This document shows, one piece after another, positions 1 through 64,000 of a stretch of 64,000 nucleotides of DNA. The first letter of the stretch is position 1; every line of letters begins with the position of its first letter. The notes under the pieces were generated by a model. It was given only the letters and a program-made list of their open reading frames with translations, made no database searches and was not told where the DNA came from. This stretch comes from an uncultured Bacteroidales bacterium (GTDB lineage Bacteria > Bacteroidota > Bacteroidia > Bacteroidales > Paludibacteraceae). Both the position numbers and the translations under genes were made by a program. The stretch is taken from assembly GCA_934728255.1 (NCBI GenBank), contig CAKVEC010000005.1, positions 8,419-72,418 of the forward strand. Reading direction: 5' to 3'.

Positions 1-737
1 CTGGTGAGTTTCCTGTAAACATTTTTGCTATTCCGTGGGGACATCATAAGGTTATCATCAGCAAGTTTGAGTCCGACCCTGAGCGTGCTTTGTTCTATGC
101 GACCAAGACGATTGAAAACAGTTGGTCGCGTGCTATGTTGCAGAATGCAATAGCATCGGATTTATATGCTACGTATGGTAAGGCAATCAATAATTTCCCG
201 CAGGCACTTCCTGAGCCGACGGGTGATTTGGCACGGGAACTAATCAAAGACCCTTTGAACCTGAGTTTTGTAGCACTACGGGAGAAATATAATGAGACGC
301 AACTAAAAGATGCCCTTATTGACCATATAGGAAAATTGCTTATGGAATTAGGACGGGGATTTGCCTATATGGGTAGAGAATATCTGCTTGAGATACCCGA
401 CAAAGAGCAAAGTGCGGATTTGCTATTCTATAATACAGTTTTGCATGCTTATGTGGTAGTAGAGGTTAAAATGACGGAGTTTGAGTCTGCCGATTTGGGG
501 CAGTTGAGCGGATATATGTCCACAGCCAACCATATACTCAAAACGGAGCAGGACAATCCTACAATAGGTATATTGATATGCCAAGAGAAGAACAATTTGT
601 TTGCCCAATACTGCTTGGAGGGATATAATCAACCTATTGCAATTACAGCGTACAAGGGAGTAAAAATTCTTCCTGAAAATTTCAATCAGGCTTTGCCTTC
701 TGTAGCGGAATTGGAACAAGAGATAAACAAAGACTAA
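1..737 (+). CDS. YhcG/DUF1016-like PDDEXK nuclease family protein, 5' end cut by window edge
   Basis: The frame is open from nt 3 (GEFPVNIFAIPWGHHKVII...) into listed ORF 90..737, whose listed start is a TTG. The C-terminal 'DLLFYNTVLHAYVVVEVK' resembles a PD-(D/E)xK core as remembered for DUF1016. Confidence 0.6.
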   Translation, partial: GEFPVNIFAIPWGHHKVIISKFESDPERALFYATKTIENSWSRAMLQNAIASDLYATYGKAINNFPQALPEPTGDLARELIKDPLNLSFVALREKYNETQLKDALIDHIGKLLMELGRGFAYMGREYLLEIPDKEQSADLLFYNTVLHAYVVVEVKMTEFESADLGQLSGYMSTANHILKTEQDNPTIGILICQEKNNLFAQYCLEGYNQPIAITAYKGVKILPENFNQALPSVAELEQEINKD

Positions 738-846
738 TCTCCATGCCTTGGGAGACTAAATAATAGGCAACATCCTCTCACGTAAGGATTCATACGAACC
801 CCCGATGTAAAACCGTGAGTAGTCGCAGCGGCGACTGACATATCAA

Positions 847-1117
847 ATAAAAGGCGTTTATTGACGCTCTGTTCTGACCTTATGAAACTTCGCAACTTTC
901 ACTATTGTTGTTCAGAACTCTGCAACGATGAATGCTCATAGGAATATATGCATATTCTTATGCCGTGTGCTATAGCCAATACTATTGGGTATGGCATGTT
1001 GGGTATATGGTGTATTGCAGTATTCGGTGTGGGCTTCGCGTTGTCGGTTCAAACAACAAAGGCAATGCGAAGGCCTCATAAGGTGGAACCGGCAATCGTC
1101 GAGTCCACGCTTTTTTT
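847..1117 (+). ncRNA. Candidate structured ncRNA, unknown family, copy A; ends in an intrinsic terminator
   Basis: Homologous to 20961..21282. Shared 5' block 'ataaaaggcgtttattg(a)cgctctgttctgac', hairpin 'ggaatat..atattc', and 3' block 'gtgggcttcgcgttgtcggttc...ggcaatgcga.agcctca...gtggaac...tccacg' followed by a T-run at 1111-1117. Indels between the copies break any common reading frame. Confidence 0.4.
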
Positions 1118-1175
1118 ATGTTCTCACTCTCTAAAAACGAGTGTAACAAACGAGACAACAACATAAAAAACAAAT

Positions 1176-3047
1176 ATGAGCAATATCATCAAATCTCTTC
1201 GCCGTTGGCTTCAGCAAGGCAACCGTCTCACATGGGCAGTTTTCTGCCTGTTTACACTATTGTTATTTGCCAAACAACTTATCTTTCACTGGGATGCTTT
1301 CCATTCCCTGCTCATCAGTTCGCTATGGAGAAACCCTATCGCCTTCTACAAGTTCTATATGTCTAAGTTGCTGATGCCGCTGTTTATTGCCAGTTTTGTC
1401 TTTATCTCGCGGCATCGTTGGTGGACGGTTCTTGTATCTTTCCTCACGGACATCTGGTGTATGGCAAATCTCATCTACTATAAGACGTATGACTCGTTCC
1501 TGTCCGTAAATGACATGCTGTTAGTGGGCAACTTGAATGGTGCGTGGGATTCTGTAACCGCTTACTTTGACATCAGTATGGTGTTGCTTCTCCTTCTCAG
1601 TATAGTATGGACTATCATATATATTCTTATGCCAAAGGTTCAACCAAAGAGACTATGGGGTGCATTTAGCCTTACGCTCTTGTTGCTTTATGGTCTTGCT
1701 GTCTTGAACAATTACTTCACCTATAACGCTCGATTCTGGGCAAGTACCAACCCGCAAGAAGCAGTACAAATTGCAGAAGAGACAGAAGAATGGGCAACTT
1801 TTGTCAAGACACACGGAGGACAAGTAAGGCGGACTGAAGAATGGATGGGATACCTCCCTTTCTACAATCTCTACGATGCCGCCTGTGATAATACCTCGGT
1901 AGGTATCGGACCAATGGTACATTACGTCCAAGAGCAATCCATACTCTCTGACTTTGTGGCAGTTAACGTGTACCAAATCTTCAAGCAGGACATGACAGGA
2001 GACATTAGAACGCTGACTGAAGAAGAGCGGAATCTTGTCGCTCCGTTTGTTTATTCGGACTCAACGCAACTCCGCCCGACAAATAACCTCATCATTATCT
2101 TGGTGGAGAGTTTGGAGGATTGGCCCCTGCATCACGAGATTGAAAGGCAACAGGTCGCCCCGTATCTGATGCAACTGAAAGAGCATAATCACGTCCTATA
2201 TTGCAAAAAGATAAAGAGCCAAGCCCTTGGCGGCAATTCGGGAGACGGACAGATGATTATAAACACTGGTTTATTGCCCATCCATGATGGCGTTGCCTGT
2301 ATGCACTATGGAAATAACTTATATCCTAATTTTGCGCATTTCTATTCCACCTCCGCCTTGGTGAATCCATGGCCGCAGATATGGAATCAAGATACCATGA
2401 GTGTTCGGTACGCCTACACACAAAAGATAGAACCGCAAAACACGCAATGGGAGGACAAACAGGTATTGGAACATGCTTTGAACAGCCTGCAAGGGAACAA
2501 ACCACCGATGTGCCTGCTTGCTATCACGGTTTCTATGCATTGTCCTTTCAATCGGGTGAGAAACAACAAGATTCACATGACTGCTCCCGCTATTTTGGAT
2601 AGATACATGCAATGTCTCAACTACACAGATTCGTGTATTGGTGCCTTTATGGACGCTGTATTGCAAGACTCTGTATTGTCGCAATCCACTATTGTAATCA
2701 CGGGTGACCATACCATATTCAAGCCTGCTATGCTGACCGAGTTTCACGATTATGCAGTGGAGCAGAACCTGCCCATTGCCTCTGGCGATAACTATTGCCC
2801 GCTTATCATCTATTCTCCCGAAATCAATGGCAATATCCACATTACGGACGAGTGTTATCAGATGGATATTTTCCCGACCATTCTGCATCTCATCGGGTGT
2901 GAGAACTACTATTGGCACGGATTGGGTGTAAACCTCTTGGACGCAGAAGCCCGTCACCACCGCACCCTTTCCGAACAGGAAGCCTATCGCCTCTCCGATA
3001 TGTTAATCCGTAGTGACTATTTCCGTCAATATATGGTAAGTAAATAG
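1176..3047 (+). CDS. LTA synthase / sulfatase-like (alkaline phosphatase superfamily) membrane protein
   Basis: 623-aa ORF with a hydrophobic multi-pass N-terminus followed by 'LIIILVESLEDW', 'GGNSGDGQMIINTGLLP' and 'IVITGDHT', motifs typical of the sulfatase/LtaS fold. Confidence 0.75.
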   Translation: MSNIIKSLRRWLQQGNRLTWAVFCLFTLLLFAKQLIFHWDAFHSLLISSLWRNPIAFYKFYMSKLLMPLFIASFVFISRHRWWTVLVSFLTDIWCMANLIYYKTYDSFLSVNDMLLVGNLNGAWDSVTAYFDISMVLLLLLSIVWTIIYILMPKVQPKRLWGAFSLTLLLLYGLAVLNNYFTYNARFWASTNPQEAVQIAEETEEWATFVKTHGGQVRRTEEWMGYLPFYNLYDAACDNTSVGIGPMVHYVQEQSILSDFVAVNVYQIFKQDMTGDIRTLTEEERNLVAPFVYSDSTQLRPTNNLIIILVESLEDWPLHHEIERQQVAPYLMQLKEHNHVLYCKKIKSQALGGNSGDGQMIINTGLLPIHDGVACMHYGNNLYPNFAHFYSTSALVNPWPQIWNQDTMSVRYAYTQKIEPQNTQWEDKQVLEHALNSLQGNKPPMCLLAITVSMHCPFNRVRNNKIHMTAPAILDRYMQCLNYTDSCIGAFMDAVLQDSVLSQSTIVITGDHTIFKPAMLTEFHDYAVEQNLPIASGDNYCPLIIYSPEINGNIHITDECYQMDIFPTILHLIGCENYYWHGLGVNLLDAEARHHRTLSEQEAYRLSDMLIRSDYFRQYMVSK

Positions 3048-3105
3048 CATTTACAATACGTAACCATTGAAGTGCATTTTATTTGCATATATTGTAGAAA
3101 AGTGC

Positions 3106-3113
3106 TACCTTTG
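3106..3113 (+). promoter_or_regulatory. Bacteroidota -7 promoter motif TAnnTTTG ('tacctttg')
   Basis: Exact match to the TAnnTTTG consensus, 24 nt upstream of the ATG at 3137. Confidence 0.45.
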
Positions 3114-3136
3114 TGAGCAAATAAGTGTGTTAATGT

Positions 3137-4081
3137 ATGGCTGAGACAATTATAGAGACAGACAAGCAGCGGGAGCAGAGGATTTATCGGGTGACCATAT
3201 TCGGCAGCGTGGTGAATATGGCGCTGCTGGTATTCAAGTTCCTGGCAGGAGTGCTGGGACATTCGGCGGCAATGATTGCCGATGCGGTACATTCGCTCAG
3301 CGATTTTCTCACAGACATCGTAGTGCTGGTTTTTATAAAAATCAGCAACCGCCCTGCCGACCACGACCATGACTACGGGCATGGCAAGTACGAGACGTTG
3401 GCTACCTTTTGTATCGGCTTGGCATTGTTGGCTGTAGGCGGAATGATAGCCGCAAACGGAGTGGAGAAGATACTGCGTGTGGTGCATGGGGAGCAGTTGC
3501 CTGAGCCCGGTTGGATTGCTTTCTGGGCAGCGTTGGTGAGTATCGTACTCAAAGAAATTACCTATCAAGTTACTGTGCGTGTAGGCAAGCAAGTTCATTC
3601 GGATGCCGTGGTGGCGAATGCATGGCATCACCGTTCGGATGCGTTCTCGTCTATCGGTACGGCACTCGGTATCGGCGGGGCTATCCTCTTGGGGCAGAAA
3701 TGGACTATTCTTGACCCGATAGCCGCACTGATAGTCAGTATCTTAATCATCGTAACGGCGGCTAAATTAGTGTATAGCGCAATGGGGGAGTTCTTGGAGA
3801 AAAGCCTGCCTGATGAAGTGGAAAAACAAATTGTGGATATTGTGAGCGAAGATAAGGTTATGACCGAACTGCACCATCTTCGCACTCGCAGTGTAGGCAA
3901 CCATTATGCCATAGAGATGCACCTGCGTATGCCCGGCGATACACCGCTATATGTAGCACATCAACATGCTACCAATATCGAACGCCGTCTGAAAGAACAG
4001 TTCGGCGAACAAACACACGTGGGCATCCATATCGAACCGACCAAAGAAAATGGTGTCTATACCGCCCCAATAGAGCAATAG
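3137..4081 (+). CDS. Cation diffusion facilitator (CDF) family transporter
   Basis: 314 aa. 'HSLSDFLTD' and 'HHRSDAFSS' are the metal-site motifs in the TM helices, followed by a C-terminal cytoplasmic domain. Confidence 0.85.
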   Translation: MAETIIETDKQREQRIYRVTIFGSVVNMALLVFKFLAGVLGHSAAMIADAVHSLSDFLTDIVVLVFIKISNRPADHDHDYGHGKYETLATFCIGLALLAVGGMIAANGVEKILRVVHGEQLPEPGWIAFWAALVSIVLKEITYQVTVRVGKQVHSDAVVANAWHHRSDAFSSIGTALGIGGAILLGQKWTILDPIAALIVSILIIVTAAKLVYSAMGEFLEKSLPDEVEKQIVDIVSEDKVMTELHHLRTRSVGNHYAIEMHLRMPGDTPLYVAHQHATNIERRLKEQFGEQTHVGIHIEPTKENGVYTAPIEQ

Positions 4082-4148
4082 GGTACGAAAAAGATATACA
4101 ATCTTGACTATCTTTAGGGTGGCTTATTCTCCCACTAAACCCCAATTC

Positions 4149-4192
4149 TTTCTACGTCTTTTCTACGTCCTTTCTACGTCTTTTCTACGTAA
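4149..4192. repeat. Four tandem 11-bp units tttctacgtcN (reverse of TACGTAGAAAG family)
   Basis: Read directly as tttctacgtct/tttctacgtcc/tttctacgtct/tttctacgtaa. The last unit contains the folK stop codon on the minus strand. Confidence 0.85.
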
Positions 4193-4649
4193 TTGGTAAA
4201 GGCAGAATCTCTATCAGCGGCACTATAACAAAAGTGCGCAGATGCATAAGCGGGTGGGGGAGAATAAGGTCGGGTGTTTGGACAGAAAGGGAGTGTCCAT
4301 CAGGAGTGATATAGAGCAGTAGATCGATGTCTATAAGGCGATCCTGATAGTGTCCGTGCTGTGATTTGTGAGTGCGCCCGAGGGTGCACTCTATTTGTTG
4401 TGTAGTGTGAAGAATATCTATGGGAGAAAGGTCAGTGGCGTATGAGGCGCAGAGATTACAGAATGTGTGCTCAGAGCAGAACCCCCATGGCTCGGAATAG
4501 AAGAAAGTAGACCGGCGGACAGGCAGTCCGATATGTTGCCCAAGCAGTTGCAACGCATTCTTGATGTTCTGCTCACGGTTCCCGAGATTGCTGCCAAGAG
4601 AGAAATATACAACGGCAGTCCCGTTTTCTATAGGATTAGATGTGTGCAA
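4185..4649 (-). CDS. folK: 2-amino-4-hydroxy-6-hydroxymethyldihydropteridine diphosphokinase (HPPK)
   Basis: 154 aa with 'VYFSLGSNLGNREQNI', 'EPWG', 'RLIDIDLL' and 'LILPHP', the layout typical of HPPK. Confidence 0.85.
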   Translation of the reverse strand: MHTSNPIENGTAVVYFSLGSNLGNREQNIKNALQLLGQHIGLPVRRSTFFYSEPWGFCSEHTFCNLCASYATDLSPIDILHTTQQIECTLGRTHKSQHGHYQDRLIDIDLLLYITPDGHSLSVQTPDLILPHPLMHLRTFVIVPLIEILPLPIT

Positions 4650-4656
4650 TGCGTTT

Positions 4657-5157
4657 TTACGGATTGTTGGCAGTGGCTTCGGTTACCACATTGAGCAGAT
4701 GATCGGACGCGTCCACAAACGGACGATAGAGAACGGAAGTCTTCACGATTTCCGCCTTGCTGAAACAGCCGAATTGGCGGTCGATTCGGTCGGCAAGGAA
4801 TACTATAATCAAGACTACCAATGCCCATTTGGCGACACCGAATAACCCGCCGCCGAGACGGTTGAGAAAACCGAGATGGATAGCGCGCAGCAGTTTGGAG
4901 AGCAAGCGCCCGAGGATATTCAGCACAATCGCAATCCCCAAGAATAACAGCGCATAGGCAATCACATCGCATACACCCGCAGGCCATTCGGTTTGCAGCA
5001 ATATCCATGCAGAGAACCGTGCGCCCCACAGACGTGCGCCAACCACACCGAACACAACCGCCAGTATGGCAATGAGTTCGGTGATCAGCCCGCGCATCAG
5101 TCCTCGGACGAGTCCGATAAGCAGCGGCAGAAGGAGCAGGGCATCAAGCCAATTCAT
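4657..5157 (-). CDS. cvpA: CvpA family membrane protein
   Basis: 'MNWLDALLLLPLLIGLVRGLMRGLITE' is a typical CvpA N-terminus. I place the start at the internal ATG at 5155-5157 rather than the ORF-track start at 5217. Confidence 0.7.
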   Translation of the reverse strand: MNWLDALLLLPLLIGLVRGLMRGLITELIAILAVVFGVVGARLWGARFSAWILLQTEWPAGVCDVIAYALLFLGIAIVLNILGRLLSKLLRAIHLGFLNRLGGGLFGVAKWALVVLIIVFLADRIDRQFGCFSKAEIVKTSVLYRPFVDASDHLLNVVTEATANNP

Positions 5158-5257
5158 TTCGTTGAAACAAAGAATAAAGGACAATGAACAAAGAATTAAA
5201 AGCGGGACAAAAGTCAATGCTTGTTTGGGTATTGATCTTTGTCCCGCTTTTTTCGTT

Positions 5258-6451
5258 TTACTCAGCAGGAGTGGTCTCTTCTTTTGGAGCAGTGTACTCT
5301 TGCGGTATCCACTCTTCGCCCGTCTCCGTATTGAACATCACGATGTCGTTCAGCGGGCTGCTGTTGCCGATGTTGATATTGCGCGGGGTGATAGACCAAT
5401 CGTATTTGTCGTGTGCATAGCGTGCATTGTCTCGGAACTGACCGAGGATACCGGTAATAGTCCCCTTATACTTGGTGCAGTTGGCAATACCTGTAGAGTC
5501 GGCACCTGGCAGATAGAAATGCGAGAATTTGCTATATTCCGAACTGCCGACGAGTGTCTCGTTGGTGCCATCGGAGATGATACGGCTCTGCGGGAAACCT
5601 ACATTGTTGGTGGTCGGTGCAAAGACATTGGCATAACTATCTGTTTCGGGATTACCCGTTGTGCAGTCGGTCAGCGTACCATTATACTCGTATTTGCCCG
5701 TAAACCATACGTTTTTGAGGACAACCAAGCGTCCGTCCATCGTACGCATCTCTTTCTCGTCGTTGAGGTTGATAAAGTCGGCAATGGTGATGGTGTCGTA
5801 TTGCAGTTTTGATTGGTCGGGTACACCAATCAGTGTTACAGCATTGCGGAAGATACCATTTGGAATACGTCCGGGAGCCCAACCTACCTTTTGTGTCGCA
5901 TTCTGCGCATAGATATTGTTGTTGTATGCGGGTATGCAGAGTTGCGGTTGGTCGCCATAACGCCCGATGCACAGCCCGTTGCAACGGATAAGTATCTCCT
6001 GTCCGAGTTGGTACATACCTCCTACCGAACCGAGATCCACCGACACACGCAGGTTCTGTTGTACACCGTCAATCACCTGTTGGATAACCAGAGATTTATA
6101 AAAATTTCCTCCGTAGTCATCGGTGGTAACCCGTCCGCGGATGTAGATACCCGCACCATTTGTAGGCAGGGTATCCAGCGAGAATAGGTAGATTCCGTCG
6201 CCGCTTGTGGCACGGGTGCGGTATTGCGATGTATCGCTCCAGAAATTACCCTGTTCGGTCATATAGGTGTCCACAAACTCATTGAGCGTATAGAGATGAT
6301 ATTCTGTTTCACGCTGCTGAATGAGACTATCTATGTTGCCGTTCTTTTGAAACACATCGTCCTCGGTGAGGGCACGCGGTTCGCAAGAGGTGAACAGGGC
6401 GGTTGCCGTAGCGGCAAACAGAGCGGCTATATAATAGATTTTACGTTGCAT
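5258..6451 (-). CDS. Lipoprotein partnered with the upstream TonB-dependent receptor (possibly DUF5689-like)
   Basis: Signal peptide plus lipobox 'ALFTSC'. It lies directly downstream of the receptor gene. The family name is from memory only. Confidence 0.5.
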   Translation of the reverse strand: MQRKIYYIAALFAATATALFTSCEPRALTEDDVFQKNGNIDSLIQQRETEYHLYTLNEFVDTYMTEQGNFWSDTSQYRTRATSGDGIYLFSLDTLPTNGAGIYIRGRVTTDDYGGNFYKSLVIQQVIDGVQQNLRVSVDLGSVGGMYQLGQEILIRCNGLCIGRYGDQPQLCIPAYNNNIYAQNATQKVGWAPGRIPNGIFRNAVTLIGVPDQSKLQYDTITIADFINLNDEKEMRTMDGRLVVLKNVWFTGKYEYNGTLTDCTTGNPETDSYANVFAPTTNNVGFPQSRIISDGTNETLVGSSEYSKFSHFYLPGADSTGIANCTKYKGTITGILGQFRDNARYAHDKYDWSITPRNINIGNSSPLNDIVMFNTETGEEWIPQEYTAPKEETTPAE

Positions 6452-6456
6452 ACTGA

Positions 6457-9400
6457 TTAGAATTTATAGGTTACACTCAAGAAGAAGTTCATACCCCATG
6501 CGTAGTAGTACTTGCTCGGGAATTTCCATGCATTGGGCGAGATAACCGAGTTCTCGTTGTCGCCCACACCCTGGCGCGTGTAGCGCGGCAGACGTGCTTG
6601 TTGGTAGCCGCCGGTCTTGAAGTGGGTGTTGTTCGTCAGGTTTGTTAACGTCAGGTTGATTGACAACGACTGACGGTTCTTCAGATAGATCAACTTGCCT
6701 ACGCTGGCATCAACGATGAAACGGTTGAGCGGGTTGGTGGCTGTCAACGACTCCTGCATCGAAAGGATGTTGTATGGATAGCGCAATACAGGAACGCCAT
6801 TCTTATCAAGCACGGCATTGGTCGGGAAATTGCCATCGCCCGTTATCATAGCGGCTTTGCCGTCGGTGGTCTCGATAGCATTTGCGTATGTGTCGCCATA
6901 CCAACCATTTACCGGCGTTCCGTCTGCACGTACACCCGTGTAAAGACCTTTCATACGGCGCGAAGGAGCCACGTCGAGGAAGTTCCAGTCGTAGTAACTA
7001 ACCGTTACATCAGCAAACCACATCTTCGGGTGGAAGAACGACAATTTGAGGCTGGCGTTCACTTGCGGACCGGTTGCCACACGAATACCTTTGAGCAGTA
7101 CCTCGTCTTGCAACTCGAAGACCGACTTGCCGTCTTTGTCCTCGGCGAGTGCCATACCGTTCTCGGCAGAGGTGATAGCCATGGCGTTGCTCGTATAGCG
7201 ATAGTCGCCCACGCTGGCAGCACCTGTCAGGGTGAAATACGTACCGAGTTTTACGGCAGCGGCAGCCTCAATACCCATATGACGGCGGTTGATGCCCGTC
7301 AGAGCCTGATTGACAAACGTACGCGCCTCGTCATCATAGTAGCCGTTCAGTTCGCTTCCGTCCCAGAACTGGGTGAAGAAACCCGTGATACGACCGCGCA
7401 CAATGGGGAAATTGAACTCGTAGGAGAGGTCGCCGCCCGCCACTTTCTCGCTGGCTGTGTAGAAGTCCTTGAGATTTGTTGCATGGTCGTGGGTGTAGAT
7501 AGTCTCAATAGCGCGGTCGTGAACACGCTGCGAGATGTAGGCGTTGCGTGCCAACGGAGCGCGTGTCTCTGCCAGAGCATTGATCTTCAGTTTGTTGCGC
7601 CCGTCAATCTTATAGGTGGCACCGAGTTTGAAAGCAGGGTCAATGAAATGGTGTGCCTGTCCCATATAGGTAGTGCCGGCATGGAGTGTACCTGCTTGCG
7701 CATTGGCGATGATCTCGTCGGCTTGTGTACCGAGGTAGTGGGAAGCGTATTGCGGATTGAGTTGCGAGAGATACCATGCACGACCATTAATCATATTGGT
7801 GGTACGTTGCATAGAAGAGTAGGTGAGTTGCAGGGCATAATAGAGATCCACTTCGTTGAATGTCCACTCGTTCTGCGCCCATAGTTTGGCAGTACCCATA
7901 TTGATACGGTAGTCATAACCGAAGCGGTCGCCATCGTGTTTCACATCGTTGTAGTCGGCAGCGATGTCGTTTTTCTTTACGTTGGCGATGTCGGTTTGCG
8001 ACAATCCTGCATTGGTTGCCAACTCCTTGATATCACGATCGGCAAAAGGATCCACATCAATCCATTGGTTACCGCCCAGCAGGTCGTCCACGGTCTTGTA
8101 GTGGATACCTTGCGAGAACTTGCCCTCCAAACCTGCGGTAATCTTGAGGTGGTCGAACTGCGTATTCACGTAGTTGATGTTCGCCATAGCCTCCTGGATA
8201 TTGTTGTGGCGGCGCTCCAACAGGTAGCGTGCCGACCCATTGGGGTTGTTGTAGTTGTTGGCGATGTTGGAAGCGTAGATGTTGTCCCAGTCAATTTGGG
8301 TGGTCTTGTTATCGCGGCTTTGCCATAGATCCACCAACGCATTGTATTGCTGTGCATTGATACTCGGACCGATGATGTTGCCGTCGTGTGCCACTTGCCC
8401 CATACCCATCTCGAGACCATTCATATCTGCGCCGATGAAATTACCATATTGGTAGTGCCCACCGCCGGGGCTGTAGAGTTGTTCCGAGTTGGAATCGGCA
8501 ATCTGTCCGTCCCAAAGGAACGAAGGCAGGTTGCGGTAGTAGTCCGGACGCGGGTCGGGTGCATTGTAAAATGTGAGTGCCGAGTTGCTGTAGAAACTAT
8601 AGTGATAGCCGATTGCAAACTTCATCTGGTTGTAGTCGTCTATCTTCAGGTCATAATTCAAGATGGCGGTCGGGTCATACGATTTGACAATGCGCGAGTT
8701 GCGCACTTTGCCGTCCTGGTAACCCCAGTATGGGTTGTAATTGTTATATCCCCACGAGGTCTTGTTATAGGCGTTGGTCAGGTCGTATACCTCTTGGGTA
8801 ACGGCCGCAGACTGCCCGCGCTCGGTAGGTGCACCGAAGGTTATGATAGACAATTTGTCGCCATTGTTGAATTTCTTTTCTGCCGAGAAGAAATAGCCCA
8901 GCGAGTAGTATTTGATACCTTCACCGATAATTCCTTTCTGATCTATATAAGGAGAGAAACGGAATGCCAATTGGCCGATAAACGACCAACCATTGGCGAG
9001 AGGACCGCTGGCGTAGGTGGCATTTACGCGGGCTTTGTAGTTGCGGTTGGTGCCGGCAACTCCCACTTTCCACCCTTGTGCATAGCGCGAAGCGTCCATC
9101 AGGTAGTTGGTCGATGTGCCGAGACCGCCGAAAGCGAAGTTGGTTGCCTCAATCGGGTTCAGCACCTCTTTGTTGCGGCTGGCATCGTTCAAACCGCCCA
9201 TCGACGAAAAATTGAACTGACCGCGTTCGGCAGAGTTGAAATTGATGCCGTTGATGTAGTTTTGCTCGTAGGTCTGGTCGTAACCGCGCTTGCGATAACG
9301 GGCTGTGGACCATGCAAATGATGTGGTTGAGTTGAATACATCGTTGCTTGCCGAGGAGGCCGATGCCTGTGCTTGCGACTTACCTTCATCATCGTTGAGG

Positions 9401-9756
9401 TCTTCGTCCGCAATGTTGAGGAGGATCTCCTCTTGTGCATCGCGTGCAAGATCACGTTGCAGGCGGACAGGCTCCATTTTTATTGTTTGATTTTCTTGCA
9501 GAAGCACTAATTCGATGGTGGCGATATAGCCGTCTGCCTCTATAATCACCTCTTCGTCCATCGGTTCCAAATAGAGTAGGGCAAACTCACCCGCTCCGTT
9601 GGTGGTGGTAGAAATGTTCTGGTTAGCCAAGGTAACCTTCGCACCGACGATAGGGCTGTTGCTTGCTTCATCGACAACGGTTCCTCGCAGTGATGTCTGT
9701 GCCATCATACTCGCGGAGAGCAAGAGGACAAACAACATAGAAAAGAGTTTTCTCAT
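6457..9756 (-). CDS. TonB-dependent receptor with N-terminal carboxypeptidase-regulatory-like domain
   Basis: 1099 aa. Signal peptide, then 'LRGTVVDEASNSPIVGAKVTL' (CarboxypepD_reg-like), a long beta-barrel rich in aromatic/Gly repeats, and a terminal '...SVTYKF' aromatic residue. Confidence 0.85.
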   Translation of the reverse strand: MRKLFSMLFVLLLSASMMAQTSLRGTVVDEASNSPIVGAKVTLANQNISTTTNGAGEFALLYLEPMDEEVIIEADGYIATIELVLLQENQTIKMEPVRLQRDLARDAQEEILLNIADEDLNDDEGKSQAQASASSASNDVFNSTTSFAWSTARYRKRGYDQTYEQNYINGINFNSAERGQFNFSSMGGLNDASRNKEVLNPIEATNFAFGGLGTSTNYLMDASRYAQGWKVGVAGTNRNYKARVNATYASGPLANGWSFIGQLAFRFSPYIDQKGIIGEGIKYYSLGYFFSAEKKFNNGDKLSIITFGAPTERGQSAAVTQEVYDLTNAYNKTSWGYNNYNPYWGYQDGKVRNSRIVKSYDPTAILNYDLKIDDYNQMKFAIGYHYSFYSNSALTFYNAPDPRPDYYRNLPSFLWDGQIADSNSEQLYSPGGGHYQYGNFIGADMNGLEMGMGQVAHDGNIIGPSINAQQYNALVDLWQSRDNKTTQIDWDNIYASNIANNYNNPNGSARYLLERRHNNIQEAMANINYVNTQFDHLKITAGLEGKFSQGIHYKTVDDLLGGNQWIDVDPFADRDIKELATNAGLSQTDIANVKKNDIAADYNDVKHDGDRFGYDYRINMGTAKLWAQNEWTFNEVDLYYALQLTYSSMQRTTNMINGRAWYLSQLNPQYASHYLGTQADEIIANAQAGTLHAGTTYMGQAHHFIDPAFKLGATYKIDGRNKLKINALAETRAPLARNAYISQRVHDRAIETIYTHDHATNLKDFYTASEKVAGGDLSYEFNFPIVRGRITGFFTQFWDGSELNGYYDDEARTFVNQALTGINRRHMGIEAAAAVKLGTYFTLTGAASVGDYRYTSNAMAITSAENGMALAEDKDGKSVFELQDEVLLKGIRVATGPQVNASLKLSFFHPKMWFADVTVSYYDWNFLDVAPSRRMKGLYTGVRADGTPVNGWYGDTYANAIETTDGKAAMITGDGNFPTNAVLDKNGVPVLRYPYNILSMQESLTATNPLNRFIVDASVGKLIYLKNRQSLSINLTLTNLTNNTHFKTGGYQQARLPRYTRQGVGDNENSVISPNAWKFPSKYYYAWGMNFFLSVTYKF

Positions 9757-9782
9757 AAACAGTTGTTTTTGTGTGTATTAGA

Positions 9783-11180
9783 TTAGAATTCTGCGGTTTT
9801 CGGTGTACGCGGGAAGGGGATGACATCGCGGATATTCTGCATACCCGTAACGAAGAGCATCAGTCGCTCGAAGCCCAGTCCGAAACCGGCATGCGGTGCG
9901 GCACCGAAACGGCGTGTATCGAGATACCACCACATATCCTTCATCGGGATTTGGCGGCGCTCGATCTCTGCGTTCAGTTTATCGAGGCTCTCTTCACGTA
10001 CTGAACCGCCGATGATCTCGCCTATCTGCGGGAACAGCACATCGGTACCTTGTACGGTCTTGCCGTCCTCGTTGATCTTCATGTAGAATGCTTTGATGTC
10101 TTTCGGATAGTCTGTCATAATGACGGGTTTGCCGAAATGCTCCTCTACCAGAAAACGCTCGTGCTCGGAGCAGAGATCGTCGCCCCAGTTGCAAGGGAAC
10201 TCGAATTTCTTGCCGTTCTTCATTGCCTCTTGCAGGATATTCACGCCCTCGGTGTAGGTCAGGCGCACAAATTCTGTATTGATAACCGATTCGAGACGGG
10301 CAATCAGCCCTTTGTCCATATACTGGTTGAGGAACTCAAGGTCGTCTTTGCAGTTCTCCAATGCCCAACGGACGCAGTATTTGATGAAGTCCTCTTCGAG
10401 GTCCATTAGTTCGTCTTTCTGTATGAAAGCCACCTCGGGTTCAATCATCCAGAACTCAGCCAAGTGGCGCGGGGTGTTGCTGTTCTCGGCGCGGAAGGTA
10501 GGACCGAAAGTATAGATCTTACCGAGCGCCATGGCCGCCAACTCGCCCTCCAACTGACCGCTCACTGTCAGCGAGGTCTGTTTGCCGAAGAAATCGTCGG
10601 AGTAATCAATCTTGCCATTCTTATCAAATTTCAGGTTGTAGAGATTCTTGGTGGTAACCTGGAACATCTGTCCTGCACCCTCGCAGTCGGAAGCCGTGAT
10701 GAGCGGGGTATGGAAATAGAAATAGCCGTGCTCGTGGAAGTAGGTATGAATCGCCATGGCCATATTGTGGCGGATACGGAATACCGCCCCAAAGGTGTTG
10801 GTACGCGGGCGTAGGTGCGCAATGGTACGGAGATACTCCATACTGAGTCCTTTTTTCTGCAGCGGGTATTTTTCGGGATCTGCGGTGCCGTAAATTTCGA
10901 GGTCGGTGAGTTGAATCTCTACCGACTGCCCTGCACCCTGGCTCTCTACAAGCGTACCCGTAGCCGAGATACAAGCACCCGTTGTAACGGGTTTGAGTTG
11001 CTCCTCGGAGAACTTGCTCAGGTCTGCCACAATCTGAATGTTCTTGATAGTGGAACCGTCGTTGAGGGCGATAAACGATACATTCTTGTTGCCACGACGG
11101 CTTCTAACCCAACCGCGGACGTTGATTTCTGCGCCGAAGTCGGTGCGCTTGAGCGCATCAATAATTACTGTTCTTTGCAT
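9783..11180 (-). CDS. asnS: Asparagine--tRNA ligase
   Basis: 465 aa with an N-terminal OB fold ('[23 protein letters not shown]'), class II motifs ('[21 protein letters not shown]', 'GFGLGFERL') and the C-terminal 'FPRTP'. Confidence 0.9.
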
Positions 11181-11274
11181 TATATTGTTGTTTTCTATTT
11201 ACTATGTTCGGGTGAGGCTGTCCGCATAGAAAAAGCAGAGAAACCTCGGGAAATTCATAATTCCTAATTCGTAA

Positions 11275-12825
11275 TTAGAATGCCGGAGCCTCAGGATCTC
11301 CCATTGAGTTCTGATAGGCGGACGCTCCGTCCGGACTCATACTGTTCATTCTCGATGGGAAACTCTGGTAACCGCCATCGCCGGATGTCTGTGCCTGTGG
11401 TTCATCATCGGGGGCGGCTTCGTCCTCGTTTTGGAACTTAGCAAACTTCGATCGGAAACGCAGGAACACTTCGTCGGTAGCACCGCTACGGTGCTTGGCG
11501 ATGATGATTTCCGCCAGTCCTCGCAGGTCTTTGCCCGTCTTCTCATCGTTGAAGAATTTGTAGTATTCGGGGCGGTGGATAAAGCATACCATATCGGCAT
11601 CCTGCTCTATGGCACCCGACTCACGCAAGTCGCTTAACTGCGGTTTTTTCCCATCGTTACCCTGACGCGCTTCTACACCACGGTTCAACTGACTGAGGGC
11701 GATAATCGGTATATCCAACTCTTTGGCAAGTCCTTTCAAGTTGCGGGAGATGATACTGATTTCCTGCTCGCGGCTGCCGAAACTCATACCCTGTGCATTC
11801 ATCAGTTGCAGGTAGTCGATGATAATCAGTTGTACATCATGTTCGCGCACGAGTTTGCGTGCTTTGGAACGCAACTCGAACACCGAGAGCGAGGGCGTAT
11901 CGTCGATATACAGCGGTGCGCCGTATAGTTCGTTGATCTTGGTGTTGAGACGGGCTTTGTCGTCTCTGGTCAGACGACCGGTCTTAATTTTGTCGCCCTC
12001 TATCTCGCATACGTTCATTATCAGACGGTTCACCAACTGCACGTTGGACATCTCAAGCGAGAACATCGCCACGGGAATCTGATAATTGACCGCTATGTTT
12101 TTTGCCATCGAAAGCACAAAGGCGGTCTTACCCATTGCAGGGCGGGCTGCGAGAATCACAAGGTCGGATTTCTGCCAACCCGCTGTAATCTTATCCAAAG
12201 CACCAAAACCGGACGGAATACCCGATATATTACTGTCGTTTTTAGAGGCTTCATTCATACGGCGCAGTGCTTCTGCTACCACGGGGTCAATCTGGGTAAC
12301 ATCGCGCTTCTGCGCACGCTGCCCAATCTCGAACACACCAGCCTCGGCACGCTGCATCAGTTCTTCGATGTCCTGTGTCTCGTCGTACCCTGCCTCTTCT
12401 ATCTCGGCGGCAAGGTGTATGAGGTCGCGGGCGGTGGCTTTCTGGGCAATGATCTGCGCATGGTAGCGCAGGTGGGCGGTAGAAGCCACACGACGGGTGA
12501 GTTCGGTCAGATTGATCAATCCGCCTGCCTCCTCCAGCGTACCCATACTTTTCAGTTTCTCGGCTACCGACAGGGAATCAATCGGCTGGTCTTTGGAAGC
12601 CAAAGCACGTATCGCCTCAAAGATGATGCGGTTCTGGTCTTTGTAGAACGATTCGGGCGTGAGCAAGTCGGCTACGGTACCGTATGCCTCTTTCTCTATC
12701 ATCAGTGCGCCCAGCACAGAGTCCTCCAATTCGGGGGCTTGTGGGGGCAGTTTGCCCATTTCGTTGGCACCTACTTTCTGGGTGGAGTTGCTTCGGCGAC
12801 GTGTATTTTTAGTGGTTTCTGCCAT
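11275..12825 (-). CDS. dnaB: Replicative DNA helicase DnaB
   Basis: 516 aa with 'LPPQAPELEDSVLGALM', the Walker A motif 'ARPAMGKTAF', 'IIDYLQLM' and 'ALSQLNR'. The start overlaps the meaB stop by 17 nt. Confidence 0.9.
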   Translation of the reverse strand: MAETTKNTRRRSNSTQKVGANEMGKLPPQAPELEDSVLGALMIEKEAYGTVADLLTPESFYKDQNRIIFEAIRALASKDQPIDSLSVAEKLKSMGTLEEAGGLINLTELTRRVASTAHLRYHAQIIAQKATARDLIHLAAEIEEAGYDETQDIEELMQRAEAGVFEIGQRAQKRDVTQIDPVVAEALRRMNEASKNDSNISGIPSGFGALDKITAGWQKSDLVILAARPAMGKTAFVLSMAKNIAVNYQIPVAMFSLEMSNVQLVNRLIMNVCEIEGDKIKTGRLTRDDKARLNTKINELYGAPLYIDDTPSLSVFELRSKARKLVREHDVQLIIIDYLQLMNAQGMSFGSREQEISIISRNLKGLAKELDIPIIALSQLNRGVEARQGNDGKKPQLSDLRESGAIEQDADMVCFIHRPEYYKFFNDEKTGKDLRGLAEIIIAKHRSGATDEVFLRFRSKFAKFQNEDEAAPDDEPQAQTSGDGGYQSFPSRMNSMSPDGASAYQNSMGDPEAPAF

Positions 12826-13897
12826 ATTCTGTCAGTAGGTTGTGCGCAGCGATAAAACTGCTTATCTCGTTGTTCAGTACTTGTTTTTCGGCTTGCTCGA
12901 TAAACCGCTCCATACGTTCGTTCTTGTAGAATCCGTCCAACAGGGCTTGGTTGATGGTCTCGTACATCCAGTATTTCGCCTGCTCGGTGCGGTGGCGATC
13001 AAAATAGCCGTTTTTGCGGACAAAAGCGATATATTCTTCGATATTCTTCCACACTTCCGCTACGCCCGTATGCTCCACCGAGGAGCAGCATATCGCATCG
13101 GGCTTCCACCCTGATTCCGATGGCGGAAAGAGAGCCAACGCATTGCGGAAACTCACCCGTGCTGCCTGCGCACGCTCTATATTGTTGCCGTCGCATTTGT
13201 TGATAGCGATACCGTCCGCCATCTCCATGATACCGCGCTTGATACCTTGCAGTTCGTCGCCCGTACCGGTTACCTGCAGGAGCAGGAAGTAGTCCACCAT
13301 CGAATGGGCGGCGGTCTCCGATTGCCCGACACCTACCGTCTCCACGAGAATAGTGTCAAATCCTGCGGCTTCGCACAGCACGATGGTCTCACGTGTTTTG
13401 CGTGCTACGCCGCCCAGCGAACCCGCCGACGGACTGGGGCGGATAAACGCATTCGCAGCAGCCGACAGTTCGTTCATACGTGTTTTGTCGCCCAAAATAC
13501 TGCCCTTGCTGCGCTCGCTCGAGGGGTCGATAGCCAATACGGCAAGATGTTTTCCTTGCTCGCAAAGTTCGGTGCCGAGTGCCTCGATAAACGTTGATTT
13601 GCCTGCCCCCGGCACACCCGTGATGCCTACACGGATAGAGTTTCCCGAATAGGGCAAACACATCTCGATCACTTTCTGGGCGATGGCTTGGTCGGACAAT
13701 AGACTGCTCTCGACCAGCGTTACCGCCTGACCGAGAATAGACGCATCGCCGCGGCGAATGCCCTCGAAATACTCTTCGGCACTCAATGTACGTTTCTTGC
13801 GGCGAAAGGTGGCATACGGATTAACGCTGGGGAGGTTCTCCACCCCGGCGTTAACCGTCAGACCTTTGTATTGTTGCTCGTTTTCAGGATGATGCAT
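12809..13897 (-). CDS. meaB: Methylmalonyl-CoA mutase-associated GTPase MeaB/ArgK family
   Basis: 'GITGVPGAGKSTFIEALG', 'LVETVGVGQSE' and 'INKCD' are the G1/G3/G4 motifs in MeaB order. Confidence 0.85.
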   Translation of the reverse strand: MHHPENEQQYKGLTVNAGVENLPSVNPYATFRRKKRTLSAEEYFEGIRRGDASILGQAVTLVESSLLSDQAIAQKVIEMCLPYSGNSIRVGITGVPGAGKSTFIEALGTELCEQGKHLAVLAIDPSSERSKGSILGDKTRMNELSAAANAFIRPSPSAGSLGGVARKTRETIVLCEAAGFDTILVETVGVGQSETAAHSMVDYFLLLQVTGTGDELQGIKRGIMEMADGIAINKCDGNNIERAQAARVSFRNALALFPPSESGWKPDAICCSSVEHTGVAEVWKNIEEYIAFVRKNGYFDRHRTEQAKYWMYETINQALLDGFYKNERMERFIEQAEKQVLNNEISSFIAAHNLLTEYGRNH

Positions 13898-14003
13898 AAG
13901 TCAATTAACAATTAAAAATGAACAATTAATATGCAGGGTAGGGTACATCGTAGGTCGTTCCCACAAAGCATATAATTCCTAATTCATCATTCTTAATTCA
14001 TCA

Positions 14004-15098
14004 TTATTTCACCGTCCACGTCAGGTTTACGGTGTGGCGGGGATGGTTCGGGTCGTTGGTGATAACCAGAATCTGGCGTGCATACTTACCCGGCTCCATC
14101 GGTTTGCCGTTGTCCAAGGTGTTGATATCCACTTTGATAGTAACGGCTTTCGGGCTGGCTTTTACCGATTTCGGTGCTGCGCAAACCACGTTCTTATCGC
14201 TGCTATATACGCGGTGGATAGCCAGGGCGTTGGTACCGCTGTTCTTTAGGCTGATGGTGCCTTTCAGATGCTTGCCTGCAGCCACGGTACCGAGGTCAAA
14301 CTGGGTATCCATTTCCATAATAGGGGCATTCTGACGCTGTGCGGGAGTGAGGGTAGAGAAGTCCTCCACTACATCGGCACGGAGCGTAATCATATACTCG
14401 TCGGTGAGTTGTTGCTTGCCGTTCACTACCACGTAGGCGTAGAGAGTGGCAGGACCGTAGTTTTTGCAGACTTTCGAATCGAAGATGAACACCAATTTGC
14501 CGGTCTCGGTAGCCTTGACAGTGGGAAGCGTAACCTGCGAAAGGAGATAGTTGTCCTGATCGCGGGTAGCCAATTCCACAGTGATGTCCTGTTGGGTAAG
14601 GTTGGCGTACTCAATCTCGCGGGTAACGCTTTCGCCTTTTTTGATAGTACCGAAATCGATGGTTTTCGACTTGAGACTCAGTTCGCCCATCTTTACGGCA
14701 TATTGGTTAATCGGTTTGGCAGGCTTGGGAATAACCTCTCCTTTTATATATAGGCGTTGGGTTGCCACGGTGGCGTTGGAGGTAACGGTGATGGTCTTTT
14801 GGAAACGACCGGGACGACCATTAGGGTTGTAGGTAACGGTGATTTCGCCGTTCTGCCCGGGCTCTATCGGTTCGCGTGTCCATTTTGGGGTGGTGCAACC
14901 GCAACTGGCACGTACATTGCTCAATACAAGAGGTTCCATACCCTCGTTTTTGAATTTGAACACCGTAGTAACACGACCGTCTGCCTCGTTAATCTTGCCA
15001 AAGTCGTGCTCTGTCTTCTCAAATGTGATGACCGGCTGTTGTGCCATCATGGCTACTGCCACCAGAGCCATAGAGAGAGTTGCAAAAATCTTTTTCAT
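14004..15098 (-). CDS. DUF1573 domain-containing secreted protein (tandem Ig-like repeats)
   Basis: Signal peptide. 'FDFGKI...' and 'VRASCGCTTPKW' form the hallmark of DUF1573, and a second repeat begins 'FDLGTVAAGK'. Confidence 0.7.
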   Translation of the reverse strand: MKKIFATLSMALVAVAMMAQQPVITFEKTEHDFGKINEADGRVTTVFKFKNEGMEPLVLSNVRASCGCTTPKWTREPIEPGQNGEITVTYNPNGRPGRFQKTITVTSNATVATQRLYIKGEVIPKPAKPINQYAVKMGELSLKSKTIDFGTIKKGESVTREIEYANLTQQDITVELATRDQDNYLLSQVTLPTVKATETGKLVFIFDSKVCKNYGPATLYAYVVVNGKQQLTDEYMITLRADVVEDFSTLTPAQRQNAPIMEMDTQFDLGTVAAGKHLKGTISLKNSGTNALAIHRVYSSDKNVVCAAPKSVKASPKAVTIKVDINTLDNGKPMEPGKYARQILVITNDPNHPRHTVNLTWTVK

Positions 15099-15232
15099 AT
15101 CACTATGTCGTTAGTTTTGTTAAATTTGCTTTATTTTTTTGAGGGCGTATTCCCTTTCTATCATAAGCGCATCCTATAACCATCCACCTACGTTTACAAT
15201 ATAGATAATAGGGTGCTTGTTTTTATCAATAA

Positions 15233-17464
15233 TTAACTATTCCCCGTCTCGATTCGTTTCACCACTTTGATTTCCTCTATTTTTTTGAGGGATTGGAACA
15301 GGTCTTGCAGTTCCTTGCGGTCATAGACATAGAGTTCCAGTTCGCCTTTGAATATACCGTCATCGGCTGCCACTTGCATAGAGCGTATATTGATGTGGAA
15401 CTCCTCGGTGATGATGGTCAGCACGTGGATAAACACGCCGAATTTGTCAATACCTTGTATCTCGATCGTCTCGACGAACGACTGCACACGATGGGTGTTC
15501 CATGTGGCGGCATAGATGCGTTTGCCTTGCGACGACTTGAGCAGCATAGCCTCGTCGCAGTCAATCTTGTGGATATACATCTTGCCGTCGTCGCCCAGAT
15601 AGCCGAGTACCTCGTCGCCCGGAATGGGGTGGCAGCAGTCGGCTAAGATATAATCGTGTCCTAAGTTTTCATCCGTCAGGACTATCGTTTGGTGCGATTT
15701 GGGTGCCGCCTGTGCCGGTGCTTGCGGTTGCGGTTTCTCTTTGTCTGCCGACGAGAAGGGATTGAGACGCGCCCAGAAACCTTTCTTCGGAAAGATAATC
15801 TGCTGCATGTCGTCTAAGCGTATCACTCCCTGACCTATCTGCAGGTAGAGTTGGCTCGGACGGGTGAGTTGGTAATGGTTGAGCATACGCTGCAATGCCA
15901 TATCCTCGCTGCCTTTCGCCTCCAGCATACCCCACGCATCGTGGAAGAGTTTGTCGCCGCGCTTGATATACTGCCGCTCCTCGCGGCGGAAATACTCGCG
16001 CAGACACGATTGTGCCTTGGCGGTCGTTACAAAATTCAGCCAGTTCTCCTGCGGGTGCTGGCTGCCCGAGGTGAGTATCTCCACCTGGTCGCCGCCTTTC
16101 AGTACGTAACTGAGCGGCACCAGCGTATGGTTCACTTTCGCACCGATACAATGTTCGCCCAACTCGGAGTGGAGTAGGAAGGCAAAATCGAGTGCAGTTG
16201 CCCCTTGTGGCATCGTCTTGATCTCGCCTTTCGGCGTGAAGACGAACACCTCCTGCGCAAACAGGTTCAGTTTGAAGGTGTCGAGAAACTCCATAGCGTC
16301 CTTTTCGGGGTGCTCCAGAATCTCCTTTATCTCGCAGAGCCATTTGTCTAACTCCGACTCGTCCGACTCGCCCGTTTTGTATTTCCAGTGCGCTGCCAGA
16401 CCGCGTTCTGCCAGTTCGTGCATACGGTCGGTACGTATCTGTACCTCGATCCACTCGCCGTCCTGCCCCATTACCGTTACGTGCAACGCTTCGTAGCCGT
16501 TGGCTTTCGGCGTGCTGATCCAGTCGCGGATACGCTCGGGGTGCGGGCGGTAAATCTCCGTGATAGCGGAGTAGATCATCCAGCATTGGTCTTTCTCCGA
16601 CATCGACTCGTTGGGCGTAAACACGATACGCACTGCCAGCAGGTCATACACGTCCTCAAACGGTATCTGCTGGGTGGTCATCTTCTTCCATATCGAATAG
16701 ACCGACTTGATACGCGCCGTAATGCTGAACCGGTAGCCCATCGCCTCCAGTTTGGTGCGGATAGGGGCGGAGAATGTCTCGAAAGTAGCCATTTGGGCGT
16801 TCTTGTTCGCCGCCAGTTTGGCTTCTATCTCGGCGTAGGTATCAGGGTGCTCGTATTTGAAACTCAGGTCTTCCAGTTCCGTTTTGATGGGGAACAGACC
16901 CAAGCGGTGCGCCAGCGGGGCATAGATATACTGTGTCTCGCCGGCAATCTTGTACTGCTTGTCTTTCGGTTGTGCACCGAGGGTGCGCATATTGTGCAAC
17001 CGGTCGGCAATCTTGATCAGTACGACGCGGATGTCGTCGGAGATGGTCAGCAGCAGTTTGCGGAAGTTCTCCGCCTGCTCGCTGGCGTGCTCGCCGAATA
17101 CACCGCCCGAAATCTTCGTCAGTCCGTCCACTATCTGGGCAATCTTGTCGCCGAAGAGGTTGCGTATGTCATCGGTCGTATAGTCGGTATCCTCCACCAC
17201 GTCGTGGAGCAGCGCACTGCATATACTGGTGCTGCCCAGACCTATTTCCCGCACACAGATACGCGCCACTGCCAGCGGGTGCATGATATACGGCTCGCCA
17301 CTCAGGCGGCGGACACCCTTGTGTGCCTGCTTGGCAAAATGAAAAGCATGCGTGATCAGTTCCACCTTCTGGCGGTGCATCGTATGGGCATAATCGTCTA
17401 AGAGCGCCTCAAACTCGCGCTGAATCATCTGCTCTTCTTCCTGTGTAAACTCGCTTTCTGTCAT
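15233..17464 (-). CDS. Bifunctional (p)ppGpp synthetase/hydrolase, RelA/SpoT (RSH) family
   Basis: HD hydrolase motif 'HDVVEDT', synthetase region 'YEALHVTV...VQIRT', then TGS and ACT-like C-terminal domains. The start is placed at MTESEF (17464), supported by a TAnnTTTG motif just upstream. Confidence 0.9.
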   Translation of the reverse strand: MTESEFTQEEEQMIQREFEALLDDYAHTMHRQKVELITHAFHFAKQAHKGVRRLSGEPYIMHPLAVARICVREIGLGSTSICSALLHDVVEDTDYTTDDIRNLFGDKIAQIVDGLTKISGGVFGEHASEQAENFRKLLLTISDDIRVVLIKIADRLHNMRTLGAQPKDKQYKIAGETQYIYAPLAHRLGLFPIKTELEDLSFKYEHPDTYAEIEAKLAANKNAQMATFETFSAPIRTKLEAMGYRFSITARIKSVYSIWKKMTTQQIPFEDVYDLLAVRIVFTPNESMSEKDQCWMIYSAITEIYRPHPERIRDWISTPKANGYEALHVTVMGQDGEWIEVQIRTDRMHELAERGLAAHWKYKTGESDESELDKWLCEIKEILEHPEKDAMEFLDTFKLNLFAQEVFVFTPKGEIKTMPQGATALDFAFLLHSELGEHCIGAKVNHTLVPLSYVLKGGDQVEILTSGSQHPQENWLNFVTTAKAQSCLREYFRREERQYIKRGDKLFHDAWGMLEAKGSEDMALQRMLNHYQLTRPSQLYLQIGQGVIRLDDMQQIIFPKKGFWARLNPFSSADKEKPQPQAPAQAAPKSHQTIVLTDENLGHDYILADCCHPIPGDEVLGYLGDDGKMYIHKIDCDEAMLLKSSQGKRIYAATWNTHRVQSFVETIEIQGIDKFGVFIHVLTIITEEFHINIRSMQVAADDGIFKGELELYVYDRKELQDLFQSLKKIEEIKVVKRIETGNS

Positions 17465-17482
17465 TGTACTGAAAAAGGTCTG

Positions 17483-17490
17483 CAAAATTA
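17483..17490 (-). promoter_or_regulatory. Bacteroidota -7 motif ('taattttg' on minus strand)
   Basis: The plus strand reads 'caaaatta'. The motif lies about 20 nt upstream of the proposed RSH start at 17464. Confidence 0.4.
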
Positions 17491-17567
17491 CTAAAACTAT
17501 TCCATATATGCAAACCCGCCCGCGCTTTTTGTCTGATAGTGGAGAAAGAGAGTGTTTGCTCACTCCC

Positions 17568-17672
17568 GCCAACCTTGCCAACCAACCGACCTTTTTCTAA
17601 ATATATACACCCTCGCCCGCGTACACGGGTGTATAGAGTTTTCAAAAAGGTCGGTTGGTTGGCAAGGTTGGC
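17568..17672. repeat. 105-nt hairpin with perfect 29-bp arms and a nested 9-bp inner stem
   Basis: The left arm 'gccaaccttgccaaccaaccgaccttttt' (17568-17596) is the exact reverse complement of 17644-17672. The inner stem is 'tatacaccc...gggtgtata'. Confidence 0.85.
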
Positions 17673-17719
17673 ATTGTTTCGCGTATACGCCTTGCAAAAA
17701 GTGCATTTTGTTAAGATTC

Positions 17720-17797
17720 CATTGTGCATTGTGCATTATGCATTGTGTATTGAAAAGTCAGGTGGATGTCAGGTGGATGTCAGGTGGATAGCGGGTG
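17720..17797. repeat. Composite word array: 7-mers (cattgtg/cattatg) + 'aaaag' + three 11-mers (tcaggtggatg)
   Basis: Read directly. It has the same module architecture as 60273..60363. Confidence 0.85.
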
Positions 17798-17870
17798 CTT
17801 GCCGCTCTCTCGAAATGTGTCAAATTTTAAGATACCCCGCCAAACACTTGGAAATTCGAAAAAAATGCAG

Positions 17871-17878
17871 TAACTTTG
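17871..17878 (+). promoter_or_regulatory. Bacteroidota -7 motif ('taactttg')
   Basis: Exact TAnnTTTG match, about 29 nt upstream of the ATG at 17907. Confidence 0.45.
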
Positions 17879-17906
17879 CAGCAAATTTGTGGCAAATTCG
17901 ACCGGT

Positions 17907-18998
17907 ATGTCTAAAAGAGTACTCCTGTATATTGTTTTTTCTTTGCTTGTGGTGCTGCCGCTGGCGGCAAAAGGTGTACCCGATAAGCCTTTTACCGTGG
18001 TGATTGATGCCGGGCACGGCGGCAAAGACCCGGGAGCCATTGGCAAGATCGCTTTGGAGAAAAACCTCAATCTGGAGGTGGCTTTGCTTACAGGCAAAAT
18101 GATCAAGGAGCAGTTCCCCGATGTCAACGTGGTCTATACGCGCCAAACCGATATATTCCTCCCTCTGCAGAAGCGTGCCGACATCGTGAACAGCCACAAT
18201 GCCGACCTCTTCATCTGTATCCATACCAATTCGTCCGAATCCAAAGCCGCCGAAGGTGTGGAGACCTTTATTCTCGGTACGGAGAAGATGGACAAGAACC
18301 TCGATGTCGCTATGCGAGAGAACTCGGTTATCAAACTTGAGTCCGACTATCAGACGGCTTACCAGGGCTTCGACCCCAATTCCATTGACTCCTATATTAT
18401 GTTCGAACTGATGCAGAATACCTATATGGATCAGTCGCTGCAATTTGCTACATACGTGCAGCGTCAGTTCGTGGAGAATCTGCACCGTGCGGAGCGGGGA
18501 GTGCGTCAGGCGGCATTCTGGGTATTGCTCAAGTCGGCTTGCCCGAGTATCCTGTTGGAGATGGGCTTCATTTCCAATCCTGCCGAGGAAAAGTACCTTG
18601 CCTCCGAGAAAGGACAGCGCGATATGGCGCAGTCGTTGTGCAACGCTTTTGCGCAGTTTACCCACCGTACGCAGGCGAAAGCAACAGCCATTCCTGCTAC
18701 GGCGCAACCATCTGCCACGGCGCAGGATTCGGCTAAGGCAACATCGCCCGACTCCGTCGCGGTACAACCTGTTACTGCAGAGAAGAAGACTACCTATGCC
18801 ATCCAACTCTTGGCATCCCGTACACCCGTTTCTGACAAGGACGCGCGTCTGCACGGACTGAAGTGCCAATGCCTCCAAGTGGATGGTTGGTACAAATACT
18901 ACTATGGCGAATCGGCTGACCGGGAAGCCGTAGTGCGTACCCAAAAAGAGATACGCAAACACTTCCCCGATTGTTGGATTATCAAGTTGGAAAAATAA
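17907..18998 (+). CDS. N-acetylmuramoyl-L-alanine amidase (Amidase_3) with C-terminal SPOR-like domain
   Basis: Signal peptide, then 'VVIDAGHGGKDPGA', 'ADLFICIHTNS' and 'ILLEMGFISN'. The C-terminal 'YAIQLLASRTPV...WYKYYYGES' is SPOR-like. I prefer the ATG at 17907 over the GTG at 17889. Confidence 0.85.
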   Translation: MSKRVLLYIVFSLLVVLPLAAKGVPDKPFTVVIDAGHGGKDPGAIGKIALEKNLNLEVALLTGKMIKEQFPDVNVVYTRQTDIFLPLQKRADIVNSHNADLFICIHTNSSESKAAEGVETFILGTEKMDKNLDVAMRENSVIKLESDYQTAYQGFDPNSIDSYIMFELMQNTYMDQSLQFATYVQRQFVENLHRAERGVRQAAFWVLLKSACPSILLEMGFISNPAEEKYLASEKGQRDMAQSLCNAFAQFTHRTQAKATAIPATAQPSATAQDSAKATSPDSVAVQPVTAEKKTTYAIQLLASRTPVSDKDARLHGLKCQCLQVDGWYKYYYGESADREAVVRTQKEIRKHFPDCWIIKLEK

Positions 18999-19004
18999 CA
19001 GAAT

Positions 19005-19919
19005 ATGAAATACGCTCGTGAAATCAAGGTCGGCATTCTTGCCGTCGTTTGTATCTTTTTATTGTTCTTTGGCTTCAATTTTCTGAAAGGAGTCAATATA
19101 TTCTCGTCTATGTACGCTTTCCATGGCGTGTACGATAATATACACGGCTTGGAGGAACAGGCACCCGTGATGATACGCGGTTATAAGGTTGGGCAGGTGG
19201 ATAAAATCCACTACGACTTCGCCAAAGACAGTGCTTTCACCATCGACATCTCTATCAACCGCGACATCGACCTTCCGCGTGGCACGCAGATGGCACTTGT
19301 GGCAGACGGGCTTCTCGGCGGTATGGCTATCGAACTGCAACTGCCCGCCCATCCGGGGCAGGAACTATGCAAGTCGGGCGAGACCTTGCCGACGCGCTAT
19401 GTCCCCGGTTTGGTAGAGGACTTGCAAGTCAACCTTTTAGCATCGCTTGGCAGTACCATCGATGCTGTGGACTCGTTAGTTGATCAACTCAATAGCCAGT
19501 TGGACAACGACCACTTGGCGACCACTTTGGCGAATGTGGATAATATATCCTCCGACCTTACCACCGTTTCGCGCGACCTCAAAGGACTGATGGCTGACAA
19601 GGTGCCGCAGATAGTGGACAATGCGGATAGCACAATCAATAGCATCAAGCAGATTGCTTCCGACATCAACGGCGCAGACATCGCTGCTACGGTGGCGCGT
19701 GTGGACTCGGCTGTGGCACAGGTGAATACCACATTGGCGGACGTTAATTCGGATAACGGCACACTCGGTCTTTTGCTCCACGACAAGTCGCTCTACCGCA
19801 ACATCGATGCCACTGTCGTCTCTGCTGATTCGCTCCTTACCGACCTCAAGGCGAATCCCAAACGCTACGTCCATTTCTCACTCTTCGGCCAGAAAGACAA
19901 GAAGGACAAGAAAAAATAG
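19005..19919 (+). CDS. MlaD/MCE family protein
   Basis: N-terminal TM anchor 'KVGILAVVCIFLLFFGF', the MCE core 'PVMIRGYKVGQV', and a helical C-terminus. Confidence 0.75.
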   Translation: MKYAREIKVGILAVVCIFLLFFGFNFLKGVNIFSSMYAFHGVYDNIHGLEEQAPVMIRGYKVGQVDKIHYDFAKDSAFTIDISINRDIDLPRGTQMALVADGLLGGMAIELQLPAHPGQELCKSGETLPTRYVPGLVEDLQVNLLASLGSTIDAVDSLVDQLNSQLDNDHLATTLANVDNISSDLTTVSRDLKGLMADKVPQIVDNADSTINSIKQIASDINGADIAATVARVDSAVAQVNTTLADVNSDNGTLGLLLHDKSLYRNIDATVVSADSLLTDLKANPKRYVHFSLFGQKDKKDKKK

Positions 19920-20122
19920 CAATATATAGAAAGATAGAAATAGAAAGTGAGTTTGTATAACTATTTTAGTTTGTACAAATGAATTTTTTATTGTAATTTT
20001 GCAGCCGAATAGAATAATAATTAAAAGAATGACAATAGTCCTTTTGTTTCGTACCTTGTAAAAACTGACAGATATATGCCTGCACAATCGTTTTAATGTT
20101 TTATTTATGAAAAATTGTTGCT

Positions 20123-20425
20123 ATGAATAGTACACAATATTACATAGATACGCTTCGGGCACATGCTGCTGAACTACAAACGCGGTTTGGCATATCGTAT
20201 ATGCGTCTTTTCGGTTCTGTGGCACGCGGCGAGCAGCGGGAAGACAGCGATGTGGATATTTTTGTTGAGATGCCTGCTACAATGAAAGAGGTTTGCGGGG
20301 CACAATTGTTTTTAGAGAAATTATTGGGCTGCAATGTAGATTTAATCCGCAAGCACAGCAACCTCAGTACGTACTTTCTAAACCAAGTAGAGAAAAATGG
20401 TATCACTATCTTCGGAGCAGCGTGA
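20123..20425 (+). CDS. Nucleotidyltransferase-domain antitoxin (MntA-like, type VII TA)
   Basis: 100 aa. 'LFGSVARGEQREDSDVDIFV' is the minimal NTase GS...DxD motif. Confidence 0.8.
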   Translation: MNSTQYYIDTLRAHAAELQTRFGISYMRLFGSVARGEQREDSDVDIFVEMPATMKEVCGAQLFLEKLLGCNVDLIRKHSNLSTYFLNQVEKNGITIFGAA

Positions 20426-20780
20426 ATTGGCAAAACGCACATTATCACAAATTCAATCGGCAATCATACAACTAAATGAATGGAATACCGATGTGGTGAG
20501 TCAAGATGACTGGCTACATTCTTCCGAGGGAATGAGACGTTTGGCGGCAAATTGTATGTTGATTGAAGCCATTGGTGAAGGACTCAAGAAAGTAGATAAG
20601 CGAACAGATGGGCAATTGTTGGTGTTGCGTTCTGAAATACCATGGCAGGAAGTAATGGCTATGCGCAATCATATAGCCCATGGCTATTTTGATATAGACG
20701 CTGAATTTGTGTATGGGGTTATTAAGAATGATTTGCTTCCGTTATTGGAGGCTGTGGATTTTTTGATCACGCAGTTATAA
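20397..20780 (+). CDS. HepT-like / DUF86 RNase toxin
   Basis: 127 aa. 'MRNHIAHGY' matches the RX4HXY HEPN motif. It overlaps the NTase gene by 29 nt, the typical TA arrangement. Confidence 0.8.
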   Translation: MVSLSSEQRELAKRTLSQIQSAIIQLNEWNTDVVSQDDWLHSSEGMRRLAANCMLIEAIGEGLKKVDKRTDGQLLVLRSEIPWQEVMAMRNHIAHGYFDIDAEFVYGVIKNDLLPLLEAVDFLITQL

Positions 20781-20960
20781 TCATATCATAATATATAAGT
20801 CTTTTTGTTTGTGGGACTATAAAACAATAAATACATCCTTGGTCTCTGGATGTGAAACATAGAGACCTATTGAAGTTCACGCAGAGGTGTGGGGTGGGTA
20901 TTATGGCTTGCGCAAGCAGTAAGCCCGCCAAACATCAATGTAATGGGCTTCACAGACATA

Positions 20961-21282
20961 ATAAAAGGCGTTTATTGCGCTCTGTTCTGACGAATTGAAA
21001 TGTCGCAGTTTCTTTAGAGTAATCAGACTTAGCAACGATAGATGTCCTCGGAATATAAGTATATTTCGCAACCTGTGTAGGGGCACGGGCATCTTGCCCG
21101 TAGGTGGTATGCAAGTACCATTGATTGTTCCCTTTCTATGCTCTTTTGTAGAGTGTGGTTTGATCATAGGTGTGCGTATAGTCTTATATTGGCGTGGGCT
21201 TCGCGTTGTCGGTTCTATTACTCAAGGCAATGCGACAGCCTCAATTCGTGGAACGACGACGGTCGAACTCCACGTTTTTTTT
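20961..21282 (+). ncRNA. Candidate structured ncRNA, unknown family, copy B; ends in an intrinsic terminator
   Basis: Homologous 5' and 3' blocks to 847..1117. The terminator stem 'gtggaacgacgacggtcgaactccac' plus the T-run at 21275-21282 differs from copy A but keeps its pairing. Confidence 0.4.
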
Positions 21283-21406
21283 GTGCTCAATTGTAGGCTA
21301 AAAGGGGAAAACACACAGAAACACACGGAAAAACACACCGCATAGGTTACAAACATACAATATAATGCCATAAACTATATACGTCCAATCTTAAAAATAT
21401 CCGAAT

Positions 21407-21808
21407 ATGAAAAAACTACTTACCTTGTTCGCTGCCTGTATCTTTGGTGCAGTAATGGTTTATGCAGATGTTCTGAAATTACAAGCAACATCTCTGGCTT
21501 TCAAATCTCAAAATGACTATGGCTATTGGTCTGACTGGTCGGATTGGGAAAGTACAAACATTTTAGTTGTAGTAAATACGGATATTGACAGAGTGAATAT
21601 CTATTCCAGTTCTCCGCAAGAATATGATATTTATGATTATGATGCTGAAGAGAAAGATGGTGAGGGCGGAACTATATCTACCTGTCATTGTATCGACCAA
21701 AATGGTACTCGATGTGATATGCGGATTCGCTTTCAAGCAAATGGGCAGGTTCAATTATATGTTGATTATGCTGATTTTATGTTTGTTTATAATGTTCAAA
21801 GAAAATAA
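21407..21808 (+). CDS. Small secreted hypothetical protein (first gene of FHA/kinase operon)
   Basis: Signal peptide 'MKKLLTLFAACIFGAVMVYA'. A 5-nt gap separates it from the next ORF. Confidence 0.5.
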   Translation: MKKLLTLFAACIFGAVMVYADVLKLQATSLAFKSQNDYGYWSDWSDWESTNILVVVNTDIDRVNIYSSSPQEYDIYDYDAEEKDGEGGTISTCHCIDQNGTRCDMRIRFQANGQVQLYVDYADFMFVYNVQRK

Positions 21809-21813
21809 AAGTT

Positions 21814-22917
21814 ATGCGTTGTAGTAATTGTGGTTGGGATAATCCCAACGGACTTAGTAAGTGTGAAAAATGTGGTACTCCTCTTGCTGCCGGTAATTCG
21901 CAACAGAGTTCCTCTGCTTCTGTATCCCCTGCGGAATATGCAGGTACTGCCGTAGAAAGCAGCCGTGCAGAGTCTCCATTTAGCAAAACGGTTAATGAAG
22001 CCAGTGTATTTGGCGGATTAGATCCCGAGGCACCGATTATGTCTCCGTCGGCTAATGATGGGCGTTGTCCGGAGTGCGGTTATCCGCTTCGTCCCGGGGT
22101 GTCTGTCTGCCCCAAGTGCCACCACCTCATAGGGCACAATGGCAGTTTGGCTGCTAAAATCGGCGGAAATACAACGCAGCGTGAAACGCCCGATGCTGTG
22201 AGAGATAAACCGAGCACCCCTGCCAACTTCGGAGGAACTGTTATGCCCGGTATGAATATCACCCCTGATATATGGTTTTCGCTCACGCCGCAACCCCTTC
22301 CTAACGAGCGGGAAACACCCGAGAAAGTGGAGTTTGAGGGCAAACATCACGAACTGAATCGCGCCAATATCGATCCTAAGAATCACACTATTACGAGTAA
22401 GGTTCAGGCAGTAATGGACTATGATGAGGAAAAGAAAAAATGGTATATTCAGGATAAGTCGGCTTTGCAATATACGTTCTTGCATTGTACGGGTGATATA
22501 CTGCTAATGGATAGCGATGTCTTGCTTATGGGCGACCGTAAGTTTATCTTCTATGCGGAACAGTCGCAACCCGATGCAGAGCCGCAAGATTTTACCGGTA
22601 CTATTGCTGCAGGTCGTCTGCGTGTGAATGTTCCGCGTTGTAGGCTTGTCCCTATGGTGGAAGAATATGAACAAGATGCACCCCAAGAGCATCTGTTCCG
22701 CGGGAATGTTCATCAATTGAACCGTGCCAATCTTGATCCTGAAAATCATACGATCACCAGTCATATACAGGCGGAACTGAAGTATGAAGACGGACATTGG
22801 TATATCAAGGATTGCTCGCAACTGCAGACAACGTACATTCTCTGCAAAGACCCTATGGACTTGAAAGACGGAGATCGTCTTCTAATGGGTAATCGTGTAT
22901 TTGTATTCAATTGTTAG
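21814..22917 (+). CDS. Double zinc-ribbon protein with two FHA domains
   Basis: The zinc ribbons are 'CSNCGWDNPNGLSKCEKCG' and 'CPECGYPLRPGVSVCPKCH'. Two repeats, 'HELNRANIDPKNHTITSKVQAV...WYIQDKS...LLMGDRKFIF' and 'HQLNRANLDPENHTITSHIQAEL...WYIKDCS...LLMGNRVFVF', are FHA-like. Confidence 0.75.
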   Translation: MRCSNCGWDNPNGLSKCEKCGTPLAAGNSQQSSSASVSPAEYAGTAVESSRAESPFSKTVNEASVFGGLDPEAPIMSPSANDGRCPECGYPLRPGVSVCPKCHHLIGHNGSLAAKIGGNTTQRETPDAVRDKPSTPANFGGTVMPGMNITPDIWFSLTPQPLPNERETPEKVEFEGKHHELNRANIDPKNHTITSKVQAVMDYDEEKKKWYIQDKSALQYTFLHCTGDILLMDSDVLLMGDRKFIFYAEQSQPDAEPQDFTGTIAAGRLRVNVPRCRLVPMVEEYEQDAPQEHLFRGNVHQLNRANLDPENHTITSHIQAELKYEDGHWYIKDCSQLQTTYILCKDPMDLKDGDRLLMGNRVFVFNC

Positions 22918-22920
22918 GCT

Positions 22921-24198
22921 ATGGCAGATCGTTGCGATTTTTCGGTTGGCGACTATATTGATGGCAAGTATCGCGTTACCAAAATGCTCGGTGAAGGCAG
23001 TTTTGGTAAAGTGTTTTGCGTTTCGGATAATACAGGGAATAATTACGCCCTCAAATTGCTCAAACTATGGGAAATACACCCCGATATACGGCAGCAGTTG
23101 GTCAGCCGCTTTGATATGGAATATGAAACAGGGCGTATCAATAGCCCTTATCTGGTACATGCGATAGGACACGGTCTGGCTCAAGGCAACCCGTATATAG
23201 TGATGGAGTTTTGCCCGGGGGGAGATTTGAAAGGTGCTGCTCCGGATACCGATTGGAACAAGGTTGCACACGAAGTGCTGCTCGGACTGAAGGCTCTGCA
23301 CCTTTGTGGTAAGGTACATCGGGATTTGAAACCGGAGAATGTCCTTATAAAAACAGATGGTACTGCCGCTTTAACCGACTTTGGTATATCCGGAGACCGC
23401 AATAAGCGTATGACGGAGCGCAATATCTTGGGTAAGCCCACTCAGATATTCGGTACGTATGGCTATATGCCGCCGGAACAAATCAGTCCTAAGAGCGGCG
23501 ATGCGACGGTGCTCCCGACTACGGATATATTTTCGTTTGGCGTGATGATGTACGAACTTCTGACCGGTTCTCTCCCTTTCGGAACACTTCGGGACGAAAA
23601 TGAATGGGTGCTTTATGCCAAAAATGGCAGAGAAGGCAACTGGGATCGGCAACGATTGTTGACGACTCCATATGGTAACCAATTTATGCAGGCTATAGAG
23701 GGCTGCCTTGTACCCGATTTCAAACACCGTTTGCAGTCGTGTGATGAGGTGCTGGCATTGCTTCCGCAAACAGCCAATATGCAAAAGTTACTCGCTTCAG
23801 ACGAATCACTCAAGACTCCTTCTGTTATTCATGGTCTGCTGCTACATATCATGCAAGGCGAGGAATATGGTAAGAAGTATGATCTTACGCAGTTGGCACA
23901 TCGGAGTTACGTTCTCAATATGGGGCGTGCTGCTATTGGGGTTAATAACGATATTCCTATCGTAGAGAACAAGAGCAGTTATATCTCGCGTAAACACTGC
24001 ACATTGGAGTATGACGATAGCAGCAGCCATTGGTTCATACGCGATGGTCAGTGGGATAATGGCAGTGACGGAGGCTGGAAACATTCGCTCAATGGCACTT
24101 TCGTCAATTCCAGACAAGTGGACGAGACGGGTTACTTTATTCAAATAGGCGACATTATATCTATAGGAGATACCAAACTACGTGTAGAAGCGTATTAA
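22921..24198 (+). CDS. Hanks-type Ser/Thr protein kinase (RD type) with C-terminal FHA domain
   Basis: Kinase motifs 'LGEGSFGKVF', 'ALKLL', 'HRDLKPENVLI', 'DFGIS' and 'YMPPE'. The C-terminal 'GRAAIGVNNDIPI...ISRKHCTLEY...NGTFVNSRQV...GDIISIGDTKLRV' is FHA-like. Confidence 0.85.
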   Translation: MADRCDFSVGDYIDGKYRVTKMLGEGSFGKVFCVSDNTGNNYALKLLKLWEIHPDIRQQLVSRFDMEYETGRINSPYLVHAIGHGLAQGNPYIVMEFCPGGDLKGAAPDTDWNKVAHEVLLGLKALHLCGKVHRDLKPENVLIKTDGTAALTDFGISGDRNKRMTERNILGKPTQIFGTYGYMPPEQISPKSGDATVLPTTDIFSFGVMMYELLTGSLPFGTLRDENEWVLYAKNGREGNWDRQRLLTTPYGNQFMQAIEGCLVPDFKHRLQSCDEVLALLPQTANMQKLLASDESLKTPSVIHGLLLHIMQGEEYGKKYDLTQLAHRSYVLNMGRAAIGVNNDIPIVENKSSYISRKHCTLEYDDSSSHWFIRDGQWDNGSDGGWKHSLNGTFVNSRQVDETGYFIQIGDIISIGDTKLRVEAY

Positions 24199-24211
24199 AA
24201 ACAACCAAATT

Positions 24212-24883
24212 ATGGCAAATCAAATTACAATCGGGCGCAATCCGCAAAATACTATTGTGGTGAACGCGCAATACAACACGGTTAGTGGTAGTCATGCTAC
24301 CATTAGCAGAAATGGCAATACATTGACCTTTGAAGACCATTCTACGAATGGTTCGTATGTCAACGGACAAAAAGTACATCATAGTTCTATTACAATTCAA
24401 CAAGGAGATATTATCACTTTAGGGCATCAATACACCCTGAATATGAATGACGTACTCCGCTATATGGGCGGTAGTCGTGATACACAGCGTACACCACAAG
24501 TTCCCGGTACAGCACGCGAGATACCTACTCCTATTGTGCGACAAGAGCCACAGCACGCCGAAGCACCTGCACCTAAAGCAGAACCGAATAATCTCAATTC
24601 TTTCAATTGGGGTGCATTTCTACTTAGTTGGATATGGGGGTGTGGCAATGGTATCTATTGGCCGCTTATCGTTCTCATCCCCGGCGTAGGATGGGTGGTA
24701 GGAATAGTCATACCTTTTGTCCTCGGCTTCAATGGCAACCGTATGGCGTGGGAGAAATACAACGACTCCGCCCTCGCTTTCGAAGACAAACAGGCATCTT
24801 GGACCAAAGGGGCATGGATATATGTAATCTGTGTATTTATTCTTTCATTCATCATCGGAATGCTTATGGGATTTGCCGATTAG
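24212..24883 (+). CDS. FHA domain protein with C-terminal multi-pass membrane region
   Basis: 'ITIGRNPQNTIVV...VSGSHATISR...NGSYVNGQKV...GDIITLG' is FHA-like. The hydrophobic C-terminus includes 'FNWGAFLLSWIWGCGNGIYWPLIVLIPGVGWV'. Confidence 0.75.
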   Translation: MANQITIGRNPQNTIVVNAQYNTVSGSHATISRNGNTLTFEDHSTNGSYVNGQKVHHSSITIQQGDIITLGHQYTLNMNDVLRYMGGSRDTQRTPQVPGTAREIPTPIVRQEPQHAEAPAPKAEPNNLNSFNWGAFLLSWIWGCGNGIYWPLIVLIPGVGWVVGIVIPFVLGFNGNRMAWEKYNDSALAFEDKQASWTKGAWIYVICVFILSFIIGMLMGFAD

Positions 24884-24925
24884 ACAATGCAGTGGAAAAA
24901 ATAATGGATAATTATATGATAATTA

Positions 24926-26422
24926 ATGTTTTATAAAAATAGTATGGCACAATCAACTACGTACAAACGTACACTCAGCGGCTCCGTAGGAGCGGGAATC
25001 GGATCTATGTTCAATGCGGGTGGTAGAAACTACTACATTCTCGAGCACAAAGTATCTTCCAAGTACCATAAAGCCGGTGAAGCACAAGAGATTATCGTCG
25101 ATCAGATTGAATTGGGACGCGACTCGAGTTGTGCAGTGCAATTTGATGAATCGTTCACAACGGTCAGCCGTCATCATGCTGCCATTGTGCGCGATGGGGA
25201 TAACTGGAAACTGGTGCAATTGAGCAAAACCAATCAAACGTTTCTCAACGGTCATCCCGTCAAGAGCGAGTGGTATTTGCAAAATGGTGATGAGATACAA
25301 CTATCCGTCAATGGTCCGAAACTCGGTTTTATCATTCCGCAGAATAACAAAGTAGGCACTATTGGTTTGAGCCGCCGGTTAAGCGCATTCCGTCAGCAGG
25401 CTCTCAAACCCTATAAAACGGCTATGTGGAGTATGGCGGTATGTATACTGCTGCTTATTTGTGTGGGCGTTGGATGGGGGATATATGATCACAAGCAAGA
25501 TGTGGAATATCGGACATTGACCGAACAGCAGCGAATTGAGGCTGAGCAACAACACAAGGAGGCATTAGCAGCCGCCAAAGCAGAGCGTGAGGATTTGGAA
25601 AAACAACTCAAAAACGTGAAAGCAGATATGAAACGGCTTAAAAGCGGCTCCAATCAAGCCGTTGCCGAACCAGCCAAAGTATCTCGCTCCACTACGTCCA
25701 ATAAGTCTATTGCTGACTGTGAACCGAACGTATATTTTGTATATATCAAAAAAATCGTTGTTACCTATAATGGTGAAACCAAGACATTAGAGGATGTTGG
25801 TACGGGTACCGGTTTCCTTTTGTCTGATGGACGCTTTGTTACGGCTCGCCATGTGGTGGAACCTTGGGCATATCCTTCGGGACCGGATGATACAAATAAC
25901 CTAATCTGCAATGCTATTGCTAACAATGGTGGTAAGGTCGTTTGTTATCTGGATGCCTATTCTCCTTCAGGAAAGATTTTACGTTTGGTATCAACCAATG
26001 CGAAAATCAACCGTTCTACTGATGAGACAATCAACTATGATGGAACACCACTGCGTCTCGCATCCAACGATGCTACCGATTATGCCTACTTCCAAACCAA
26101 TGAACATGGAGGGCTGCCTTACAATGTCTCTTTATCGAAGCAACTGCCGGTACAAACCAAACTGACTATCCTTGGCTATCCGATGGCGCTCGGCGCACAC
26201 TCCCCGGGTGATATTCATCCCATCTATAGCGAGGCAACCGTTGCACGTGAAGGATTGGAGCAGGGGTATATTCTCACTACTGCCACCACTTTCGAACATG
26301 GCAATTCCGGTGGTCCTGTCTTTGCTACAACTACAGATGACGAACTCATCGTGGTGGGTATTGTATCGGCAGGCGCAGGACGCTCCACCGGTTTGGTAGT
26401 CCCTATTTCCGCAATTAAATAA
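24926..26422 (+). CDS. FHA - TM - coiled coil - trypsin-like serine protease fusion
   Basis: FHA region 'IELGRDSSCAVQF...VSRHHAAIVR...NQTFLNGHPV...GDEIQLS', TM 'MWSMAVCILLLICVGVGWGIY', and a Glu/Lys-rich coil. The protease triad context is 'GTGFLLSDGRFVTARHVV', 'DYAYF' and 'HGNSGGPVF'. An alternative start is the ATG at 24944. Confidence 0.8.
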   Translation: MFYKNSMAQSTTYKRTLSGSVGAGIGSMFNAGGRNYYILEHKVSSKYHKAGEAQEIIVDQIELGRDSSCAVQFDESFTTVSRHHAAIVRDGDNWKLVQLSKTNQTFLNGHPVKSEWYLQNGDEIQLSVNGPKLGFIIPQNNKVGTIGLSRRLSAFRQQALKPYKTAMWSMAVCILLLICVGVGWGIYDHKQDVEYRTLTEQQRIEAEQQHKEALAAAKAEREDLEKQLKNVKADMKRLKSGSNQAVAEPAKVSRSTTSNKSIADCEPNVYFVYIKKIVVTYNGETKTLEDVGTGTGFLLSDGRFVTARHVVEPWAYPSGPDDTNNLICNAIANNGGKVVCYLDAYSPSGKILRLVSTNAKINRSTDETINYDGTPLRLASNDATDYAYFQTNEHGGLPYNVSLSKQLPVQTKLTILGYPMALGAHSPGDIHPIYSEATVAREGLEQGYILTTATTFEHGNSGGPVFATTTDDELIVVGIVSAGAGRSTGLVVPISAIK

Positions 26423-26423
26423 A

Positions 26424-27797
26424 ATGATAACGATTATGAAAAACAAGAATGTATTATTTCGTATGGCGGCACGCTGCGAGGCTGCAGGACGCCCGAACAA
26501 TGAAGATAACTATCAAATAGATGCCGACCTGTCTGACGACAAGTGGGGCTTTACGGCGGATGCACAAGTCGAGTTGGGCAAAAAAGGTGCTCTGTTGGTT
26601 GTATGCGATGGTATGGGTGGAATGAATGCCGGTGAAGTAGCCTCCGCCATTGCTGTAGAAACTATCAAAAGTCATTTCGCAGCGGAGCAACTGACCGATG
26701 CTGCATTGACAGAGCCGATGGCATACATCAAAAATGCCATTGTGGCTGCCGATGCTGCTATCAAGAAACATGGCAAGGAGCATCCCGACACTGCCGGTAT
26801 GGGTTCTACTATCGTGTTGGCATGGCTGCTCGGCAAGAAAGTATATGTCGGTTGGTGTGGCGATAGCCGTTGCTATTGCTACAATTCCAAGACAGGACTG
26901 GTTCGCTTGAGTCACGACCACTCGTATGTGCAGGAATTGGTGGATGCCGGCAAACTGACCGAGGAACTGGCTTTCGACCATCCGAACAACAATATCATTA
27001 CGCGCTCGCTGGGGGACCCTAATGGTACGGCCCGTCCGGATGTGAAAGAGTATGACCTCCATAATGAGGATATTCTGCTCTTGTGTTCCGATGGGCTATG
27101 TGGTTGCCTCCGTGATAATGAGATAGAGGAGCAACTGGCTGCTCACCAGACCTCAATGCAGGAATGTCGTGATGCACTTTGGGTTGCAGACGAGGCGGCA
27201 GGGTGGCATGATAATGTTACGGTCGCTTTGGCGCAAGTCATCAGTGGTGCAATGCCTGCAGTTTCTGTCAAACAAACATCAAGTTCTGCTGACAAAGCGC
27301 TGCTACAAACCAATAAACGTCTCAAAATTATTATTGCCGTTCTTGCCGTATTGCTGCTCGCGATTCTCTCGGTTTGGGCATACAAACCTGTAAAGCGAAT
27401 GGTTACAGAGAGGAATAATACTACGGGAAGAACAGTTCTGCAATCGGATAGCATATCTGAAAGCACAACAACTGCGGAGCAAGAAAACACAGAGCCTAAA
27501 AAAAATAATCAAAATAACGACACCATTCAGACGCAAACACCCCCAACTCCTCCCAAAGCAGAAGTTGATATCAACAAACTGAATACTGGAAAAGAAAAAG
27601 TTCCGGAGGTTCAAAAAGCAAATGAAGATGTACATAATAACGCTGCTCCAAAACAAGACACGGAAAAGCCAAAAGAGGAAGTGCCTAATGTGAAAACAGT
27701 TGGGGATGATGCTTCGGTAACGGAACCAAGTGCAAATAATGGGGGAACAACCGCATCAAAAACGAATGATAGTTCAGAGCCAAATGATGCCGAATAA
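26424..27797 (+). CDS. PP2C-family Ser/Thr phosphatase with TM anchor and low-complexity tail
   Basis: 'RPNNEDNY', 'LLVVCDGMGGMNAGEVAS', 'GSTIVLAWL...VGWCGDSRCY' and 'LLLCSDGL', then the TM 'LKIIIAVLAVLLLAILSVWAY' and a Thr/Pro/Lys/Glu-rich tail. An alternative start is at 26436. Confidence 0.85.
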   Translation: MITIMKNKNVLFRMAARCEAAGRPNNEDNYQIDADLSDDKWGFTADAQVELGKKGALLVVCDGMGGMNAGEVASAIAVETIKSHFAAEQLTDAALTEPMAYIKNAIVAADAAIKKHGKEHPDTAGMGSTIVLAWLLGKKVYVGWCGDSRCYCYNSKTGLVRLSHDHSYVQELVDAGKLTEELAFDHPNNNIITRSLGDPNGTARPDVKEYDLHNEDILLLCSDGLCGCLRDNEIEEQLAAHQTSMQECRDALWVADEAAGWHDNVTVALAQVISGAMPAVSVKQTSSSADKALLQTNKRLKIIIAVLAVLLLAILSVWAYKPVKRMVTERNNTTGRTVLQSDSISESTTTAEQENTEPKKNNQNNDTIQTQTPPTPPKAEVDINKLNTGKEKVPEVQKANEDVHNNAAPKQDTEKPKEEVPNVKTVGDDASVTEPSANNGGTTASKTNDSSEPNDAE

Positions 27798-27900
27798 TTT
27801 TTGTGCTGCCGTTTTTTGCATAGACATATTCTCCAAATTATGCATAATAAGCAATTCCTATACTTCATAATACAATTTACGGCAACGAGACGGCAACGAC

Positions 27901-27960
27901 ATACACCTTTATGCGGTGCTTTTATACACTTTATGCACTGTATATCTGCATAAAGTGTAT
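27901..27960. repeat. Three copies of ATACAC(C)TTTATGC(A): two direct, one inverted (14-bp perfect inverted repeat 27924-27937 / 27947-27960)
   Basis: Read directly in the 231-nt spacer between the PP2C gene and the second kinase operon. No T-run follows, so it does not look like a classic terminator. Confidence 0.7.
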
Positions 27961-28028
27961 GGATGTTGTTCTGATGTGGTTGTCCTTAAATAATAGTGAT
28001 TCAACTAAAACCGACTAACGATTAAATT

Positions 28029-29669
28029 ATGCAACTACAAGAAAATACGCTTTTCGCGAATAGATACCAACTTATCAAACTTCTGGGACGCGGTGGCTTC
28101 TCTGAGGTCTGGCTGGCAAAAGACAATTGGACGCACCTCAAGATTGCGCTCAAAGTCTATGCACCAGGCACGGGTATGGACGCCAACGGCTTGCAGGAGT
28201 TCTGTGGTGAACTGGCAAGCGTCTATGACCTCAATCATACCAATCTGCTCAAGCCGCAGCACGTGGATACGTGGGAAAATATGCCGTACTTGATTATGGC
28301 GTATTGTTCGCAAGGTTCATGCGGCAGTAAGTTGGGAAAGATGTCCGAAACTGAGATGTGGAAGTTTATCCACGATGTAGCGGCAGGATTAGCGTACTTG
28401 CATTCGAAAGATGTGGTGCACCAAGATATCAAACCCGACAATATCCTTATTGACGATGCGGGTAACTATCTGATTACCGATTTTGGGGTCTCTACTCGTG
28501 CACGTAGCACGTTGCGCAAAAGCGTTGTTGCTTCTTCTGCAGGCGGTACAACCGCGTATATGGGACCGGAGCGTTTCTCTCGCCAACCGGCTCCTACAAA
28601 GGCAAGCGATATCTGGTCGTTTGGTGCGATGTGCTTTGAGTTATTAGAGGGTGTTGTACCCTTTGGTGAGATAGGTGGCGGTATGCAGAAAGGCGGTGCG
28701 GAGATACCTGCTATCACAGCCGATGTCTCCGATGCCCTCAAATACACTATCACCAAGATGCTCCAAAAGGAGACATGGGACAGACCTACAGCCGCCACTT
28801 TGGTTGAGTGGGCAACCAAGCCCGACGCTATCGAGGTGGATTATTCGTTGCTCGAAGAGACCGAACCGGTAGAAACACCATCGGTAAATCCTGTGGATAG
28901 CGATCGTAGTACGCAACGATTAGATTCTGCCACTGGTATCGGTCAAGCCACGCAGCGATTGGGACATACACCTGCGGAAGAGGAAAACGTACCCTTATCC
29001 CTCTCGCCAACGACCGTTCATGTACCCGCTGAAGGAGGTGTAAAGATCATAGATATAAAATCGGATGATACAAATTGGAGAATTGGTCATTATGACGAAT
29101 GGATACATTGGGTAAGCAATAATAGCAATCGTTTTGTTTTGCGTTTTGACAAGAATAAAACGGGTGAAACGCGTAAATGCTCATTGGAAGTTCGCGCACA
29201 CGACAAGACTGGCAAATTGGTACTTGCAACAGTCCAAGTATCCCAGATCTCTTTACCCAAGAGTAATAATTCTTGGTGGAAATGGCTATTGGGTACTATC
29301 CTTTCGATTGCACTGATAGTTGGTATAGGTACTATGATTGAAAACCAGCAAGAGAAACAGCGTTTAGAATCTGCCCATTCTGCAGCCGTAACACGTTTTG
29401 AACAGCAACTTGACGCTGCCGACTTAGATAATATCACGGCTTTAGAAAATGCGCTACAGAGTTTGCGAGACATTGGAAACCTCGAAGATAATAGCAAGTA
29501 TTCCGGCTCATATGTCTATTATAAAAAACAACAATTACTCAAAGACAAAACGCAATCCTTGTACAATACTGCCAATCGTAAATACCAGAAAGCCCCTGCT
29601 GGAACTGATACCGAGCGGAGAAATAAGGAAAAACGTGATAGACTAAATGAAATTTATAATAAGATTTAA
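28029..29669 (+). CDS. Hanks-type Ser/Thr kinase (non-RD, 'HQD') - BACON-like domain - TM - coiled-coil tail
   Basis: 'LLGRGGFSEVWL', 'ALKVY', 'HQDIKPDNILI', 'DFGVS' and 'YMGPERF'. The stretch 'LSLSPTTVHVPAEGG...WRIG...WIHWVS...RKCSLEVRA' is BACON-like. The TM is 'WWKWLLGTILSIALIVGIGTMI'. Confidence 0.85.
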   Translation: MQLQENTLFANRYQLIKLLGRGGFSEVWLAKDNWTHLKIALKVYAPGTGMDANGLQEFCGELASVYDLNHTNLLKPQHVDTWENMPYLIMAYCSQGSCGSKLGKMSETEMWKFIHDVAAGLAYLHSKDVVHQDIKPDNILIDDAGNYLITDFGVSTRARSTLRKSVVASSAGGTTAYMGPERFSRQPAPTKASDIWSFGAMCFELLEGVVPFGEIGGGMQKGGAEIPAITADVSDALKYTITKMLQKETWDRPTAATLVEWATKPDAIEVDYSLLEETEPVETPSVNPVDSDRSTQRLDSATGIGQATQRLGHTPAEEENVPLSLSPTTVHVPAEGGVKIIDIKSDDTNWRIGHYDEWIHWVSNNSNRFVLRFDKNKTGETRKCSLEVRAHDKTGKLVLATVQVSQISLPKSNNSWWKWLLGTILSIALIVGIGTMIENQQEKQRLESAHSAAVTRFEQQLDAADLDNITALENALQSLRDIGNLEDNSKYSGSYVYYKKQQLLKDKTQSLYNTANRKYQKAPAGTDTERRNKEKRDRLNEIYNKI

Positions 29670-29670
29670 T

Positions 29671-30819
29671 ATGAAACGACTAATTCTATTAGGTTGCTTA
29701 ATATGCACTTGTTCATTTTTTGTCTATGCTGATGAAGATTGTACGGGTGCGCTTCAAGAGGCAAAGTCCGCATACAATGCAGGAGATTATCAAAAAGCAA
29801 AAAGGTTATATGACTATGTAGTGTCAGAATGTGGGAACAACTATGGGAATGCTGCCGTTATGCTAAGGCAATGCGAAGAAATGCTAAACCCCAAGTTGTC
29901 TGTTAGTAGATCCTACATAACAATAGGCGCCTCGTCCGGTTCTACTACGTTGTCGGTTACAAGCAATCGTAATTGGGAACTGCGAAATACCAATTCAAAT
30001 ATGTTCTCGGTTTATAAAAACGGAAGCACAATCACTATCAACTACTATGCAAATTCAAGTTCCTCATCTCGTTCTGACTATTTTGATGTTGTAACTGCAG
30101 ACGGAAGCAAGTCCGTTCGAATAAACATTTCTCAGTCGGCAGCAAGTATTGCTTCTACATTGTCGGTTAACTCAACGAGTATTTCTAGTCCAGCAAGTGG
30201 CAAGACCGAATACATAATCGTCAATAGTAATACAAATTGGGAAATTCAGTATGCTACAGGCACGATGTATCGTACCACACGTTCTGGAAATATGGTAAAG
30301 GTCGAAATCTTTGCCAATTCTGCGACAAGTAGTAGAACAGATTATTTTTATATCAAGACTGCGGACGGAAGCAAAACACAGAAAATTTCTTTGACACAAT
30401 ATGGAAAAACATCGGCATCTTCTTATAATGCGGCTGCTCGTATTAAGAAAGTTTGGATAGAACATAATGTGTATCAGAATTCTATAAAAGGCATGAAAAT
30501 TCATGTGCGATTTGATGTCGATAATATGAGAAATTGTACAGGACGAGTTGTTGCATACTTCTATCATCAAGGAGGAACTGCGTTGAGAGACGCTAATAAT
30601 AGTTATAGAACGACTTCTGGTGAAATCTCTTGTGGTGAAAGTTTTACGCCTTCATACATTAATACTGCATATAACGATTTCGTTCTTTTTATGCCGTACA
30701 GTGAATTACATTGTACAAGTTATAGTCGCTATAACTTACGTTTTTTTGTTAGTATATTTAATGATCATAGTAGAGAAATGACACAATCAAATTGGGTTCA
30801 GTTTACCTTAACTAATTAA
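29671..30819 (+). CDS. Secreted protein with two BACON-like domains and an unknown C-terminal domain
   Basis: Signal peptide 'MKRLILLGCLICTCSFFVYA'. The repeats are 'LSVSRSYITIGASSGSTTLSVTSNRNWEL...RSDYFDVVTADGSKSVRINISQ' and 'LSVNSTSISSPASGKTEYIIVNSNTNWEI...RTDYFYIKTADGSKTQKISLTQ'. The ATG lies 1 nt after the kinase stop (TAATATG). Confidence 0.65.
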   Translation: MKRLILLGCLICTCSFFVYADEDCTGALQEAKSAYNAGDYQKAKRLYDYVVSECGNNYGNAAVMLRQCEEMLNPKLSVSRSYITIGASSGSTTLSVTSNRNWELRNTNSNMFSVYKNGSTITINYYANSSSSSRSDYFDVVTADGSKSVRINISQSAASIASTLSVNSTSISSPASGKTEYIIVNSNTNWEIQYATGTMYRTTRSGNMVKVEIFANSATSSRTDYFYIKTADGSKTQKISLTQYGKTSASSYNAAARIKKVWIEHNVYQNSIKGMKIHVRFDVDNMRNCTGRVVAYFYHQGGTALRDANNSYRTTSGEISCGESFTPSYINTAYNDFVLFMPYSELHCTSYSRYNLRFFVSIFNDHSREMTQSNWVQFTLTN

Positions 30820-30831
30820 TATGTGAAATCT

Positions 30832-32319
30832 ATGCAACTAATCGAAAATACGTATTTTGGCGAGAATAATCGCTATTATTTGGAGAAACTACTCGGTAGA
30901 GGTGGGTTTTCAGAAGTTTGGTTGGTGAAAGATAATATCACCAACTTGGAATTAGCCCTAAAGGTGTATGCCCCCGGCACAGGAATGGATGAAGACGGCT
31001 TACAGACTTTCAGTCAAGAGTTGGCGCGGGTCTATAATCTCAATCATACAAATCTTCTCAAACCTCAGCATGTAGATTCATATCAAGGTATGCCTTACCT
31101 GACTATGTCCTATTGCCCGCAGGGGTCTTTGGTTAGGCGGATAGGTAAGATGTCAGAACAGGAGGTTCGCAAAGTTATTCACGATGTGGCTGCAGGATTG
31201 GCGTATCTGCACGAGCGTGATATTATCCACCAAGACATCAAACCCGACAATATATTGATAGATAATGCGGGCAATTATGTCATTACTGATTTCGGTATTT
31301 CAACCCGCGCTCGCAGCACGTTGCGCAAGAGTGTAGCAGCCTCTTCTGCTAATTCGGGTGGTACAATTGCGTATATGGGACCGGAGCGTTTCGGCAAAGA
31401 ACCTGCACCTATCAAAGCCAGCGATATATGGTCGTTGGGCGCAATGTGCTATGAACTGATGACCGGCGATACACCATTTGGCGAACATGGAGGACTTATT
31501 CAGAAATCAGGGGCAGAAATTCCTAATATAGGGGGTAACTACTCAGACGAACTTAAACAGATAGTGGAGCAGATGTTATCCCTCAATCCGTGGGACAGAC
31601 CTACGGCTGCGGCTTTGGAGAAAGGAGATTTCTCAACTACAGTACCGGAGCGTAATCGTCCTACGGTGGCAAAAACTACGTCTCGTTCTACACAACCAAC
31701 CGTTAATTCACCAACAGACAATGGAATAATAAAAAACAATTCTACACAAAACAATGTAGGAACAACAAATAAGAAAAAGAAAATTGTGTGGACTATCGTA
31801 TGCTTCCTATTATTAGTCGCATTAGCAGTAGGTATCAGTATATGTGTGAACAATAATAATGCGCAAACCTATAGTACTGCACAACAGACACAACCCGTTT
31901 CTACTATTTCAAAACCAGTTGTAGAAGAATATAGGTATGAAACCATAGATAAAAATAGGGTACAGACTTTACTTACCAATATATCCCGTTGCTCGAGTAG
32001 AGGAGGCAATTATAGTTTGTTGAGCGATTATTATACATACGAGATAAATCCATATGTTAGAGTGGGAGTAAACAGATATAATTATGATATAGGTGAAAAA
32101 ATCAAAGCCTACGCGGAGAAATTCCCTAAATACGAAATGTCAGACCCTTATAATTTCTCATACCTAAATACTTCATTTCCATTAACGGTCAAATGTGATG
32201 TATTGGTGGATTGGATTAATACACAAGGTATTTCCCGAAAGGCTATTCTTCATAAAACTTACTATATAACATCTGATTACAAAGTATCCGGATTTACTGA
32301 CGAACAAGTAAATCTGTAA
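30832..32319 (+). CDS. Hanks-type Ser/Thr kinase (non-RD), paralogue of 28029..29669, with TM and divergent C-terminal domain
   Basis: It shares long identical runs with the upstream kinase: 'LLGRGGFSEVWL', 'ALKVYAPGTGMD', 'LNHTNLLKPQHVD', 'IHDVAAGLAYLH', 'HQDIKPDNILID' and 'STRARSTLRKSV'. The start MQLIEN parallels MQLQEN. The TM is 'IVWTIVCFLLLVALAVGISICV'. Confidence 0.85.
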   Translation: MQLIENTYFGENNRYYLEKLLGRGGFSEVWLVKDNITNLELALKVYAPGTGMDEDGLQTFSQELARVYNLNHTNLLKPQHVDSYQGMPYLTMSYCPQGSLVRRIGKMSEQEVRKVIHDVAAGLAYLHERDIIHQDIKPDNILIDNAGNYVITDFGISTRARSTLRKSVAASSANSGGTIAYMGPERFGKEPAPIKASDIWSLGAMCYELMTGDTPFGEHGGLIQKSGAEIPNIGGNYSDELKQIVEQMLSLNPWDRPTAAALEKGDFSTTVPERNRPTVAKTTSRSTQPTVNSPTDNGIIKNNSTQNNVGTTNKKKKIVWTIVCFLLLVALAVGISICVNNNNAQTYSTAQQTQPVSTISKPVVEEYRYETIDKNRVQTLLTNISRCSSRGGNYSLLSDYYTYEINPYVRVGVNRYNYDIGEKIKAYAEKFPKYEMSDPYNFSYLNTSFPLTVKCDVLVDWINTQGISRKAILHKTYYITSDYKVSGFTDEQVNL

Positions 32320-32344
32320 AATATAGTTGAGAGTCTATAACATT

Positions 32345-33991
32345 ATGAACCGATTAACAGTTCTTTTGGCGGCACTCTGCATGTCAGTGATGTCGCTCGT
32401 GGCGCAGCAGACTGCGCAAATCAGACAATTGATGGATAGTGCACAATATGCGGAAGCGGTGCAACTATGTACCATCGAGTTACAACAACACCCCAAGGAT
32501 GGTATGCTGTACCGCTGTCGTGCCATTGCCAACATCATGCAGGAGCAATATGGTATGGCGTTGCAGGATATAGATATGCTTCTCAAGTATGCCAAGACAT
32601 CCGGTATATCCGTCAGCGAAGTATATGAACTGCGTGGTGCCACATATATGTATGCGGGTGAGTTGCAGAAAGCGTTGGACGACTACACCACCGCCATCAA
32701 GAAAGACAAGAAGAACGCCGATGCGTATGCCGCACGGGGTGAGTTGTACTACCATAAGGAGAACTACGCGGCAGCCCTTGCGGACTACAAGGCGGCAAGC
32801 AAATTAGTGCCAGCCGATGACTCGTACCTCGTGGAGATAGCACGCTGTACCCTGCAATTGGGCAAATATGATGAGGCGCGTGCCATGCTCACTTCTATCA
32901 CAGTGCTCTATCCCTACAACGCCGAGGCGTGGCGACTGTCCGCAGGATTGGCGATGTTGAGCGGCGAGACTACCAAGTTCATAGACCAGTATATCCGTTA
33001 CCTCAATCTCAGTTACAACGAGACAGGGCGGTTTGGCGATACCGATATACTGATTGCCGCCGCCGATACCGAGTATCCGTACCTGCTCCATGCCGTGTCC
33101 GAACAGATAAGCAACCTAACGGATTATCCGCAGTTGTTCTATATGGGTGTCCGTGTCCGTATCTATATAGAGAAAGGGTACTATGCCGATGCTATCAAAG
33201 ACTTGGATATGATGGAGCGGATAGAGGGAACCGCCGACCCGTTTGTGCTTGCCAATCGCGCAGATTGCTACCAAAACCTGTATCAGTACCACAAGGCGAT
33301 AGCCGATTATGATGCTATGTTGGCATTGGATGCCACCTATTCGTATGGTTATATCAGTCGTGGTTTGTGCTATGCCGAGTTGGGGCAATACGACAAGGCT
33401 ATCGGTGACTTTACGTACGTTATACAAAATGATGTCAATTATGCCTATTATGCCTACTATCGCAGAGGGTGGGTGTATGAGTTCCAAAAGGATACTACGG
33501 CGGCACTATCCGACTACTCGCGCGGAATAGAGTTGGAAGATGACTATAATTATTTGCATCTGATGCGTGGCGAGATATATTGGAATATGGGAGATACCCT
33601 GCAAGCCAAATCCGATTTTGAAAGAATACTCGAATTGGATACGGTAGCCCGTGCAGGGTCGTGCCGCCAATATGCATTGTACTTCTTGGGACAAGAAAAT
33701 GAGGCTGTGCAGTGGATGCAAAGTATGATAGAGAGTGCATCTGACAAGGCCGGGTGTTACTATGATGCCGCTTGTCTGTATGCCCGTATGAACAAGACAG
33801 AAGAGGCGTTGGCGGCTTTCGACAAGTGCCTGTCGTTGGGGTATAAACGGTTCAAACATATTGAAGTGGATGATGACCTTGACAATATCCGCAACCTGCC
33901 GCGCTTCACTGAGATACTCAACAAGTACCGCAAACAAGAGGTACAGAGCAAGTTCGATTTGCTGAAAGGGGCTGATACGGATATGAAATAG
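32345..33991 (+). CDS. Secreted TPR-repeat protein
   Basis: Signal peptide 'MNRLTVLLAALCMSVMSLVAQQ', then many 34-aa repeats with the A/Y/G pattern, for example 'AYAARGELYYHKENYAAALADYKAA'. Confidence 0.8.
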   Translation: MNRLTVLLAALCMSVMSLVAQQTAQIRQLMDSAQYAEAVQLCTIELQQHPKDGMLYRCRAIANIMQEQYGMALQDIDMLLKYAKTSGISVSEVYELRGATYMYAGELQKALDDYTTAIKKDKKNADAYAARGELYYHKENYAAALADYKAASKLVPADDSYLVEIARCTLQLGKYDEARAMLTSITVLYPYNAEAWRLSAGLAMLSGETTKFIDQYIRYLNLSYNETGRFGDTDILIAAADTEYPYLLHAVSEQISNLTDYPQLFYMGVRVRIYIEKGYYADAIKDLDMMERIEGTADPFVLANRADCYQNLYQYHKAIADYDAMLALDATYSYGYISRGLCYAELGQYDKAIGDFTYVIQNDVNYAYYAYYRRGWVYEFQKDTTAALSDYSRGIELEDDYNYLHLMRGEIYWNMGDTLQAKSDFERILELDTVARAGSCRQYALYFLGQENEAVQWMQSMIESASDKAGCYYDAACLYARMNKTEEALAAFDKCLSLGYKRFKHIEVDDDLDNIRNLPRFTEILNKYRKQEVQSKFDLLKGADTDMK

Positions 33992-34078
33992 GGCGGTGCG
34001 GTTAGTAAGAGACAGCGGCAGGTAGGCAGGGATATGGCGTATGCCTACGGTCAGGGTATTATGTGGTCAGCACAATGT

Positions 34079-34151
34079 ACCGATTATCTACCGATTATCT
34101 ACCGTATATCTACCGTGTATCTACCGTGAAAATACCGTGAAAATACCGTAG
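34079..34151. repeat. About 6.6 tandem 11-bp units (accgattatct x2, accgtatatct, accgtgtatct, accgtgaaaat x2, accgtag)
   Basis: Read directly. The array is embedded between 'agcacaatgt' and 'taccgtagttgtcgacgtgagg', a frame that recurs unexpanded at 39684..39725. Confidence 0.85.
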
Positions 34152-34299
34152 TTGTCGACGTGAGGTCGGCACCGAAATTGGGCGTGTGGAACATACATAT
34201 ATGGAGTACCAAATTCATACTTTCAAGTCAATTCATACAGCCAAGACATCATTTCGTACATTGCATAGAAAATGACTTTGTGGTGCAATTTATTAGTGC

Positions 34300-34307
34300 T
34301 AATTTTG
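34300..34307 (+). promoter_or_regulatory. Bacteroidota -7 motif ('taattttg')
   Basis: Exact TAnnTTTG match, 56 nt upstream of the ATG at 34363. Confidence 0.4.
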
Positions 34308-34362
34308 TGCCACAAAAATAAACAATGAAACGTAATAGCAACTAACAAAAAAATACATCATT

Positions 34363-35043
34363 ATGGGGCAAGGTAAATATCAAATAGAGGTAGATAAGCA
34401 TCTGCCTAATGACATCTACACGCGCTTGTGCTTCGTGTTTGTACAAGCGGCAGCAGAGAATGATTGGCGGCGACTGCTGCCGTATTGCGCAGCGAATATC
34501 AGCATTGTGGACTATGGTAATGGCACATACAATGGACAAACGAGTATAGTACTCGGCGACTATTGGCGAATGGCTAAAGTAGGAAACAATTTCACTGATT
34601 GCGACTATTGGATACATACCGCTCGCTTTTATGCACGGGCGGTGGTCTTGGTACAAATGATAAACAAACAGACACGGTATATCACTTTTCGAGTGCAGGA
34701 TGGTTTGGTAACGCATATTGTCATTTTTCCCTGTACAATAGAAGAAGGTGTAAGTTTAGAATATAACCCTATGGCAAAACTTCCTTTCCGCACCGAGTAT
34801 TTGGATTCGGTATGTGGCGAGGACACAGCCCCAAAAGCAAATCACCTGCCATGTATGGTGTGCGGTGCCTTGTCCGAGACACTCCTATGGCGCAAAATCA
34901 CGTTGTATCCGAAGCAGAATATCACCCTTGAAGGCGAAGTTTCTGTCTGCCCTCATTGCCAAAGGCAGGCGGAACTGCATATAAGCAAACAAATACCGGC
35001 AGAACCTAAAAAAAACGAAGACGATGAAGGCTTACCATTCTGA
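34363..35043 (+). CDS. Hypothetical protein with C-terminal zinc-ribbon
   Basis: 226-aa ORF. 'CMVCG...(31 aa)...CPHCQ' is a CxxC...CxxC ribbon. I do not recognise the N-terminal half. Confidence 0.5.
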   Translation: MGQGKYQIEVDKHLPNDIYTRLCFVFVQAAAENDWRRLLPYCAANISIVDYGNGTYNGQTSIVLGDYWRMAKVGNNFTDCDYWIHTARFYARAVVLVQMINKQTRYITFRVQDGLVTHIVIFPCTIEEGVSLEYNPMAKLPFRTEYLDSVCGEDTAPKANHLPCMVCGALSETLLWRKITLYPKQNITLEGEVSVCPHCQRQAELHISKQIPAEPKKNEDDEGLPF

Positions 35044-35710
35044 TGCCATTATTGCTGATGGCAAACAACTATTGCAGACCATACACACGTTATTTGATAA
35101 ACAATGTAAAATATCTGCAATTGTCAATGAACGCATTTTGGGTATCACACTTATACCCGAAGCATCTCTATGGCTACATTGTGCCACGAATATGGGTATT
35201 GGTGATATGTCGTATTTTTATGTTCGTAAACAAGGAGAGGAACTATCGAAAGAATGTTTTTATCATAACAATAATATATGGTCTTATGTCATTATTCCGA
35301 AAATTAACCCGCTGCAAACCATATGGCGCATCTACCTGTTAGACAAGGCAGATACGCAATTACCTGCATTTTGGCATGGAGCATATGGTCAAGCCAAACT
35401 CATTTTTGAATCAAACGATATGGGCTCCATACGCCCAATTGACAGGATGCATGACCGGCATCTCATCTTGTTAGAAATGACCAAAGTGTTTGCTAATAGG
35501 GATTGGAGCGTCATCGCTCCTATAGAAGAATTGCAGCCCCGGGTAACCGCCATTGACGACCGCACATACCAAGTGATTTGTTGCTATTGGAACGATTGGG
35601 AGGGACTTGTCCGCGAAACAGCCACCTATGTTGTTGAGGATACTACGATTACGGCAAAGGATAGCATACAAGAAGTGCTATATCCATATCATTGCGGGAT
35701 TATGTTCTGA
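35024..35710 (+). CDS. Hypothetical protein
   Basis: 228-aa ORF that overlaps the previous ORF by 20 nt. No motif recognised. Confidence 0.45.
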   Translation: MKAYHSDAIIADGKQLLQTIHTLFDKQCKISAIVNERILGITLIPEASLWLHCATNMGIGDMSYFYVRKQGEELSKECFYHNNNIWSYVIIPKINPLQTIWRIYLLDKADTQLPAFWHGAYGQAKLIFESNDMGSIRPIDRMHDRHLILLEMTKVFANRDWSVIAPIEELQPRVTAIDDRTYQVICCYWNDWEGLVRETATYVVEDTTITAKDSIQEVLYPYHCGIMF

Positions 35711-35852
35711 TTAGGTCTTTTAATTTGCAAGTGGCGTAGCGTATAACAGATTGGTGAGTACGCAGACAAAGCACTCAATCAAAATGCAAAAGATATGGAT
35801 TGGCAGTGTTAATTGCGGTGCTAATTGTCGTATTAATAATATGTTTGGCAAT

Positions 35853-36854
35853 ATGAAACTTTCAATCATTCACATTGTCCTTGGGGCAATCATTTTGGCG
35901 GGCATGAGTGCCTGCGCACGGCGGGAGCGTGTGGCTACAGAGCACCCTGTTGCCATTGTGGATTCGTTGCAACAGATAGTGGCGGAAGAGGTGCAAGCAC
36001 GTGTTAATCGCACTGAAGCCGAGTGGGGTGTCGGCATAATGATTGACACACACAGCGGGACGGTGGTGGCGATGTACGATACCGATTCCACACTTGTGCA
36101 TGCGCAGTCGGCATGGGAGTTGGGGAGTGTCGTCTCGCCATTGGCTCTGCTGGCGGCATATTCCGTAGAGCCACAGGGGTGGGATAGTGCTGTCGGGGTG
36201 TGCCGAAGTGGTTTTGACTATGCAGGACGTGTGTTTCGGGACGGACATGCGCGTGATGCAGTCTATTCGCTGTCCGATGCTATTGCTACGAGCAGCAAGG
36301 CAGCAGTTGTCCGATATATGCTTCGCGTGTTTGAGCAGCAGCCGGCATTACTGCCCGAGATACTTGCCAAGTGGGGCTTTGAGTTTGCAGCGCAGGATAG
36401 TGCGTGCGATGCTATGACCGAGACACTGGAGTATGCCACGGGCTACCATTGTACCATCACGCCTGGGCAACTCGCCTATCTGTATTCGTGTGTGGCTACG
36501 GGGCAGCACTTGCATGTTCCTGCCAGCGGGTTGGACTCTATCCGGTTGGGGTTGCACCGCGTGGTGTGGGATAATGATTTAGGCACGGCGAGCATCAATC
36601 CGTGGGATATGCGGAAGGCGCAAAGCGACAAGGTGCAGATTGCAGGCAAGACAGGGGCGGCGCAAATCTCCATGGGCGGGAACTATGCCGGTAATCACCA
36701 CCGTTTGTCTTTTGTCGGTTATTTCCCCGAAGCCAATCCGCAGTATACGTGTCTGGTTATTCTCAATAATCCCAAGTATTACGGCTATTACGAAGCAGGT
36801 GCCGATTGCGGCATTCCTGTCCGTCGTATTGCAGAAAAGATATCTACAGAATAG
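35853..36854 (+). CDS. Stand-alone PBP transpeptidase-fold lipoprotein with degenerate catalytic motifs
   Basis: Lipobox 'LAGMSAC'. It aligns to class B PBP motifs: 'GVGIMIDTHSGTVVAMYD', 'ELGSVVSP' (where ..GSxxKP is expected), 'ATSSKAAV' (where SxN is expected), 'AGKTGAAQ' (KTG retained) and 'SFVGYFPEANP'. Confidence 0.7.
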   Translation: MKLSIIHIVLGAIILAGMSACARRERVATEHPVAIVDSLQQIVAEEVQARVNRTEAEWGVGIMIDTHSGTVVAMYDTDSTLVHAQSAWELGSVVSPLALLAAYSVEPQGWDSAVGVCRSGFDYAGRVFRDGHARDAVYSLSDAIATSSKAAVVRYMLRVFEQQPALLPEILAKWGFEFAAQDSACDAMTETLEYATGYHCTITPGQLAYLYSCVATGQHLHVPASGLDSIRLGLHRVVWDNDLGTASINPWDMRKAQSDKVQIAGKTGAAQISMGGNYAGNHHRLSFVGYFPEANPQYTCLVILNNPKYYGYYEAGADCGIPVRRIAEKISTE

Positions 36855-36911
36855 AATTATCCATCCGCATTTTTATGAAAAATAGCAAATACAACAAAAC
36901 TATACAGAATT

Positions 36912-37637
36912 ATGAAGAGGAAAAAGAAATATACGAAAAACAGGAGAAAGTACCACCAATTGCCTGCAATCCATAGGAAAAAACAGATTATTCCTATCGG
37001 TACCTCTGTGCAAGAATCGGTTACGGCTATAATATATCAAAGCGAATTGGATTATATCTCGCGCTGCATAATGGATTGCCCTCGGATAGAAACCGGTGGA
37101 CAATTATTTGGTTTCTACACAATGAAAGGAACTCCGGTGGTATGCTATGCGCTCGGGCCGGGATCGAATGCCAATCATCAGATTACATTCTTTAATCAGG
37201 ATATCCCCTATCTGCAGTCTAACGGAACGATCTTGGCAAAAGAGTTTGCTTTGCAGCATATCGGAGAATGGCACTCGCATCATAGTTTGGGATTGGATCA
37301 TCCCAGCAGTCATGATTCGCACACGATGATATCTGCTATCAATACACATCATCTGGGGACAATGCTCCTCTGTATAGGGGTATGCGATGCCGAAGGTGCC
37401 ACCATAAACGGCTTTCTGTATAGCGAGGGGCAAATTAATTATCCACAAGTAAACTGGATGATAAAAGCGCAAGAAAGTCCCTATCGCAAGATAGCCGACG
37501 AGCGATTGATTCGCTCTGTCGTTCATCCTATAACTACTATTCCTAAACTGAAAAAGATGCGAATTGCTACGATTACATTGGCTACAGGGCAGGATAATAA
37601 ATACTTGTTACGTGCATATACCGATTTACAACTATGA
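36912..37637 (+). CDS. JAB/MPN (JAMM) metallopeptidase
   Basis: 'ETGGQLFG' supplies the Glu and 'EWHSHHSLGLDHPSSHD' is the HxH...S..D JAMM signature. Confidence 0.8.
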   Translation: MKRKKKYTKNRRKYHQLPAIHRKKQIIPIGTSVQESVTAIIYQSELDYISRCIMDCPRIETGGQLFGFYTMKGTPVVCYALGPGSNANHQITFFNQDIPYLQSNGTILAKEFALQHIGEWHSHHSLGLDHPSSHDSHTMISAINTHHLGTMLLCIGVCDAEGATINGFLYSEGQINYPQVNWMIKAQESPYRKIADERLIRSVVHPITTIPKLKKMRIATITLATGQDNKYLLRAYTDLQL

Positions 37638-38062
37638 TGACAAAGCAACGATTACAAGCCGAAAAGACTGTACTTGAAAAATACTTGAAACCGAATACAT
37701 ATCGGTTCATGGATATGAATACTGGGAACCCGTATATAGTTATGGCTGTTATGACCAATTCGGGAAAGGTTTACACTATCCGGATTATGTTGAGAGAATT
37801 TCCTAATAGTGTGCCTTCGGTTCAAGTGATTACTCCGATTCGAACCAAGCGAGGTCGTGCGATGAATATGCCGGACGGAAGTATGCATGTATTAGGGCTT
37901 GAAGACGGACATACGCTGATATGTCATTATGGTCCCCTATCATGGACACCCAATGTGTCTTTATTCAAGGTCTATATGAAATGCCGCCTATGGTTCGAGA
38001 TGTATGAGGAACATCTGCGAACCGGTGCTCCGATAGATACATTTTTACCTCATCAAGACTAA
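37634..38062 (+). CDS. E2 (UBC)-like protein
   Basis: The start overlaps the JAB stop (ATGA). 'EFPNSVPSVQVITPI', 'SMHVLG' and 'GHTLICHYGPLSWTPNVSL' follow the E2 layout (PxxPP-like strand, His, catalytic Cys, WxP). Confidence 0.65.
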   Translation: MMTKQRLQAEKTVLEKYLKPNTYRFMDMNTGNPYIVMAVMTNSGKVYTIRIMLREFPNSVPSVQVITPIRTKRGRAMNMPDGSMHVLGLEDGHTLICHYGPLSWTPNVSLFKVYMKCRLWFEMYEEHLRTGAPIDTFLPHQD

Positions 38063-38086
38063 TTTTATAAATCTAAAAAAAAGACA

Positions 38087-38266
38087 ATGGAAAAGAAAAT
38101 GTCACCACTGGCACAAGCCGTTCAGGAGGCACAACGCCCCCGTCCAACAATTGATTTGGTTTACAATTCTGACACAGGTGTGTTCTCGGAAACAGCAGCA
38201 GGAAGTGTTACGGAAGGTCTGCCCGTTACAGAAATCACTAAAGGAGGATTCGCATGTCGGAACTAA
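38087..38266 (+). CDS. 59-aa mini-ORF with near-C-terminal Gly-Gly, candidate modifier/precursor peptide (not in supplied ORF track)
   Basis: My translation is MEKKMSPLAQAVQEAQRPRPTIDLVYNSDTGVFSETAAGSVTEGLPVTEITKGGFACRN*. Its last 13 nt overlap the E1-like start at 38254. It shares a motif block with the N-terminus of ORF 39200. Confidence 0.45.
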   Translation: MEKKMSPLAQAVQEAQRPRPTIDLVYNSDTGVFSETAAGSVTEGLPVTEITKGGFACRN

Positions 38267-39183
38267 CAGAAAAGAAATATCCTTCGCGCGAGGAGTTTTA
38301 TTCTCGTGCAAAGGGTATCCTTGAAGTAGATATTTTGCGAAATAAGCGTGTGGCTATCATCGGGCTGGGGAGTTTCGGATCGCATATCGCAGTGGAGTTG
38401 GTAAAAGCAGGTGTGGAAACATTCCACCTGTTTGATTTTGATACGATAGAGGTGCACAATCTGGCTCGTCATACGGCTTCCGTCCATGACATCGGGCGGC
38501 TGAAAACAGATGTGATGAAGGATACTATATTGGGTAAGAATCCATATGCAACGGTGCATTTGTACCCGATAGATATTCATCTCAATCCTGGGCCGTTAAC
38601 CGCTTTATTGAAGGCGCAATTGATAGACCTTATTATATGTGCGACCGACAACAACTCCAGCCGGTACATTTTAGCCCAACTAGCAAGTGAGTACAATGTT
38701 ACTTGTATCTATGGGCGTGCTATCACGCGAGCAGAGGGAGGAGATGTCTTCATACAGCGTCCTGGAGAAGCCTGCTACTGCTGCTTGGTGGGCAATGATT
38801 GGTTTGATGCTGCAGACGAGGAGATTAGTGATGAAAACTCTGCGCGTAGAGATGGACGTATTCCAGCATACGCATCGGCAGAAGATGCCGATGTAATGGT
38901 ACAAGTGGGGTTGTCATCGGACATTATGCCTATCTGCAATATGATGGTCAAGTTGGCACTGATTGAACTATCCAGAGGACTCGAATCCGGTTTGCAGGAG
39001 TTGGAGAAAGAATTGCGGTTCAACTATTATATGTGGGCCAATCGGCGGGAACGGCGTCATAAGAACTGGGCTGCGTTCGGTGAAAGTGGCAGTTTGCCCA
39101 CAATTCTTCGATGGTATGGAGCACAAATCTCTAAGAAAGAGCATTGTGCAGTATGTTCGACTTCTATAGAATTGGAAATATAG
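38254..39183 (+). CDS. E1-like ThiF/MoeB-family adenylating enzyme
   Basis: 'FYSRAKGIL', 'RVAIIGLGSFGSHIAVELVKAGV', 'FDFDTIEVHNLARH', 'ICATDNNSSR' and 'ACYCCL'. Confidence 0.85.
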   Translation: MSELTEKKYPSREEFYSRAKGILEVDILRNKRVAIIGLGSFGSHIAVELVKAGVETFHLFDFDTIEVHNLARHTASVHDIGRLKTDVMKDTILGKNPYATVHLYPIDIHLNPGPLTALLKAQLIDLIICATDNNSSRYILAQLASEYNVTCIYGRAITRAEGGDVFIQRPGEACYCCLVGNDWFDAADEEISDENSARRDGRIPAYASAEDADVMVQVGLSSDIMPICNMMVKLALIELSRGLESGLQELEKELRFNYYMWANRRERRHKNWAAFGESGSLPTILRWYGAQISKKEHCAVCSTSIELEI

Positions 39184-39199
39184 GAAAGATGGAAGTGAA

Positions 39200-39622
39200 A
39201 TGAATGATTTGAATGACATTGTTTTTAATCCCGAGACCGGGCTGTTTGAGAGCAAAACCAATATCACAGCCCACCTTACGGAGTGCCAAATACAGGGGGG
39301 TAGCAGAAGCCGTCGTATGATAGACCCCGCACGTGCTGCCTTGAAACCCGTCATAGTGGATTTTCGGGTAGAAGGCGGATATGAGCATAAGGTCGGATCT
39401 GAGGTATGTGTGCGTTGGCGTGTGGCAAATGCGCAGAAAATCATTATTCATTTCCACAATCACCGCGCATTGGAATATGATATGCAGGGTACTTTGCGGT
39501 TTGTTATGCCTGATGAGGATTGCAAGGTACGCTTGGTTGCAACGAATCAGGACGTAAAAACCCAAAGTACTATTTCCTTGATATCTCGTCGTCTAACCAT
39601 CTTCGACCGTTTATTCAGGTGA
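39200..39622 (+). CDS. Hypothetical protein: N-terminal GG-terminated module paralogous to the mini-ORF, plus a beta-rich C-terminal domain
   Basis: 'NDIVFNPETGLFES...LTECQIQGG' parallels 'IDLVYNSDTGVFSE...VTEITKGG'. The remainder ('KPVIVDFRVEGG...VCVRWRV...KIIIHF...CKVRLVATN') looks like an Ig-like sandwich, which is an inference. Confidence 0.5.
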   Translation: MNDLNDIVFNPETGLFESKTNITAHLTECQIQGGSRSRRMIDPARAALKPVIVDFRVEGGYEHKVGSEVCVRWRVANAQKIIIHFHNHRALEYDMQGTLRFVMPDEDCKVRLVATNQDVKTQSTISLISRRLTIFDRLFR

Positions 39623-39643
39623 TAAAATCCTTATAACACCAAT

Positions 39644-39665
39644 TACGTAGAAAAGACGTAGAAAG
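39644..39665 (+). repeat. Two units of TACGTAGAAAG-family 11-mer
   Basis: 'tacgtagaaaagacgtagaaag', read directly about 20 nt after the stop of ORF 39200. Confidence 0.75.
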
Positions 39666-39749
39666 AATGGGTATTACGTGTTTAGCACAATGTACTATGT
39701 ATTTACCGTAGTCGTCAGTGTGAGGACAACTGCAGAATAGATTATTATT

Positions 39750-42700
39750 ATGGAACCAACAAATACCTCCCATACCGTCCAAACGGCAAACGCTCAAAAC
39801 AGAGTGAACTATTGGGAACGGAAACTTTTGGATTTGACCAAGAGTAATGCACTCATCAATATACGATATGGAAATACTTGTATTGCATTGACAAATGAGG
39901 CAACCGAAGAAATATATGCAGAACTGACAGACGGAGGTAATATGCCTCTCCTGTCCTCCTGCAATACTTCTACACACGGCTTGCAAACCGCATTGGAAGA
40001 CAAAGAACTCGCTCAAAATGCGAAAGAACTGATGCGAACGGCCCAAAGCAATTTGGAAGAGATTGGCAATGCGCAACTGTTTGTAGTGATGGGAATGTTA
40101 CAATACATAGACAATCCTAACCCATTTCAACCTTCTGCCGCCATAGACTCTCATGTGGCACCCGTGTTGCTGCTACCCGTTAAGATTACACGGCAACGTA
40201 TAACCGGAGTGTACTACATATCTGCAATGGGAGACGAACCGTGTGTAAACGTTACGCTCATAGAACTGCTCAAGCAACAACATGAACGCAACTTATCTTC
40301 GCTTGTCGCCAATACAGATACCACGCCTGACTACAGGAAAGTAATGGAGACTTTTCAGGAGTTGGCAGCAAGCAAAACCGACTGGCATTTCTATTCAGGT
40401 ATGTGCGTAGGGATATTCTCGTTTGCCAAGTTTGTGATGTGGAGTGATATCCATACCAACTCCGAGCGTATGCTGAAATCGTCGTTAGTGGAAAGCCTTG
40501 TAGAGAAACGAAAAGCGGATTCGATGGCAATACCCGACAGTGATGCGCGGACAATGGACAAGGAAACAAAGCCCATAGAGTTGGCATTGCCTTTAGACGC
40601 CGATAGTTCGCAAATAGAGGCTGTAGCAGATGCTTCCGCAGGAAAAAGTTTCTTGCTCTATGGTCCTCCGGGGACAGGCAAAAGCCAGACAATTACCAAC
40701 ATCATTGCCAATGCCATTTACCACAAACAGCAAGTGCTTTTTGTAGCACAGAAGCGTGCTGCGCTGGAAGTGGTACAGGAGCGTTTACAGCAAATAGGTA
40801 TTGATTCGTTTTGCTTGGAACTGCACTCTAACAAAGCCACCAAAACGTATCTGATCAACCAGTTGGAGCAGGTGATGAGCAGCGCATACAGCAATGATTT
40901 TGAACGGGATTTTCATAATGTTTCCGAGCAACTGTTCGCGCGTCGTAAACAGTTGCTGCAATATATAGAAGCATTGAATGCTCCGCATAGCATGCACGGA
41001 GATGAATACTCTTTAGCCGATTGCATTGAGCAGTATTGTGCCATTGATGCTGCAGGGCTATTGTCGTTTGATTTTGACCAACCGACACTCTCACGCACTA
41101 CCAACGCAGAGTTGGATAGTATTGCCAACACCTTGCACGAGATGCAAACCATTCGTCCTACATTTGCAAGCATCGAGAAGCATCCATTACGCACATTGCT
41201 TCCACGTGACGGACGTATTAGTGCGATTGAGAATATATGTAACAAGTTGCAGGAACTGCGGCAAGACATAGTGGAGATTTCACTCAACCAAAACGGGTTG
41301 CGCAAATGGTTGCGCTTGTCGGGCTTGCAACAACGTTACCATCTGCATGAGATTGAATTGCAAGATTTAGCCACCATTGTTTGGGACACCTCGGCATTGT
41401 ATGAAGACAAACAAAAAGACATTAGCCAATGGTTAGCCCATCGTGCGGAAATGAAAGAGTGGAGTCTGTATAGTGTCAGGTGGAATCGTGTGACGGATTT
41501 GGGATATCCACAATTGGCAGATGCTATGGAGGCAGAGACTGATACAGTCGTTGTGCAATCTTTGCGCCGGGCTGTTTATCAACAACGTGCAATGGATATT
41601 ATTGATTCGGATAACACCCTAACCATGTTCAACGGGAAAGTGTTTGAGGAGATAATCGCAGAATATCGTCGGTTGTTCAGCGAATTTCAATCACTGACGA
41701 AACAAATTCTGCTACTACGGCTGCAAAACAATGTGCGCGATACGCTATTAAGTCCAAATCCTATAATCCAAAGTTCGTTAACAATCATTCGCCGATGGAT
41801 CAAACAACACGGGCGCGGTATGAGTATTCGGCATTTGTTTGCAGAACATGGCGAAGTATTGCGTACTCTCTGTCCGTGCCTGCTGATGTCTCCAATCTCT
41901 GTGGCACAATACCTGCCTATACGCTCTTCCTTATTCGATATGGTGCTGTTTGACGAGGCATCACAGATCCCTACTTCGGAAGCAGTCGGAGCCATTGCAC
42001 GTGGCAAGGCTGTTGTGATTGTGGGGGACCCGAAGCAGATGCCGCCGACCACTTTTTTCCAAACGCAATTATTTTCGGAAGAAGATATAATCAATGGCGA
42101 TATGGAATCGGTGCTTGACGACTGTATTACATTGGGAATGCCAGACCATTACCTAAACTATCATTATCGTTCACGTCATGAATCGTTGATTGCTTTCAGT
42201 AATCATTACTACTATGACGACAAATTAGTAACTTTCCCTAGCGCAGACAACAGAATTTCGCATTTGCATTATTGCTATGTAGAGAGCGTTTATGATTATA
42301 GTGCTACCCGTACTAACCGCTTGGAAGCAGAGGCGTTGGTTCTGGAAGTGATCAGGCGATTGGGTAACCCTGAACAGAGTCGTTGCTCAATGGGTATCAT
42401 TGCATTCAGTAAGGTTCAGCAAGACTTGATTGAAGAACTGCTTTCGGAGCAACTATCACGCCGACATAATTTGGAAAAACGGGCTTTTGGTGAGAATAGG
42501 GAACCTCTGTTTGTTAAGAATTTGGAGAATGTGCAAGGTGATGAACGCGATGTTATCTTCTTGTCGGTAGGTTATGGACCGGACAAGGACGGGAAAATTA
42601 GTATGAATTTCGGACCGCTGAATAACGCCGGTGGTGAGAGGCGTCTGAATGTAGCCGTTACTCGTGCCAGACAGGAGATGTTGGTCTTCACCGGAATGCA

Positions 42701-43154
42701 TTCGGAAGATATCGACTTGTCTAAGTCACAGGCACTTGGTGTGGAAGGACTGAAGAATTTTCTATACTACGCTGAGCATCATGAATTGCCTCAAGATATT
42801 GCTGCTCCGGGACAGAACTATCCCCTACATCCTATTGCTGTGCAATTGGCAGATGTGTTGCGTAACGAAGGCTATCGTGTGGATACAGGAGTCGGGCAAA
42901 GCGATTTTCGTATAGATGTTGCTGTTGTCAATCCCGCATGTCCTGATATGTACCTATTGGGCATACAGATAGACGGGTGGCGCTACTATCAAACACCCAC
43001 TATGCGAGATCGTGCCTTGGTGCAACCTGATGTATTGCAGGGGCTTGGTTGGAAAATTGTACACATTTGGCAAGAAGATTATTTCCATTCCCCGCAAATT
43101 GTCATACGACAACTACTGAATATCCTGACACAAACGACTAATAACCAACAATAA
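39750..43154 (+). CDS. Superfamily 1 (DNA2/Upf1-like) helicase with C-terminal PD-(D/E)xK endonuclease-like domain
   Basis: 1134 aa with 'LLYGPPGTGKSQTITNIIA', 'VLFDEASQIP', 'VIVGDPKQMPPT', 'HYRSRHESLIAFSN', 'NVQGDERDVIFLSVGY' and 'RLNVAVTRAR'. The C-terminal 'DFRIDVAVV...LGIQIDGWRYY...RDRALVQPDVLQGLGWKIVHIW' is Vsr/DUF559-like. The N-terminus is possibly DUF4011, from memory. Confidence 0.85.
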   Translation: MEPTNTSHTVQTANAQNRVNYWERKLLDLTKSNALINIRYGNTCIALTNEATEEIYAELTDGGNMPLLSSCNTSTHGLQTALEDKELAQNAKELMRTAQSNLEEIGNAQLFVVMGMLQYIDNPNPFQPSAAIDSHVAPVLLLPVKITRQRITGVYYISAMGDEPCVNVTLIELLKQQHERNLSSLVANTDTTPDYRKVMETFQELAASKTDWHFYSGMCVGIFSFAKFVMWSDIHTNSERMLKSSLVESLVEKRKADSMAIPDSDARTMDKETKPIELALPLDADSSQIEAVADASAGKSFLLYGPPGTGKSQTITNIIANAIYHKQQVLFVAQKRAALEVVQERLQQIGIDSFCLELHSNKATKTYLINQLEQVMSSAYSNDFERDFHNVSEQLFARRKQLLQYIEALNAPHSMHGDEYSLADCIEQYCAIDAAGLLSFDFDQPTLSRTTNAELDSIANTLHEMQTIRPTFASIEKHPLRTLLPRDGRISAIENICNKLQELRQDIVEISLNQNGLRKWLRLSGLQQRYHLHEIELQDLATIVWDTSALYEDKQKDISQWLAHRAEMKEWSLYSVRWNRVTDLGYPQLADAMEAETDTVVVQSLRRAVYQQRAMDIIDSDNTLTMFNGKVFEEIIAEYRRLFSEFQSLTKQILLLRLQNNVRDTLLSPNPIIQSSLTIIRRWIKQHGRGMSIRHLFAEHGEVLRTLCPCLLMSPISVAQYLPIRSSLFDMVLFDEASQIPTSEAVGAIARGKAVVIVGDPKQMPPTTFFQTQLFSEEDIINGDMESVLDDCITLGMPDHYLNYHYRSRHESLIAFSNHYYYDDKLVTFPSADNRISHLHYCYVESVYDYSATRTNRLEAEALVLEVIRRLGNPEQSRCSMGIIAFSKVQQDLIEELLSEQLSRRHNLEKRAFGENREPLFVKNLENVQGDERDVIFLSVGYGPDKDGKISMNFGPLNNAGGERRLNVAVTRARQEMLVFTGMHSEDIDLSKSQALGVEGLKNFLYYAEHHELPQDIAAPGQNYPLHPIAVQLADVLRNEGYRVDTGVGQSDFRIDVAVVNPACPDMYLLGIQIDGWRYYQTPTMRDRALVQPDVLQGLGWKIVHIWQEDYFHSPQIVIRQLLNILTQTTNNQQ

Positions 43155-43161
43155 CAAAACT

Positions 43162-44580
43162 ATGACACGAGAAGAACAATTGAAATTATGCTCTGTCTGC
43201 ACCCATCGTCAGATGGATATGCATAAAGGTATGTTGTGCGGACTGACTCAAAATGCCGCAAATTTTGAAGGCGAATGCCCTAACTTTGAGCAAGATGAGA
43301 AAGAATTCCAAAAACAGCAGCAGATTCAGCAAGAGATTATGAGTGATGAAGACCATACTGTTGGTGGTTGGTTGGCAATTTTTTTATGGCTCGGCATTGG
43401 AGGCGGTGCCTTGGCGAGTATAGTGACTACATGTTTGTCATTTAGTGATTTGTTGTTATCGACATGGCTTGTCGTTGCACAATTGGTTATTTTGCTTTGT
43501 TTGTGCACTATCGCAGTTAGCACAATCGTAGCCTTTTATAAGCGTCAACCCAATGCCAAAGCATTGGCATATACATATATTGCAACAATTGCAATAGATA
43601 GCGTCTTTGCTATTGCAATGTACTTCGCAATACCCGATGCTCAGGAAAGCAATCTTGTACACTCTATTCGTTCCATATTGTGGGGCGTGATATGGGGTAC
43701 ATATCTTGCCAGTTCAACACGTGTGGAGAATATCGTTCCGAAGCCACGCACATGGCAGATATTTGAGAAAATCTTGGCAGGTGTCATTGTGAGTATGTAT
43801 ATATTGATGGCTACTGTTACTATAGATATGCACAACAATGAAAATAGTATATTCTACAACCCGCGCCAAGTGGTTAAGACAATATTGCAAGAAATTAACA
43901 AAGACCTTCCATATCAGGATATTGACGGCGTCATTTCGCAGCGTCTGTTTTTGCAAAAAGATACAATTGTGTATCCGTACAAATTGACACAAACGGATAT
44001 CAAAGATTGTGTTGTAGAGGATTTGCAACTTACAGGTATGCACACAAAACAATCAATACTTCAAGAAGTTGCATTACAATCACCGGATGCCACCCTATCG
44101 GGGCATGAGTATTTCTTCGAGCATAACTACAGCGTGTCTTTCCGCTATTATGACAAATGGAATACTCTGTTGTATTCAGTCGCAATTACCCCTGAAGATT
44201 ACACGAATGCGCTTGCTGCTGGTAATCAATTCCGATGTGACGAAGCAGATTTTCAAAAGGCAGAAGATATTGTCAAGACATTGTTGCCCATTGCATATCT
44301 TGGAGAAGGTGCCGAGTTGACAGATATCCGTCATACACATGATAACCTATACTACGTGATTCGATTTAAGGATATGTATTTCGCAGACGTGTGCCAAATA
44401 GATAAGTCTTACTTCCGACAGACTATATTGTCTCATTTCGCGGAGTTGGAAGATGCTGTGGTCTCAATGGCGGAAATGAATCGGATGAACATTGTGTTTT
44501 CGTTGTGCGGTATAGACTCCGATAGAACTATAGACATAGTCATTACCCCGCAAGATTATATACAGACTGTCGAAAAATAA
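43162..44580 (+). CDS. Membrane protein: Cys-rich N-terminal knuckle, multi-pass TM core, unknown C-terminal domain
   Basis: 'CSVCTHRQ...CGL...GECPNF', then the TM stretch 'GGWLAIFLWLGIGGGALASIV...'. A 7-nt gap separates it from the helicase gene. Confidence 0.55.
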   Translation: MTREEQLKLCSVCTHRQMDMHKGMLCGLTQNAANFEGECPNFEQDEKEFQKQQQIQQEIMSDEDHTVGGWLAIFLWLGIGGGALASIVTTCLSFSDLLLSTWLVVAQLVILLCLCTIAVSTIVAFYKRQPNAKALAYTYIATIAIDSVFAIAMYFAIPDAQESNLVHSIRSILWGVIWGTYLASSTRVENIVPKPRTWQIFEKILAGVIVSMYILMATVTIDMHNNENSIFYNPRQVVKTILQEINKDLPYQDIDGVISQRLFLQKDTIVYPYKLTQTDIKDCVVEDLQLTGMHTKQSILQEVALQSPDATLSGHEYFFEHNYSVSFRYYDKWNTLLYSVAITPEDYTNALAAGNQFRCDEADFQKAEDIVKTLLPIAYLGEGAELTDIRHTHDNLYYVIRFKDMYFADVCQIDKSYFRQTILSHFAELEDAVVSMAEMNRMNIVFSLCGIDSDRTIDIVITPQDYIQTVEK

Positions 44581-44678
44581 TGATTGTATGCAGCAAATAT
44601 GTTGAAGGTTTGTTTAGGTCTGATGATTTTCAAGATCCTGAATATGAATATACAATTCCCATACCTCATAATACCGAT

Positions 44679-44711
44679 TACGTAGAAAGGACGTAGAAAG
44701 GACGTAGAAAG
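44679..44711 (+). repeat. Three tandem 11-bp units (tacgtagaaag gacgtagaaag gacgtagaaag)
   Basis: Read directly. It is followed by the hairpin 'ggctt..aagcc' and 'tgttttta'. Confidence 0.85.
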
Positions 44712-44970
44712 AATTGGCTTTTCTCTATAGGATAAGCCTGTTTTTATGCACTTTATTCACTCTGTACTTTGCATAAACTGTATAAAATAGATGCTAAATA
44801 CAAAACGCAAGTGAATTGAGTGTAAACAGAGTGCCACAAAATAACAAGTCTCCAGTGCCATACCGGCAGAGAATTAGCATAATTTTTGCATACGATCAAC
44901 AGAATAAATAAAAACTTTGTATATATCGCAAAGTATATTTTGTTGACTTTGTAAAAATGCTTCATATAAT

Positions 44971-45813
44971 ATGAAAACGGGACTGGTGCTGGAAGGCGGC
45001 GGAATGCGCGGAATTTATACCTGCGGAGTGTTGGATATCATGATGGACAAGGGCTTTGAACCCGATGTGCTGTGCGGTACATCAGCGGGTGCGCTTTTTG
45101 GTGTCAACCTTCCGTCCAAGCAACGTGGCAGAGCCTTTGATTACAACTATCGTTACTGCGACAATCCCGACTATGTCTCCATTCGTTCCCTCATTCGCAC
45201 GGGTAATATGGTGAATGTGGATTTTTCGTACAACCGTATTCCCAACGAGTTGGCTCCGTTTGACGAAGTCGCATACGAAGCCTCGAAAACCCAAGTCTTC
45301 GCTACCGTAACCAACGTAAAAACAGGCAAAGCCGAATACAAGCATATCGAAAATTGTATGACGCAAATAGACTGGCTCCGAGCATCGGGTACGTTGCCGT
45401 TTATTTCCCATAGGGTGCATATCGGTGAGAATGAGTACTTGGATGGCGGATTGGTGGACAATATCCCGCTGGATAAAGCGTTTGAGGAGGGCTGCGACAA
45501 GGTGATTGTGGTGCTGACGCGCCCCATTGAGTTCCGTCTGAACGAGCACATGTATTTGCTCAGCAAGATATTTTATCCGCAAGAAAAGAACCTGCAACAG
45601 GCATTGCGTGTGCGCAGTGCGAACTACAACAAACGTATGCAGCAGGTGCGCCAACTGAAGGAGGAAGGCAAGATTTTTGTATTCTCGCCCGAAACATTGT
45701 TGCCCGTGCGCCGTTTGGAGCGCAATCCGCTCCACCTCAAACAAATCTACCACCTCGGTCTCCGTGATGCCACCCGCGAATGGAGTAAACTGGAAAACTA
45801 TCTGCAAAAATAA
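44971..45813 (+). CDS. Patatin-like phospholipase
   Basis: 'LVLEGGGMRGIYTCGVLD' (oxyanion GGG.RG), 'GTSAGA' (GxSxG) and 'DGG' (the catalytic Asp motif). Confidence 0.85.
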   Translation: MKTGLVLEGGGMRGIYTCGVLDIMMDKGFEPDVLCGTSAGALFGVNLPSKQRGRAFDYNYRYCDNPDYVSIRSLIRTGNMVNVDFSYNRIPNELAPFDEVAYEASKTQVFATVTNVKTGKAEYKHIENCMTQIDWLRASGTLPFISHRVHIGENEYLDGGLVDNIPLDKAFEEGCDKVIVVLTRPIEFRLNEHMYLLSKIFYPQEKNLQQALRVRSANYNKRMQQVRQLKEEGKIFVFSPETLLPVRRLERNPLHLKQIYHLGLRDATREWSKLENYLQK

Positions 45814-45891
45814 GCCGATACATAGAATAGTTGCTTTTGTGTAAAATCGTGCATACTGCCAATACCTATTGTGTATGTAAAAAAAAAAGCG

Positions 45892-45899
45892 TACCTTTG
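45892..45899 (+). promoter_or_regulatory. Bacteroidota -7 motif ('tacctttg')
   Basis: Exact TAnnTTTG match, 36 nt upstream of the ATG at 45935. Confidence 0.45.
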
Positions 45900-45934
45900 C
45901 GCGCTATTTTGTACGTATAAAAACTAAATTCACA

Positions 45935-47803
45935 ATGAAAGCAAGACATCTATTCTTTGTCGTAGCAGGTTTCATAGGCTTGGCTATGAGTGGTTGCAAA
46001 GCGGATGTGGACTTGAAAAACATCAATACGACCGCAGAGTTGGATATGGGTATCGCTCTGCCCGTAGGTTCTATGAGTGCTACTATCGGTGATTTCCTTG
46101 CCGATGGGCAAATCTCGAATATCTATGTAGATTCGCTTAACAATAAGGGAATCCTGACATTCAAGGATACTTTCAGCATAGACAGAAAGTTCCACCAAGT
46201 GGATTTGAGTCAGTATGTTTCGGAGAAGACACTTACAATGAATGTCTATGACAAGTTACAGGGAACTCCGGAATTGAATAATCATCAGATTACGGGCGAT
46301 GATACCAAAGAGATTACATTGGCTTTTCCGCTCACGTTGAAACTGAAAGGTATCAATAGTGATGAGGATAATGAGCGATTGGATAGTGCGCTGATTGAAA
46401 ATGCAAATTTTATCAGTACGATTGTACCCAAGAATTTACCGCTTAAATGGGAGTGGATCAATAGTGTGAGTATTGATTTGGGTAGTGCTTTTTCCCGCCC
46501 GAAGGGCAAAAATGTGGTGGTGTATTCGAAGGGCGATGGATATGGGTATAGTCAGGATATTCCTGTTAGTGTTACAGAGTTTACTATCAATTTGATGAAA
46601 AACAGAACCCCATCTGCACCTGAGGCGTATTTCGGCAATGTGATAGATACCTGTGATTTTGTCATCTATTTCAATTTTACGGTGCCTACATCTGCAGGCA
46701 AGGTAACCATAGCCGATGATGCGGCGTTCGAATATCATTTGGGTGTGCAGTTTATCGATTATGCGGCTATTTGGGGAATGTTTACTCCATCAAAAGATAT
46801 GTATGATGAGGATACGGTAGAGATAGCCGAGCAGTGGAATACTTGGCGGCAACTCAAAAAAGCCAAACTGCCTTTTGCTGAACCTGTGATAGATATGCAG
46901 ATTACCACTCAAGTGGCGGGTGCGTTGATGATGCAGGGGGATTATCTGTTTGTGGAGACCGAAGACAAATCGCAGAAACGGTATGCCACTTTCAACGGAA
47001 GCCAAACGCTTTACCGTGATTTTACACCTGATGAGTATTTACCGCTGACGAGTGCAATAGGTGATTCGGCTACTATGCACGTGCGTTTCGACAATACGGA
47101 GGCTTTCGGGCATATTGATCGTCTGTTTGCCATTCGTCCTGATATATTTGGTTATAAATTTTCTATAGATTTTAATCGTCAGCGTACACCGCAGATACGT
47201 ATCACACCCAATACAGGTATCTATGTGGACGCTATTGCTACGTTGCCTTTTATTTTCAATGAAGGGGTAGGTTTGGAGTATAGTGACACCATTAAGAATA
47301 TAGACATCAGCCGATATACGCTGGATTCGTTGTTGGCATCGGTGGATATGATTGATACGCTGAAAACCAGCGATTTGAAACTGATAATGAAGATAACCAA
47401 CTCCATTCCTCTGGATATCAAAGGTGTATTCTATGCATTGGACGAGAATGGCGATGTGGTTACTGAACCGGACGATCCCACCAAGGTTTATCGTTTGACT
47501 TCATCCGATACTATCCGGATTCAGGCGCCGGTCTATCGTTTCGAGGGTGGGGCGGCTATACCGACAGCGAGCGAGCAGACTGAGATAGTGTTGATAGACA
47601 AAAAGCATTTTGATACATTCAGCAAGATTAAAAGCATTGTCTATACGGCAAGTATTGATGATGAATCGTTGCAGAGTGCATATCAGCACGGCGGTTTCAA
47701 TGTACGTATTGCAGAGGATAACAAACTGAAGGTACAATTGGGGTTGACTGCCAAAGTGGATGCTGTTTTAGATTTGGATAATATAAAAAGGACCAATGAA
47801 TAA
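45935..47803 (+). CDS. Hypothetical lipoprotein
   Basis: Signal plus lipobox 'GLAMSGC'. 622 aa, with no family recognised. It is co-oriented with the downstream OmpA-family gene, 13 nt away. Confidence 0.55.
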   Translation: MKARHLFFVVAGFIGLAMSGCKADVDLKNINTTAELDMGIALPVGSMSATIGDFLADGQISNIYVDSLNNKGILTFKDTFSIDRKFHQVDLSQYVSEKTLTMNVYDKLQGTPELNNHQITGDDTKEITLAFPLTLKLKGINSDEDNERLDSALIENANFISTIVPKNLPLKWEWINSVSIDLGSAFSRPKGKNVVVYSKGDGYGYSQDIPVSVTEFTINLMKNRTPSAPEAYFGNVIDTCDFVIYFNFTVPTSAGKVTIADDAAFEYHLGVQFIDYAAIWGMFTPSKDMYDEDTVEIAEQWNTWRQLKKAKLPFAEPVIDMQITTQVAGALMMQGDYLFVETEDKSQKRYATFNGSQTLYRDFTPDEYLPLTSAIGDSATMHVRFDNTEAFGHIDRLFAIRPDIFGYKFSIDFNRQRTPQIRITPNTGIYVDAIATLPFIFNEGVGLEYSDTIKNIDISRYTLDSLLASVDMIDTLKTSDLKLIMKITNSIPLDIKGVFYALDENGDVVTEPDDPTKVYRLTSSDTIRIQAPVYRFEGGAAIPTASEQTEIVLIDKKHFDTFSKIKSIVYTASIDDESLQSAYQHGGFNVRIAEDNKLKVQLGLTAKVDAVLDLDNIKRTNE

Positions 47804-47816
47804 GGAGAACTGACCA

Positions 47817-50447
47817 ATGAAAAACGTATTTCGTAAATGGATGGTTGTGGCTCTCCTTGCTGGCGCCGTCAGCATTCAGGCACAACAGGTAACAACTCTC
47901 TATTTCTTGGAAAATGCGCCGATGCGCCATATCGTAAACCCGGCTTTTCAACCGGTAAGCAATGGGTATATTAATTTTACGCCATTAGGCTATACCGGTT
48001 TGTGGGTGGGTAATAACTCACTGACAATGAGCGACCTTATTTATATAGATCCGCTTACGGGGCAGACTATTACGGCTCTGCACCCCAATGGTGATAAGGC
48101 TGCATTGCTTCGTGCTTTCCGCAAGGCCACGTTGGTGGATGGTGATGTTACTGCCGACTTGCTTAGTTTTGGTTTCCGTACAAAAAATGAAAACGGCTAT
48201 TTCCATTTTAATGTTATGGAGCGTGTCGAGGGTGGGGTAGCCCTTCCATATGACCTGTTTGGCTTTGTACTTGGCGGAGGTATGCAGGATTTGAATGGAG
48301 GTATCAACTATATAGATCTCAATCGGTTAGGTGTTCGTGCTACAATGTACACCGAGATCGGTTTCGGCTACTCGCATCGTATCAATGACCAATGGACGGT
48401 CGGTGGCAAACTGAAAGTGCTGTTAGGAACTATGTATGCTGGACTGACAAGTTCCAATCTCGGCATTGATGCTTCGGCTACCGAGTGGCGCATACATGGT
48501 ACGGGCGATTTGATGGTGGCGGCTCCTATCAACTGGGATGCCGTTCCTTTGGATATCAACAAGGAGACTATGAATGGCTTTAATACCGATAATCTGGTCA
48601 ATACTGAAGATACCGGAGCATTGATTAAATCACTGCTTACTCCAAGTGGTTATGGTGCGGCTTTTGATTTGGGTTTTACCTATAAACCCATTGAACAACT
48701 GCAAATTACTGCTGCAGTAAACGACCTTGGTTTTATATATTGGAATGGCGGGCGTCGCTATAATTGCACGATTGATACCACGTTTACCGGTGTCGGAGAT
48801 TTTACGTACGACCACTATGTTGTGGATGGAAAGTTTGATTCGGATAGCCTGCTCAATGATGTAAAAAGCAATCTGATTGGTATTGTGGATGGTACTACCG
48901 CCACGATGGCGGGTACTGGGTTTGCCCGTATGCTGAGTGCCAAACTCAATATAGGTATTGACGCCAATTTCTGGGATAATCGTATAGGCGTAGGCGTGCT
49001 GTCAAAGACACGTCTTTGCAACCGCCGTTTATATGAGGAGGTTACGCTCGGTGCGGCTTTGCGCCCGTGTAATTGGTTTAACCTGGCATTGAGTTATTCT
49101 TTGGTAAATAATGGAAAATACAGCAATCTCGGTGCGGGACTCAGTTTCATGCCCTATGATGGTGTTAACTTGACATTGGCAATGGATTATATACCCACCT
49201 CGTATGCTTATTACGATGTAGAGCAGGACGGTGGAAAAACTGTTCATTGTCCTATTCCTTACAAAGCCAAAGGTGTTAATCTTGCATTGGGTTTCAGCAT
49301 TGTATGGGGAACCAACAAGAGCAGAAAGGATACCGACAAGGATGGTATCTACGATCGCTTGGATATGTGTCCTAATACGCCAAAGAACGTCCAAGTGGAT
49401 GCTCTCGGTTGCCCTATAGACTCGGATGGTGATGGGGTTCCCGACTATCTTGACCGCTGTCCCGGTACGCCCGAATCGGCTTATGGATTGGTAGATAGCG
49501 TAGGCTGTCCGATAGATTCCGATGGCGATGGTGTGCCTGATTATCTGGATGAGTGTTCCAATACTCCCGCCGGTGCTATCGGTATGGTGGATGAGAAAGG
49601 TTGTGAGATCGACTCTGACGGCGATGGTGTCCCAGACTGGCGTGATGAATGTCCCGGTACCCCGATTGAGGCACAAGGCTATATTGACGACAAAGGTTGC
49701 CTGTTGGATACAGATGGTGACGGAGTTCCCGATTATCTCGACGAATGTCCCGACACGCCCGAGGCTGCGTATGGTATGGTGGACGGAAAAGGGTGTCCTA
49801 TTGATTCGGATGGCGACGGAGTTCCCAATTATTTGGACGAATGTCCCAATACGCCTGCCGAGGCAAAGGGCTTTGTGGACGAGAAAGGTTGTGAGATAGA
49901 TACTGACGGGGATGGGGTTCCCGATTGGAAAGACGAATGTCCGACGGTGGCAGGTCCGAAATACAACAAAGGTTGTCCTGAGGTAAAACGTGAGGTGCGC
50001 AACCTGCTTAAGAAAGCGATGCAGGGTATCCAGTTCGAGAACGGAAAGGCAAATATCAAGAAAGCCTCGTATCCGCTGCTTGATCAGATTGCCAAGACCT
50101 TTATTGACAATCCGACCTTTATGATCGAGGTGCAGGGGCATACCGACAATGTGGGTAAGGCGGACTTTAACAAGACCTTGAGTGACAAGCGTGCACACGC
50201 TGTGATGGACTATCTGGTGAAGAAAGGTGTTCCCGCAGAGCGTATGACTGCACACGGCTATGGTATGGAAGTACCTATTGCAGACAACAAGACTGCCAAG
50301 GGGCGTGCTTTGAACCGCCGTGTGGAGTTCAATATAACCTTTGAGGAGATTACTTACGAGACGATCCTCGACCACGCAGATTCTACTTTGCTGCCAAAGC
50401 AGGACACCATTCAGGCACTGCCGTTGGATTCGGCGCAAAACCGATGA
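47817..50447 (+). CDS. OmpA-family outer membrane protein with N-terminal beta-barrel-like domain and thrombospondin type-3 repeats
   Basis: Signal peptide, then about eight 'DSDGDGVPDYLDECP.TP' Ca-binding repeats. The C-terminal OmpA_C region is 'IEVQGHTDNVG...NKTLSDKRAHAV...NRRVEF'. Confidence 0.85.
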   Translation: MKNVFRKWMVVALLAGAVSIQAQQVTTLYFLENAPMRHIVNPAFQPVSNGYINFTPLGYTGLWVGNNSLTMSDLIYIDPLTGQTITALHPNGDKAALLRAFRKATLVDGDVTADLLSFGFRTKNENGYFHFNVMERVEGGVALPYDLFGFVLGGGMQDLNGGINYIDLNRLGVRATMYTEIGFGYSHRINDQWTVGGKLKVLLGTMYAGLTSSNLGIDASATEWRIHGTGDLMVAAPINWDAVPLDINKETMNGFNTDNLVNTEDTGALIKSLLTPSGYGAAFDLGFTYKPIEQLQITAAVNDLGFIYWNGGRRYNCTIDTTFTGVGDFTYDHYVVDGKFDSDSLLNDVKSNLIGIVDGTTATMAGTGFARMLSAKLNIGIDANFWDNRIGVGVLSKTRLCNRRLYEEVTLGAALRPCNWFNLALSYSLVNNGKYSNLGAGLSFMPYDGVNLTLAMDYIPTSYAYYDVEQDGGKTVHCPIPYKAKGVNLALGFSIVWGTNKSRKDTDKDGIYDRLDMCPNTPKNVQVDALGCPIDSDGDGVPDYLDRCPGTPESAYGLVDSVGCPIDSDGDGVPDYLDECSNTPAGAIGMVDEKGCEIDSDGDGVPDWRDECPGTPIEAQGYIDDKGCLLDTDGDGVPDYLDECPDTPEAAYGMVDGKGCPIDSDGDGVPNYLDECPNTPAEAKGFVDEKGCEIDTDGDGVPDWKDECPTVAGPKYNKGCPEVKREVRNLLKKAMQGIQFENGKANIKKASYPLLDQIAKTFIDNPTFMIEVQGHTDNVGKADFNKTLSDKRAHAVMDYLVKKGVPAERMTAHGYGMEVPIADNKTAKGRALNRRVEFNITFEEITYETILDHADSTLLPKQDTIQALPLDSAQNR

Positions 50448-50509
50448 ATCAACTAAGTACGCATAAACAATAAACTAATAAACTTATAATAAACAAATAA
50501 ACTAAAAGT

Positions 50510-51229
50510 ATGGGACGCGCATTTGAATATCGCAAAGCAACCAAACTGAAACGTTGGGGCCATATGGCTCGTACATTCACCAAACTCGGTAAAGAAATTA
50601 CAATCGCTGCTCGTGAGGGTGGTCCGGATCCCGATAGCAACCCGCGTTTGCGTACACTGATACAGCAGTGCAAACGGGAAAATATGCCAAAGGAGAACAT
50701 CGATCGTGCTATCAAAAAAGCCACCGATAAATCATCGGAGGGCTACAAGGAAATCAACTACGAAGGATATGGTCCGCATGGTGTGGCTATCTTTATTGAA
50801 ACGGCTACCGACAACAATATGCGTACGGTGGCCAATATCCGTTCGTATTTTACTAAGCATGGGGGAACTCTCGGTACGCAAGGCTGCTTGCAATTCCTTT
50901 TCGACCGAAAAGCCTGCTTCACGGTGAGCCCGAAAGAAGGCGTGGATTTGGACGAACTCGAACTCGAATTGATTGATTTCGGAGTAGAGGAACTTGGCAA
51001 CGATGAGGATGGAAACATCATCATCTACGGCGATTTCAACCAGTATTCGCAAATCCAAAAGTATCTCGAGGACAACGGTTTCGAAATCCAGAGTTGTGAG
51101 TTTGTGCGTATTCCGAACGACTACAAGACCCTCACAGACGAGGAAAAAGAGTCTGTTCAGAAACTCATCGACCGTATCGAAGAGGATGAGGACGTGCAGA
51201 ATGTCTTCACCAATATGGCTGAAGAGTAA
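50510..51229 (+). CDS. yebC: YebC/PmpR family transcriptional regulator
   Basis: 'MGRAFEYRKATKLKRWGHMARTFTKLGKEI...AREGGPDPDSNPRLR' is the characteristic N-terminus. Confidence 0.9.
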   Translation: MGRAFEYRKATKLKRWGHMARTFTKLGKEITIAAREGGPDPDSNPRLRTLIQQCKRENMPKENIDRAIKKATDKSSEGYKEINYEGYGPHGVAIFIETATDNNMRTVANIRSYFTKHGGTLGTQGCLQFLFDRKACFTVSPKEGVDLDELELELIDFGVEELGNDEDGNIIIYGDFNQYSQIQKYLEDNGFEIQSCEFVRIPNDYKTLTDEEKESVQKLIDRIEEDEDVQNVFTNMAEE

Positions 51230-51266
51230 GAGAATTTACACACTTACCAATTTACAAATTCTCTCG

Positions 51267-51884
51267 ATGGAACTGATCCGTCAATACTTTTCGCTGACAG
51301 CGCGTCAGGAGCAGCAGTTTGCTGCGCTTGACGCGTTTTATCGTGAATGGAACAGTAAGATCAATGTCATCTCCCGCAAGGATATTGATAATCTCTATGA
51401 ACATCACGTCTTACATTCGCTTGCCATAGCCAAAGTGCTGCCTTTTCAGCCGCAGAGCAAGATTCTTGATGTTGGTACGGGGGGGGGCTTCCCGGGGGTG
51501 CCGTTGGCTATTCTGTTTCCGGAGTGTGAGTTTACACTTATCGATTCCATCGGTAAGAAAGTCCGTGTTGCGCAGGAGGTTTCCAATGCCATAGGACTTA
51601 CTAATGTGCGCTGTATTCAGGAACGTGTAGAGGACGAGAAGGGCAAGTTCGACTTTGTGGTCTCTCGGGCTGTAATGCCTTTGTCCGACCTTGTCAAACT
51701 CGTGCAGAAGAATATCAGTCGTACCCAGCACAATGCCGTACCTAATGGTCTGGTAGTACTCAAAGGCGGCGATTTGGCAGACGAACTGCGTCCTTTCCAA
51801 AAGCGTGTGGAGATTACGCCTATTAACCAACTCTTTGCGGGTGATTGGTTTGAAACCAAGCAAGTCATCTACTTACCTATGTAG
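51267..51884 (+). CDS. rsmG: 16S rRNA (guanine527-N7)-methyltransferase
   Basis: The start is taken at the internal ATG (MELIRQYF...). 'ILDVGTGGGFPGVPLAI' is the SAM motif. The upstream part of ORF 50994 overlaps yebC and is discarded. Confidence 0.85.
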   Translation: MELIRQYFSLTARQEQQFAALDAFYREWNSKINVISRKDIDNLYEHHVLHSLAIAKVLPFQPQSKILDVGTGGGFPGVPLAILFPECEFTLIDSIGKKVRVAQEVSNAIGLTNVRCIQERVEDEKGKFDFVVSRAVMPLSDLVKLVQKNISRTQHNAVPNGLVVLKGGDLADELRPFQKRVEITPINQLFAGDWFETKQVIYLPM

Positions 51885-51921
51885 CCTGTATATCTCCACC
51901 GAATAAGGTATAGGTGATTCC

Positions 51922-51954
51922 TTATAGGATGGTTATAGGATAGTTATAGGATAC
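51922..51954. repeat. Three tandem 11-bp units (ttataggatgg/ttataggatag/ttataggatac)
   Basis: Read directly in the rsmG to MBL spacer. Confidence 0.85.
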
Positions 51955-52008
51955 TCTATTTTTGCCATCATTTAATTCCAAGCAGCCCGAAGGGCGGTCT
52001 CATAGCGA

Positions 52009-52557
52009 ATGACAATCAAACCTTTCTATTTCAATCCATACCGCGAATGTACCTACGTGGTATGGGACGAGCAGAACCCGAACCATAAGGCACTGCTGAT
52101 TGATGCAGGTATGTATGGCGAGGCGGAAGAAAAGCGAATGGCGGATTTCCTAACCAAAGGAAACCTTTCGCCGATAGCCTTACTCATTACACATACTCAC
52201 CCTGACCATATATGTGGAGTGGACTTTGTGCGTAGCACTTATGGTATAGAACCGATTATCTGTCCGCCCGAAGGCGCATTGCAGATACCTGATTTTGACG
52301 GAATCGAGGTGCTGCGTACCCCCGGACATAAGGAAGATTGTGTGTGCTACTATTGGCGTCCGCAAGGCTGTGTCTTTACAGGCGATACCCTTTTCAAAGA
52401 TTCTGTCGGGCGTACCGACCTCGCCGGTGGAGATATGCCTATGTTGATTCGTTCGCTTGATAAACTCAAGCAACTGCCAGACAATACGATTGTTTATCCC
52501 GGACATGGTTATCAAACCACTATAGGACAAGAAAAGCGGTTTAATCCCTATTTATGA
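52009..52557 (+). CDS. MBL-fold metallo-hydrolase
   Basis: 'LITHTHPDHICG' (HxHxDH), 'TPGHKEDCVCY' and 'YPGHG'. Confidence 0.8.
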   Translation: MTIKPFYFNPYRECTYVVWDEQNPNHKALLIDAGMYGEAEEKRMADFLTKGNLSPIALLITHTHPDHICGVDFVRSTYGIEPIICPPEGALQIPDFDGIEVLRTPGHKEDCVCYYWRPQGCVFTGDTLFKDSVGRTDLAGGDMPMLIRSLDKLKQLPDNTIVYPGHGYQTTIGQEKRFNPYL

Positions 52558-53189
52558 AATATAGCAAAAGCAATATATTGGTAGCCATTGCCGCAGTGAT
52601 GGTTACAGGCTATCTGACTGCCAACGTGATGGCTACGCAGATTATCCGAATCGGCGACCTCAGTATCTTTGATGCCGGGACAATCATATTTCCCATTACC
52701 TATATGTTGGGCGAGGTGGTAACCGAAGTATGGGGGTTCCGCACCGCACGTCGGTTGATACTGCTTACTTTCTTTTGCCAAATGTTGTTCACGCTTTTTG
52801 CTTGGATAGGTACATTGGTACCCGTTCCCGTAGAGACGGTGGAGATGCAAGAGGCATACCGCCAAATTTTCGGTTTTGTACCGCGTATAATGTGCGCGTC
52901 GGTGTGTGCTTTCCTGGTGGGCGAGACCACCAATGCGTGGGTGATGAGCCGGCTGAAAGAACGTGTCGGTGGACCGATGTGGACGCGCACCATCAGCAGT
53001 TCGATAGCGGGATACGTGTTGGATACCACTATCTTTGTGTGTATTGCTTTTGCAGGTGTTGTCTCCTTTACGCAAGTGATGACTATGATAGGTTTTCAGG
53101 TGCTTGCCAAAGTGCTGATGGAAATATGTTGTTCCACTCCGTTGGCGTATGCCACAGTAGCGTGGATACGAAAACACCTGCCGGAATAG
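52554..53189 (+). CDS. yhhQ: Queuosine-precursor transporter, YhhQ/DUF165 (VUT) family
   Basis: 'DAGTIIFPITYMLGEVVTEVWGF' plus multiple TM helices. The start overlaps the MBL stop by 4 nt. Confidence 0.75.
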   Translation: MKYSKSNILVAIAAVMVTGYLTANVMATQIIRIGDLSIFDAGTIIFPITYMLGEVVTEVWGFRTARRLILLTFFCQMLFTLFAWIGTLVPVPVETVEMQEAYRQIFGFVPRIMCASVCAFLVGETTNAWVMSRLKERVGGPMWTRTISSSIAGYVLDTTIFVCIAFAGVVSFTQVMTMIGFQVLAKVLMEICCSTPLAYATVAWIRKHLPE

Positions 53190-53207
53190 ACGACAGGTGT
53201 TTTTTTA
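53175..53207. terminator. Putative bidirectional intrinsic terminator between convergent yhhQ and dgt
   Basis: 'aaaaCACCTGccggaatagacgaCAGGTGtttttttt' has a 6-bp stem flanked by an A-run and a T-run. Confidence 0.45.
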
Positions 53208-53232
53208 TGTATGGCGAATGTTTTTTTCTCCG

Positions 53233-54651
53233 CTACATTCCACATAGGAAACGATATGTTTCGAGGGCGTATTTGTCGGTCATACCTGCCACCCAATCAA
53301 CGACCAGTCGCAGTTGGTGATAGCGGTCGAGATGCAAGATGTCAATGGACGCTTCTGCCTGCATCTCGGGATGTTGTGCTTCGTATTCTGCTGCCACTAA
53401 ATGTTGCATAGAGGATGAAATAAGTTTCTCTACACGCCAATCCTGCTTTTCTATAAGCAAATGCAAGGTCTTGTCCAATATGCCGGTTAGGACTGTGGCT
53501 CCTGTCATTTCGGCATGGGCTATTTCCGATGTTTGGAAGATGTGTTCTATTTCAAAGATACCCAATGCGTTGCATAGCGGGTCGTCTTCTAATAGTTCCT
53601 TGCCGTATGTGCCGTGGTCTATTTCTTCCAAATGTGCGATAAAGGTCTTTCTTGTGACGTGGGTGAGGTAGTTCATTAGTGCCACGCGCAAATCAACGAC
53701 CATCTTATCATATGTGTAGTTTCCGCTATTGTAATGTTTTTCCAAACGCAGCATTTGAACAATTTCCTCCACGGGACAATGTAGGCTGTCTGCCAAGTAG
53801 GAAAGAGTCTGCTCTATGTTGACCAATTGTTTAGAAATACCGTCTTCCAAGTCCATTACGCGATAGCAGATAGTATCTGCCGCTTCTACGAGAAATGCCA
53901 GCGGATGGCGTTTGATAGTGCCGTCTTTGCGGTAGAGATGGCAATGTGAGGCTGTATGTTCCAATATCGTCTGTTCGGATGTGAATACCCCGTGTTTGTG
54001 TATTGCCACATTGCCTTCTTTGTCTTTGCGCCCTGTATTCGGATATTTCAAATAGGCTGCAAGGGTGGAGTAGGTAAGGTTGAGCCCATATAAGTCGTTG
54101 AGATAAGGCATTTTGGTCAATATACGGAACCCCTGTGCATTGCCGTCAAATTGCGTAAAATCAAGACGCTGTTGCTCGGTTAATTCTTCTAACAGGTGCG
54201 CCCCTTTGTGCTTGAAATAGTCTTGTATTATGGCTTCTCCGCAGTGTCCGAAAGGAGGGTTGCCTATGTCATGTACAAAAGCGGCAGTCTTCACTATGGC
54301 AGATATTTCACGTTCTAAATCGCGGTCGTCATAGTGATACATTTGCCTGAAATCCGGGGTGCGGCATACACCGATACACAGCGAGTCGGCAACGCTCATC
54401 ACCTCCATAGAGTGCGTGAGACGTGTGTGAACCGAGTCTCCGTTAGTGAGAGGAAACACTTGTGTCTTGTCGTGCATACGCCGTGCGGCATTGCTGAATA
54501 TTACTCGCCCGAAATCGCTTTCAAAATTATTGCGGTAGTCGGGAGTAATATCGTATGAAACATTTGGATGCGAATGTTTGTTGAACGTAAAGAATGATTG
54601 TCGTTCGCGTTCTATAGACAGGTACTCATACCATTTAATATCAGCATACAT
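53233..54651 (-). CDS. dgt: dGTP triphosphohydrolase-like HD-domain protein
   Basis: 'TRLTHSMEV', 'FVHDIGNPPFGH', and 'DWVAGMTDKYA' at the C-terminus. The start is taken at MYADIKW (54651). Confidence 0.85.
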   Translation of the reverse strand: MYADIKWYEYLSIERERQSFFTFNKHSHPNVSYDITPDYRNNFESDFGRVIFSNAARRMHDKTQVFPLTNGDSVHTRLTHSMEVMSVADSLCIGVCRTPDFRQMYHYDDRDLEREISAIVKTAAFVHDIGNPPFGHCGEAIIQDYFKHKGAHLLEELTEQQRLDFTQFDGNAQGFRILTKMPYLNDLYGLNLTYSTLAAYLKYPNTGRKDKEGNVAIHKHGVFTSEQTILEHTASHCHLYRKDGTIKRHPLAFLVEAADTICYRVMDLEDGISKQLVNIEQTLSYLADSLHCPVEEIVQMLRLEKHYNSGNYTYDKMVVDLRVALMNYLTHVTRKTFIAHLEEIDHGTYGKELLEDDPLCNALGIFEIEHIFQTSEIAHAEMTGATVLTGILDKTLHLLIEKQDWRVEKLISSSMQHLVAAEYEAQHPEMQAEASIDILHLDRYHQLRLVVDWVAGMTDKYALETYRFLCGM

Positions 54652-54829
54652 AGGAGTTAGTGTTTTGTTGACAAGGCAAAGGTACTGCTTTTTGGCGGAA
54701 TAAACAAGAGCAATTAGCAATTAACAATTAATAATTAACATTAGAGCGGATGTAAGCATAGTGAATATGCAGCGCGAGTGCATAAAATGTGTATAAAAAC
54801 ACGCTTAACATCCCTGCAAAAGCCTATTC

Positions 54830-54862
54830 TTTCTACGTCCTTTCTACGTCTTTTCTACGTAA
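54830..54862. repeat. Three tandem 11-bp units tttctacgtcc/tttctacgtct/tttctacgtaa (reverse of TACGTAGAAAG family)
   Basis: Read directly in the divergent spacer between dgt and the DUF6089 gene. Confidence 0.85.
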
Positions 54863-54991
54863 TTAGTATTATGAGGTATAGGAGTTTGCATAATATGTAT
54901 ATTTTTTGCATATTGTATGTATGGCAAGAGAGGATTATAGGCAAAACACGGAGAAAATGGGATAGTGCTTGCGTATATCTGTTTTTTTGTG

Positions 54992-54999
54992 TAACTTTG
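54992..54999 (+). promoter_or_regulatory. Bacteroidota -7 motif ('taactttg')
   Basis: Exact TAnnTTTG match, 39 nt upstream of the ATG at 55038. Confidence 0.45.
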
Positions 55000-55037
55000 C
55001 ACGCTAATCGTATTTAGTAAATCATCGTATCTGAAAA

Positions 55038-55796
55038 ATGGGCACTAAGCAAATATACAGGTCTTCGGGCAGTCGTAAGGCGGAGGATTTGTTGCGAGTA
55101 TGGATGGTATTCGCAGCGTTGATGTATTCTCTGCTGCTTTTTGCCGATGACAGACCCTATCTGTGCGAATTAGGTTTGCAGGCAGGGTGCGGGTACTATG
55201 TGGGCGATGCGACAACGCATATTTTCAACCATCCGCGTGAGGCATACGGGGCGCATTTCCGATATAAATTTACCAACCGATGGGCATTGCAGGTAAAGGG
55301 GCTGACGCAGCGTATTACGGGCTATGAATACGATGACCGGATGCAGAAACAGGATGCGATGTGGAGTACGCAGATAATCAACCTTGATGCCATGGCGGAG
55401 TTCAATTTCTTCCGCTTTGGCGGGAAAACCTACGACACACGGGTCAAACCGCTGACACCCTATATATTCCTCGGTGTAGGCGTAGCGGTGTACGGCAGCG
55501 GAATGAATATCGGCGGGTGGGACTGGAGCAACTATGGCGGCAAGGTACCCGTGGCATTTTATGTCCCGCTGGGCTTCGGGTTGAAATGGAAATTTGCGGA
55601 ACGATTCGGATTGAATCTGGCATGGCAGCATAATATATATATGGCTGACAATCTGGAGGGTAGAGAGATCTTGAACAATACTCATAACCTCAATGGCAGC
55701 AATATATTGAACTTTGATGTAACCTCGCAACTTACTCTCGGCATAGTTTTTGAATTTGCCCAAGAGAAAAAAGAATGCAGAACCTGTATGTATTGA
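55038..55796 (+). CDS. Outer-membrane beta-barrel protein (DUF6089-like)
   Basis: Beta-barrel-like alternating pattern ending in 'LTLGIVFEF'. Its position upstream of uppS-bamA matches the conserved Bacteroidota synteny, as recalled from memory. Confidence 0.6.
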   Translation: MGTKQIYRSSGSRKAEDLLRVWMVFAALMYSLLLFADDRPYLCELGLQAGCGYYVGDATTHIFNHPREAYGAHFRYKFTNRWALQVKGLTQRITGYEYDDRMQKQDAMWSTQIINLDAMAEFNFFRFGGKTYDTRVKPLTPYIFLGVGVAVYGSGMNIGGWDWSNYGGKVPVAFYVPLGFGLKWKFAERFGLNLAWQHNIYMADNLEGREILNNTHNLNGSNILNFDVTSQLTLGIVFEFAQEKKECRTCMY

Positions 55797-55812
55797 CAAT
55801 GCATAATGCACA

Positions 55813-56574
55813 ATGCGTAATTATAATGGAATGATGACATATAAAGACCAAATAGACAAATCGCGTATGCCGCGCCACGTGGCGATCATTATGGACGGCA
55901 ACGGGCGGTGGGCGAAGAAACAGGGCTTGGCGCGTATGTTCGGACACCGGCAGGGTGTACAGACCGTACATGACATTACCGTTGCCGCTGCCGAGATAGG
56001 TATAGAGTATCTGACGCTTTATACTTTCTCCACCGAGAACTGGAACCGCCCGAAAGAGGAGGTGGATGCGCTGATGAGTCTGTTGGTGGATACGATAGTG
56101 AAAGAGACGCCTACTCTGATGCAGAACAATGTGCGGCTGCTCACTATCGGCGATATTAGCCGTCTGCCTGAGGAGGCACGCCTGAAATTCGAGCAATGTA
56201 TGCGCGAGACGAGCCTGAATACGGGGCTGAAAATGGTCATTGCCCTCAGTTATTCCTCCCGCTGGGAGATAACTCACGCTATGCAGGAGGCTGTGCAAAT
56301 GGCACTTACAGGCGGGCTGCGCGTAGAGGATATCAATGAGGAGTTTGTATCGTCGTGTATGACAACCCGCAATATGCCCGACCCCGATTTGTTGATTCGT
56401 ACTAGCGGAGAACTGCGGCTGAGCAATTTTTTGCTGTGGCAGTTGGCTTATTCGGAACTCTATTTTACCGATTGCTTGTGGCCGGAGTTTACGCCCGAGG
56501 AGTTTTATAAAGCAATCGTAGATTATCAACATCGTGAACGTAGATTTGGCAAGACCAGTGAACAAATTCGTTAA
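55813..56574 (+). CDS. uppS: Isoprenyl transferase (undecaprenyl diphosphate synthase)
   Basis: '[13 protein letters not shown]', 'FSTENWNRP' and '[23 protein letters not shown]'. The true start may be at the Met pair at 55831/55834. Confidence 0.9.
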
Positions 56575-59209
56575 TATACTATTTCTTCTTTTCTTTGTAT
56601 CTGTGGCTGCATTGGCACAAAATGCCAATCAGGCAATGGTTGCAGATACGATAGTGAGTGATTCGCCGTTTGTACAAGACAGCGCAGAAACCGATGTCCC
56701 CGAGATAGAGTACTCGTTGCAACGCAAGACCTACGAGATTGCAGGAATCGAGGTATCGGGGGCGGACAGTTACGAGGACTTTGTGCTGATCGGTTTTTCG
56801 GGACTGGCGGTCGGCGACAAGATCGAGGTGCCGGGCGACCAAATAACTAAGGCTATCAAGCGTTTTTGGAAACAGGGACTATTCTCCGACGTAAAGATCA
56901 AAGCGAAAAAGATAGAGGGCTCGAAAATCTGGTTACAGATCGAACTGAAGCAGCGTCCGCGTGTGTCGGAGGTGGCATATCAGGGATTGAAAAAGAGCGA
57001 GAAAGAGGATGTGGAGGTAAAAGTAGGTATCCGCAACGGCAGCCAGATGACGCCGAACCTGTCTGACCATGCCAAGACGGTTATCAAGAAGTATCTTGCC
57101 GAGAAAGGCTTCCACAATGCCGAAGTACAGGTGCTGGAATTTAACGACCAAGACCACCCCGGCTACGTGAAAGTGGCAATCAATGTGGATAAGAAGACCA
57201 AGACCAAGGTGGGGAAAATCTACATTACAGGTAACAATGCCTTGACACACAATCAGATCAACAAGGCAATGAAGAAGACGAATGACAACAACATCATCAA
57301 TCTCTTCCGCACCAAGAAGTTTGTTACTGAGGAGTATGAAAAGGACAAGCAAGCGGTAATAGAAAAATACAACGAAATAGGTTACCGCGATGCGTACATT
57401 GTTGCCGACAGCGTGGTGCCGAACCCCGAAGACCCGACGCGCGTGGATGTGTATATGACTGTCAGTGAGGGCGACAAGTATTATATCCGCAATATCAAAT
57501 GGGTGGGAAATACCGTTTATCCGTATGAGATGCTGGACGCTACGCTGGGTGTGAAAAAAGGCGATGTATATAACCTGAAGACCCTGAACGAGCGTTTGCA
57601 GTCGGACGACGATGCCGTTGCCAAATTATATACCGACCGTGGTTACCTGTTCTTTAATGTCGATCCGGTGGAAGTAAATGTAGAGAACGACAGTATCGAC
57701 TTTGAGATGCGAATGTATGAGGGCAAGCCCGCCACTATCAACCAAATCAATATAGTAGGTAACACGCGCGTGTATGAGCATGTGGTGCGCCGCGAACTCT
57801 ATACCAAGCCCGGGCAACTCTATTCGCAGTCCGATATTATGCGGTCGCTGCGTGAGTTGGCGCAGATGGGACACTTTGACCAAGAGAAATTAGTTCCCGA
57901 TATTCAACCAAACCCAGAAGAAGGAACGGTGGATATTACGTATCAGTTGGAAACCAAATCGAGCGACCAGATCGAGTTCTCTCTCGGTTGGGGAGCAACC
58001 GGTTTGGTGGGAACGCTGGGATTGAAGTTTACCAACTTTGCCATCCAAAACCTATTTAACAAAAAAGCATACCGCATTGTGCCGCAAGGTGAGGGACAGA
58101 CGTTCTCCATCAATGCCCGCACGAACGGTATCTACTATACCTCGGCAAGTCTTTCGTTCCTCGAACCGTGGTTGGGCGGAAAACGTCCTAACTCGCTGAG
58201 TGCGAGCATCTATTTTGCACAACAGACGGGTTATGCCGATAGTTATTATAAGGCATACCAGAATCTCTACAACACCTATTACAACAACTATTATGCATAC
58301 GGTAATTCGTCGGACTACTATCAGCAGTTGCAGGAATCGTATGCCGACAAGGACAAGTACTTGCGCACGTTTGGTGTGAGCATCGGATATGGCAAGCGTC
58401 TGCGCTGGCCGGACGACTATTTCACGTTCTATGGTGAGTTGAGTTATCAGATGTATATGATGAAAGACTGGCCTTACCTGCTGATTTCCAATGGTACGAG
58501 CCACAACCTTTCGCTTAATTTGCAACTCTCGCGCTCCAGTATAGACAACCCGATTTATACCCGCCGCGGTTCGCAGTTCTCTCTCGGTCTGAAGATAACT
58601 CCGCCGTATTCGCTGATTTCGGGTAAGGACTACTCGCAGATGACCACGGCAGAGCGGTATCACTTGATAGAGTACCACAAGTGGAAATTCTCCGGCAAGG
58701 TGTTCACCCCGCTGAGCAAAGACTCCAAGTTGGTGCTGATGACGCGTGCGGAGTTCGGCTATCTCGGCAACTACAACAAGGATGCCAAGTCACCGTTTGA
58801 GACATTCTATATGGGTGGCGATGGTATGTCGAGTTACACCAGTTATTCCACCGAATATGTAGCTATGCGTGGTTATTCATCCGGTTCGCTAACTCCGTAC
58901 GATGCTACTACGGGACGCAATATGGGTTATGTCTATAACAAGTTTACGATGGAGTTGCGTTACCCGATTGCGTTGGAGCAGAGTGCCACTATCTGGGCAC
59001 TGGCATTCGTGGAGGCGGGTAACTGTTTTTCGGACATCAAGCAGTACAACCCGTTTGACTTGAAGCGCAGTGCGGGTGTAGGTGTTCGTATCTTCCTGCC
59101 GATGTTCGGTCTGCTCGGTATTGACTGGGGCTGGGGCTTCGACAAAATCAATGGTTCCGACCAGTATGGCAAGAGTCAGTTCCATTTCGTCCTCGGACAG
59201 GAGTTGTAA
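56534..59209 (+). CDS. bamA: Outer membrane protein assembly factor BamA
   Basis: Signal peptide '[18 protein letters not shown]', POTRA repeats and a C-terminal barrel '...FHFVLGQEL'. Only GTG starts (56534 or 56558) precede the signal peptide, and both overlap the uppS 3' end. Confidence 0.9.
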
Positions 59210-59254
59210 GGAGAGAGTTCCATGGTTGTTATGTTAGGTGGTAGAATTGTAAAG

Positions 59255-59731
59255 ATGGAGAAGTTTAGTCATATATGTTTGGCTCTATGCTTATTGTGTA
59301 CTATAATAATGATGTCATGTACCAATGAGTTCGGACAGAAACAAGGGCGGTTGATTGTAACGGATTTGCAGAGAGAGACGGTTGGCTTAATGGTTGAGGA
59401 TAATAGTACTCTTAATTGCAAACTGACATGGGATGGTGAGAAACAGTTGCACGTAGAATTTGGTGATGTATTTCCTTGCGACATGACCAAACTGAATATC
59501 AAATGCAGGGCAAAAGGAAATACTCTATACATAGATGAATACTATAATGGAGGACAAGCCAACGGAATACAGGTTTGCAAGGTGCAATTTGATGTACATC
59601 CCATAGTACAGAAAGATTGGACTGTATGTATAGGGTGTGGCAGTATATATGGAAATTCCGCAGAGTATACATTTCCTGTAACGTTGAGCAAGGATAAAGA
59701 AATAGTAACTTATTTCTCTGATTTGAAATAA
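59255..59731 (+). CDS. Hypothetical lipoprotein inserted between bamA and skp
   Basis: 'MEKFSHICLALCLLCTIIMMSC' is a signal peptide plus lipobox. No family recognised. Confidence 0.5.
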   Translation: MEKFSHICLALCLLCTIIMMSCTNEFGQKQGRLIVTDLQRETVGLMVEDNSTLNCKLTWDGEKQLHVEFGDVFPCDMTKLNIKCRAKGNTLYIDEYYNGGQANGIQVCKVQFDVHPIVQKDWTVCIGCGSIYGNSAEYTFPVTLSKDKEIVTYFSDLK

Positions 59732-60268
59732 ATGATGAAGACTATTGTCAAAAAATATCTGTTTGTTGCCGTTCTTTGTATGAGTGGCATAGTTTCTGCC
59801 TTTGCAGCCAAGGAACAGTCGATTGCGTATATTGACATGGCATACATTTTGAAGAACTTGCCACAGTATGAGTCGGCTAACGAGCAACTGACGATGATCA
59901 GCCGCCGTTGGCAAAAAGAGATTGATGCGCTCAACCAAGAGGCACGGGTATTGGCGACCAACTACCAGACCGAGCAGATCTTCCTTTCGGAGGAGATGAA
60001 ACGCCGCCGCGAAGAGGAGATTGTAGCCAAAGAGCAGGAAGTGCTGGAACTGAAACGCAAGTACTTCGGGCAGGACGGCGAATTGTTCAAGAAGCGCGAG
60101 GCACTCATCAAACCGATACAAGATGAGATCTATGCAGCCATTCAGGAACTGGCGAACGAGAAACATATAGATATTGTAAAAGACCGCTCTGCCGACCCAT
60201 CGCTCATCTATATGTCGAGCAAACTGGATATTAGCGACCAAGTGCTGCAGAAACTCGGAGCGAAATAA
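59732..60268 (+). CDS. OmpH/Skp family periplasmic chaperone
   Basis: Signal peptide, 'IAYIDMAYILKNLPQY', and a long helical Glu/Lys/Gln-rich hairpin region. Confidence 0.8.
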   Translation: MMKTIVKKYLFVAVLCMSGIVSAFAAKEQSIAYIDMAYILKNLPQYESANEQLTMISRRWQKEIDALNQEARVLATNYQTEQIFLSEEMKRRREEEIVAKEQEVLELKRKYFGQDGELFKKREALIKPIQDEIYAAIQELANEKHIDIVKDRSADPSLIYMSSKLDISDQVLQKLGAK

Positions 60269-60272
60269 CTTC

Positions 60273-60403
60273 AATGCATAATGCGTAATGCGTAATGCGC
60301 AATTCGTAATGCATAATGCATAATGAAAAGTCGGGTGGATGTCGGGTGGATGACGGGTGGATAGTCATTCTATCCTAAGCCTATCCTATGCGCATCCTAT
60401 AAC
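60273..60403. repeat. Composite word array: seven and a half 7-mers (aatgcat/aatgcgt...), 'aaaag', three 11-mers (tcgggtggatg), then tatcct-type words
   Basis: Read directly. 'gcgcatcctataac' (60390-60403) is identical to 15167-15180. Confidence 0.85.
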
Positions 60404-60450
60404 AAAATTAGCAAAAAGAAAATACGGATAATTAATAACAAAACACAATA

Positions 60451-60942
60451 ATGAAAAAACTTATTTTAGCACTTGCTTTGGCACTCCCGATGATTGCCTC
60501 GGCACAGAAATTCGGACATGTAAACACACAGGAACTCTTTGCACAAATGCCTGAGATGGCAACTATCAAACTGAAGATGGATACCGTGCAATCGCAGTAT
60601 GAGACCCAACTGGCTTCGATGCAGGAGGAGTTCCAAAAGAAAGCACAGGATTATCAGGCACAAGAGGCAACGATGGCTGCCGGCGTAAAACAAATTCGCC
60701 AACAGGAGTTGCAAGAGATGCAGCAGCGTATTCAATTGTTCTACCAAACGGCAGAACAGGATATCCAGAAGACTCAGCAAGACCTTATTGCTCCTGTACA
60801 CGAGCGTATGTCAAAGGCAATCCAAGCCGTCGGACAAAAAGAGGGATATACATATATCTTTGATTCCGCCGCAATGGTCTATATCGCACAGGATGCGGCT
60901 GACGTAATGCCTTCCGTAAAGAAAGAACTCGGCATTAAGTAA
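60451..60942 (+). CDS. OmpH/Skp family periplasmic chaperone (second copy)
   Basis: Signal peptide 'MKKLILALALALPMIASAQ', 'FGHVNTQELFAQMPE', and a Gln/Glu-rich helical region. Confidence 0.8.
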   Translation: MKKLILALALALPMIASAQKFGHVNTQELFAQMPEMATIKLKMDTVQSQYETQLASMQEEFQKKAQDYQAQEATMAAGVKQIRQQELQEMQQRIQLFYQTAEQDIQKTQQDLIAPVHERMSKAIQAVGQKEGYTYIFDSAAMVYIAQDAADVMPSVKKELGIK

Positions 60943-60980
60943 ATTCTTTGTTCATTGTCCTTTGTTCATTGTCCGGTACT

Positions 60981-61121
60981 ATGGCTGACGGTTATCTCGA
61001 AACCCATTATGCGGAATATGAGAAACGCAAGGCTGCGTGGCTCAAGAAGAAAAAACATCTCTCTGTGCGAAAGCCTACGCCACCTGCTAATCCTCAAAAA
61101 GAGGAAGACGAGGCTCTTTGA
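60981..61121 (+). CDS. 46-aa small basic protein (below ORF-track cutoff)
   Basis: My translation is MADGYLETHYAEYEKRKAAWLKKKKHLSVRKPTPPANPQKEEDEAL*. It resembles a small conserved Bacteroidota ORF that I recall only vaguely. Confidence 0.35.
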   Translation: MADGYLETHYAEYEKRKAAWLKKKKHLSVRKPTPPANPQKEEDEAL

Positions 61122-61184
61122 CAATGCATAATGCACAATGACTTACAAATTCCCCCATTTACAAATTTACAAATTGACTAAACT

Positions 61185-62558
61185 GTGGTAGAAAAACTGC
61201 AACAAACCCTGCGCGACTCGGCTGTAGCGCGTTGGACGGTACTCGTTTTGGTGGCATCGATGATGTTCTTTGCCTATATGTTTGTGGATATTCTCTCACC
61301 GCTGGCATCCTTATTGGATACATCCTATGGTTGGGATAGAGGTGATTTCGGTACATATGCTGCCGGTGAGTATCTGCTCAATGTGTTCGGTTTTTTGATT
61401 ATTGCCGGTATCATCCTGGACAAGATGGGTGTCCGTTTTACGGGTACGCTCTCCGCCGGTCTGATGGTTATAGGTGCAGCAATCAAATATATAGGTTTGA
61501 GCGATTGGTTTGATGCCAACAACGTGTCATGGCTCAACTCGTGGTGGACAGATATGCCCGGATCGGCTAAGTTGGCAATGTTCGGATTTATGATCTTCGG
61601 TTGCGGTTGCGAGATGGCTGGTACTACTGTGAGTAAGATTCTCGCCAAGTGGTTCAAAGGCAAGGAGATGGCACTCGCTATGGGACTTGAGATGTCTATC
61701 GCGCGTATCGGTGTGTTTGCCGCGATGCTTTTCTCGCCGATGATTAGTCACGCTTTTGCAGTGAATGGTACTGACTCCGTAGTGGCTCCGCTGCTTTTCT
61801 CAGCTCTGCTGCTCGTTATCGGACTGATCAACTTCTTGGTGTTCACCGTAATGGATACCAAGTTTGACAAACAACTGGTAGAGATTGGCGAAGCAACCGC
61901 AGAGAAAGACCCCGAAGATGAATTCCATATTTCCGACCTTGGACAGATCTTCAAATCGAAGATGTTTTGGATTGTGGCTATTCTCTGTGTGCTGTATTAT
62001 TCGGCAATTTTCCCCTTCCAGCGTTTTGCTACCAATTTCCTTGAGGAGACACTGCAAATATCAAATGCCGAAGCGGCAGGTCTGTTTAAATGGTTTCCGA
62101 TTTTGGCAATGGTACTGACGCCATTTCTCGGTGCGTTTATTGACAACAAGGGCAAAGGTGCTTCGATGATGATGATTGGTGCACTGATTATGATTGTGTG
62201 CCACTGCGTCTTTGCTTTCGTGTTGCCGCACTTCCCGAGTAAGACTTTGGCACTTGTTACCATTCTGGTGCTTGGTGTCAGTTTCTCGCTTGTGCCTGCA
62301 TCGATGTGGCCGTCGGTTCCGAAGATTATTGATGAGAAAGTACTCGGCTCGGCATATTGTCTGATTTTCTGGGTACAGAATATCGGACTTTGTCTGGTAC
62401 CGTTGCTGATAGGCAAACTACGTGAAGCAACAGGCGGATATCTTGTGCCGATGATAGTGTTTGCTAGTTTCGGCGTTATCGCCTTTGTTTTCTCATTGCT
62501 CTTGAAGATTGAAGACAAAAAGAAGGGCTATGGATTGGAACTTCCTAATAAAAAATAA
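61185..62558 (+). CDS. MFS transporter
   Basis: 457 aa with about 12 hydrophobic helices in a 6+6 layout around a central loop. GTG start. Confidence 0.75.
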   Translation: MVEKLQQTLRDSAVARWTVLVLVASMMFFAYMFVDILSPLASLLDTSYGWDRGDFGTYAAGEYLLNVFGFLIIAGIILDKMGVRFTGTLSAGLMVIGAAIKYIGLSDWFDANNVSWLNSWWTDMPGSAKLAMFGFMIFGCGCEMAGTTVSKILAKWFKGKEMALAMGLEMSIARIGVFAAMLFSPMISHAFAVNGTDSVVAPLLFSALLLVIGLINFLVFTVMDTKFDKQLVEIGEATAEKDPEDEFHISDLGQIFKSKMFWIVAILCVLYYSAIFPFQRFATNFLEETLQISNAEAAGLFKWFPILAMVLTPFLGAFIDNKGKGASMMMIGALIMIVCHCVFAFVLPHFPSKTLALVTILVLGVSFSLVPASMWPSVPKIIDEKVLGSAYCLIFWVQNIGLCLVPLLIGKLREATGGYLVPMIVFASFGVIAFVFSLLLKIEDKKKGYGLELPNKK

Positions 62559-63759
62559 GGACTCGCTCTGTGTGAGTACCGATACACGCAATCTGCCGGC
62601 AGGTTGCGTGTTCTTTGCGCTTCGCGGTGACAATTTCGACGGCAACCGTTTTGCCGCACAAGCTCTAGACAACGGGGCTTCGATGGCGATTGTCTCTGAT
62701 GAAGACATTTATAAACAGATAGCGGCAGAATACGGATCAGACAAATCCATTCTTATCCCACTCTCTTTGAGGGGGAGGGGAGGAGTCGTTGCTCTTCAAA
62801 GCCTTGCCCGTGCTTGGCGTCGTGAACTCGGGTTGCCTATCATTGGCATTACAGGGACCAATGGCAAGACAACGACAAAGGAACTGACGGCAGCGGTGCT
62901 TTCTACAAAGTACAATATCTATTATACACAGGGAAACTTGAACAATTCCATCGGCGTACCGCTTACGCTGTTGAGCATCACGCGTGCGCACGAGATGGCT
63001 ATTGTAGAGATGGGGGCTTCGCACCCGGGCGATATACGCGAATTGGTGACTGTCGCCGAACCAAACTATGGGCTTATCACCAATGTAGGGCACGCCCACT
63101 TGCAAGGCTTCGGTTCTTTCGAGGGGGTACAGCAGACCAAAAAAGAACTATACGACTATATCTGCGAACACGGAGGCAAAATTTTCCGAAATACGGATAA
63201 TCCATACCTGGCAAAGATGGCGGGTAATCTGACTACGATCCCCTATACCACGGGTACAATGCCTGCAGGAACGCATCTTGTTGGGAATTACAATGCCGAG
63301 AACATCTCTGCGGCACTCTGTGTCGGTGAGTATTTCGGTATCCCCCGTGAGCAGGGATTGGAGGCTATACGCAACTATATCCCCTCCAACGGGCGTTCGC
63401 AGGCAATGGACACAGCGCACAACCACCTCATTGTAGATGCATACAATGCCAACCCCACGTCTATGCAGGTGGCCATCGATGCTTTTACAGGCGATACGTA
63501 TATCCTCGGGGCAATGCGCGAATTGGGTGAATACTCTCATTTGGCGCATCAAAACATAGTGAATATGCTGGCTGAGCGCAAGGCAGAATTGGTGTTTCTT
63601 GTAGGCGACGAATACACGGATACTACTAGCCCTTATCCTGTATTTAGCACGATTGACGACTTGTGCGACTATCTGCAGAAACATCCGCTGCAAGGGCGGC
63701 ATATTTTGCTCAAAGGTTCACATTCCAACCATATGGAAAAAGCAATACAATACCTATAA
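62530..63759 (+). CDS. murF: UDP-N-acetylmuramoyl-tripeptide--D-alanyl-D-alanine ligase
   Basis: 'STDTRNLPAGCVFFALRGDNFDGNRFA', 'GITGTNGKTTTKEL', 'DAYNANP' and 'LKGSHS'. The start is taken at MDWNFL (62530). Confidence 0.85.
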   Translation: MDWNFLIKNKDSLCVSTDTRNLPAGCVFFALRGDNFDGNRFAAQALDNGASMAIVSDEDIYKQIAAEYGSDKSILIPLSLRGRGGVVALQSLARAWRRELGLPIIGITGTNGKTTTKELTAAVLSTKYNIYYTQGNLNNSIGVPLTLLSITRAHEMAIVEMGASHPGDIRELVTVAEPNYGLITNVGHAHLQGFGSFEGVQQTKKELYDYICEHGGKIFRNTDNPYLAKMAGNLTTIPYTTGTMPAGTHLVGNYNAENISAALCVGEYFGIPREQGLEAIRNYIPSNGRSQAMDTAHNHLIVDAYNANPTSMQVAIDAFTGDTYILGAMRELGEYSHLAHQNIVNMLAERKAELVFLVGDEYTDTTSPYPVFSTIDDLCDYLQKHPLQGRHILLKGSHSNHMEKAIQYL

Positions 63760-63764
63760 ACTCT

Positions 63765-64000
63765 ATGAAAAAATCAATTGTCATCCCAGTGATTGTAGTG
63801 CTCGTATTGGGCATTGCTGCATTATTGTTCCTTAATTTTCACCAAAAGCAGGAACTGAACGAGATGGTGGAGCAGATGGAGTTCGAGAAATCGGAACTCG
63901 AAGACGAGTACGAAGATCTGGCACTCCAGTTTGACGGATATCAGCAAATGAATATCCAAAACGATTCGCTCCAAGAGCGTTTGGCGCAAGAGCAACAGCG
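63765..64000 (+). CDS. Membrane-anchored coiled-coil protein, 3' end cut by window edge
   Basis: An open frame with no stop runs to nt 64000. My translation is MKKSIVIPVIVVLVLGIAALLFLNFHQKQELNEMVEQMEFEKSELEDEYEDLALQF... It is not in the ORF track because no stop codon is reached. Confidence 0.45.
   Translation, partial: MKKSIVIPVIVVLVLGIAALLFLNFHQKQELNEMVEQMEFEKSELEDEYEDLALQFDGYQQMNIQNDSLQERLAQEQQ

Follow-up and report, generated by a model that had tools for sequence, protein, structure and literature searches.

A candidate non-ubiquitin-fold modifier with a Gly-Phe-Ala end, encoded in a five-gene E1/E2/JAB cassette of Bacteroidota and Kiritimatiellae

The 59-codon open reading frame (ORF) located between the genes for an E2-like and an E1-like protein in the 64-kb stretch of DNA analyzed here (hereafter, the window) is a real, conserved gene under purifying selection. 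With a probability of about 60%, comparison of the sequences of this locus and its relatives points to its product being a modifier of approximately 56 residues, not of the ubiquitin fold, that would be trimmed by a JAB peptidase and activated by the E1 and E2 enzymes at a Gly-Phe-Ala (GFA) end within a five-gene conjugation cassette. This cassette (JAB, E2, peptide, E1 and a hairpin-tagged partner protein; Table 1) would be a split relative of the Cap2/Cap3 module that lacks a nucleotide cyclase, and in the peptide itself a helix at the N-terminus would be followed by a beta-hairpin (DLVYNxxTGVF) and then by the extended tail VTE[IM]TxxGFA. Protein conjugation by E1, E2 and JAB proteins is known in bacteria; what is most likely new is a free-standing mini-modifier that apparently lacks the ubiquitin fold and ends in GFA, together with putative effectors that bear its hairpin.

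Table 1. Coordinates of the cassette genes and of the sequence features discussed in the text (positions in the window)
Feature	Position	Strand	Evidence or remarks
JAB/JAMM metallopeptidase, 241 aa, Cap3-like	36912..37637	+	PADLOC JAB models, best E=3.6e-14; Pfam Prok-JAB weak
E2-like protein, 142 aa	37634..38062	+	PADLOC E2 match E=5e-4 (window protein); Cys97-His98 ('ICHY')
Small gene (peptide)	38087..38266	+	ATG start, 59 codons; 59-aa precursor; proposed mature form, residues 1-56, ending Gly54-Phe55-Ala56
Beta-hairpin motif DLVYNSDTGVFSE in the peptide	38153..38191	+	L, V, [FY], G and F columns highly conserved; two strands predicted in a fused homologue
Gly-Phe-Ala	38246..38254	+	near-invariant; proposed reactive C-terminus once trimmed
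Tail Cys-Arg-Asn, 3 residues, non-conserved	38255..38263	+	5' end of the E1 gene read in another frame
E1-like ThiF/MoeB-type adenylating enzyme, 309 aa	38254..39183	+	Pfam ThiF E=3.8e-30; PADLOC Cap2 'E1-E2' models to E=2e-26
Partner protein, 140 aa	39200..39622	+	hairpin tag (residues 6-18), disordered basic linker, Ig/PKD/FN3-like beta-sandwich (predicted)
Hairpin tag DIVFNPETGLFES of the partner protein	39215..39253	+	pairwise BLASTP versus the peptide, E=0.002

For the small gene, the ORF listing gives the same ATG start and an identical translation to those proposed in the initial, sequence-only reading of this DNA, and the 13-nt overlap with the ATG of the E1-like ORF at 38254 agrees with the ORF coordinates. 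The statement that the small ORF fills the gap between the E2 and E1 genes exactly has to be amended, given the 24-nt A/T-rich spacer that follows the end of the E2-like ORF at 38062. Public data contain 8 close homologues (53-59 aa, 79-98% identity) in which the reading frame is kept, and homologues are already annotated by NCBI and gene callers as 'hypothetical protein' (e.g., WP_300949355.1). In a DNA alignment of five loci (the window, L001, L002, L004 and L005), the frame of the small ORF yields a pN/pS ratio of 0.17, and 38 of the 59 variable columns are at codon position 3. Four of the other frames yield ratios of 1.1-2.9, and the fifth (-1) yields 0.24 but contains stop codons in all five loci. 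The sequence-only reading proposed to compare codon-level selection with that in the overlapping minus-strand ORF 38102..38311; the constraint is found in the frame of the small ORF, with a pN/pS of about 1.1 in the minus-strand frame and additional stops in the other loci. The search for the peptide beside E1-like genes of related genomes, also proposed there, was made with a peptide profile and places it next to the related E1 at about 89 of the 93 loci. Thus, the ORF is recognized as a real gene because of the low pN/pS combined with third-position variation and because of its tie to the related E1.

The most conserved part of the peptide is its end. Across 75 distinct DNA versions, the Gly is present in 75, the Phe in 73 (with one Tyr and one Trp) and the Ala in 75, so that the conserved end is G-[F/Y/W]-A, and the codons for these residues vary, with the four Gly codons and the four Ala codons all represented. 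The motif is invariant as protein while its codons change; therefore, the target of selection is the amino acid sequence rather than the purine-rich string AAAGGAGGA. Most of the unfused homologues have a stop codon immediately after GFA, which overlaps the E1 start as ATGA or TAATG, and the remaining ones carry 1-5 unrelated residues; the tails seen after GFA are S, I, C, G, F, A, V, GV, CRN, WQK, YGTR and LRLAA. Among the independent stand-alone homologues (57-62 aa), the C-terminal residues are GFA, GFAA or GFASV. The window has TGT as the codon following GCA, in place of the TGA of its relatives, and the tail CRN results from the loss of this stop, the frame running three codons further into the E1 start. 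Judging from this comparison, the terminal Asn of the window peptide is an accident of read-through into the E1 gene. In the close homologues, it is already replaced by Lys (tail WQK) or missing along with the entire tail, and nearly all distant homologues lack it. The alignment of the homologues contains no conserved Lys in the peptide.

These observations bear on the previously favored interpretation, namely, that the peptide is a precursor of a ubiquitin-like modifier (Ubl) with a Gly-Gly end and a 5-residue tail, FACRN, that is trimmed by the JAB peptidase. The general idea of a JAB-trimmed E1 substrate is supported by the comparison, considering the invariant end, the variable tail and the adjacent E1, E2 and JAB genes, but the nature of the end and the length of the tail are not as proposed, and nothing points to a ThiS/MoaD-like beta-grasp. 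The residue before the Gly of GFA, i.e., the first Gly of the window's pair, is Gly in only 12 of the 75 versions, and the conservation extends through the Phe and Ala beyond the second Gly, which leaves a tail of three residues.

The consensus of the peptide family comprises a predicted helix (L..LAE.VR..), a predicted beta-hairpin (DLV[FY][DN]P.TG[ED]F) and a C-terminal portion,.RG...G..VTEMT..GFA. An AlphaFold2 (AF2) model of a natural peptide-E1 fusion, P0060, includes, within the peptide part, a helix at residues 5-21 and strands at 27-32, 37-42, 51-57 and 60-63, with pLDDT of 53-67, and places this part relative to E1 with low confidence. The predicted order, a helix followed by four strands within about 56 residues, differs from the beta-beta-alpha-beta-beta order of the beta-grasp, the confidence being low (pLDDT 53-67). 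The likeness of the C-terminal stretch to the last strand of ThiS and MoaD, previously noted from the sequence, is not borne out by this model or by any family match. In Pfam, NCBIfam, PADLOC (current to 2023-2026) and PHROGs, no family model corresponds to the peptide, to the partner protein or, apart from weak PADLOC matches, to E2.

Relatives of the E1 are numerous (1540 at E<=1e-5). Those with about 70% identity are short, window-like proteins of 304-309 aa, and those with about 60% identity are 410-490 aa long and contain an additional domain of about 110 residues on the N-terminal side. Some of these longer proteins (P0060, P0117) also have the small peptide fused at their extreme N-terminus. 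The short-E1 clade keeps the peptide and has lost the N-terminal domain that adjoins it in fusions elsewhere. The set of related loci used here consists of 93 loci from Bacteroidota and Kiritimatiellae, 80 of which were added by a metagenome scan. In the approximately 89 loci with the peptide (62 distinct peptide sequences), it is encoded by a separate ORF directly upstream of E1 in 47 and is in frame with the next enzyme in 42. Peptide-E2 fusions are found in one sub-clade (L065, L073 and L024), and a peptide-E2-E1 fusion in a single locus (L053), where it forms one 646-aa protein. In all these fusions, whether to E1, E2 or E2-E1, GFA is always at the junction and is followed by a short linker that varies in sequence and length. 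The peptide survives as a gene of its own in the short-E1 clade and fuses to either enzyme and, therefore, is an autonomous module, not a piece of E1. A Kiritimatiellae genome has the same arrangement as the window, with a 64-aa peptide that ends in GFA followed by LRLAA and does not overlap E1. A profile search started with a narrow peptide alignment against 1.84 billion representative proteins gave 13 matches, 4 of which are spurious matches to repeat proteins (FG-GAP/VCBS-like P0142 and P0146, and the otherwise repetitive P0138 and P0140). A scan of the genome collection with E1 found only two close loci and a MoeB-like gene in Granulicella (L003), which was discarded on inspection as unrelated. 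No relatives of E1 were found among viral contigs.

The enzymes encoded in the cassette can be assigned with varying precision. The JAB protein contains the ETGG and HSHH...SSHD motifs of the metal site, and JAB is encoded upstream in 82 of the 93 related loci. The 142-aa protein is a putative E2, as suggested by weak profile matches and a conserved Cys-His pair: 14 of 27 family members match the profile PDLC00863 (best E=7.7e-6), 2 of 27 match BilB, weakly, and residues C97, H98, W104 and C117 are invariant. This protein is present in 90 of the 93 loci; sequence and profile searches against the PDB detect no meaningful match of it to solved structures. The window E1 consists of a single ThiF adenylation domain with no N-terminal extension, in agreement with the earlier remark that it lacks a peptide clamp. 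The closest solved structures are MoeB, MccB, UBA5, Cap2 and ThiF, the similarity to MccB and PaaA (E about 1e-9 to 1e-11) extending over the nucleotide-binding region, and fold matches of a fused E1 homologue include BubCD, UBA5, ThiF, MoeB and Cap2. The E1 family has no conserved Cys between the first CxxC and C228, the region where the catalytic Cys of Cap2 falls by rough alignment; an invariant Ala-Tyr-x-Ser is found at roughly this position in the same rough alignment. Given this pattern, a thioester relay through E1 is only tentative, and the Ala-Tyr-x-Ser recalls, by analogy, the Tyr oxyester of the Bub E1. A search of the PDB with the C-terminal half of E1, aimed at aligning the Cap2 catalytic Cys, produced only noise.

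The genes for JAB, E2, the peptide, E1 and the 140-aa protein move together, and the flanks change between loci; therefore, the Hhe/PDC-S37-like helicase-nuclease encoded at 39750..43154 in the same island is considered a neighbor outside this unit. No match to DUF6527 was found in the cassette, and no CD-NTase or cyclic-nucleotide effector is encoded among the cassette genes or their conserved neighbors.

The last gene of the cassette connects the peptide to a wider set of proteins. The hairpin DLVYNSDTGVFSE of the peptide recurs as DIVFNPETGLFES at the extreme N-terminus of the 140-aa partner protein, which is conserved directly after E1 in window-type loci. The N-terminus of this protein, MNDLNDIVFNP.TGLFES, is invariant in 8 homologues. 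In the AF2 model, residues 50-130 have a pLDDT of about 90, and the matches found by Foldseek are PKD, Ig and FN3 domains; profiles from Pfam, NCBIfam, PHROGs and PADLOC give no match. A Gly-Gly at residues 33-34 of this protein was considered as a second cleavage site and rejected, given that it is not conserved. A regular expression for the hairpin motif finds only these two sites in the six frames of the window. The motif opens at least one downstream ORF in 70 of the 93 related loci (e.g., MAYRYNEKTGEFED, MGLRYNDKTGNFEE, MALKFNPKTGEWDE and MYLVYNEQTGDFEE), and all 108 matches are on the operon strand, with none on the opposite one. The proteins headed by the hairpin include membrane proteins, either single-pass (61-94 aa) or Ser-rich (136-250 aa), as well as soluble proteins, which are 140, about 345 or 558 aa long. 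A gene for a ClpA/B-like AAA+ protein is usually present, too, in the long-E1 loci.

The mode of action that appears most compatible with these findings can be outlined as follows. The peptide would be co-translated with E1, the stop and start codons of the two genes overlapping or abutting. The JAB peptidase would remove everything beyond Ala56, that is, CRN in the window, 0-5 residues in other loci, and the whole of E1, E2 or E2-E1 in the fusions; alternatively or additionally, it might reverse conjugates. Cap2 uses the tails of CD-NTases with Gly or Ala as the last residue, ...Phe-Ala among them, and E1 would, analogously, adenylate the carboxylate of Ala56; the acyl group would then presumably be transferred to Cys97 of E2 and from there to an amine on a target. 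Speculatively, by analogy, the hairpin common to the peptide and the Ig-like partner might either pair the tag with the effector or mark the effector as the acceptor.

The role of an E1 substrate appears to be the best reading of the peptide because JAB, E1 and E2 resemble a split Cap2/Cap3 module, which has tail substrates, because an invariant motif followed by freely varying residues or by a fused enzyme is the signature of ubiquitin and Ubl precursors, and because the peptide is an autonomous module that can be fused to either enzyme. A bulky Phe beside the last residue is unusual in E1 substrates, yet Atg8 and Atg12 end in an aromatic residue followed by Gly. The substrates of Cap2 contain no beta-grasp; these are disordered CD-NTase tails, with Gly or Ala as the last residue across 1,583 operons and Ala in E. 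cloacae (PMC10097602). In E. cloacae, the remnant on the acceptor is Phe-Ala (bioRxiv 10.1101/2022.03.31.486616) and, therefore, E1 enzymes of this type have a documented substrate that ends in ...Phe-Ala.

Several other explanations have to be weighed against this reading. A chance ORF, in which the codons for Lys-Gly-Gly (AAAGGAGGA) merely form the ribosome-binding site of E1, would account for the location of this string 6 nt upstream of the E1 ATG and for the shortness of the ORF. This possibility has practically no weight, being refuted by purifying selection in the small-ORF frame, by the spread of homologues over two phyla with synonymous codon turnover at Gly, Phe and Ala, and by the variation of the purine-rich string itself, which is GAGGGC or GAAGGA elsewhere. 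A classical miniature beta-grasp Ubl of the ThiS/MoaD type, activated at Gly-Gly after the removal of FACRN, is suggested by the window sequence, where Gly-Gly and five further residues are encoded next to E1, E2 and JAB genes. It is very improbable, considering that the first Gly is mostly not conserved and the Phe and Ala after the second one are, that many homologues end exactly at GFA, that no Ubl family is matched, and that the order of a helix and four strands, predicted with low confidence, is unlike the beta-grasp. Only slightly better placed, and still highly doubtful, is a ribosomally synthesized and post-translationally modified peptide (RiPP) precursor that is modified by the ThiF-like enzyme, in the manner of microcin C or otherwise, with JAB as the leader peptidase. 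Both the position of a short peptide gene directly upstream of a ThiF-like gene and the similarity of E1 to MccB and PaaA over the nucleotide-binding region are compatible with such a role. The earlier suggestion of an MccA-like peptide with a C-terminal Asn fails on its defining feature because this Asn is not conserved, and the RiPP scheme in general is contradicted by the constant presence of an E2 with the invariant Cys-His, by the fusion of the peptide to E1 or E2 in many lineages, and by the lack of conserved exporter, immunity or tailoring genes, the flanks differing between loci. Furthermore, the clamp of MccB is helical, whereas the window E1 has no clamp domain and the N-terminal domain of its long relatives is predicted to be mostly beta and looks unlike this clamp.

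The main rival is a non-covalent role, in which the peptide, as a subunit or adaptor of the E1/E2 complex, does not undergo adenylation at all and GFA serves for structural docking; its variants include a scaffold, a regulator and a hairpin adaptor that recruits the tagged partner. The frequent in-frame fusion of the peptide to E1, E2 or E2-E1 is compatible with the role of a subunit, as are the hairpin common to the peptide and the downstream proteins and the lack of a conserved Cys in E1 at the rough position of the Cap2 catalytic Cys. Nevertheless, this explanation is unlikely. In most unfused forms, the motif is at the exact C-terminus, and the few, unconstrained residues that may follow GFA, together with the variable linkers of the fusions, are typical of a processing site or a reactive end. 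The short-E1 clade, from which the N-terminal domain has been lost, retains the peptide, and a non-covalent subunit would leave the JAB and the Cys-His E2 without a substrate in the operon.

With the peptide taken as a conjugated modifier, the cassette can be compared with the known systems. It shares with the Cap2/Cap3 module of type II CBASS, the source of the best PADLOC matches, the types of E1, E2 and JAB, and a substrate, here a putative one apparently without a beta-grasp, that has an extended tail ending in a conserved Gly or Ala (Ala in all 75 versions here). The Cap3-type JAB of CBASS cleaves exactly after the last residue (bioRxiv 10.1101/2022.03.31.486616). Unlike type II CBASS, the cassette contains no CD-NTase or cyclic-nucleotide effector, and E2 and E1 are encoded by separate genes, in contrast to the E2-E1 fusion in Cap2; the tail here belongs to a free-standing protein of about 56 residues without an enzymatic domain, and a hairpin tag takes the place of nucleotide sensors in the putative effectors. 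In the Bub systems, BubAB is a Ubl-E2 fusion that is cut by the JAB domain of BubCD (PMC11601596). Bub type I is similar to the present cassette in that the modifier is fused to a conjugation enzyme and presumably released by JAB, as in the peptide-E2 and peptide-E2-E1 fusions of the relatives, and in that E1 has a single adenylation domain of the homodimer type, from which the usual catalytic Cys may be absent. However, Bub includes the DUF6527 protease BubE and a Ser-based E2, whereas the present family has the invariant Cys97 in E2, no BubE and apparently no beta-grasp. The Bil systems (BilABCD, types I and II) also are four-part cassettes of modifier, E2, JAB and E1, and BilA carries up to nine extra C-terminal residues that are removed by its JAB. 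BilA, however, is a beta-grasp Ubl that ends in Gly, whereas here E1 has a single ThiF domain and BilB is matched only by the two E2 relatives mentioned above.

In the FtsH ternary conflict systems, both the Ubl and the effector carry the EAD1 adaptor, through which effectors have been proposed to reach conjugated targets (Kaur et al. 2020, PMC7159879). There, as in the present cassette, the modifier and the effector share one small module, which in this case is the hairpin common to the peptide and the downstream proteins. The EAD1 systems differ in having a distinct adaptor domain on a true Ubl and an E3, compared with a hairpin of about 13 residues and a modifier that comprises little beyond this hairpin and the tail. 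Pup of Actinobacteria is a small modifier of about 60 residues without the ubiquitin fold, as proposed here for the peptide. It has no sequence similarity to the peptide and, in contrast to the scheme outlined above, is ligated via the side chain of its C-terminal Glu by the glutamine-synthetase-like PafA, with no E1, E2 or JAB. The MccA/MccB pair resembles the cassette in that a short peptide gene adjoins the gene of a ThiF-like adenylating enzyme, but MccA is a heptapeptide with an obligatory Asn end and MccB has a peptide clamp, whereas in the present family the Asn is not conserved, and E2 and JAB are present. Finally, the beta-grasp Ubls (ubiquitin, ThiS, MoaD, BilA and BubA) are likewise encoded beside E1, with or without E2 and JAB, and have a removable C-terminal extension, the difference being a C-terminal Gly, usually Gly-Gly, as opposed to Gly-Phe-Ala.

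In the literature searched, the characterized bacterial E1/E2/JAB systems conjugate either a beta-grasp Ubl (Bil and Bub) or the tail of an enzyme itself (type II CBASS and its Pycsar/MBL relatives). The cassette is not among the systems described in the operon classes 6a-6e (Iyer et al. 2006) or in the later papers on Bil, Bub and CBASS; the literature search found no description of it, although it might have been described earlier. Tentatively, and with slightly less than even odds, the peptide can be viewed as the founder of a class of modifiers of about 55 residues that have no ubiquitin fold and would be activated at a C-terminal GFA, with the tag and its effectors sharing a beta-hairpin as an address label. 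The effectors of such a class may include the membrane proteins, the Ig-like proteins and, in larger versions of the locus, the nearby ClpB-like ATPase.

If this proposal is correct, the ubiquitin fold would be dispensable for E1/E2 chemistry outside CBASS, and the cassette would be a minimal, genetically compact tagging system in which conjugation is reduced to 'a tail with a handle'. As a tag common to variable effectors, the hairpin suggests that targeting follows a modular logic, which is directly testable. This class of modifiers would then be part of a widespread E1-E2-JAB system found in Bacteroidota of the gut and rumen and in Kiritimatiellae. The components of the family are annotated only as 'hypothetical' or 'ThiF family'. 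The family is frequent among Bacteroidales of the human gut and the rumen, such as Phocaeicola sartorii, in which E1 is detected in about 200 blocks of the assembly collection.

The family of E1-like enzymes encoded in the window and in related loci contains no conserved cysteine in the region after the first CxxC (within residues 178-228 of the window E1), in contrast to Cap2 and other E1s, in which the catalytic cysteine is located in this region. Ala205-Tyr206-x-Ser208 is invariant in this family, and Cys228 is nearly so. The Ala-Tyr-x-Ser motif and the missing cysteine may parallel the tyrosine oxyester mechanism of the Bub E1. The long E1 relatives (the homologs P0124, P0060 and P0073, among others) possess an extra N-terminal domain (their residues about 1-110 or 66-160, with the motif 'YEWEGE..VVHL') that is absent from the window E1. 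This domain, confidently predicted to be mostly beta, might recruit E2, as the N-terminal domain of ATG7 does. The cassettes with a long E1 usually also encode a large ClpA/ClpB-like AAA+ protein, which contains a Clp_N domain and is about 720-1270 aa long; the short version in the window lacks it. The JAB proteins of the long form carry a C-terminal extension with the motif 'FPK.FP...P', which is missing in the window JAB (241 aa) and is reminiscent of RWD/UEV/E2-like motifs.

The small peptide encoded upstream of E1 also occurs in naturally fused forms, joined to E2 or to E2 and E1, with the conserved GFA end located at the junction. In clades with either fusion, a 267-aa HExxH protein, which is metalloprotease-like, is conserved downstream. 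One related locus with the peptide-E2 fusion, L024, retains a second, unfused peptide copy ending in GWAF, and in the homolog P0144 the peptide is duplicated in tandem.

The beta-hairpin of the peptide recurs at the start of the 140-aa protein encoded after E1, where a basic, disordered linker and then an Ig/PKD/FN3-like sandwich are predicted to follow; the GG at residues 33-34 of this protein is not conserved. In relatives (L010, L031-L033, L060, L068, L072, L086, L094 and other loci), the products of one or two genes 3' of E1, either small membrane proteins or proteins of larger size, open with M[AGP][YL][RK]YN[ED]xTG[ED]FE[ED], and one protein in L090 contains two copies of this tag. The hairpin motif, [LV]Y.N.xG.F...AG[LV], is similar to the blade motif of FG-GAP/VCBS repeat proteins, a likeness that produced spurious profile matches (P0142 and P0146) and probably reflects convergence on a tight beta-hairpin.

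Features of the cassettes and their surroundings
Feature	Locus	Coordinates	Remark
E1, short form	window	38254..39183	
140-aa protein after E1	window	39200..39622	hairpin at start
DUF4011 + SF1 helicase + MTES_1575 nuclease protein	window	39750..43154	1134 aa
PBP/transpeptidase-like protein	window	35751..36854	
Possible conflict/signalling surroundings	window	26424..33991; 44971..45813	
Tyrosine integrase	L008	2420..3625	
JAB, long form	L008; L010	4296..5321; 4479..5519	341-346 aa
ClpA/ClpB-like AAA+ protein	L008; L094	7286..11053; 2626..5199	also L018, L022 and others
Peptide-E2 fusion	L065, L073, L024	about 3025..3660	211 aa; GFA at junction
Peptide-E2-E1 fusion	L053	1217..3154	646 aa; GFA at junction

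In Phocaeicola sartorii-type contigs, a tyrosine integrase adjoins the cassette (e.g., in L008), which suggests that it is carried on a mobile island. In the window, the DUF4011/helicase/nuclease protein hits the PDC-S37 candidate defence model of PADLOC (E=1.8e-287) as well as Hhe; in other loci, it is not a conserved neighbor of the cassette. The surroundings of the window cassette resemble an island devoted to conflict or signalling, with genes for one PP2C phosphatase and two Ser/Thr protein kinases, as well as for a TPR protein, a PBP/transpeptidase-like protein and a patatin-like phospholipase.

Follow-up and report, generated by a model that had tools for sequence, protein, structure and literature searches.

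A cassette of five genes lies on the forward strand of the window, by which the whole analysed stretch of 64,000 nucleotides from an uncultured Bacteroidales bacterium is meant. The genes encode, in this order, a JAB metallopeptidase, an E2-like protein, a peptide of 59 aa, an E1 of the ThiF type, and a protein of 140 aa, which is the last of the cassette (Table 1). The two reading frames on which a preliminary description of this DNA was built, those of the 59-aa peptide and the 140-aa protein, exist as described there. The cassette was compared with 89 related loci, which are frequent in human-gut and rumen metagenomes; many of them are near-duplicates, and their genes were called crudely (ATG starts only, greedy ORF choice). 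The unit JAB–E2–peptide–E1–tagged protein is conserved, while its flanks vary between the loci.

Table 1. Genes and features of the cassette, with their positions in the window and the evidence on which each is based.
Feature	Position	Strand	Basis
JAB/MPN metallopeptidase, 241 aa, first cassette gene	36912..37637	+	PADLOC JAB E=3.6e-14; Pfam Prok-JAB E=0.0056
E2-like protein, 142 aa, Cys97-His98 ("ICHY")	37634..38062	+	PADLOC E2 model E=5e-4
59-aa modifier peptide, presumed E1 substrate	38087..38266	+	helix, hairpin tag, flexible tail ending ...TKGGFA-CRN
Hairpin tag within the modifier, residues 22-37, IDLVYNSDTGVFSETA	38150..38197	+	AF2 strands with the peptide's best pLDDT
Conserved C-terminal G54-F55-A56 of the modifier	38246..38254	+	G54 and A56 invariant; F/Y55 conserved
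Clade-specific 3-aa tail CRN after A56	38255-38263	+	overlaps E1 start codon at 38254
E1-like adenylyltransferase, 309 aa, ThiF/MoeB type, CxxC...CxxC	38254..39183	+	Pfam ThiF E=3.8e-30; PADLOC Cap2-type "E1-E2" up to E=2e-26
140-aa tagged Ig-like protein, last cassette gene	39200..39622	+	family F4; in 23 loci immediately 3' of E1
N-terminal hairpin tag, residues 3-24; core DIVFNPETGLFE at residues 6-17	39206..39271	+	hhalign to modifier hairpin; AF2 strands 7-10, 15-18
Basic linker, predicted disordered, residues 25-48	39272..39343	+	AF2 pLDDT 47-52
Non-conserved GG in linker, residues 33-34	39296-39301	+	GG columns variable, with indels
PKD/Ig/FN3-like beta-sandwich, residues 49-131	39344..39592	+	AF2 pLDDT about 90, 7 strands; Foldseek
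Short C-terminal helix, residues 134-139, IFDRLF	39599..39616	+	AF2 helix; F/I-x-R-L/I-F kept in the family alignment and in P0020, P0023 and P0030

The window belongs to a clade of 23 loci with an Ig-like partner, in which the cassette has neither a ClpB-like nor a DnaK-like gene. In larger relatives, a ClpB-like AAA+ gene is located immediately 3' of E1 (33 loci); 8 loci encode a DnaK-like protein with the tag. CHAT+TPR, TerB and DUF4407 proteins are found among the neighbours in related loci. A helicase-nuclease gene at 39750-43154 was considered as a member of the system and rejected, being a PDC-S37/Hhe-like defence gene that is missing from most of the related loci.

Among the three enzymes, the E1 matches MoeB (1.7e-15), MccB (5e-11), UBA5 (2e-10) and Cap2 (3e-8) in searches of PDB sequences. 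The JAB protein, in whose translation the motif E...HSHH...SSHD is readable, belongs to family F0, which is conserved across the 89 loci. In the E2-like protein, C97 and H98 are retained without exception by 8 diverse homologues, and an hhalign comparison of its profile with the single human UBE2D2 sequence aligns C97 with the catalytic Cys, albeit with a weak score (E=0.036, probability 1.4%). The assignment as an E2 is weak and the least secure of the three. PDB sequence searches with the E2-like protein (single sequence and profile) and with JAB gave nothing useful, and a scan of IMG/VR viral contigs found no relatives of the E2-like protein.

The 59-aa peptide has 41 homologues found by profile search and no family match in Pfam, NCBIfam, PADLOC or PHROGs. 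Its AF2 model, computed from 30 sequences and of low confidence (pTM 0.29), consists of a helix (residues 7-15), a hairpin (22-27/32-37) and a disordered tail; on this prediction, the peptide would not be a beta-grasp protein. Within the hairpin, L24, T30, G31 and F33 are invariant in the family alignment, and a segment E-G-x-x-V-T-x-M-T is conserved upstream of the C-terminus. The C-terminus itself reads x-G-[FY]-A, with the stop codon right after the A in 52 of 97 distinct members, and tails beyond it comprise 0-3 residues. The residue preceding the invariant G is itself a G in just 22 of 93 members, so that the 5-aa tail after a GG, as which this end had initially been read, does not hold for the family. 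In-frame fusions of the peptide to E1 occur in about 20 loci and are joined exactly at the G-[FY]-A junction; one example, of 481 aa, lies at L056:10470-11915. Other natural fusions have the form modifier-GFA-tag-tag-TM (L066, L086 and L079), and these look like a gene-encoded version of an N-terminal conjugate. With its invariant G-[FY]-A, its short tails and the E1 fusions at that very junction, the peptide presumably behaves like an E1 substrate, whose mature end could be either ...G or ...G[FY]A.

The 140-aa protein, which also has no family match in Pfam, NCBIfam, PADLOC or PHROG, lacks a signal peptide and is predicted to be cytoplasmic. The Ig-like sandwich that had been suspected behind its linker is borne out by the AF2 model, in which residues 50-130 reach a pLDDT above 90, and by Foldseek, whose best match in the PDB is the PKD domain of 1l0q (E=1.7e-4), followed by many Ig and FN3 domains. 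The membership in the PKD/Ig-like class is a predicted one at the level of the fold only, as Pfam PKD gave no match above threshold. In BFVD, the sandwich matches Ig-like virion decoration domains. No functional clue emerged from the Foldseek searches of PDB and viral structures, the matches being generic Ig, PKD and FN3 domains. The domain is also found as tandem repeats in other proteins. The best-conserved part of the 140-aa family is the N-terminal hairpin, where 12 homologues all have N10, P11, G14, L15, F16 and E17. K49 is invariant only inside the Ig family, and none of the lysines is shared by all tagged families.

The hairpin links the 140-aa protein to the peptide. A pairwise BLASTP comparison of the two yields 10 identities in 32 positions (E=0.002), and their Smith–Waterman score of 42 compares with 22.8 +/- 4.1 in shuffles (p about 0.001). 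For a profile of 30 mini-peptides and one of 12 proteins homologous to the 140-aa protein, hhalign reports a probability of 91.8% and E=7.3e-7. An HMM built from the modifier hairpins alone matches residues 8-18 of the 140-aa protein (E=0.004). The hhalign alignment covers 22 columns only, i.e. residues 21-42 of the modifier and residues 3-24 of the 140-aa protein, with the common motif [DE]-L/I-V-[YF]-N-x-x-T-G-x-F-E, and ends 9 residues before the GG of the latter. The similarity that had been noticed by eye is thus real over the hairpin, whereas the "TE...I...GG" part, which had been counted with it, lies outside the alignment. Likewise, the conserved EG..VT.MT.xG[FY]A segment of the modifier has no counterpart in the 140-aa family. 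Because the alignment spans 22 columns and the GG is not conserved, the unit common to both proteins is, judging from these profiles, a hairpin of about 13-20 aa and not a GG-ended module of 33 aa.

It could be argued that the similarity arose by chance, or that the N-terminal segment is merely an edge strand of the Ig-like domain, and the pairwise match alone, with E=0.002 over 32 residues, is indeed weak. A chance match should vanish when homologues are added, as the preliminary description had pointed out; here, the family profiles strengthen it to the value given above (about 7e-7 in hhalign), and the HMM and regex matches fall only on the system strand and at N-termini. The view that the segment belongs to the sandwich as an integral strand was rejected, since a low-confidence linker parts the tag from the domain and each of the two occurs separately: the Ig-like domain is present without the hairpin in P0030 and in multi-repeat proteins, and the hairpin is also carried by non-Ig proteins with unrelated folds. 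The likelihood of either explanation is therefore considered negligible.

The GG of the linker had originally been taken as the end of a processed module, which would make the 140-aa protein a ubiquitin-fusion-like precursor. JAB would then cut after GG34 and free a second modifier of about 3.5 kDa, paralogous to the product of the mini-ORF. The distance between hairpin and GG is indeed similar in the two proteins of the window, and true in-frame modifier fusions do exist, but they are fusions of the mini-peptide itself, to E1 or to TM proteins. In the 140-aa family, the GG is limited to the window and P0001-P0003, which are at least 86% identical. The position reads ED, AN, SV or KI in P0004-P0007 (64-69% identity), and all more distant homologues (P0016-P0018, P0020, L014 and L015) lack the GG, so that it is missing in every homologue below about 86% identity. 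An alignment of homologues, which had been suggested as a check on the conservation of the GG, hence shows its loss outside the closest relatives. In addition, the homology stops 9 residues ahead of it, the GG falls into a linker that AF2 models as disordered, and the x-G-[FY]-A end of the modifier with its upstream E-G-x-x-V-T-x-M-T is absent from the 140-aa family. With homology confined to the hairpin and the GG not conserved, the 140-aa protein is not regarded as a cleavable precursor of the ubiquitin style, and release of a second modifier is very improbable. The GG itself appears to be a clade-specific accident; it is proposed to have no function and not to be a cleavage site. The alternative that had been named alongside, i.e. 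a docking or recognition peptide followed by a GG that acts only as a hinge, is supported, as the hairpin is the best-conserved part of the protein and recurs on unrelated partners encoded by the cassettes.

This recurrence is extensive. The hairpin tag is present in 49 of the 53 loci with at least 3 kb of sequence after E1 and absent from all 356 genes on the opposite strand of these loci. For 39 of the 46 distinct partner tags, the distance to Met1 is 3-8 residues. An HMM from the modifier hairpins only picks up 69 partner sites at E<=0.1; every one of them is on the system strand, and 59 are within the first 20 residues. The tagged partners fall into at least 12 unrelated families, which comprise proteins with 1-5 Ig-like repeats, mini-proteins made of tag and TM segment, a helical protein of 95 aa, a tag+ACP protein (Pfam PP-binding, 3e-14) and a tag+DnaK-like+TPR protein (NCBIfam DnaK, 4e-34); some partners carry tandem tags. 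Because it is found at the extreme N-terminus of unrelated partners across the 89 loci, the hairpin appears to be a portable recognition tag common to the modifier peptide and its client proteins, for which a reader is postulated. There are systematic differences between the two kinds of tag: K, R or H precedes TG in 24 of 46 partner tags vs 0 of 34 modifier tags, and E follows F in 40 of 46 vs 16 of 34. For this reason, partner and modifier tags may not be read identically.

What these data make somewhat probable, with ample room for error, is that the 140-aa protein is a dedicated client of a peptide-based E1–E2–JAB conjugation cassette and uses its hairpin as a docking tag. In such a scheme, which includes putative adenylation and conjugation steps, E1 would presumably activate the 59-aa peptide at its G-F-A C-terminus. 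The hairpin in both proteins would be the recognition element for one and the same component, in the minimal cassette E1, E2 or JAB. On the modifier, the tag would serve the loading of the modifier; on the Ig-like protein, it would recruit that protein to enzymes already loaded, where it would most likely accept the peptide. Possible sites of attachment are the N-terminal amine close to the tag and a lysine of the linker. In the larger relatives, the true reader of the tag could be the ClpB-like AAA+ protein.

Other roles of the hairpin have to be weighed against that of a docking tag for acceptors. The hairpins of modifier and partner might pair with each other as a beta-sheet, whereby the peptide would recruit tagged Ig-like, TM, ACP and chaperone proteins as effectors or adaptors, which would not be acceptors at all. 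A similar "grammar" is known from the EADs, where EAD1 resides on both the Ubl and the effector of FtsH ternary systems (eLife 2020, PMC7159879). Many of the partners are small TM proteins and look effector-like, the neighbours CHAT+TPR, TerB and DUF4407 fit such a role, and the tandem tags on some partners suggest multivalency. However, a hairpin of 13 aa leaves very little surface for a homotypic contact to be specific, the EADs described so far are helical and about 90 aa long, and the differences between modifier and partner tags fit this explanation no better than a shared reader. Homotypic pairing is therefore deemed unlikely, if not to be neglected.

It is less probable still that the hairpin acts downstream, as the modifier's signal for an unfoldase or chaperone (ClpB-like, DnaK-like or, in the window's clade, chaperones of the host). 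The tagged proteins would then be constitutive carriers of the signal, comparable with integral N-terminal UBL proteins or with the recognition of Pup by Mpa. The ClpB-like gene directly after E1 in 33 loci and the tagged DnaK-like protein in 8 loci agree with this idea, as does the modifier, which like Pup is mostly disordered in the AF2 model. But in the window's clade of 23 loci, the cassette lacks ClpB-like and DnaK-like genes, and a housekeeping protein would have to take over as the reader there. Finally, the tagged Ig-like protein might regulate the system as a pseudo-substrate: filling the modifier site on E1/E2, it could not be activated without a G-F-A end and would keep the system off until a trigger, e.g. 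a ligand of the Ig-like domain, frees the site. Its tag is homologous to the docking part of the modifier and lacks the C-terminal activation part, and the resemblance of the Ig-like fold to decoration domains of phage virions implies that it could bind a phage component. Tagged ACP and DnaK-like proteins, like the many TM proteins with a tag, are hard to explain in this way, which makes a pseudo-substrate quite improbable.

Among known systems, type II CBASS has the most similar E1 and JAB. E1 and JAB of the cassette score best against Cap2/Cap3-type models (PADLOC 2e-26 and 3.6e-14; PDB Cap2 3e-8), and sub-threshold NCBIfam matches are to 6A-MBL cap2_3, Cap3 and ICE_VC0181. The likeness to a Cap2-like E1/E2 and a Cap3-like JAB applies at the model level only (PADLOC E1-E2 2e-26, JAB 3.6e-14, E2 5e-4). 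As reported in a preprint, the CBASS E1 activates the disordered, conserved C-terminal tail of a protein that is not a beta-grasp protein, and the CBASS JAB cuts exactly at that C-terminus (bioRxiv 10.1101/2022.03.31.486616). Both activities fit a flexible peptide whose last residues are G-[FY]-A. Unlike CBASS, the cassette has no CD-NTase or cyclic-nucleotide effector; Pfam and PADLOC models of CD-NTases and CBASS effectors had no match among the cassette genes or their neighbours in the window. Moreover, E1 and E2 are separate genes here, the substrate is a free peptide of 54-59 aa, and the hairpin tag shared with clients is not described for CBASS.

The gene set of small modifier, E2, JAB and E1 is that of the Bil operons (BilA Ubl, BilB E2, BilC JAB DUB and BilD E1), which are families 6c/6d of Iyer et al. 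2006. Type II BilA is described as having a conserved Gly followed by up to 9 non-conserved residues, and short tails that are removed by JAB (PMC10557695). In the E2s of family 6d, a conserved His is reported on the C-terminal side of the catalytic Cys (PMC1779556), a feature that Cys97-His98 resembles. However, the Bil modifier is defined as a Ubl with 1-3 beta-grasp domains (PMC11601603), and the modifier of the cassette is predicted by AF2 to lack this fold, for which it is too short. Further differences are that the [FY]-A after the invariant Gly is conserved here and variable in BilA, that the E1 is of the single-domain ThiF type (309 aa), and that there is an extra gene for a tagged client. 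No Bil chains occurred among the PDB sequence matches of E1, the E2-like protein (single sequence and profile) and JAB.

A third parallel is EAD1 (Kaur, Burroughs, Iyer, Aravind 2020; PMC7159879), where one small module is present on the modifier and on operon-encoded effectors or clients, which implies recruitment. EADs are helical, Death-like and of roughly 90 residues, whereas the module of the cassette is a beta-hairpin of 13-20 aa with a motif of its own. There is no sequence or fold relationship between the two.

In eukaryotes, ubiquitin is made from fusion precursors, such as polyubiquitin and the Ub-ribosomal protein fusions, and UBL domains are integral parts of proteins such as Rad23, Dsk2 and parkin. 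The 140-aa protein resembles the integral class in that it would carry an N-terminal, uncleaved and non-activatable copy of the recognition surface of the modifier, although this parallel in function is a putative one. The counterpart of the fusion-precursor class is the mini-peptide fused to E1 or to TM proteins. Unlike in UBL proteins, there is no beta-grasp fold, and the hairpin alone is shared, not the whole modifier. Pup and UBact are also peptide modifiers of about 55-65 aa that are largely disordered and have a conserved C-terminal motif. Pup is ligated via the side chain of its C-terminal Glu by PafA, a glutamine-synthetase-like ligase. The cassette, by contrast, has E1/E2/JAB enzymes, and there is no sequence similarity.

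Bacterial E1–E2–JAB systems (CBASS type II, Bil and Bub) have reportedly been shown of late to perform true ubiquitin-like conjugation, mostly in phage defence. To our knowledge, the modifier in these systems always either has the beta-grasp fold or is an enzyme's tail, and the choice of targets is largely unknown. No description of the present system was found in Pfam, NCBIfam, PADLOC or the searchable literature, an absence that is no proof, and a peptide modifier with the hairpin motif was not encountered in the literature searched. The system-specific parts have no Pfam, NCBIfam or PADLOC model, despite being common in gut and rumen metagenomes.

As a tentative proposal, which is less likely than not to be right, the cassette may represent an undescribed ubiquitin-like system that occurs in Bacteroidales of gut and rumen and in further uncultured bacteria. 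Its modifier would be a flexible peptide of about 55 aa and no beta-grasp protein. A portable hairpin of 13 aa would serve as an "address tag": the modifier would need it to be loaded by E1/E2, and at the N-termini of the operon's clients (Ig-like proteins, membrane mini-proteins, an ACP and a DnaK-like chaperone) it would direct conjugation to these proteins, possibly to the N-terminal amine. JAB would mature the modifier–E1 and modifier–client fusions and reverse the conjugation. If this is true, the bacterial systems would gain a third kind of modifier, namely a short peptide that is mostly disordered. There would also be a readable targeting code, consisting of a tiny hairpin on the modifier and on varied operon-encoded proteins. 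Such a code would directly name the candidates for targets or effectors and make the choice of targets testable with peptides and point mutants.

The 140-aa Ig-like protein is encoded by the last of five tightly packed genes on the plus strand of the window, extending from 36912 to 39622. The assignment of the 142-aa protein of this cassette as an E2 is weak, being derived from low-scoring matches. No model for the 59-aa peptide, the E2-like protein or the Ig-like protein was found in Pfam, NCBIfam, PADLOC or PHROG. A helicase-nuclease gene directly follows the cassette in the window and, split into two parts, in the related locus L021. Membership in the cassette is ruled out, as other genes occupy this place in related loci; because it is missing there in L001, L013, L016 and L022, it is regarded as an independent defence gene of the same island.

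Features of the cassette region and of the 140-aa protein (window positions for genes, residues for protein segments)
Feature	Position	Strand	Evidence
JAB/MPN peptidase	36912-37637	+	PADLOC JAB E=3.6e-14
E2-like protein, 142 aa	37634-38062	+	PADLOC E2 E=5e-4 (weak score); invariant Cys97-His98
59-aa peptide (modifier)	38087-38266	+	
ThiF-type E1	38254-39183	+	Pfam ThiF E=3.8e-30
140-aa ORF under study	39200-39622	+	
DUF4011/AAA_11/AAA_12 helicase with C-terminal MTES_1575 nuclease domain, 1134 aa	39750-43154	+	PADLOC PDC-S37 E=1.8e-287, Hhe 8e-138
140-aa protein, beta-hairpin	strands 7-10 and 15-18		AF2 pLDDT 63-69
140-aa protein, low-confidence linker holding GG	about 20-45		AF2 pLDDT about 50
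140-aa protein, seven-stranded sandwich	50-130		AF2 pLDDT about 90
140-aa protein, short helix	134-139		AF2

Several flanking genes recur. A membrane-anchored PBP-like transpeptidase-domain protein (35751-36854, +; Pfam PF00905 in L001) lies immediately 5' of JAB in the window's clade. Its gene is also found in L057, L058, L071, L072, L078 and L024, being located 3' of tagged TM genes in another clade and directly after E1 in L024. Its presence in 16 loci at varying positions suggests a functional link. Downstream in the window, a 472-aa membrane protein (43162-44580, +) has a Cys-rich N-terminus (MTREEQLK.C..CTHR.MDMHKG.LCGL...CPNFEQD) that, as judged by eye only, recurs in a 193-aa protein (L001:2126-2707) whose gene precedes the cassette in loci of the L001 type. 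The translation of a 280-aa ORF (44971-45813, +) contains the patatin-like motifs GGGMRG ... GTSAG.

In the preliminary description, the 140-aa ORF was tentatively read as a ubiquitin-fusion-like precursor sharing a GG-terminated module of about 33 aa with the modifier. The similarity itself is real, but it covers less than was proposed. Pairwise, it appears modest and non-random (BLASTP E=0.002; Smith-Waterman score 42, shuffled sequences 22.8 +/- 4.1). The search for homologues of the 140-aa protein ran in three rounds. Seven close ones were obtained in the first; scanning 1.84 billion representatives with a profile yielded the distant P0016-P0018 and the 542-aa P0020, in which five sandwich domains come after the same N-terminus, and further members came from two Paludibacteraceae genomes. 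Comparison of the profiles of 30 mini-peptides and 12 homologues gave a probability of 91.8% (E=7.3e-7), with a match of only 22 columns (peptide residues 21-42, 140-aa protein residues 3-24) that stops short of the GG. The common unit is therefore a hairpin, [DE]-[LI]-V-[YF]-N-x-x-T-G-x-F-E, and not a 33-aa GG-terminated module. This motif is the best-conserved part of the family: across the 12 aligned sequences N10, P11, G14, L15, F16 and E17 are invariant. The GG (residues 33-34) is retained only at an identity of at least 86%; elsewhere its columns hold ED, AN, SV or KI or fall within an indel-rich basic stretch. With homology limited to the hairpin and the GG not kept, the precursor interpretation is contradicted.

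The AF2 model of the 140-aa protein (8 sequences, mean pLDDT 78) bears out the Ig-like sandwich expected after the linker. In Foldseek, the PDB gave matches to PKD, Ig and FN3 domains (best 1l0q, E=1.7e-4) and the viral models gave Ig-like virion decoration domains, with no more specific match in either set. Since P0030 and many-repeat proteins have the sandwich but no hairpin, the hairpin is not one of its strands, and an N-terminal segment integral to the C-terminal domain is ruled out.

The modifier has 41 homologues by profile search and 97 distinct sequences when metagenomic loci are included. Its (near-)invariant positions are L24, N27, T30, G31 and F33 in the hairpin, followed by G44, V47, T48, G54 and A56. 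AF2 (30 sequences, pTM 0.29) places a helix at 7-15 and, with its highest scores, a hairpin at 22-27 / 32-37; the tail comes out disordered, and a beta-grasp fold is not predicted. The C-terminus reads x-G-[FY]-A, with the stop codon directly after Ala in 52 of the 97 peptides. One to three residues follow in 21 (in the window CRN, overlapping the E1 start codon), a 14-residue tail in one and an in-frame long protein in 19; four do not match the pattern. Because the residue before the invariant Gly varies (E 24, G 22, K 19, N 15, D 11, Q 2), GG is not the conserved feature of the peptide either. In Type II Bil (PMC10557695), the residues after the conserved Gly of the modifier are variable and removed by JAB, whereas those of the mini-peptide are conserved. 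The activated end may be either ...G or ...G[FY]A.

The members that continue in frame are fusions of modifier and E1 (481 aa; Pfam ThiF 7e-29; junction ...ENGFA|CSP...). The modifier precedes a long E1 in L056:10470-11915 and about 18 other loci, with junctions ...GFA|C/A, and L073 has both free and fused copies. Such fusions would require processing by JAB and fit a substrate that it releases at the GFA junction. In three loci, modifier, GFA, tags and TM segment share one frame. These single ORFs (L066:1285-1947, L086:3597-4085, L079:18-476) carry one or two extra hairpins (RYNDATGEFE) and a proline-rich stretch before the TM segment, and look like a gene-encoded N-terminal conjugate of modifier and client.

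An E2 profile search returned 4 genomic loci (Bacteroidales UBA7569, another Bacteroidales MAG and two Paludibacteraceae) and 80 metagenomic ones, mostly from human gut and rumen samples. JAB, E2 and E1/modifier are present in 89 loci, many of them near-duplicates, whose genes were called crudely (ATG starts only) and then clustered. A regular expression found the hairpin within the first 45 residues of 86 proteins besides modifiers (46 distinct tags), all on the system strand and 3' of E2. Of the 53 loci whose sequence extends at least 3 kb past E1, 49 encode such a protein, and the expression matched none of 356 opposite-strand genes. A 17-aa HMM built from 34 modifier hairpins only detected 33 sites in partners at E<=1e-3 and 69 when the cut-off was relaxed to E<=0.1; these 69 are all on the system strand, 59 of them no more than 20 residues into the protein. 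The 140-aa protein of the window scored E=0.004 (residues 8-18). The aromatic residue lies 3-8 residues from Met1 in 39/46 distinct partner tags and 23-30 residues in for modifiers. A basic residue before TG (24/46 partner tags vs 0/34 modifier tags) and Glu after Phe (40/46 vs 16/34) differ in frequency, which indicates somewhat different constraints on the two groups.

The tagged partners are mutually unrelated, and some carry two or three tags. They comprise the window's Ig-like family, present in 23 loci, and proteins in which an Ig-like domain is repeated 3-5 times. Many others are small, with a low-complexity linker joining the tag to a TM segment; one such family has a DnaJ-type zinc-finger domain. 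Further partners are an acyl-carrier protein (Pfam PP-binding, E=3e-14), a DnaK-like protein that also has TPR repeats (NCBIfam DnaK, E=4e-34) and a helical 95-aa protein whose gene lies between those of E2 and modifier. The tagged acyl-carrier gene (L032:12832-13110, L017:10129-10464) adjoins genes for a tagged Ig-repeat protein and a DUF4407 protein. Larger relatives, with longer JAB and E1, have CHAT+TPR, TerB, DUF4407 and UvrD-like neighbours. Recurrent conflict-type neighbours include TPR+CHAT (caspase-like), GNAT+TPR, TerB-domain and Sel1-repeat proteins and UvrD-like helicases (L056:13032-16196 and 10 other loci; L057:8081-8881; L046:12765-13139); DarT adjoins L019. In several loci of the Ig-tagged clade, genes recur 3' of the cassette (L005:3202-4617, L014:8108-11262, L015:8196-10439): a large TM/TPR-like protein in L014 and L015, and an MreB/HSP70-like protein in L005. 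An ADP-ribosylglycohydrolase-like protein comes next in L005 and L014; in L015, by eye, it appears to form one fusion with the large protein. These genes possibly form an extended module.

No published description of this cassette was found in the searchable literature, which is absence of evidence only. By enzyme similarity it is nearest to the Cap2/Cap3 branch and by gene content to Bil operons. It is not CBASS, as no CD-NTase is present, and assignment to Bil fails on the beta-grasp Ubl, which the AF2 model of the peptide lacks. Cap2/Cap3 act on a disordered C-terminal tail (bioRxiv 10.1101/2022.03.31.486616), and by analogy the peptide may be activated and conjugated. In the simplest mechanism, one cassette component would read the hairpin in modifier and client alike: the modifier would be adenylated and handed to E2, and the client would be delivered to enzymes already charged, probably to serve as acceptor.

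The hairpins of modifier and partner might instead pair with each other. The same logic is described for EAD1, which occurs on both Ubl and effector (PMC7159879), and the tag behaves like an EAD adaptor, yet is not an EAD; pairing is considered unlikely. Recognition of the hairpin by an unfoldase or chaperone is less probable still. A ClpB-like double-AAA+ gene directly follows E1 in 33 loci of the larger type (e.g. L017:6797-9400, L031, L045), and in 8 it is succeeded by the tagged DnaK-like + TPR gene; the window's minimal cassette contains neither. That the 140-aa protein is a pseudo-substrate regulator seems very improbable.

The reading of the shared segment as a recognition peptide, raised as an alternative in the preliminary description, is supported by the N-terminal tag on unrelated partners. 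Among eukaryotic proteins, the better parallel to the 140-aa protein is the class with an integral N-terminal UBL domain, not the ubiquitin-fusion precursors. The phenomenon behind the original claim is more interesting than the claim itself: on evidence that is computational throughout, the hairpin is most likely a portable recognition element, and the 140-aa protein most likely the tagged client protein of an E1-E2-JAB cassette built around a peptide.
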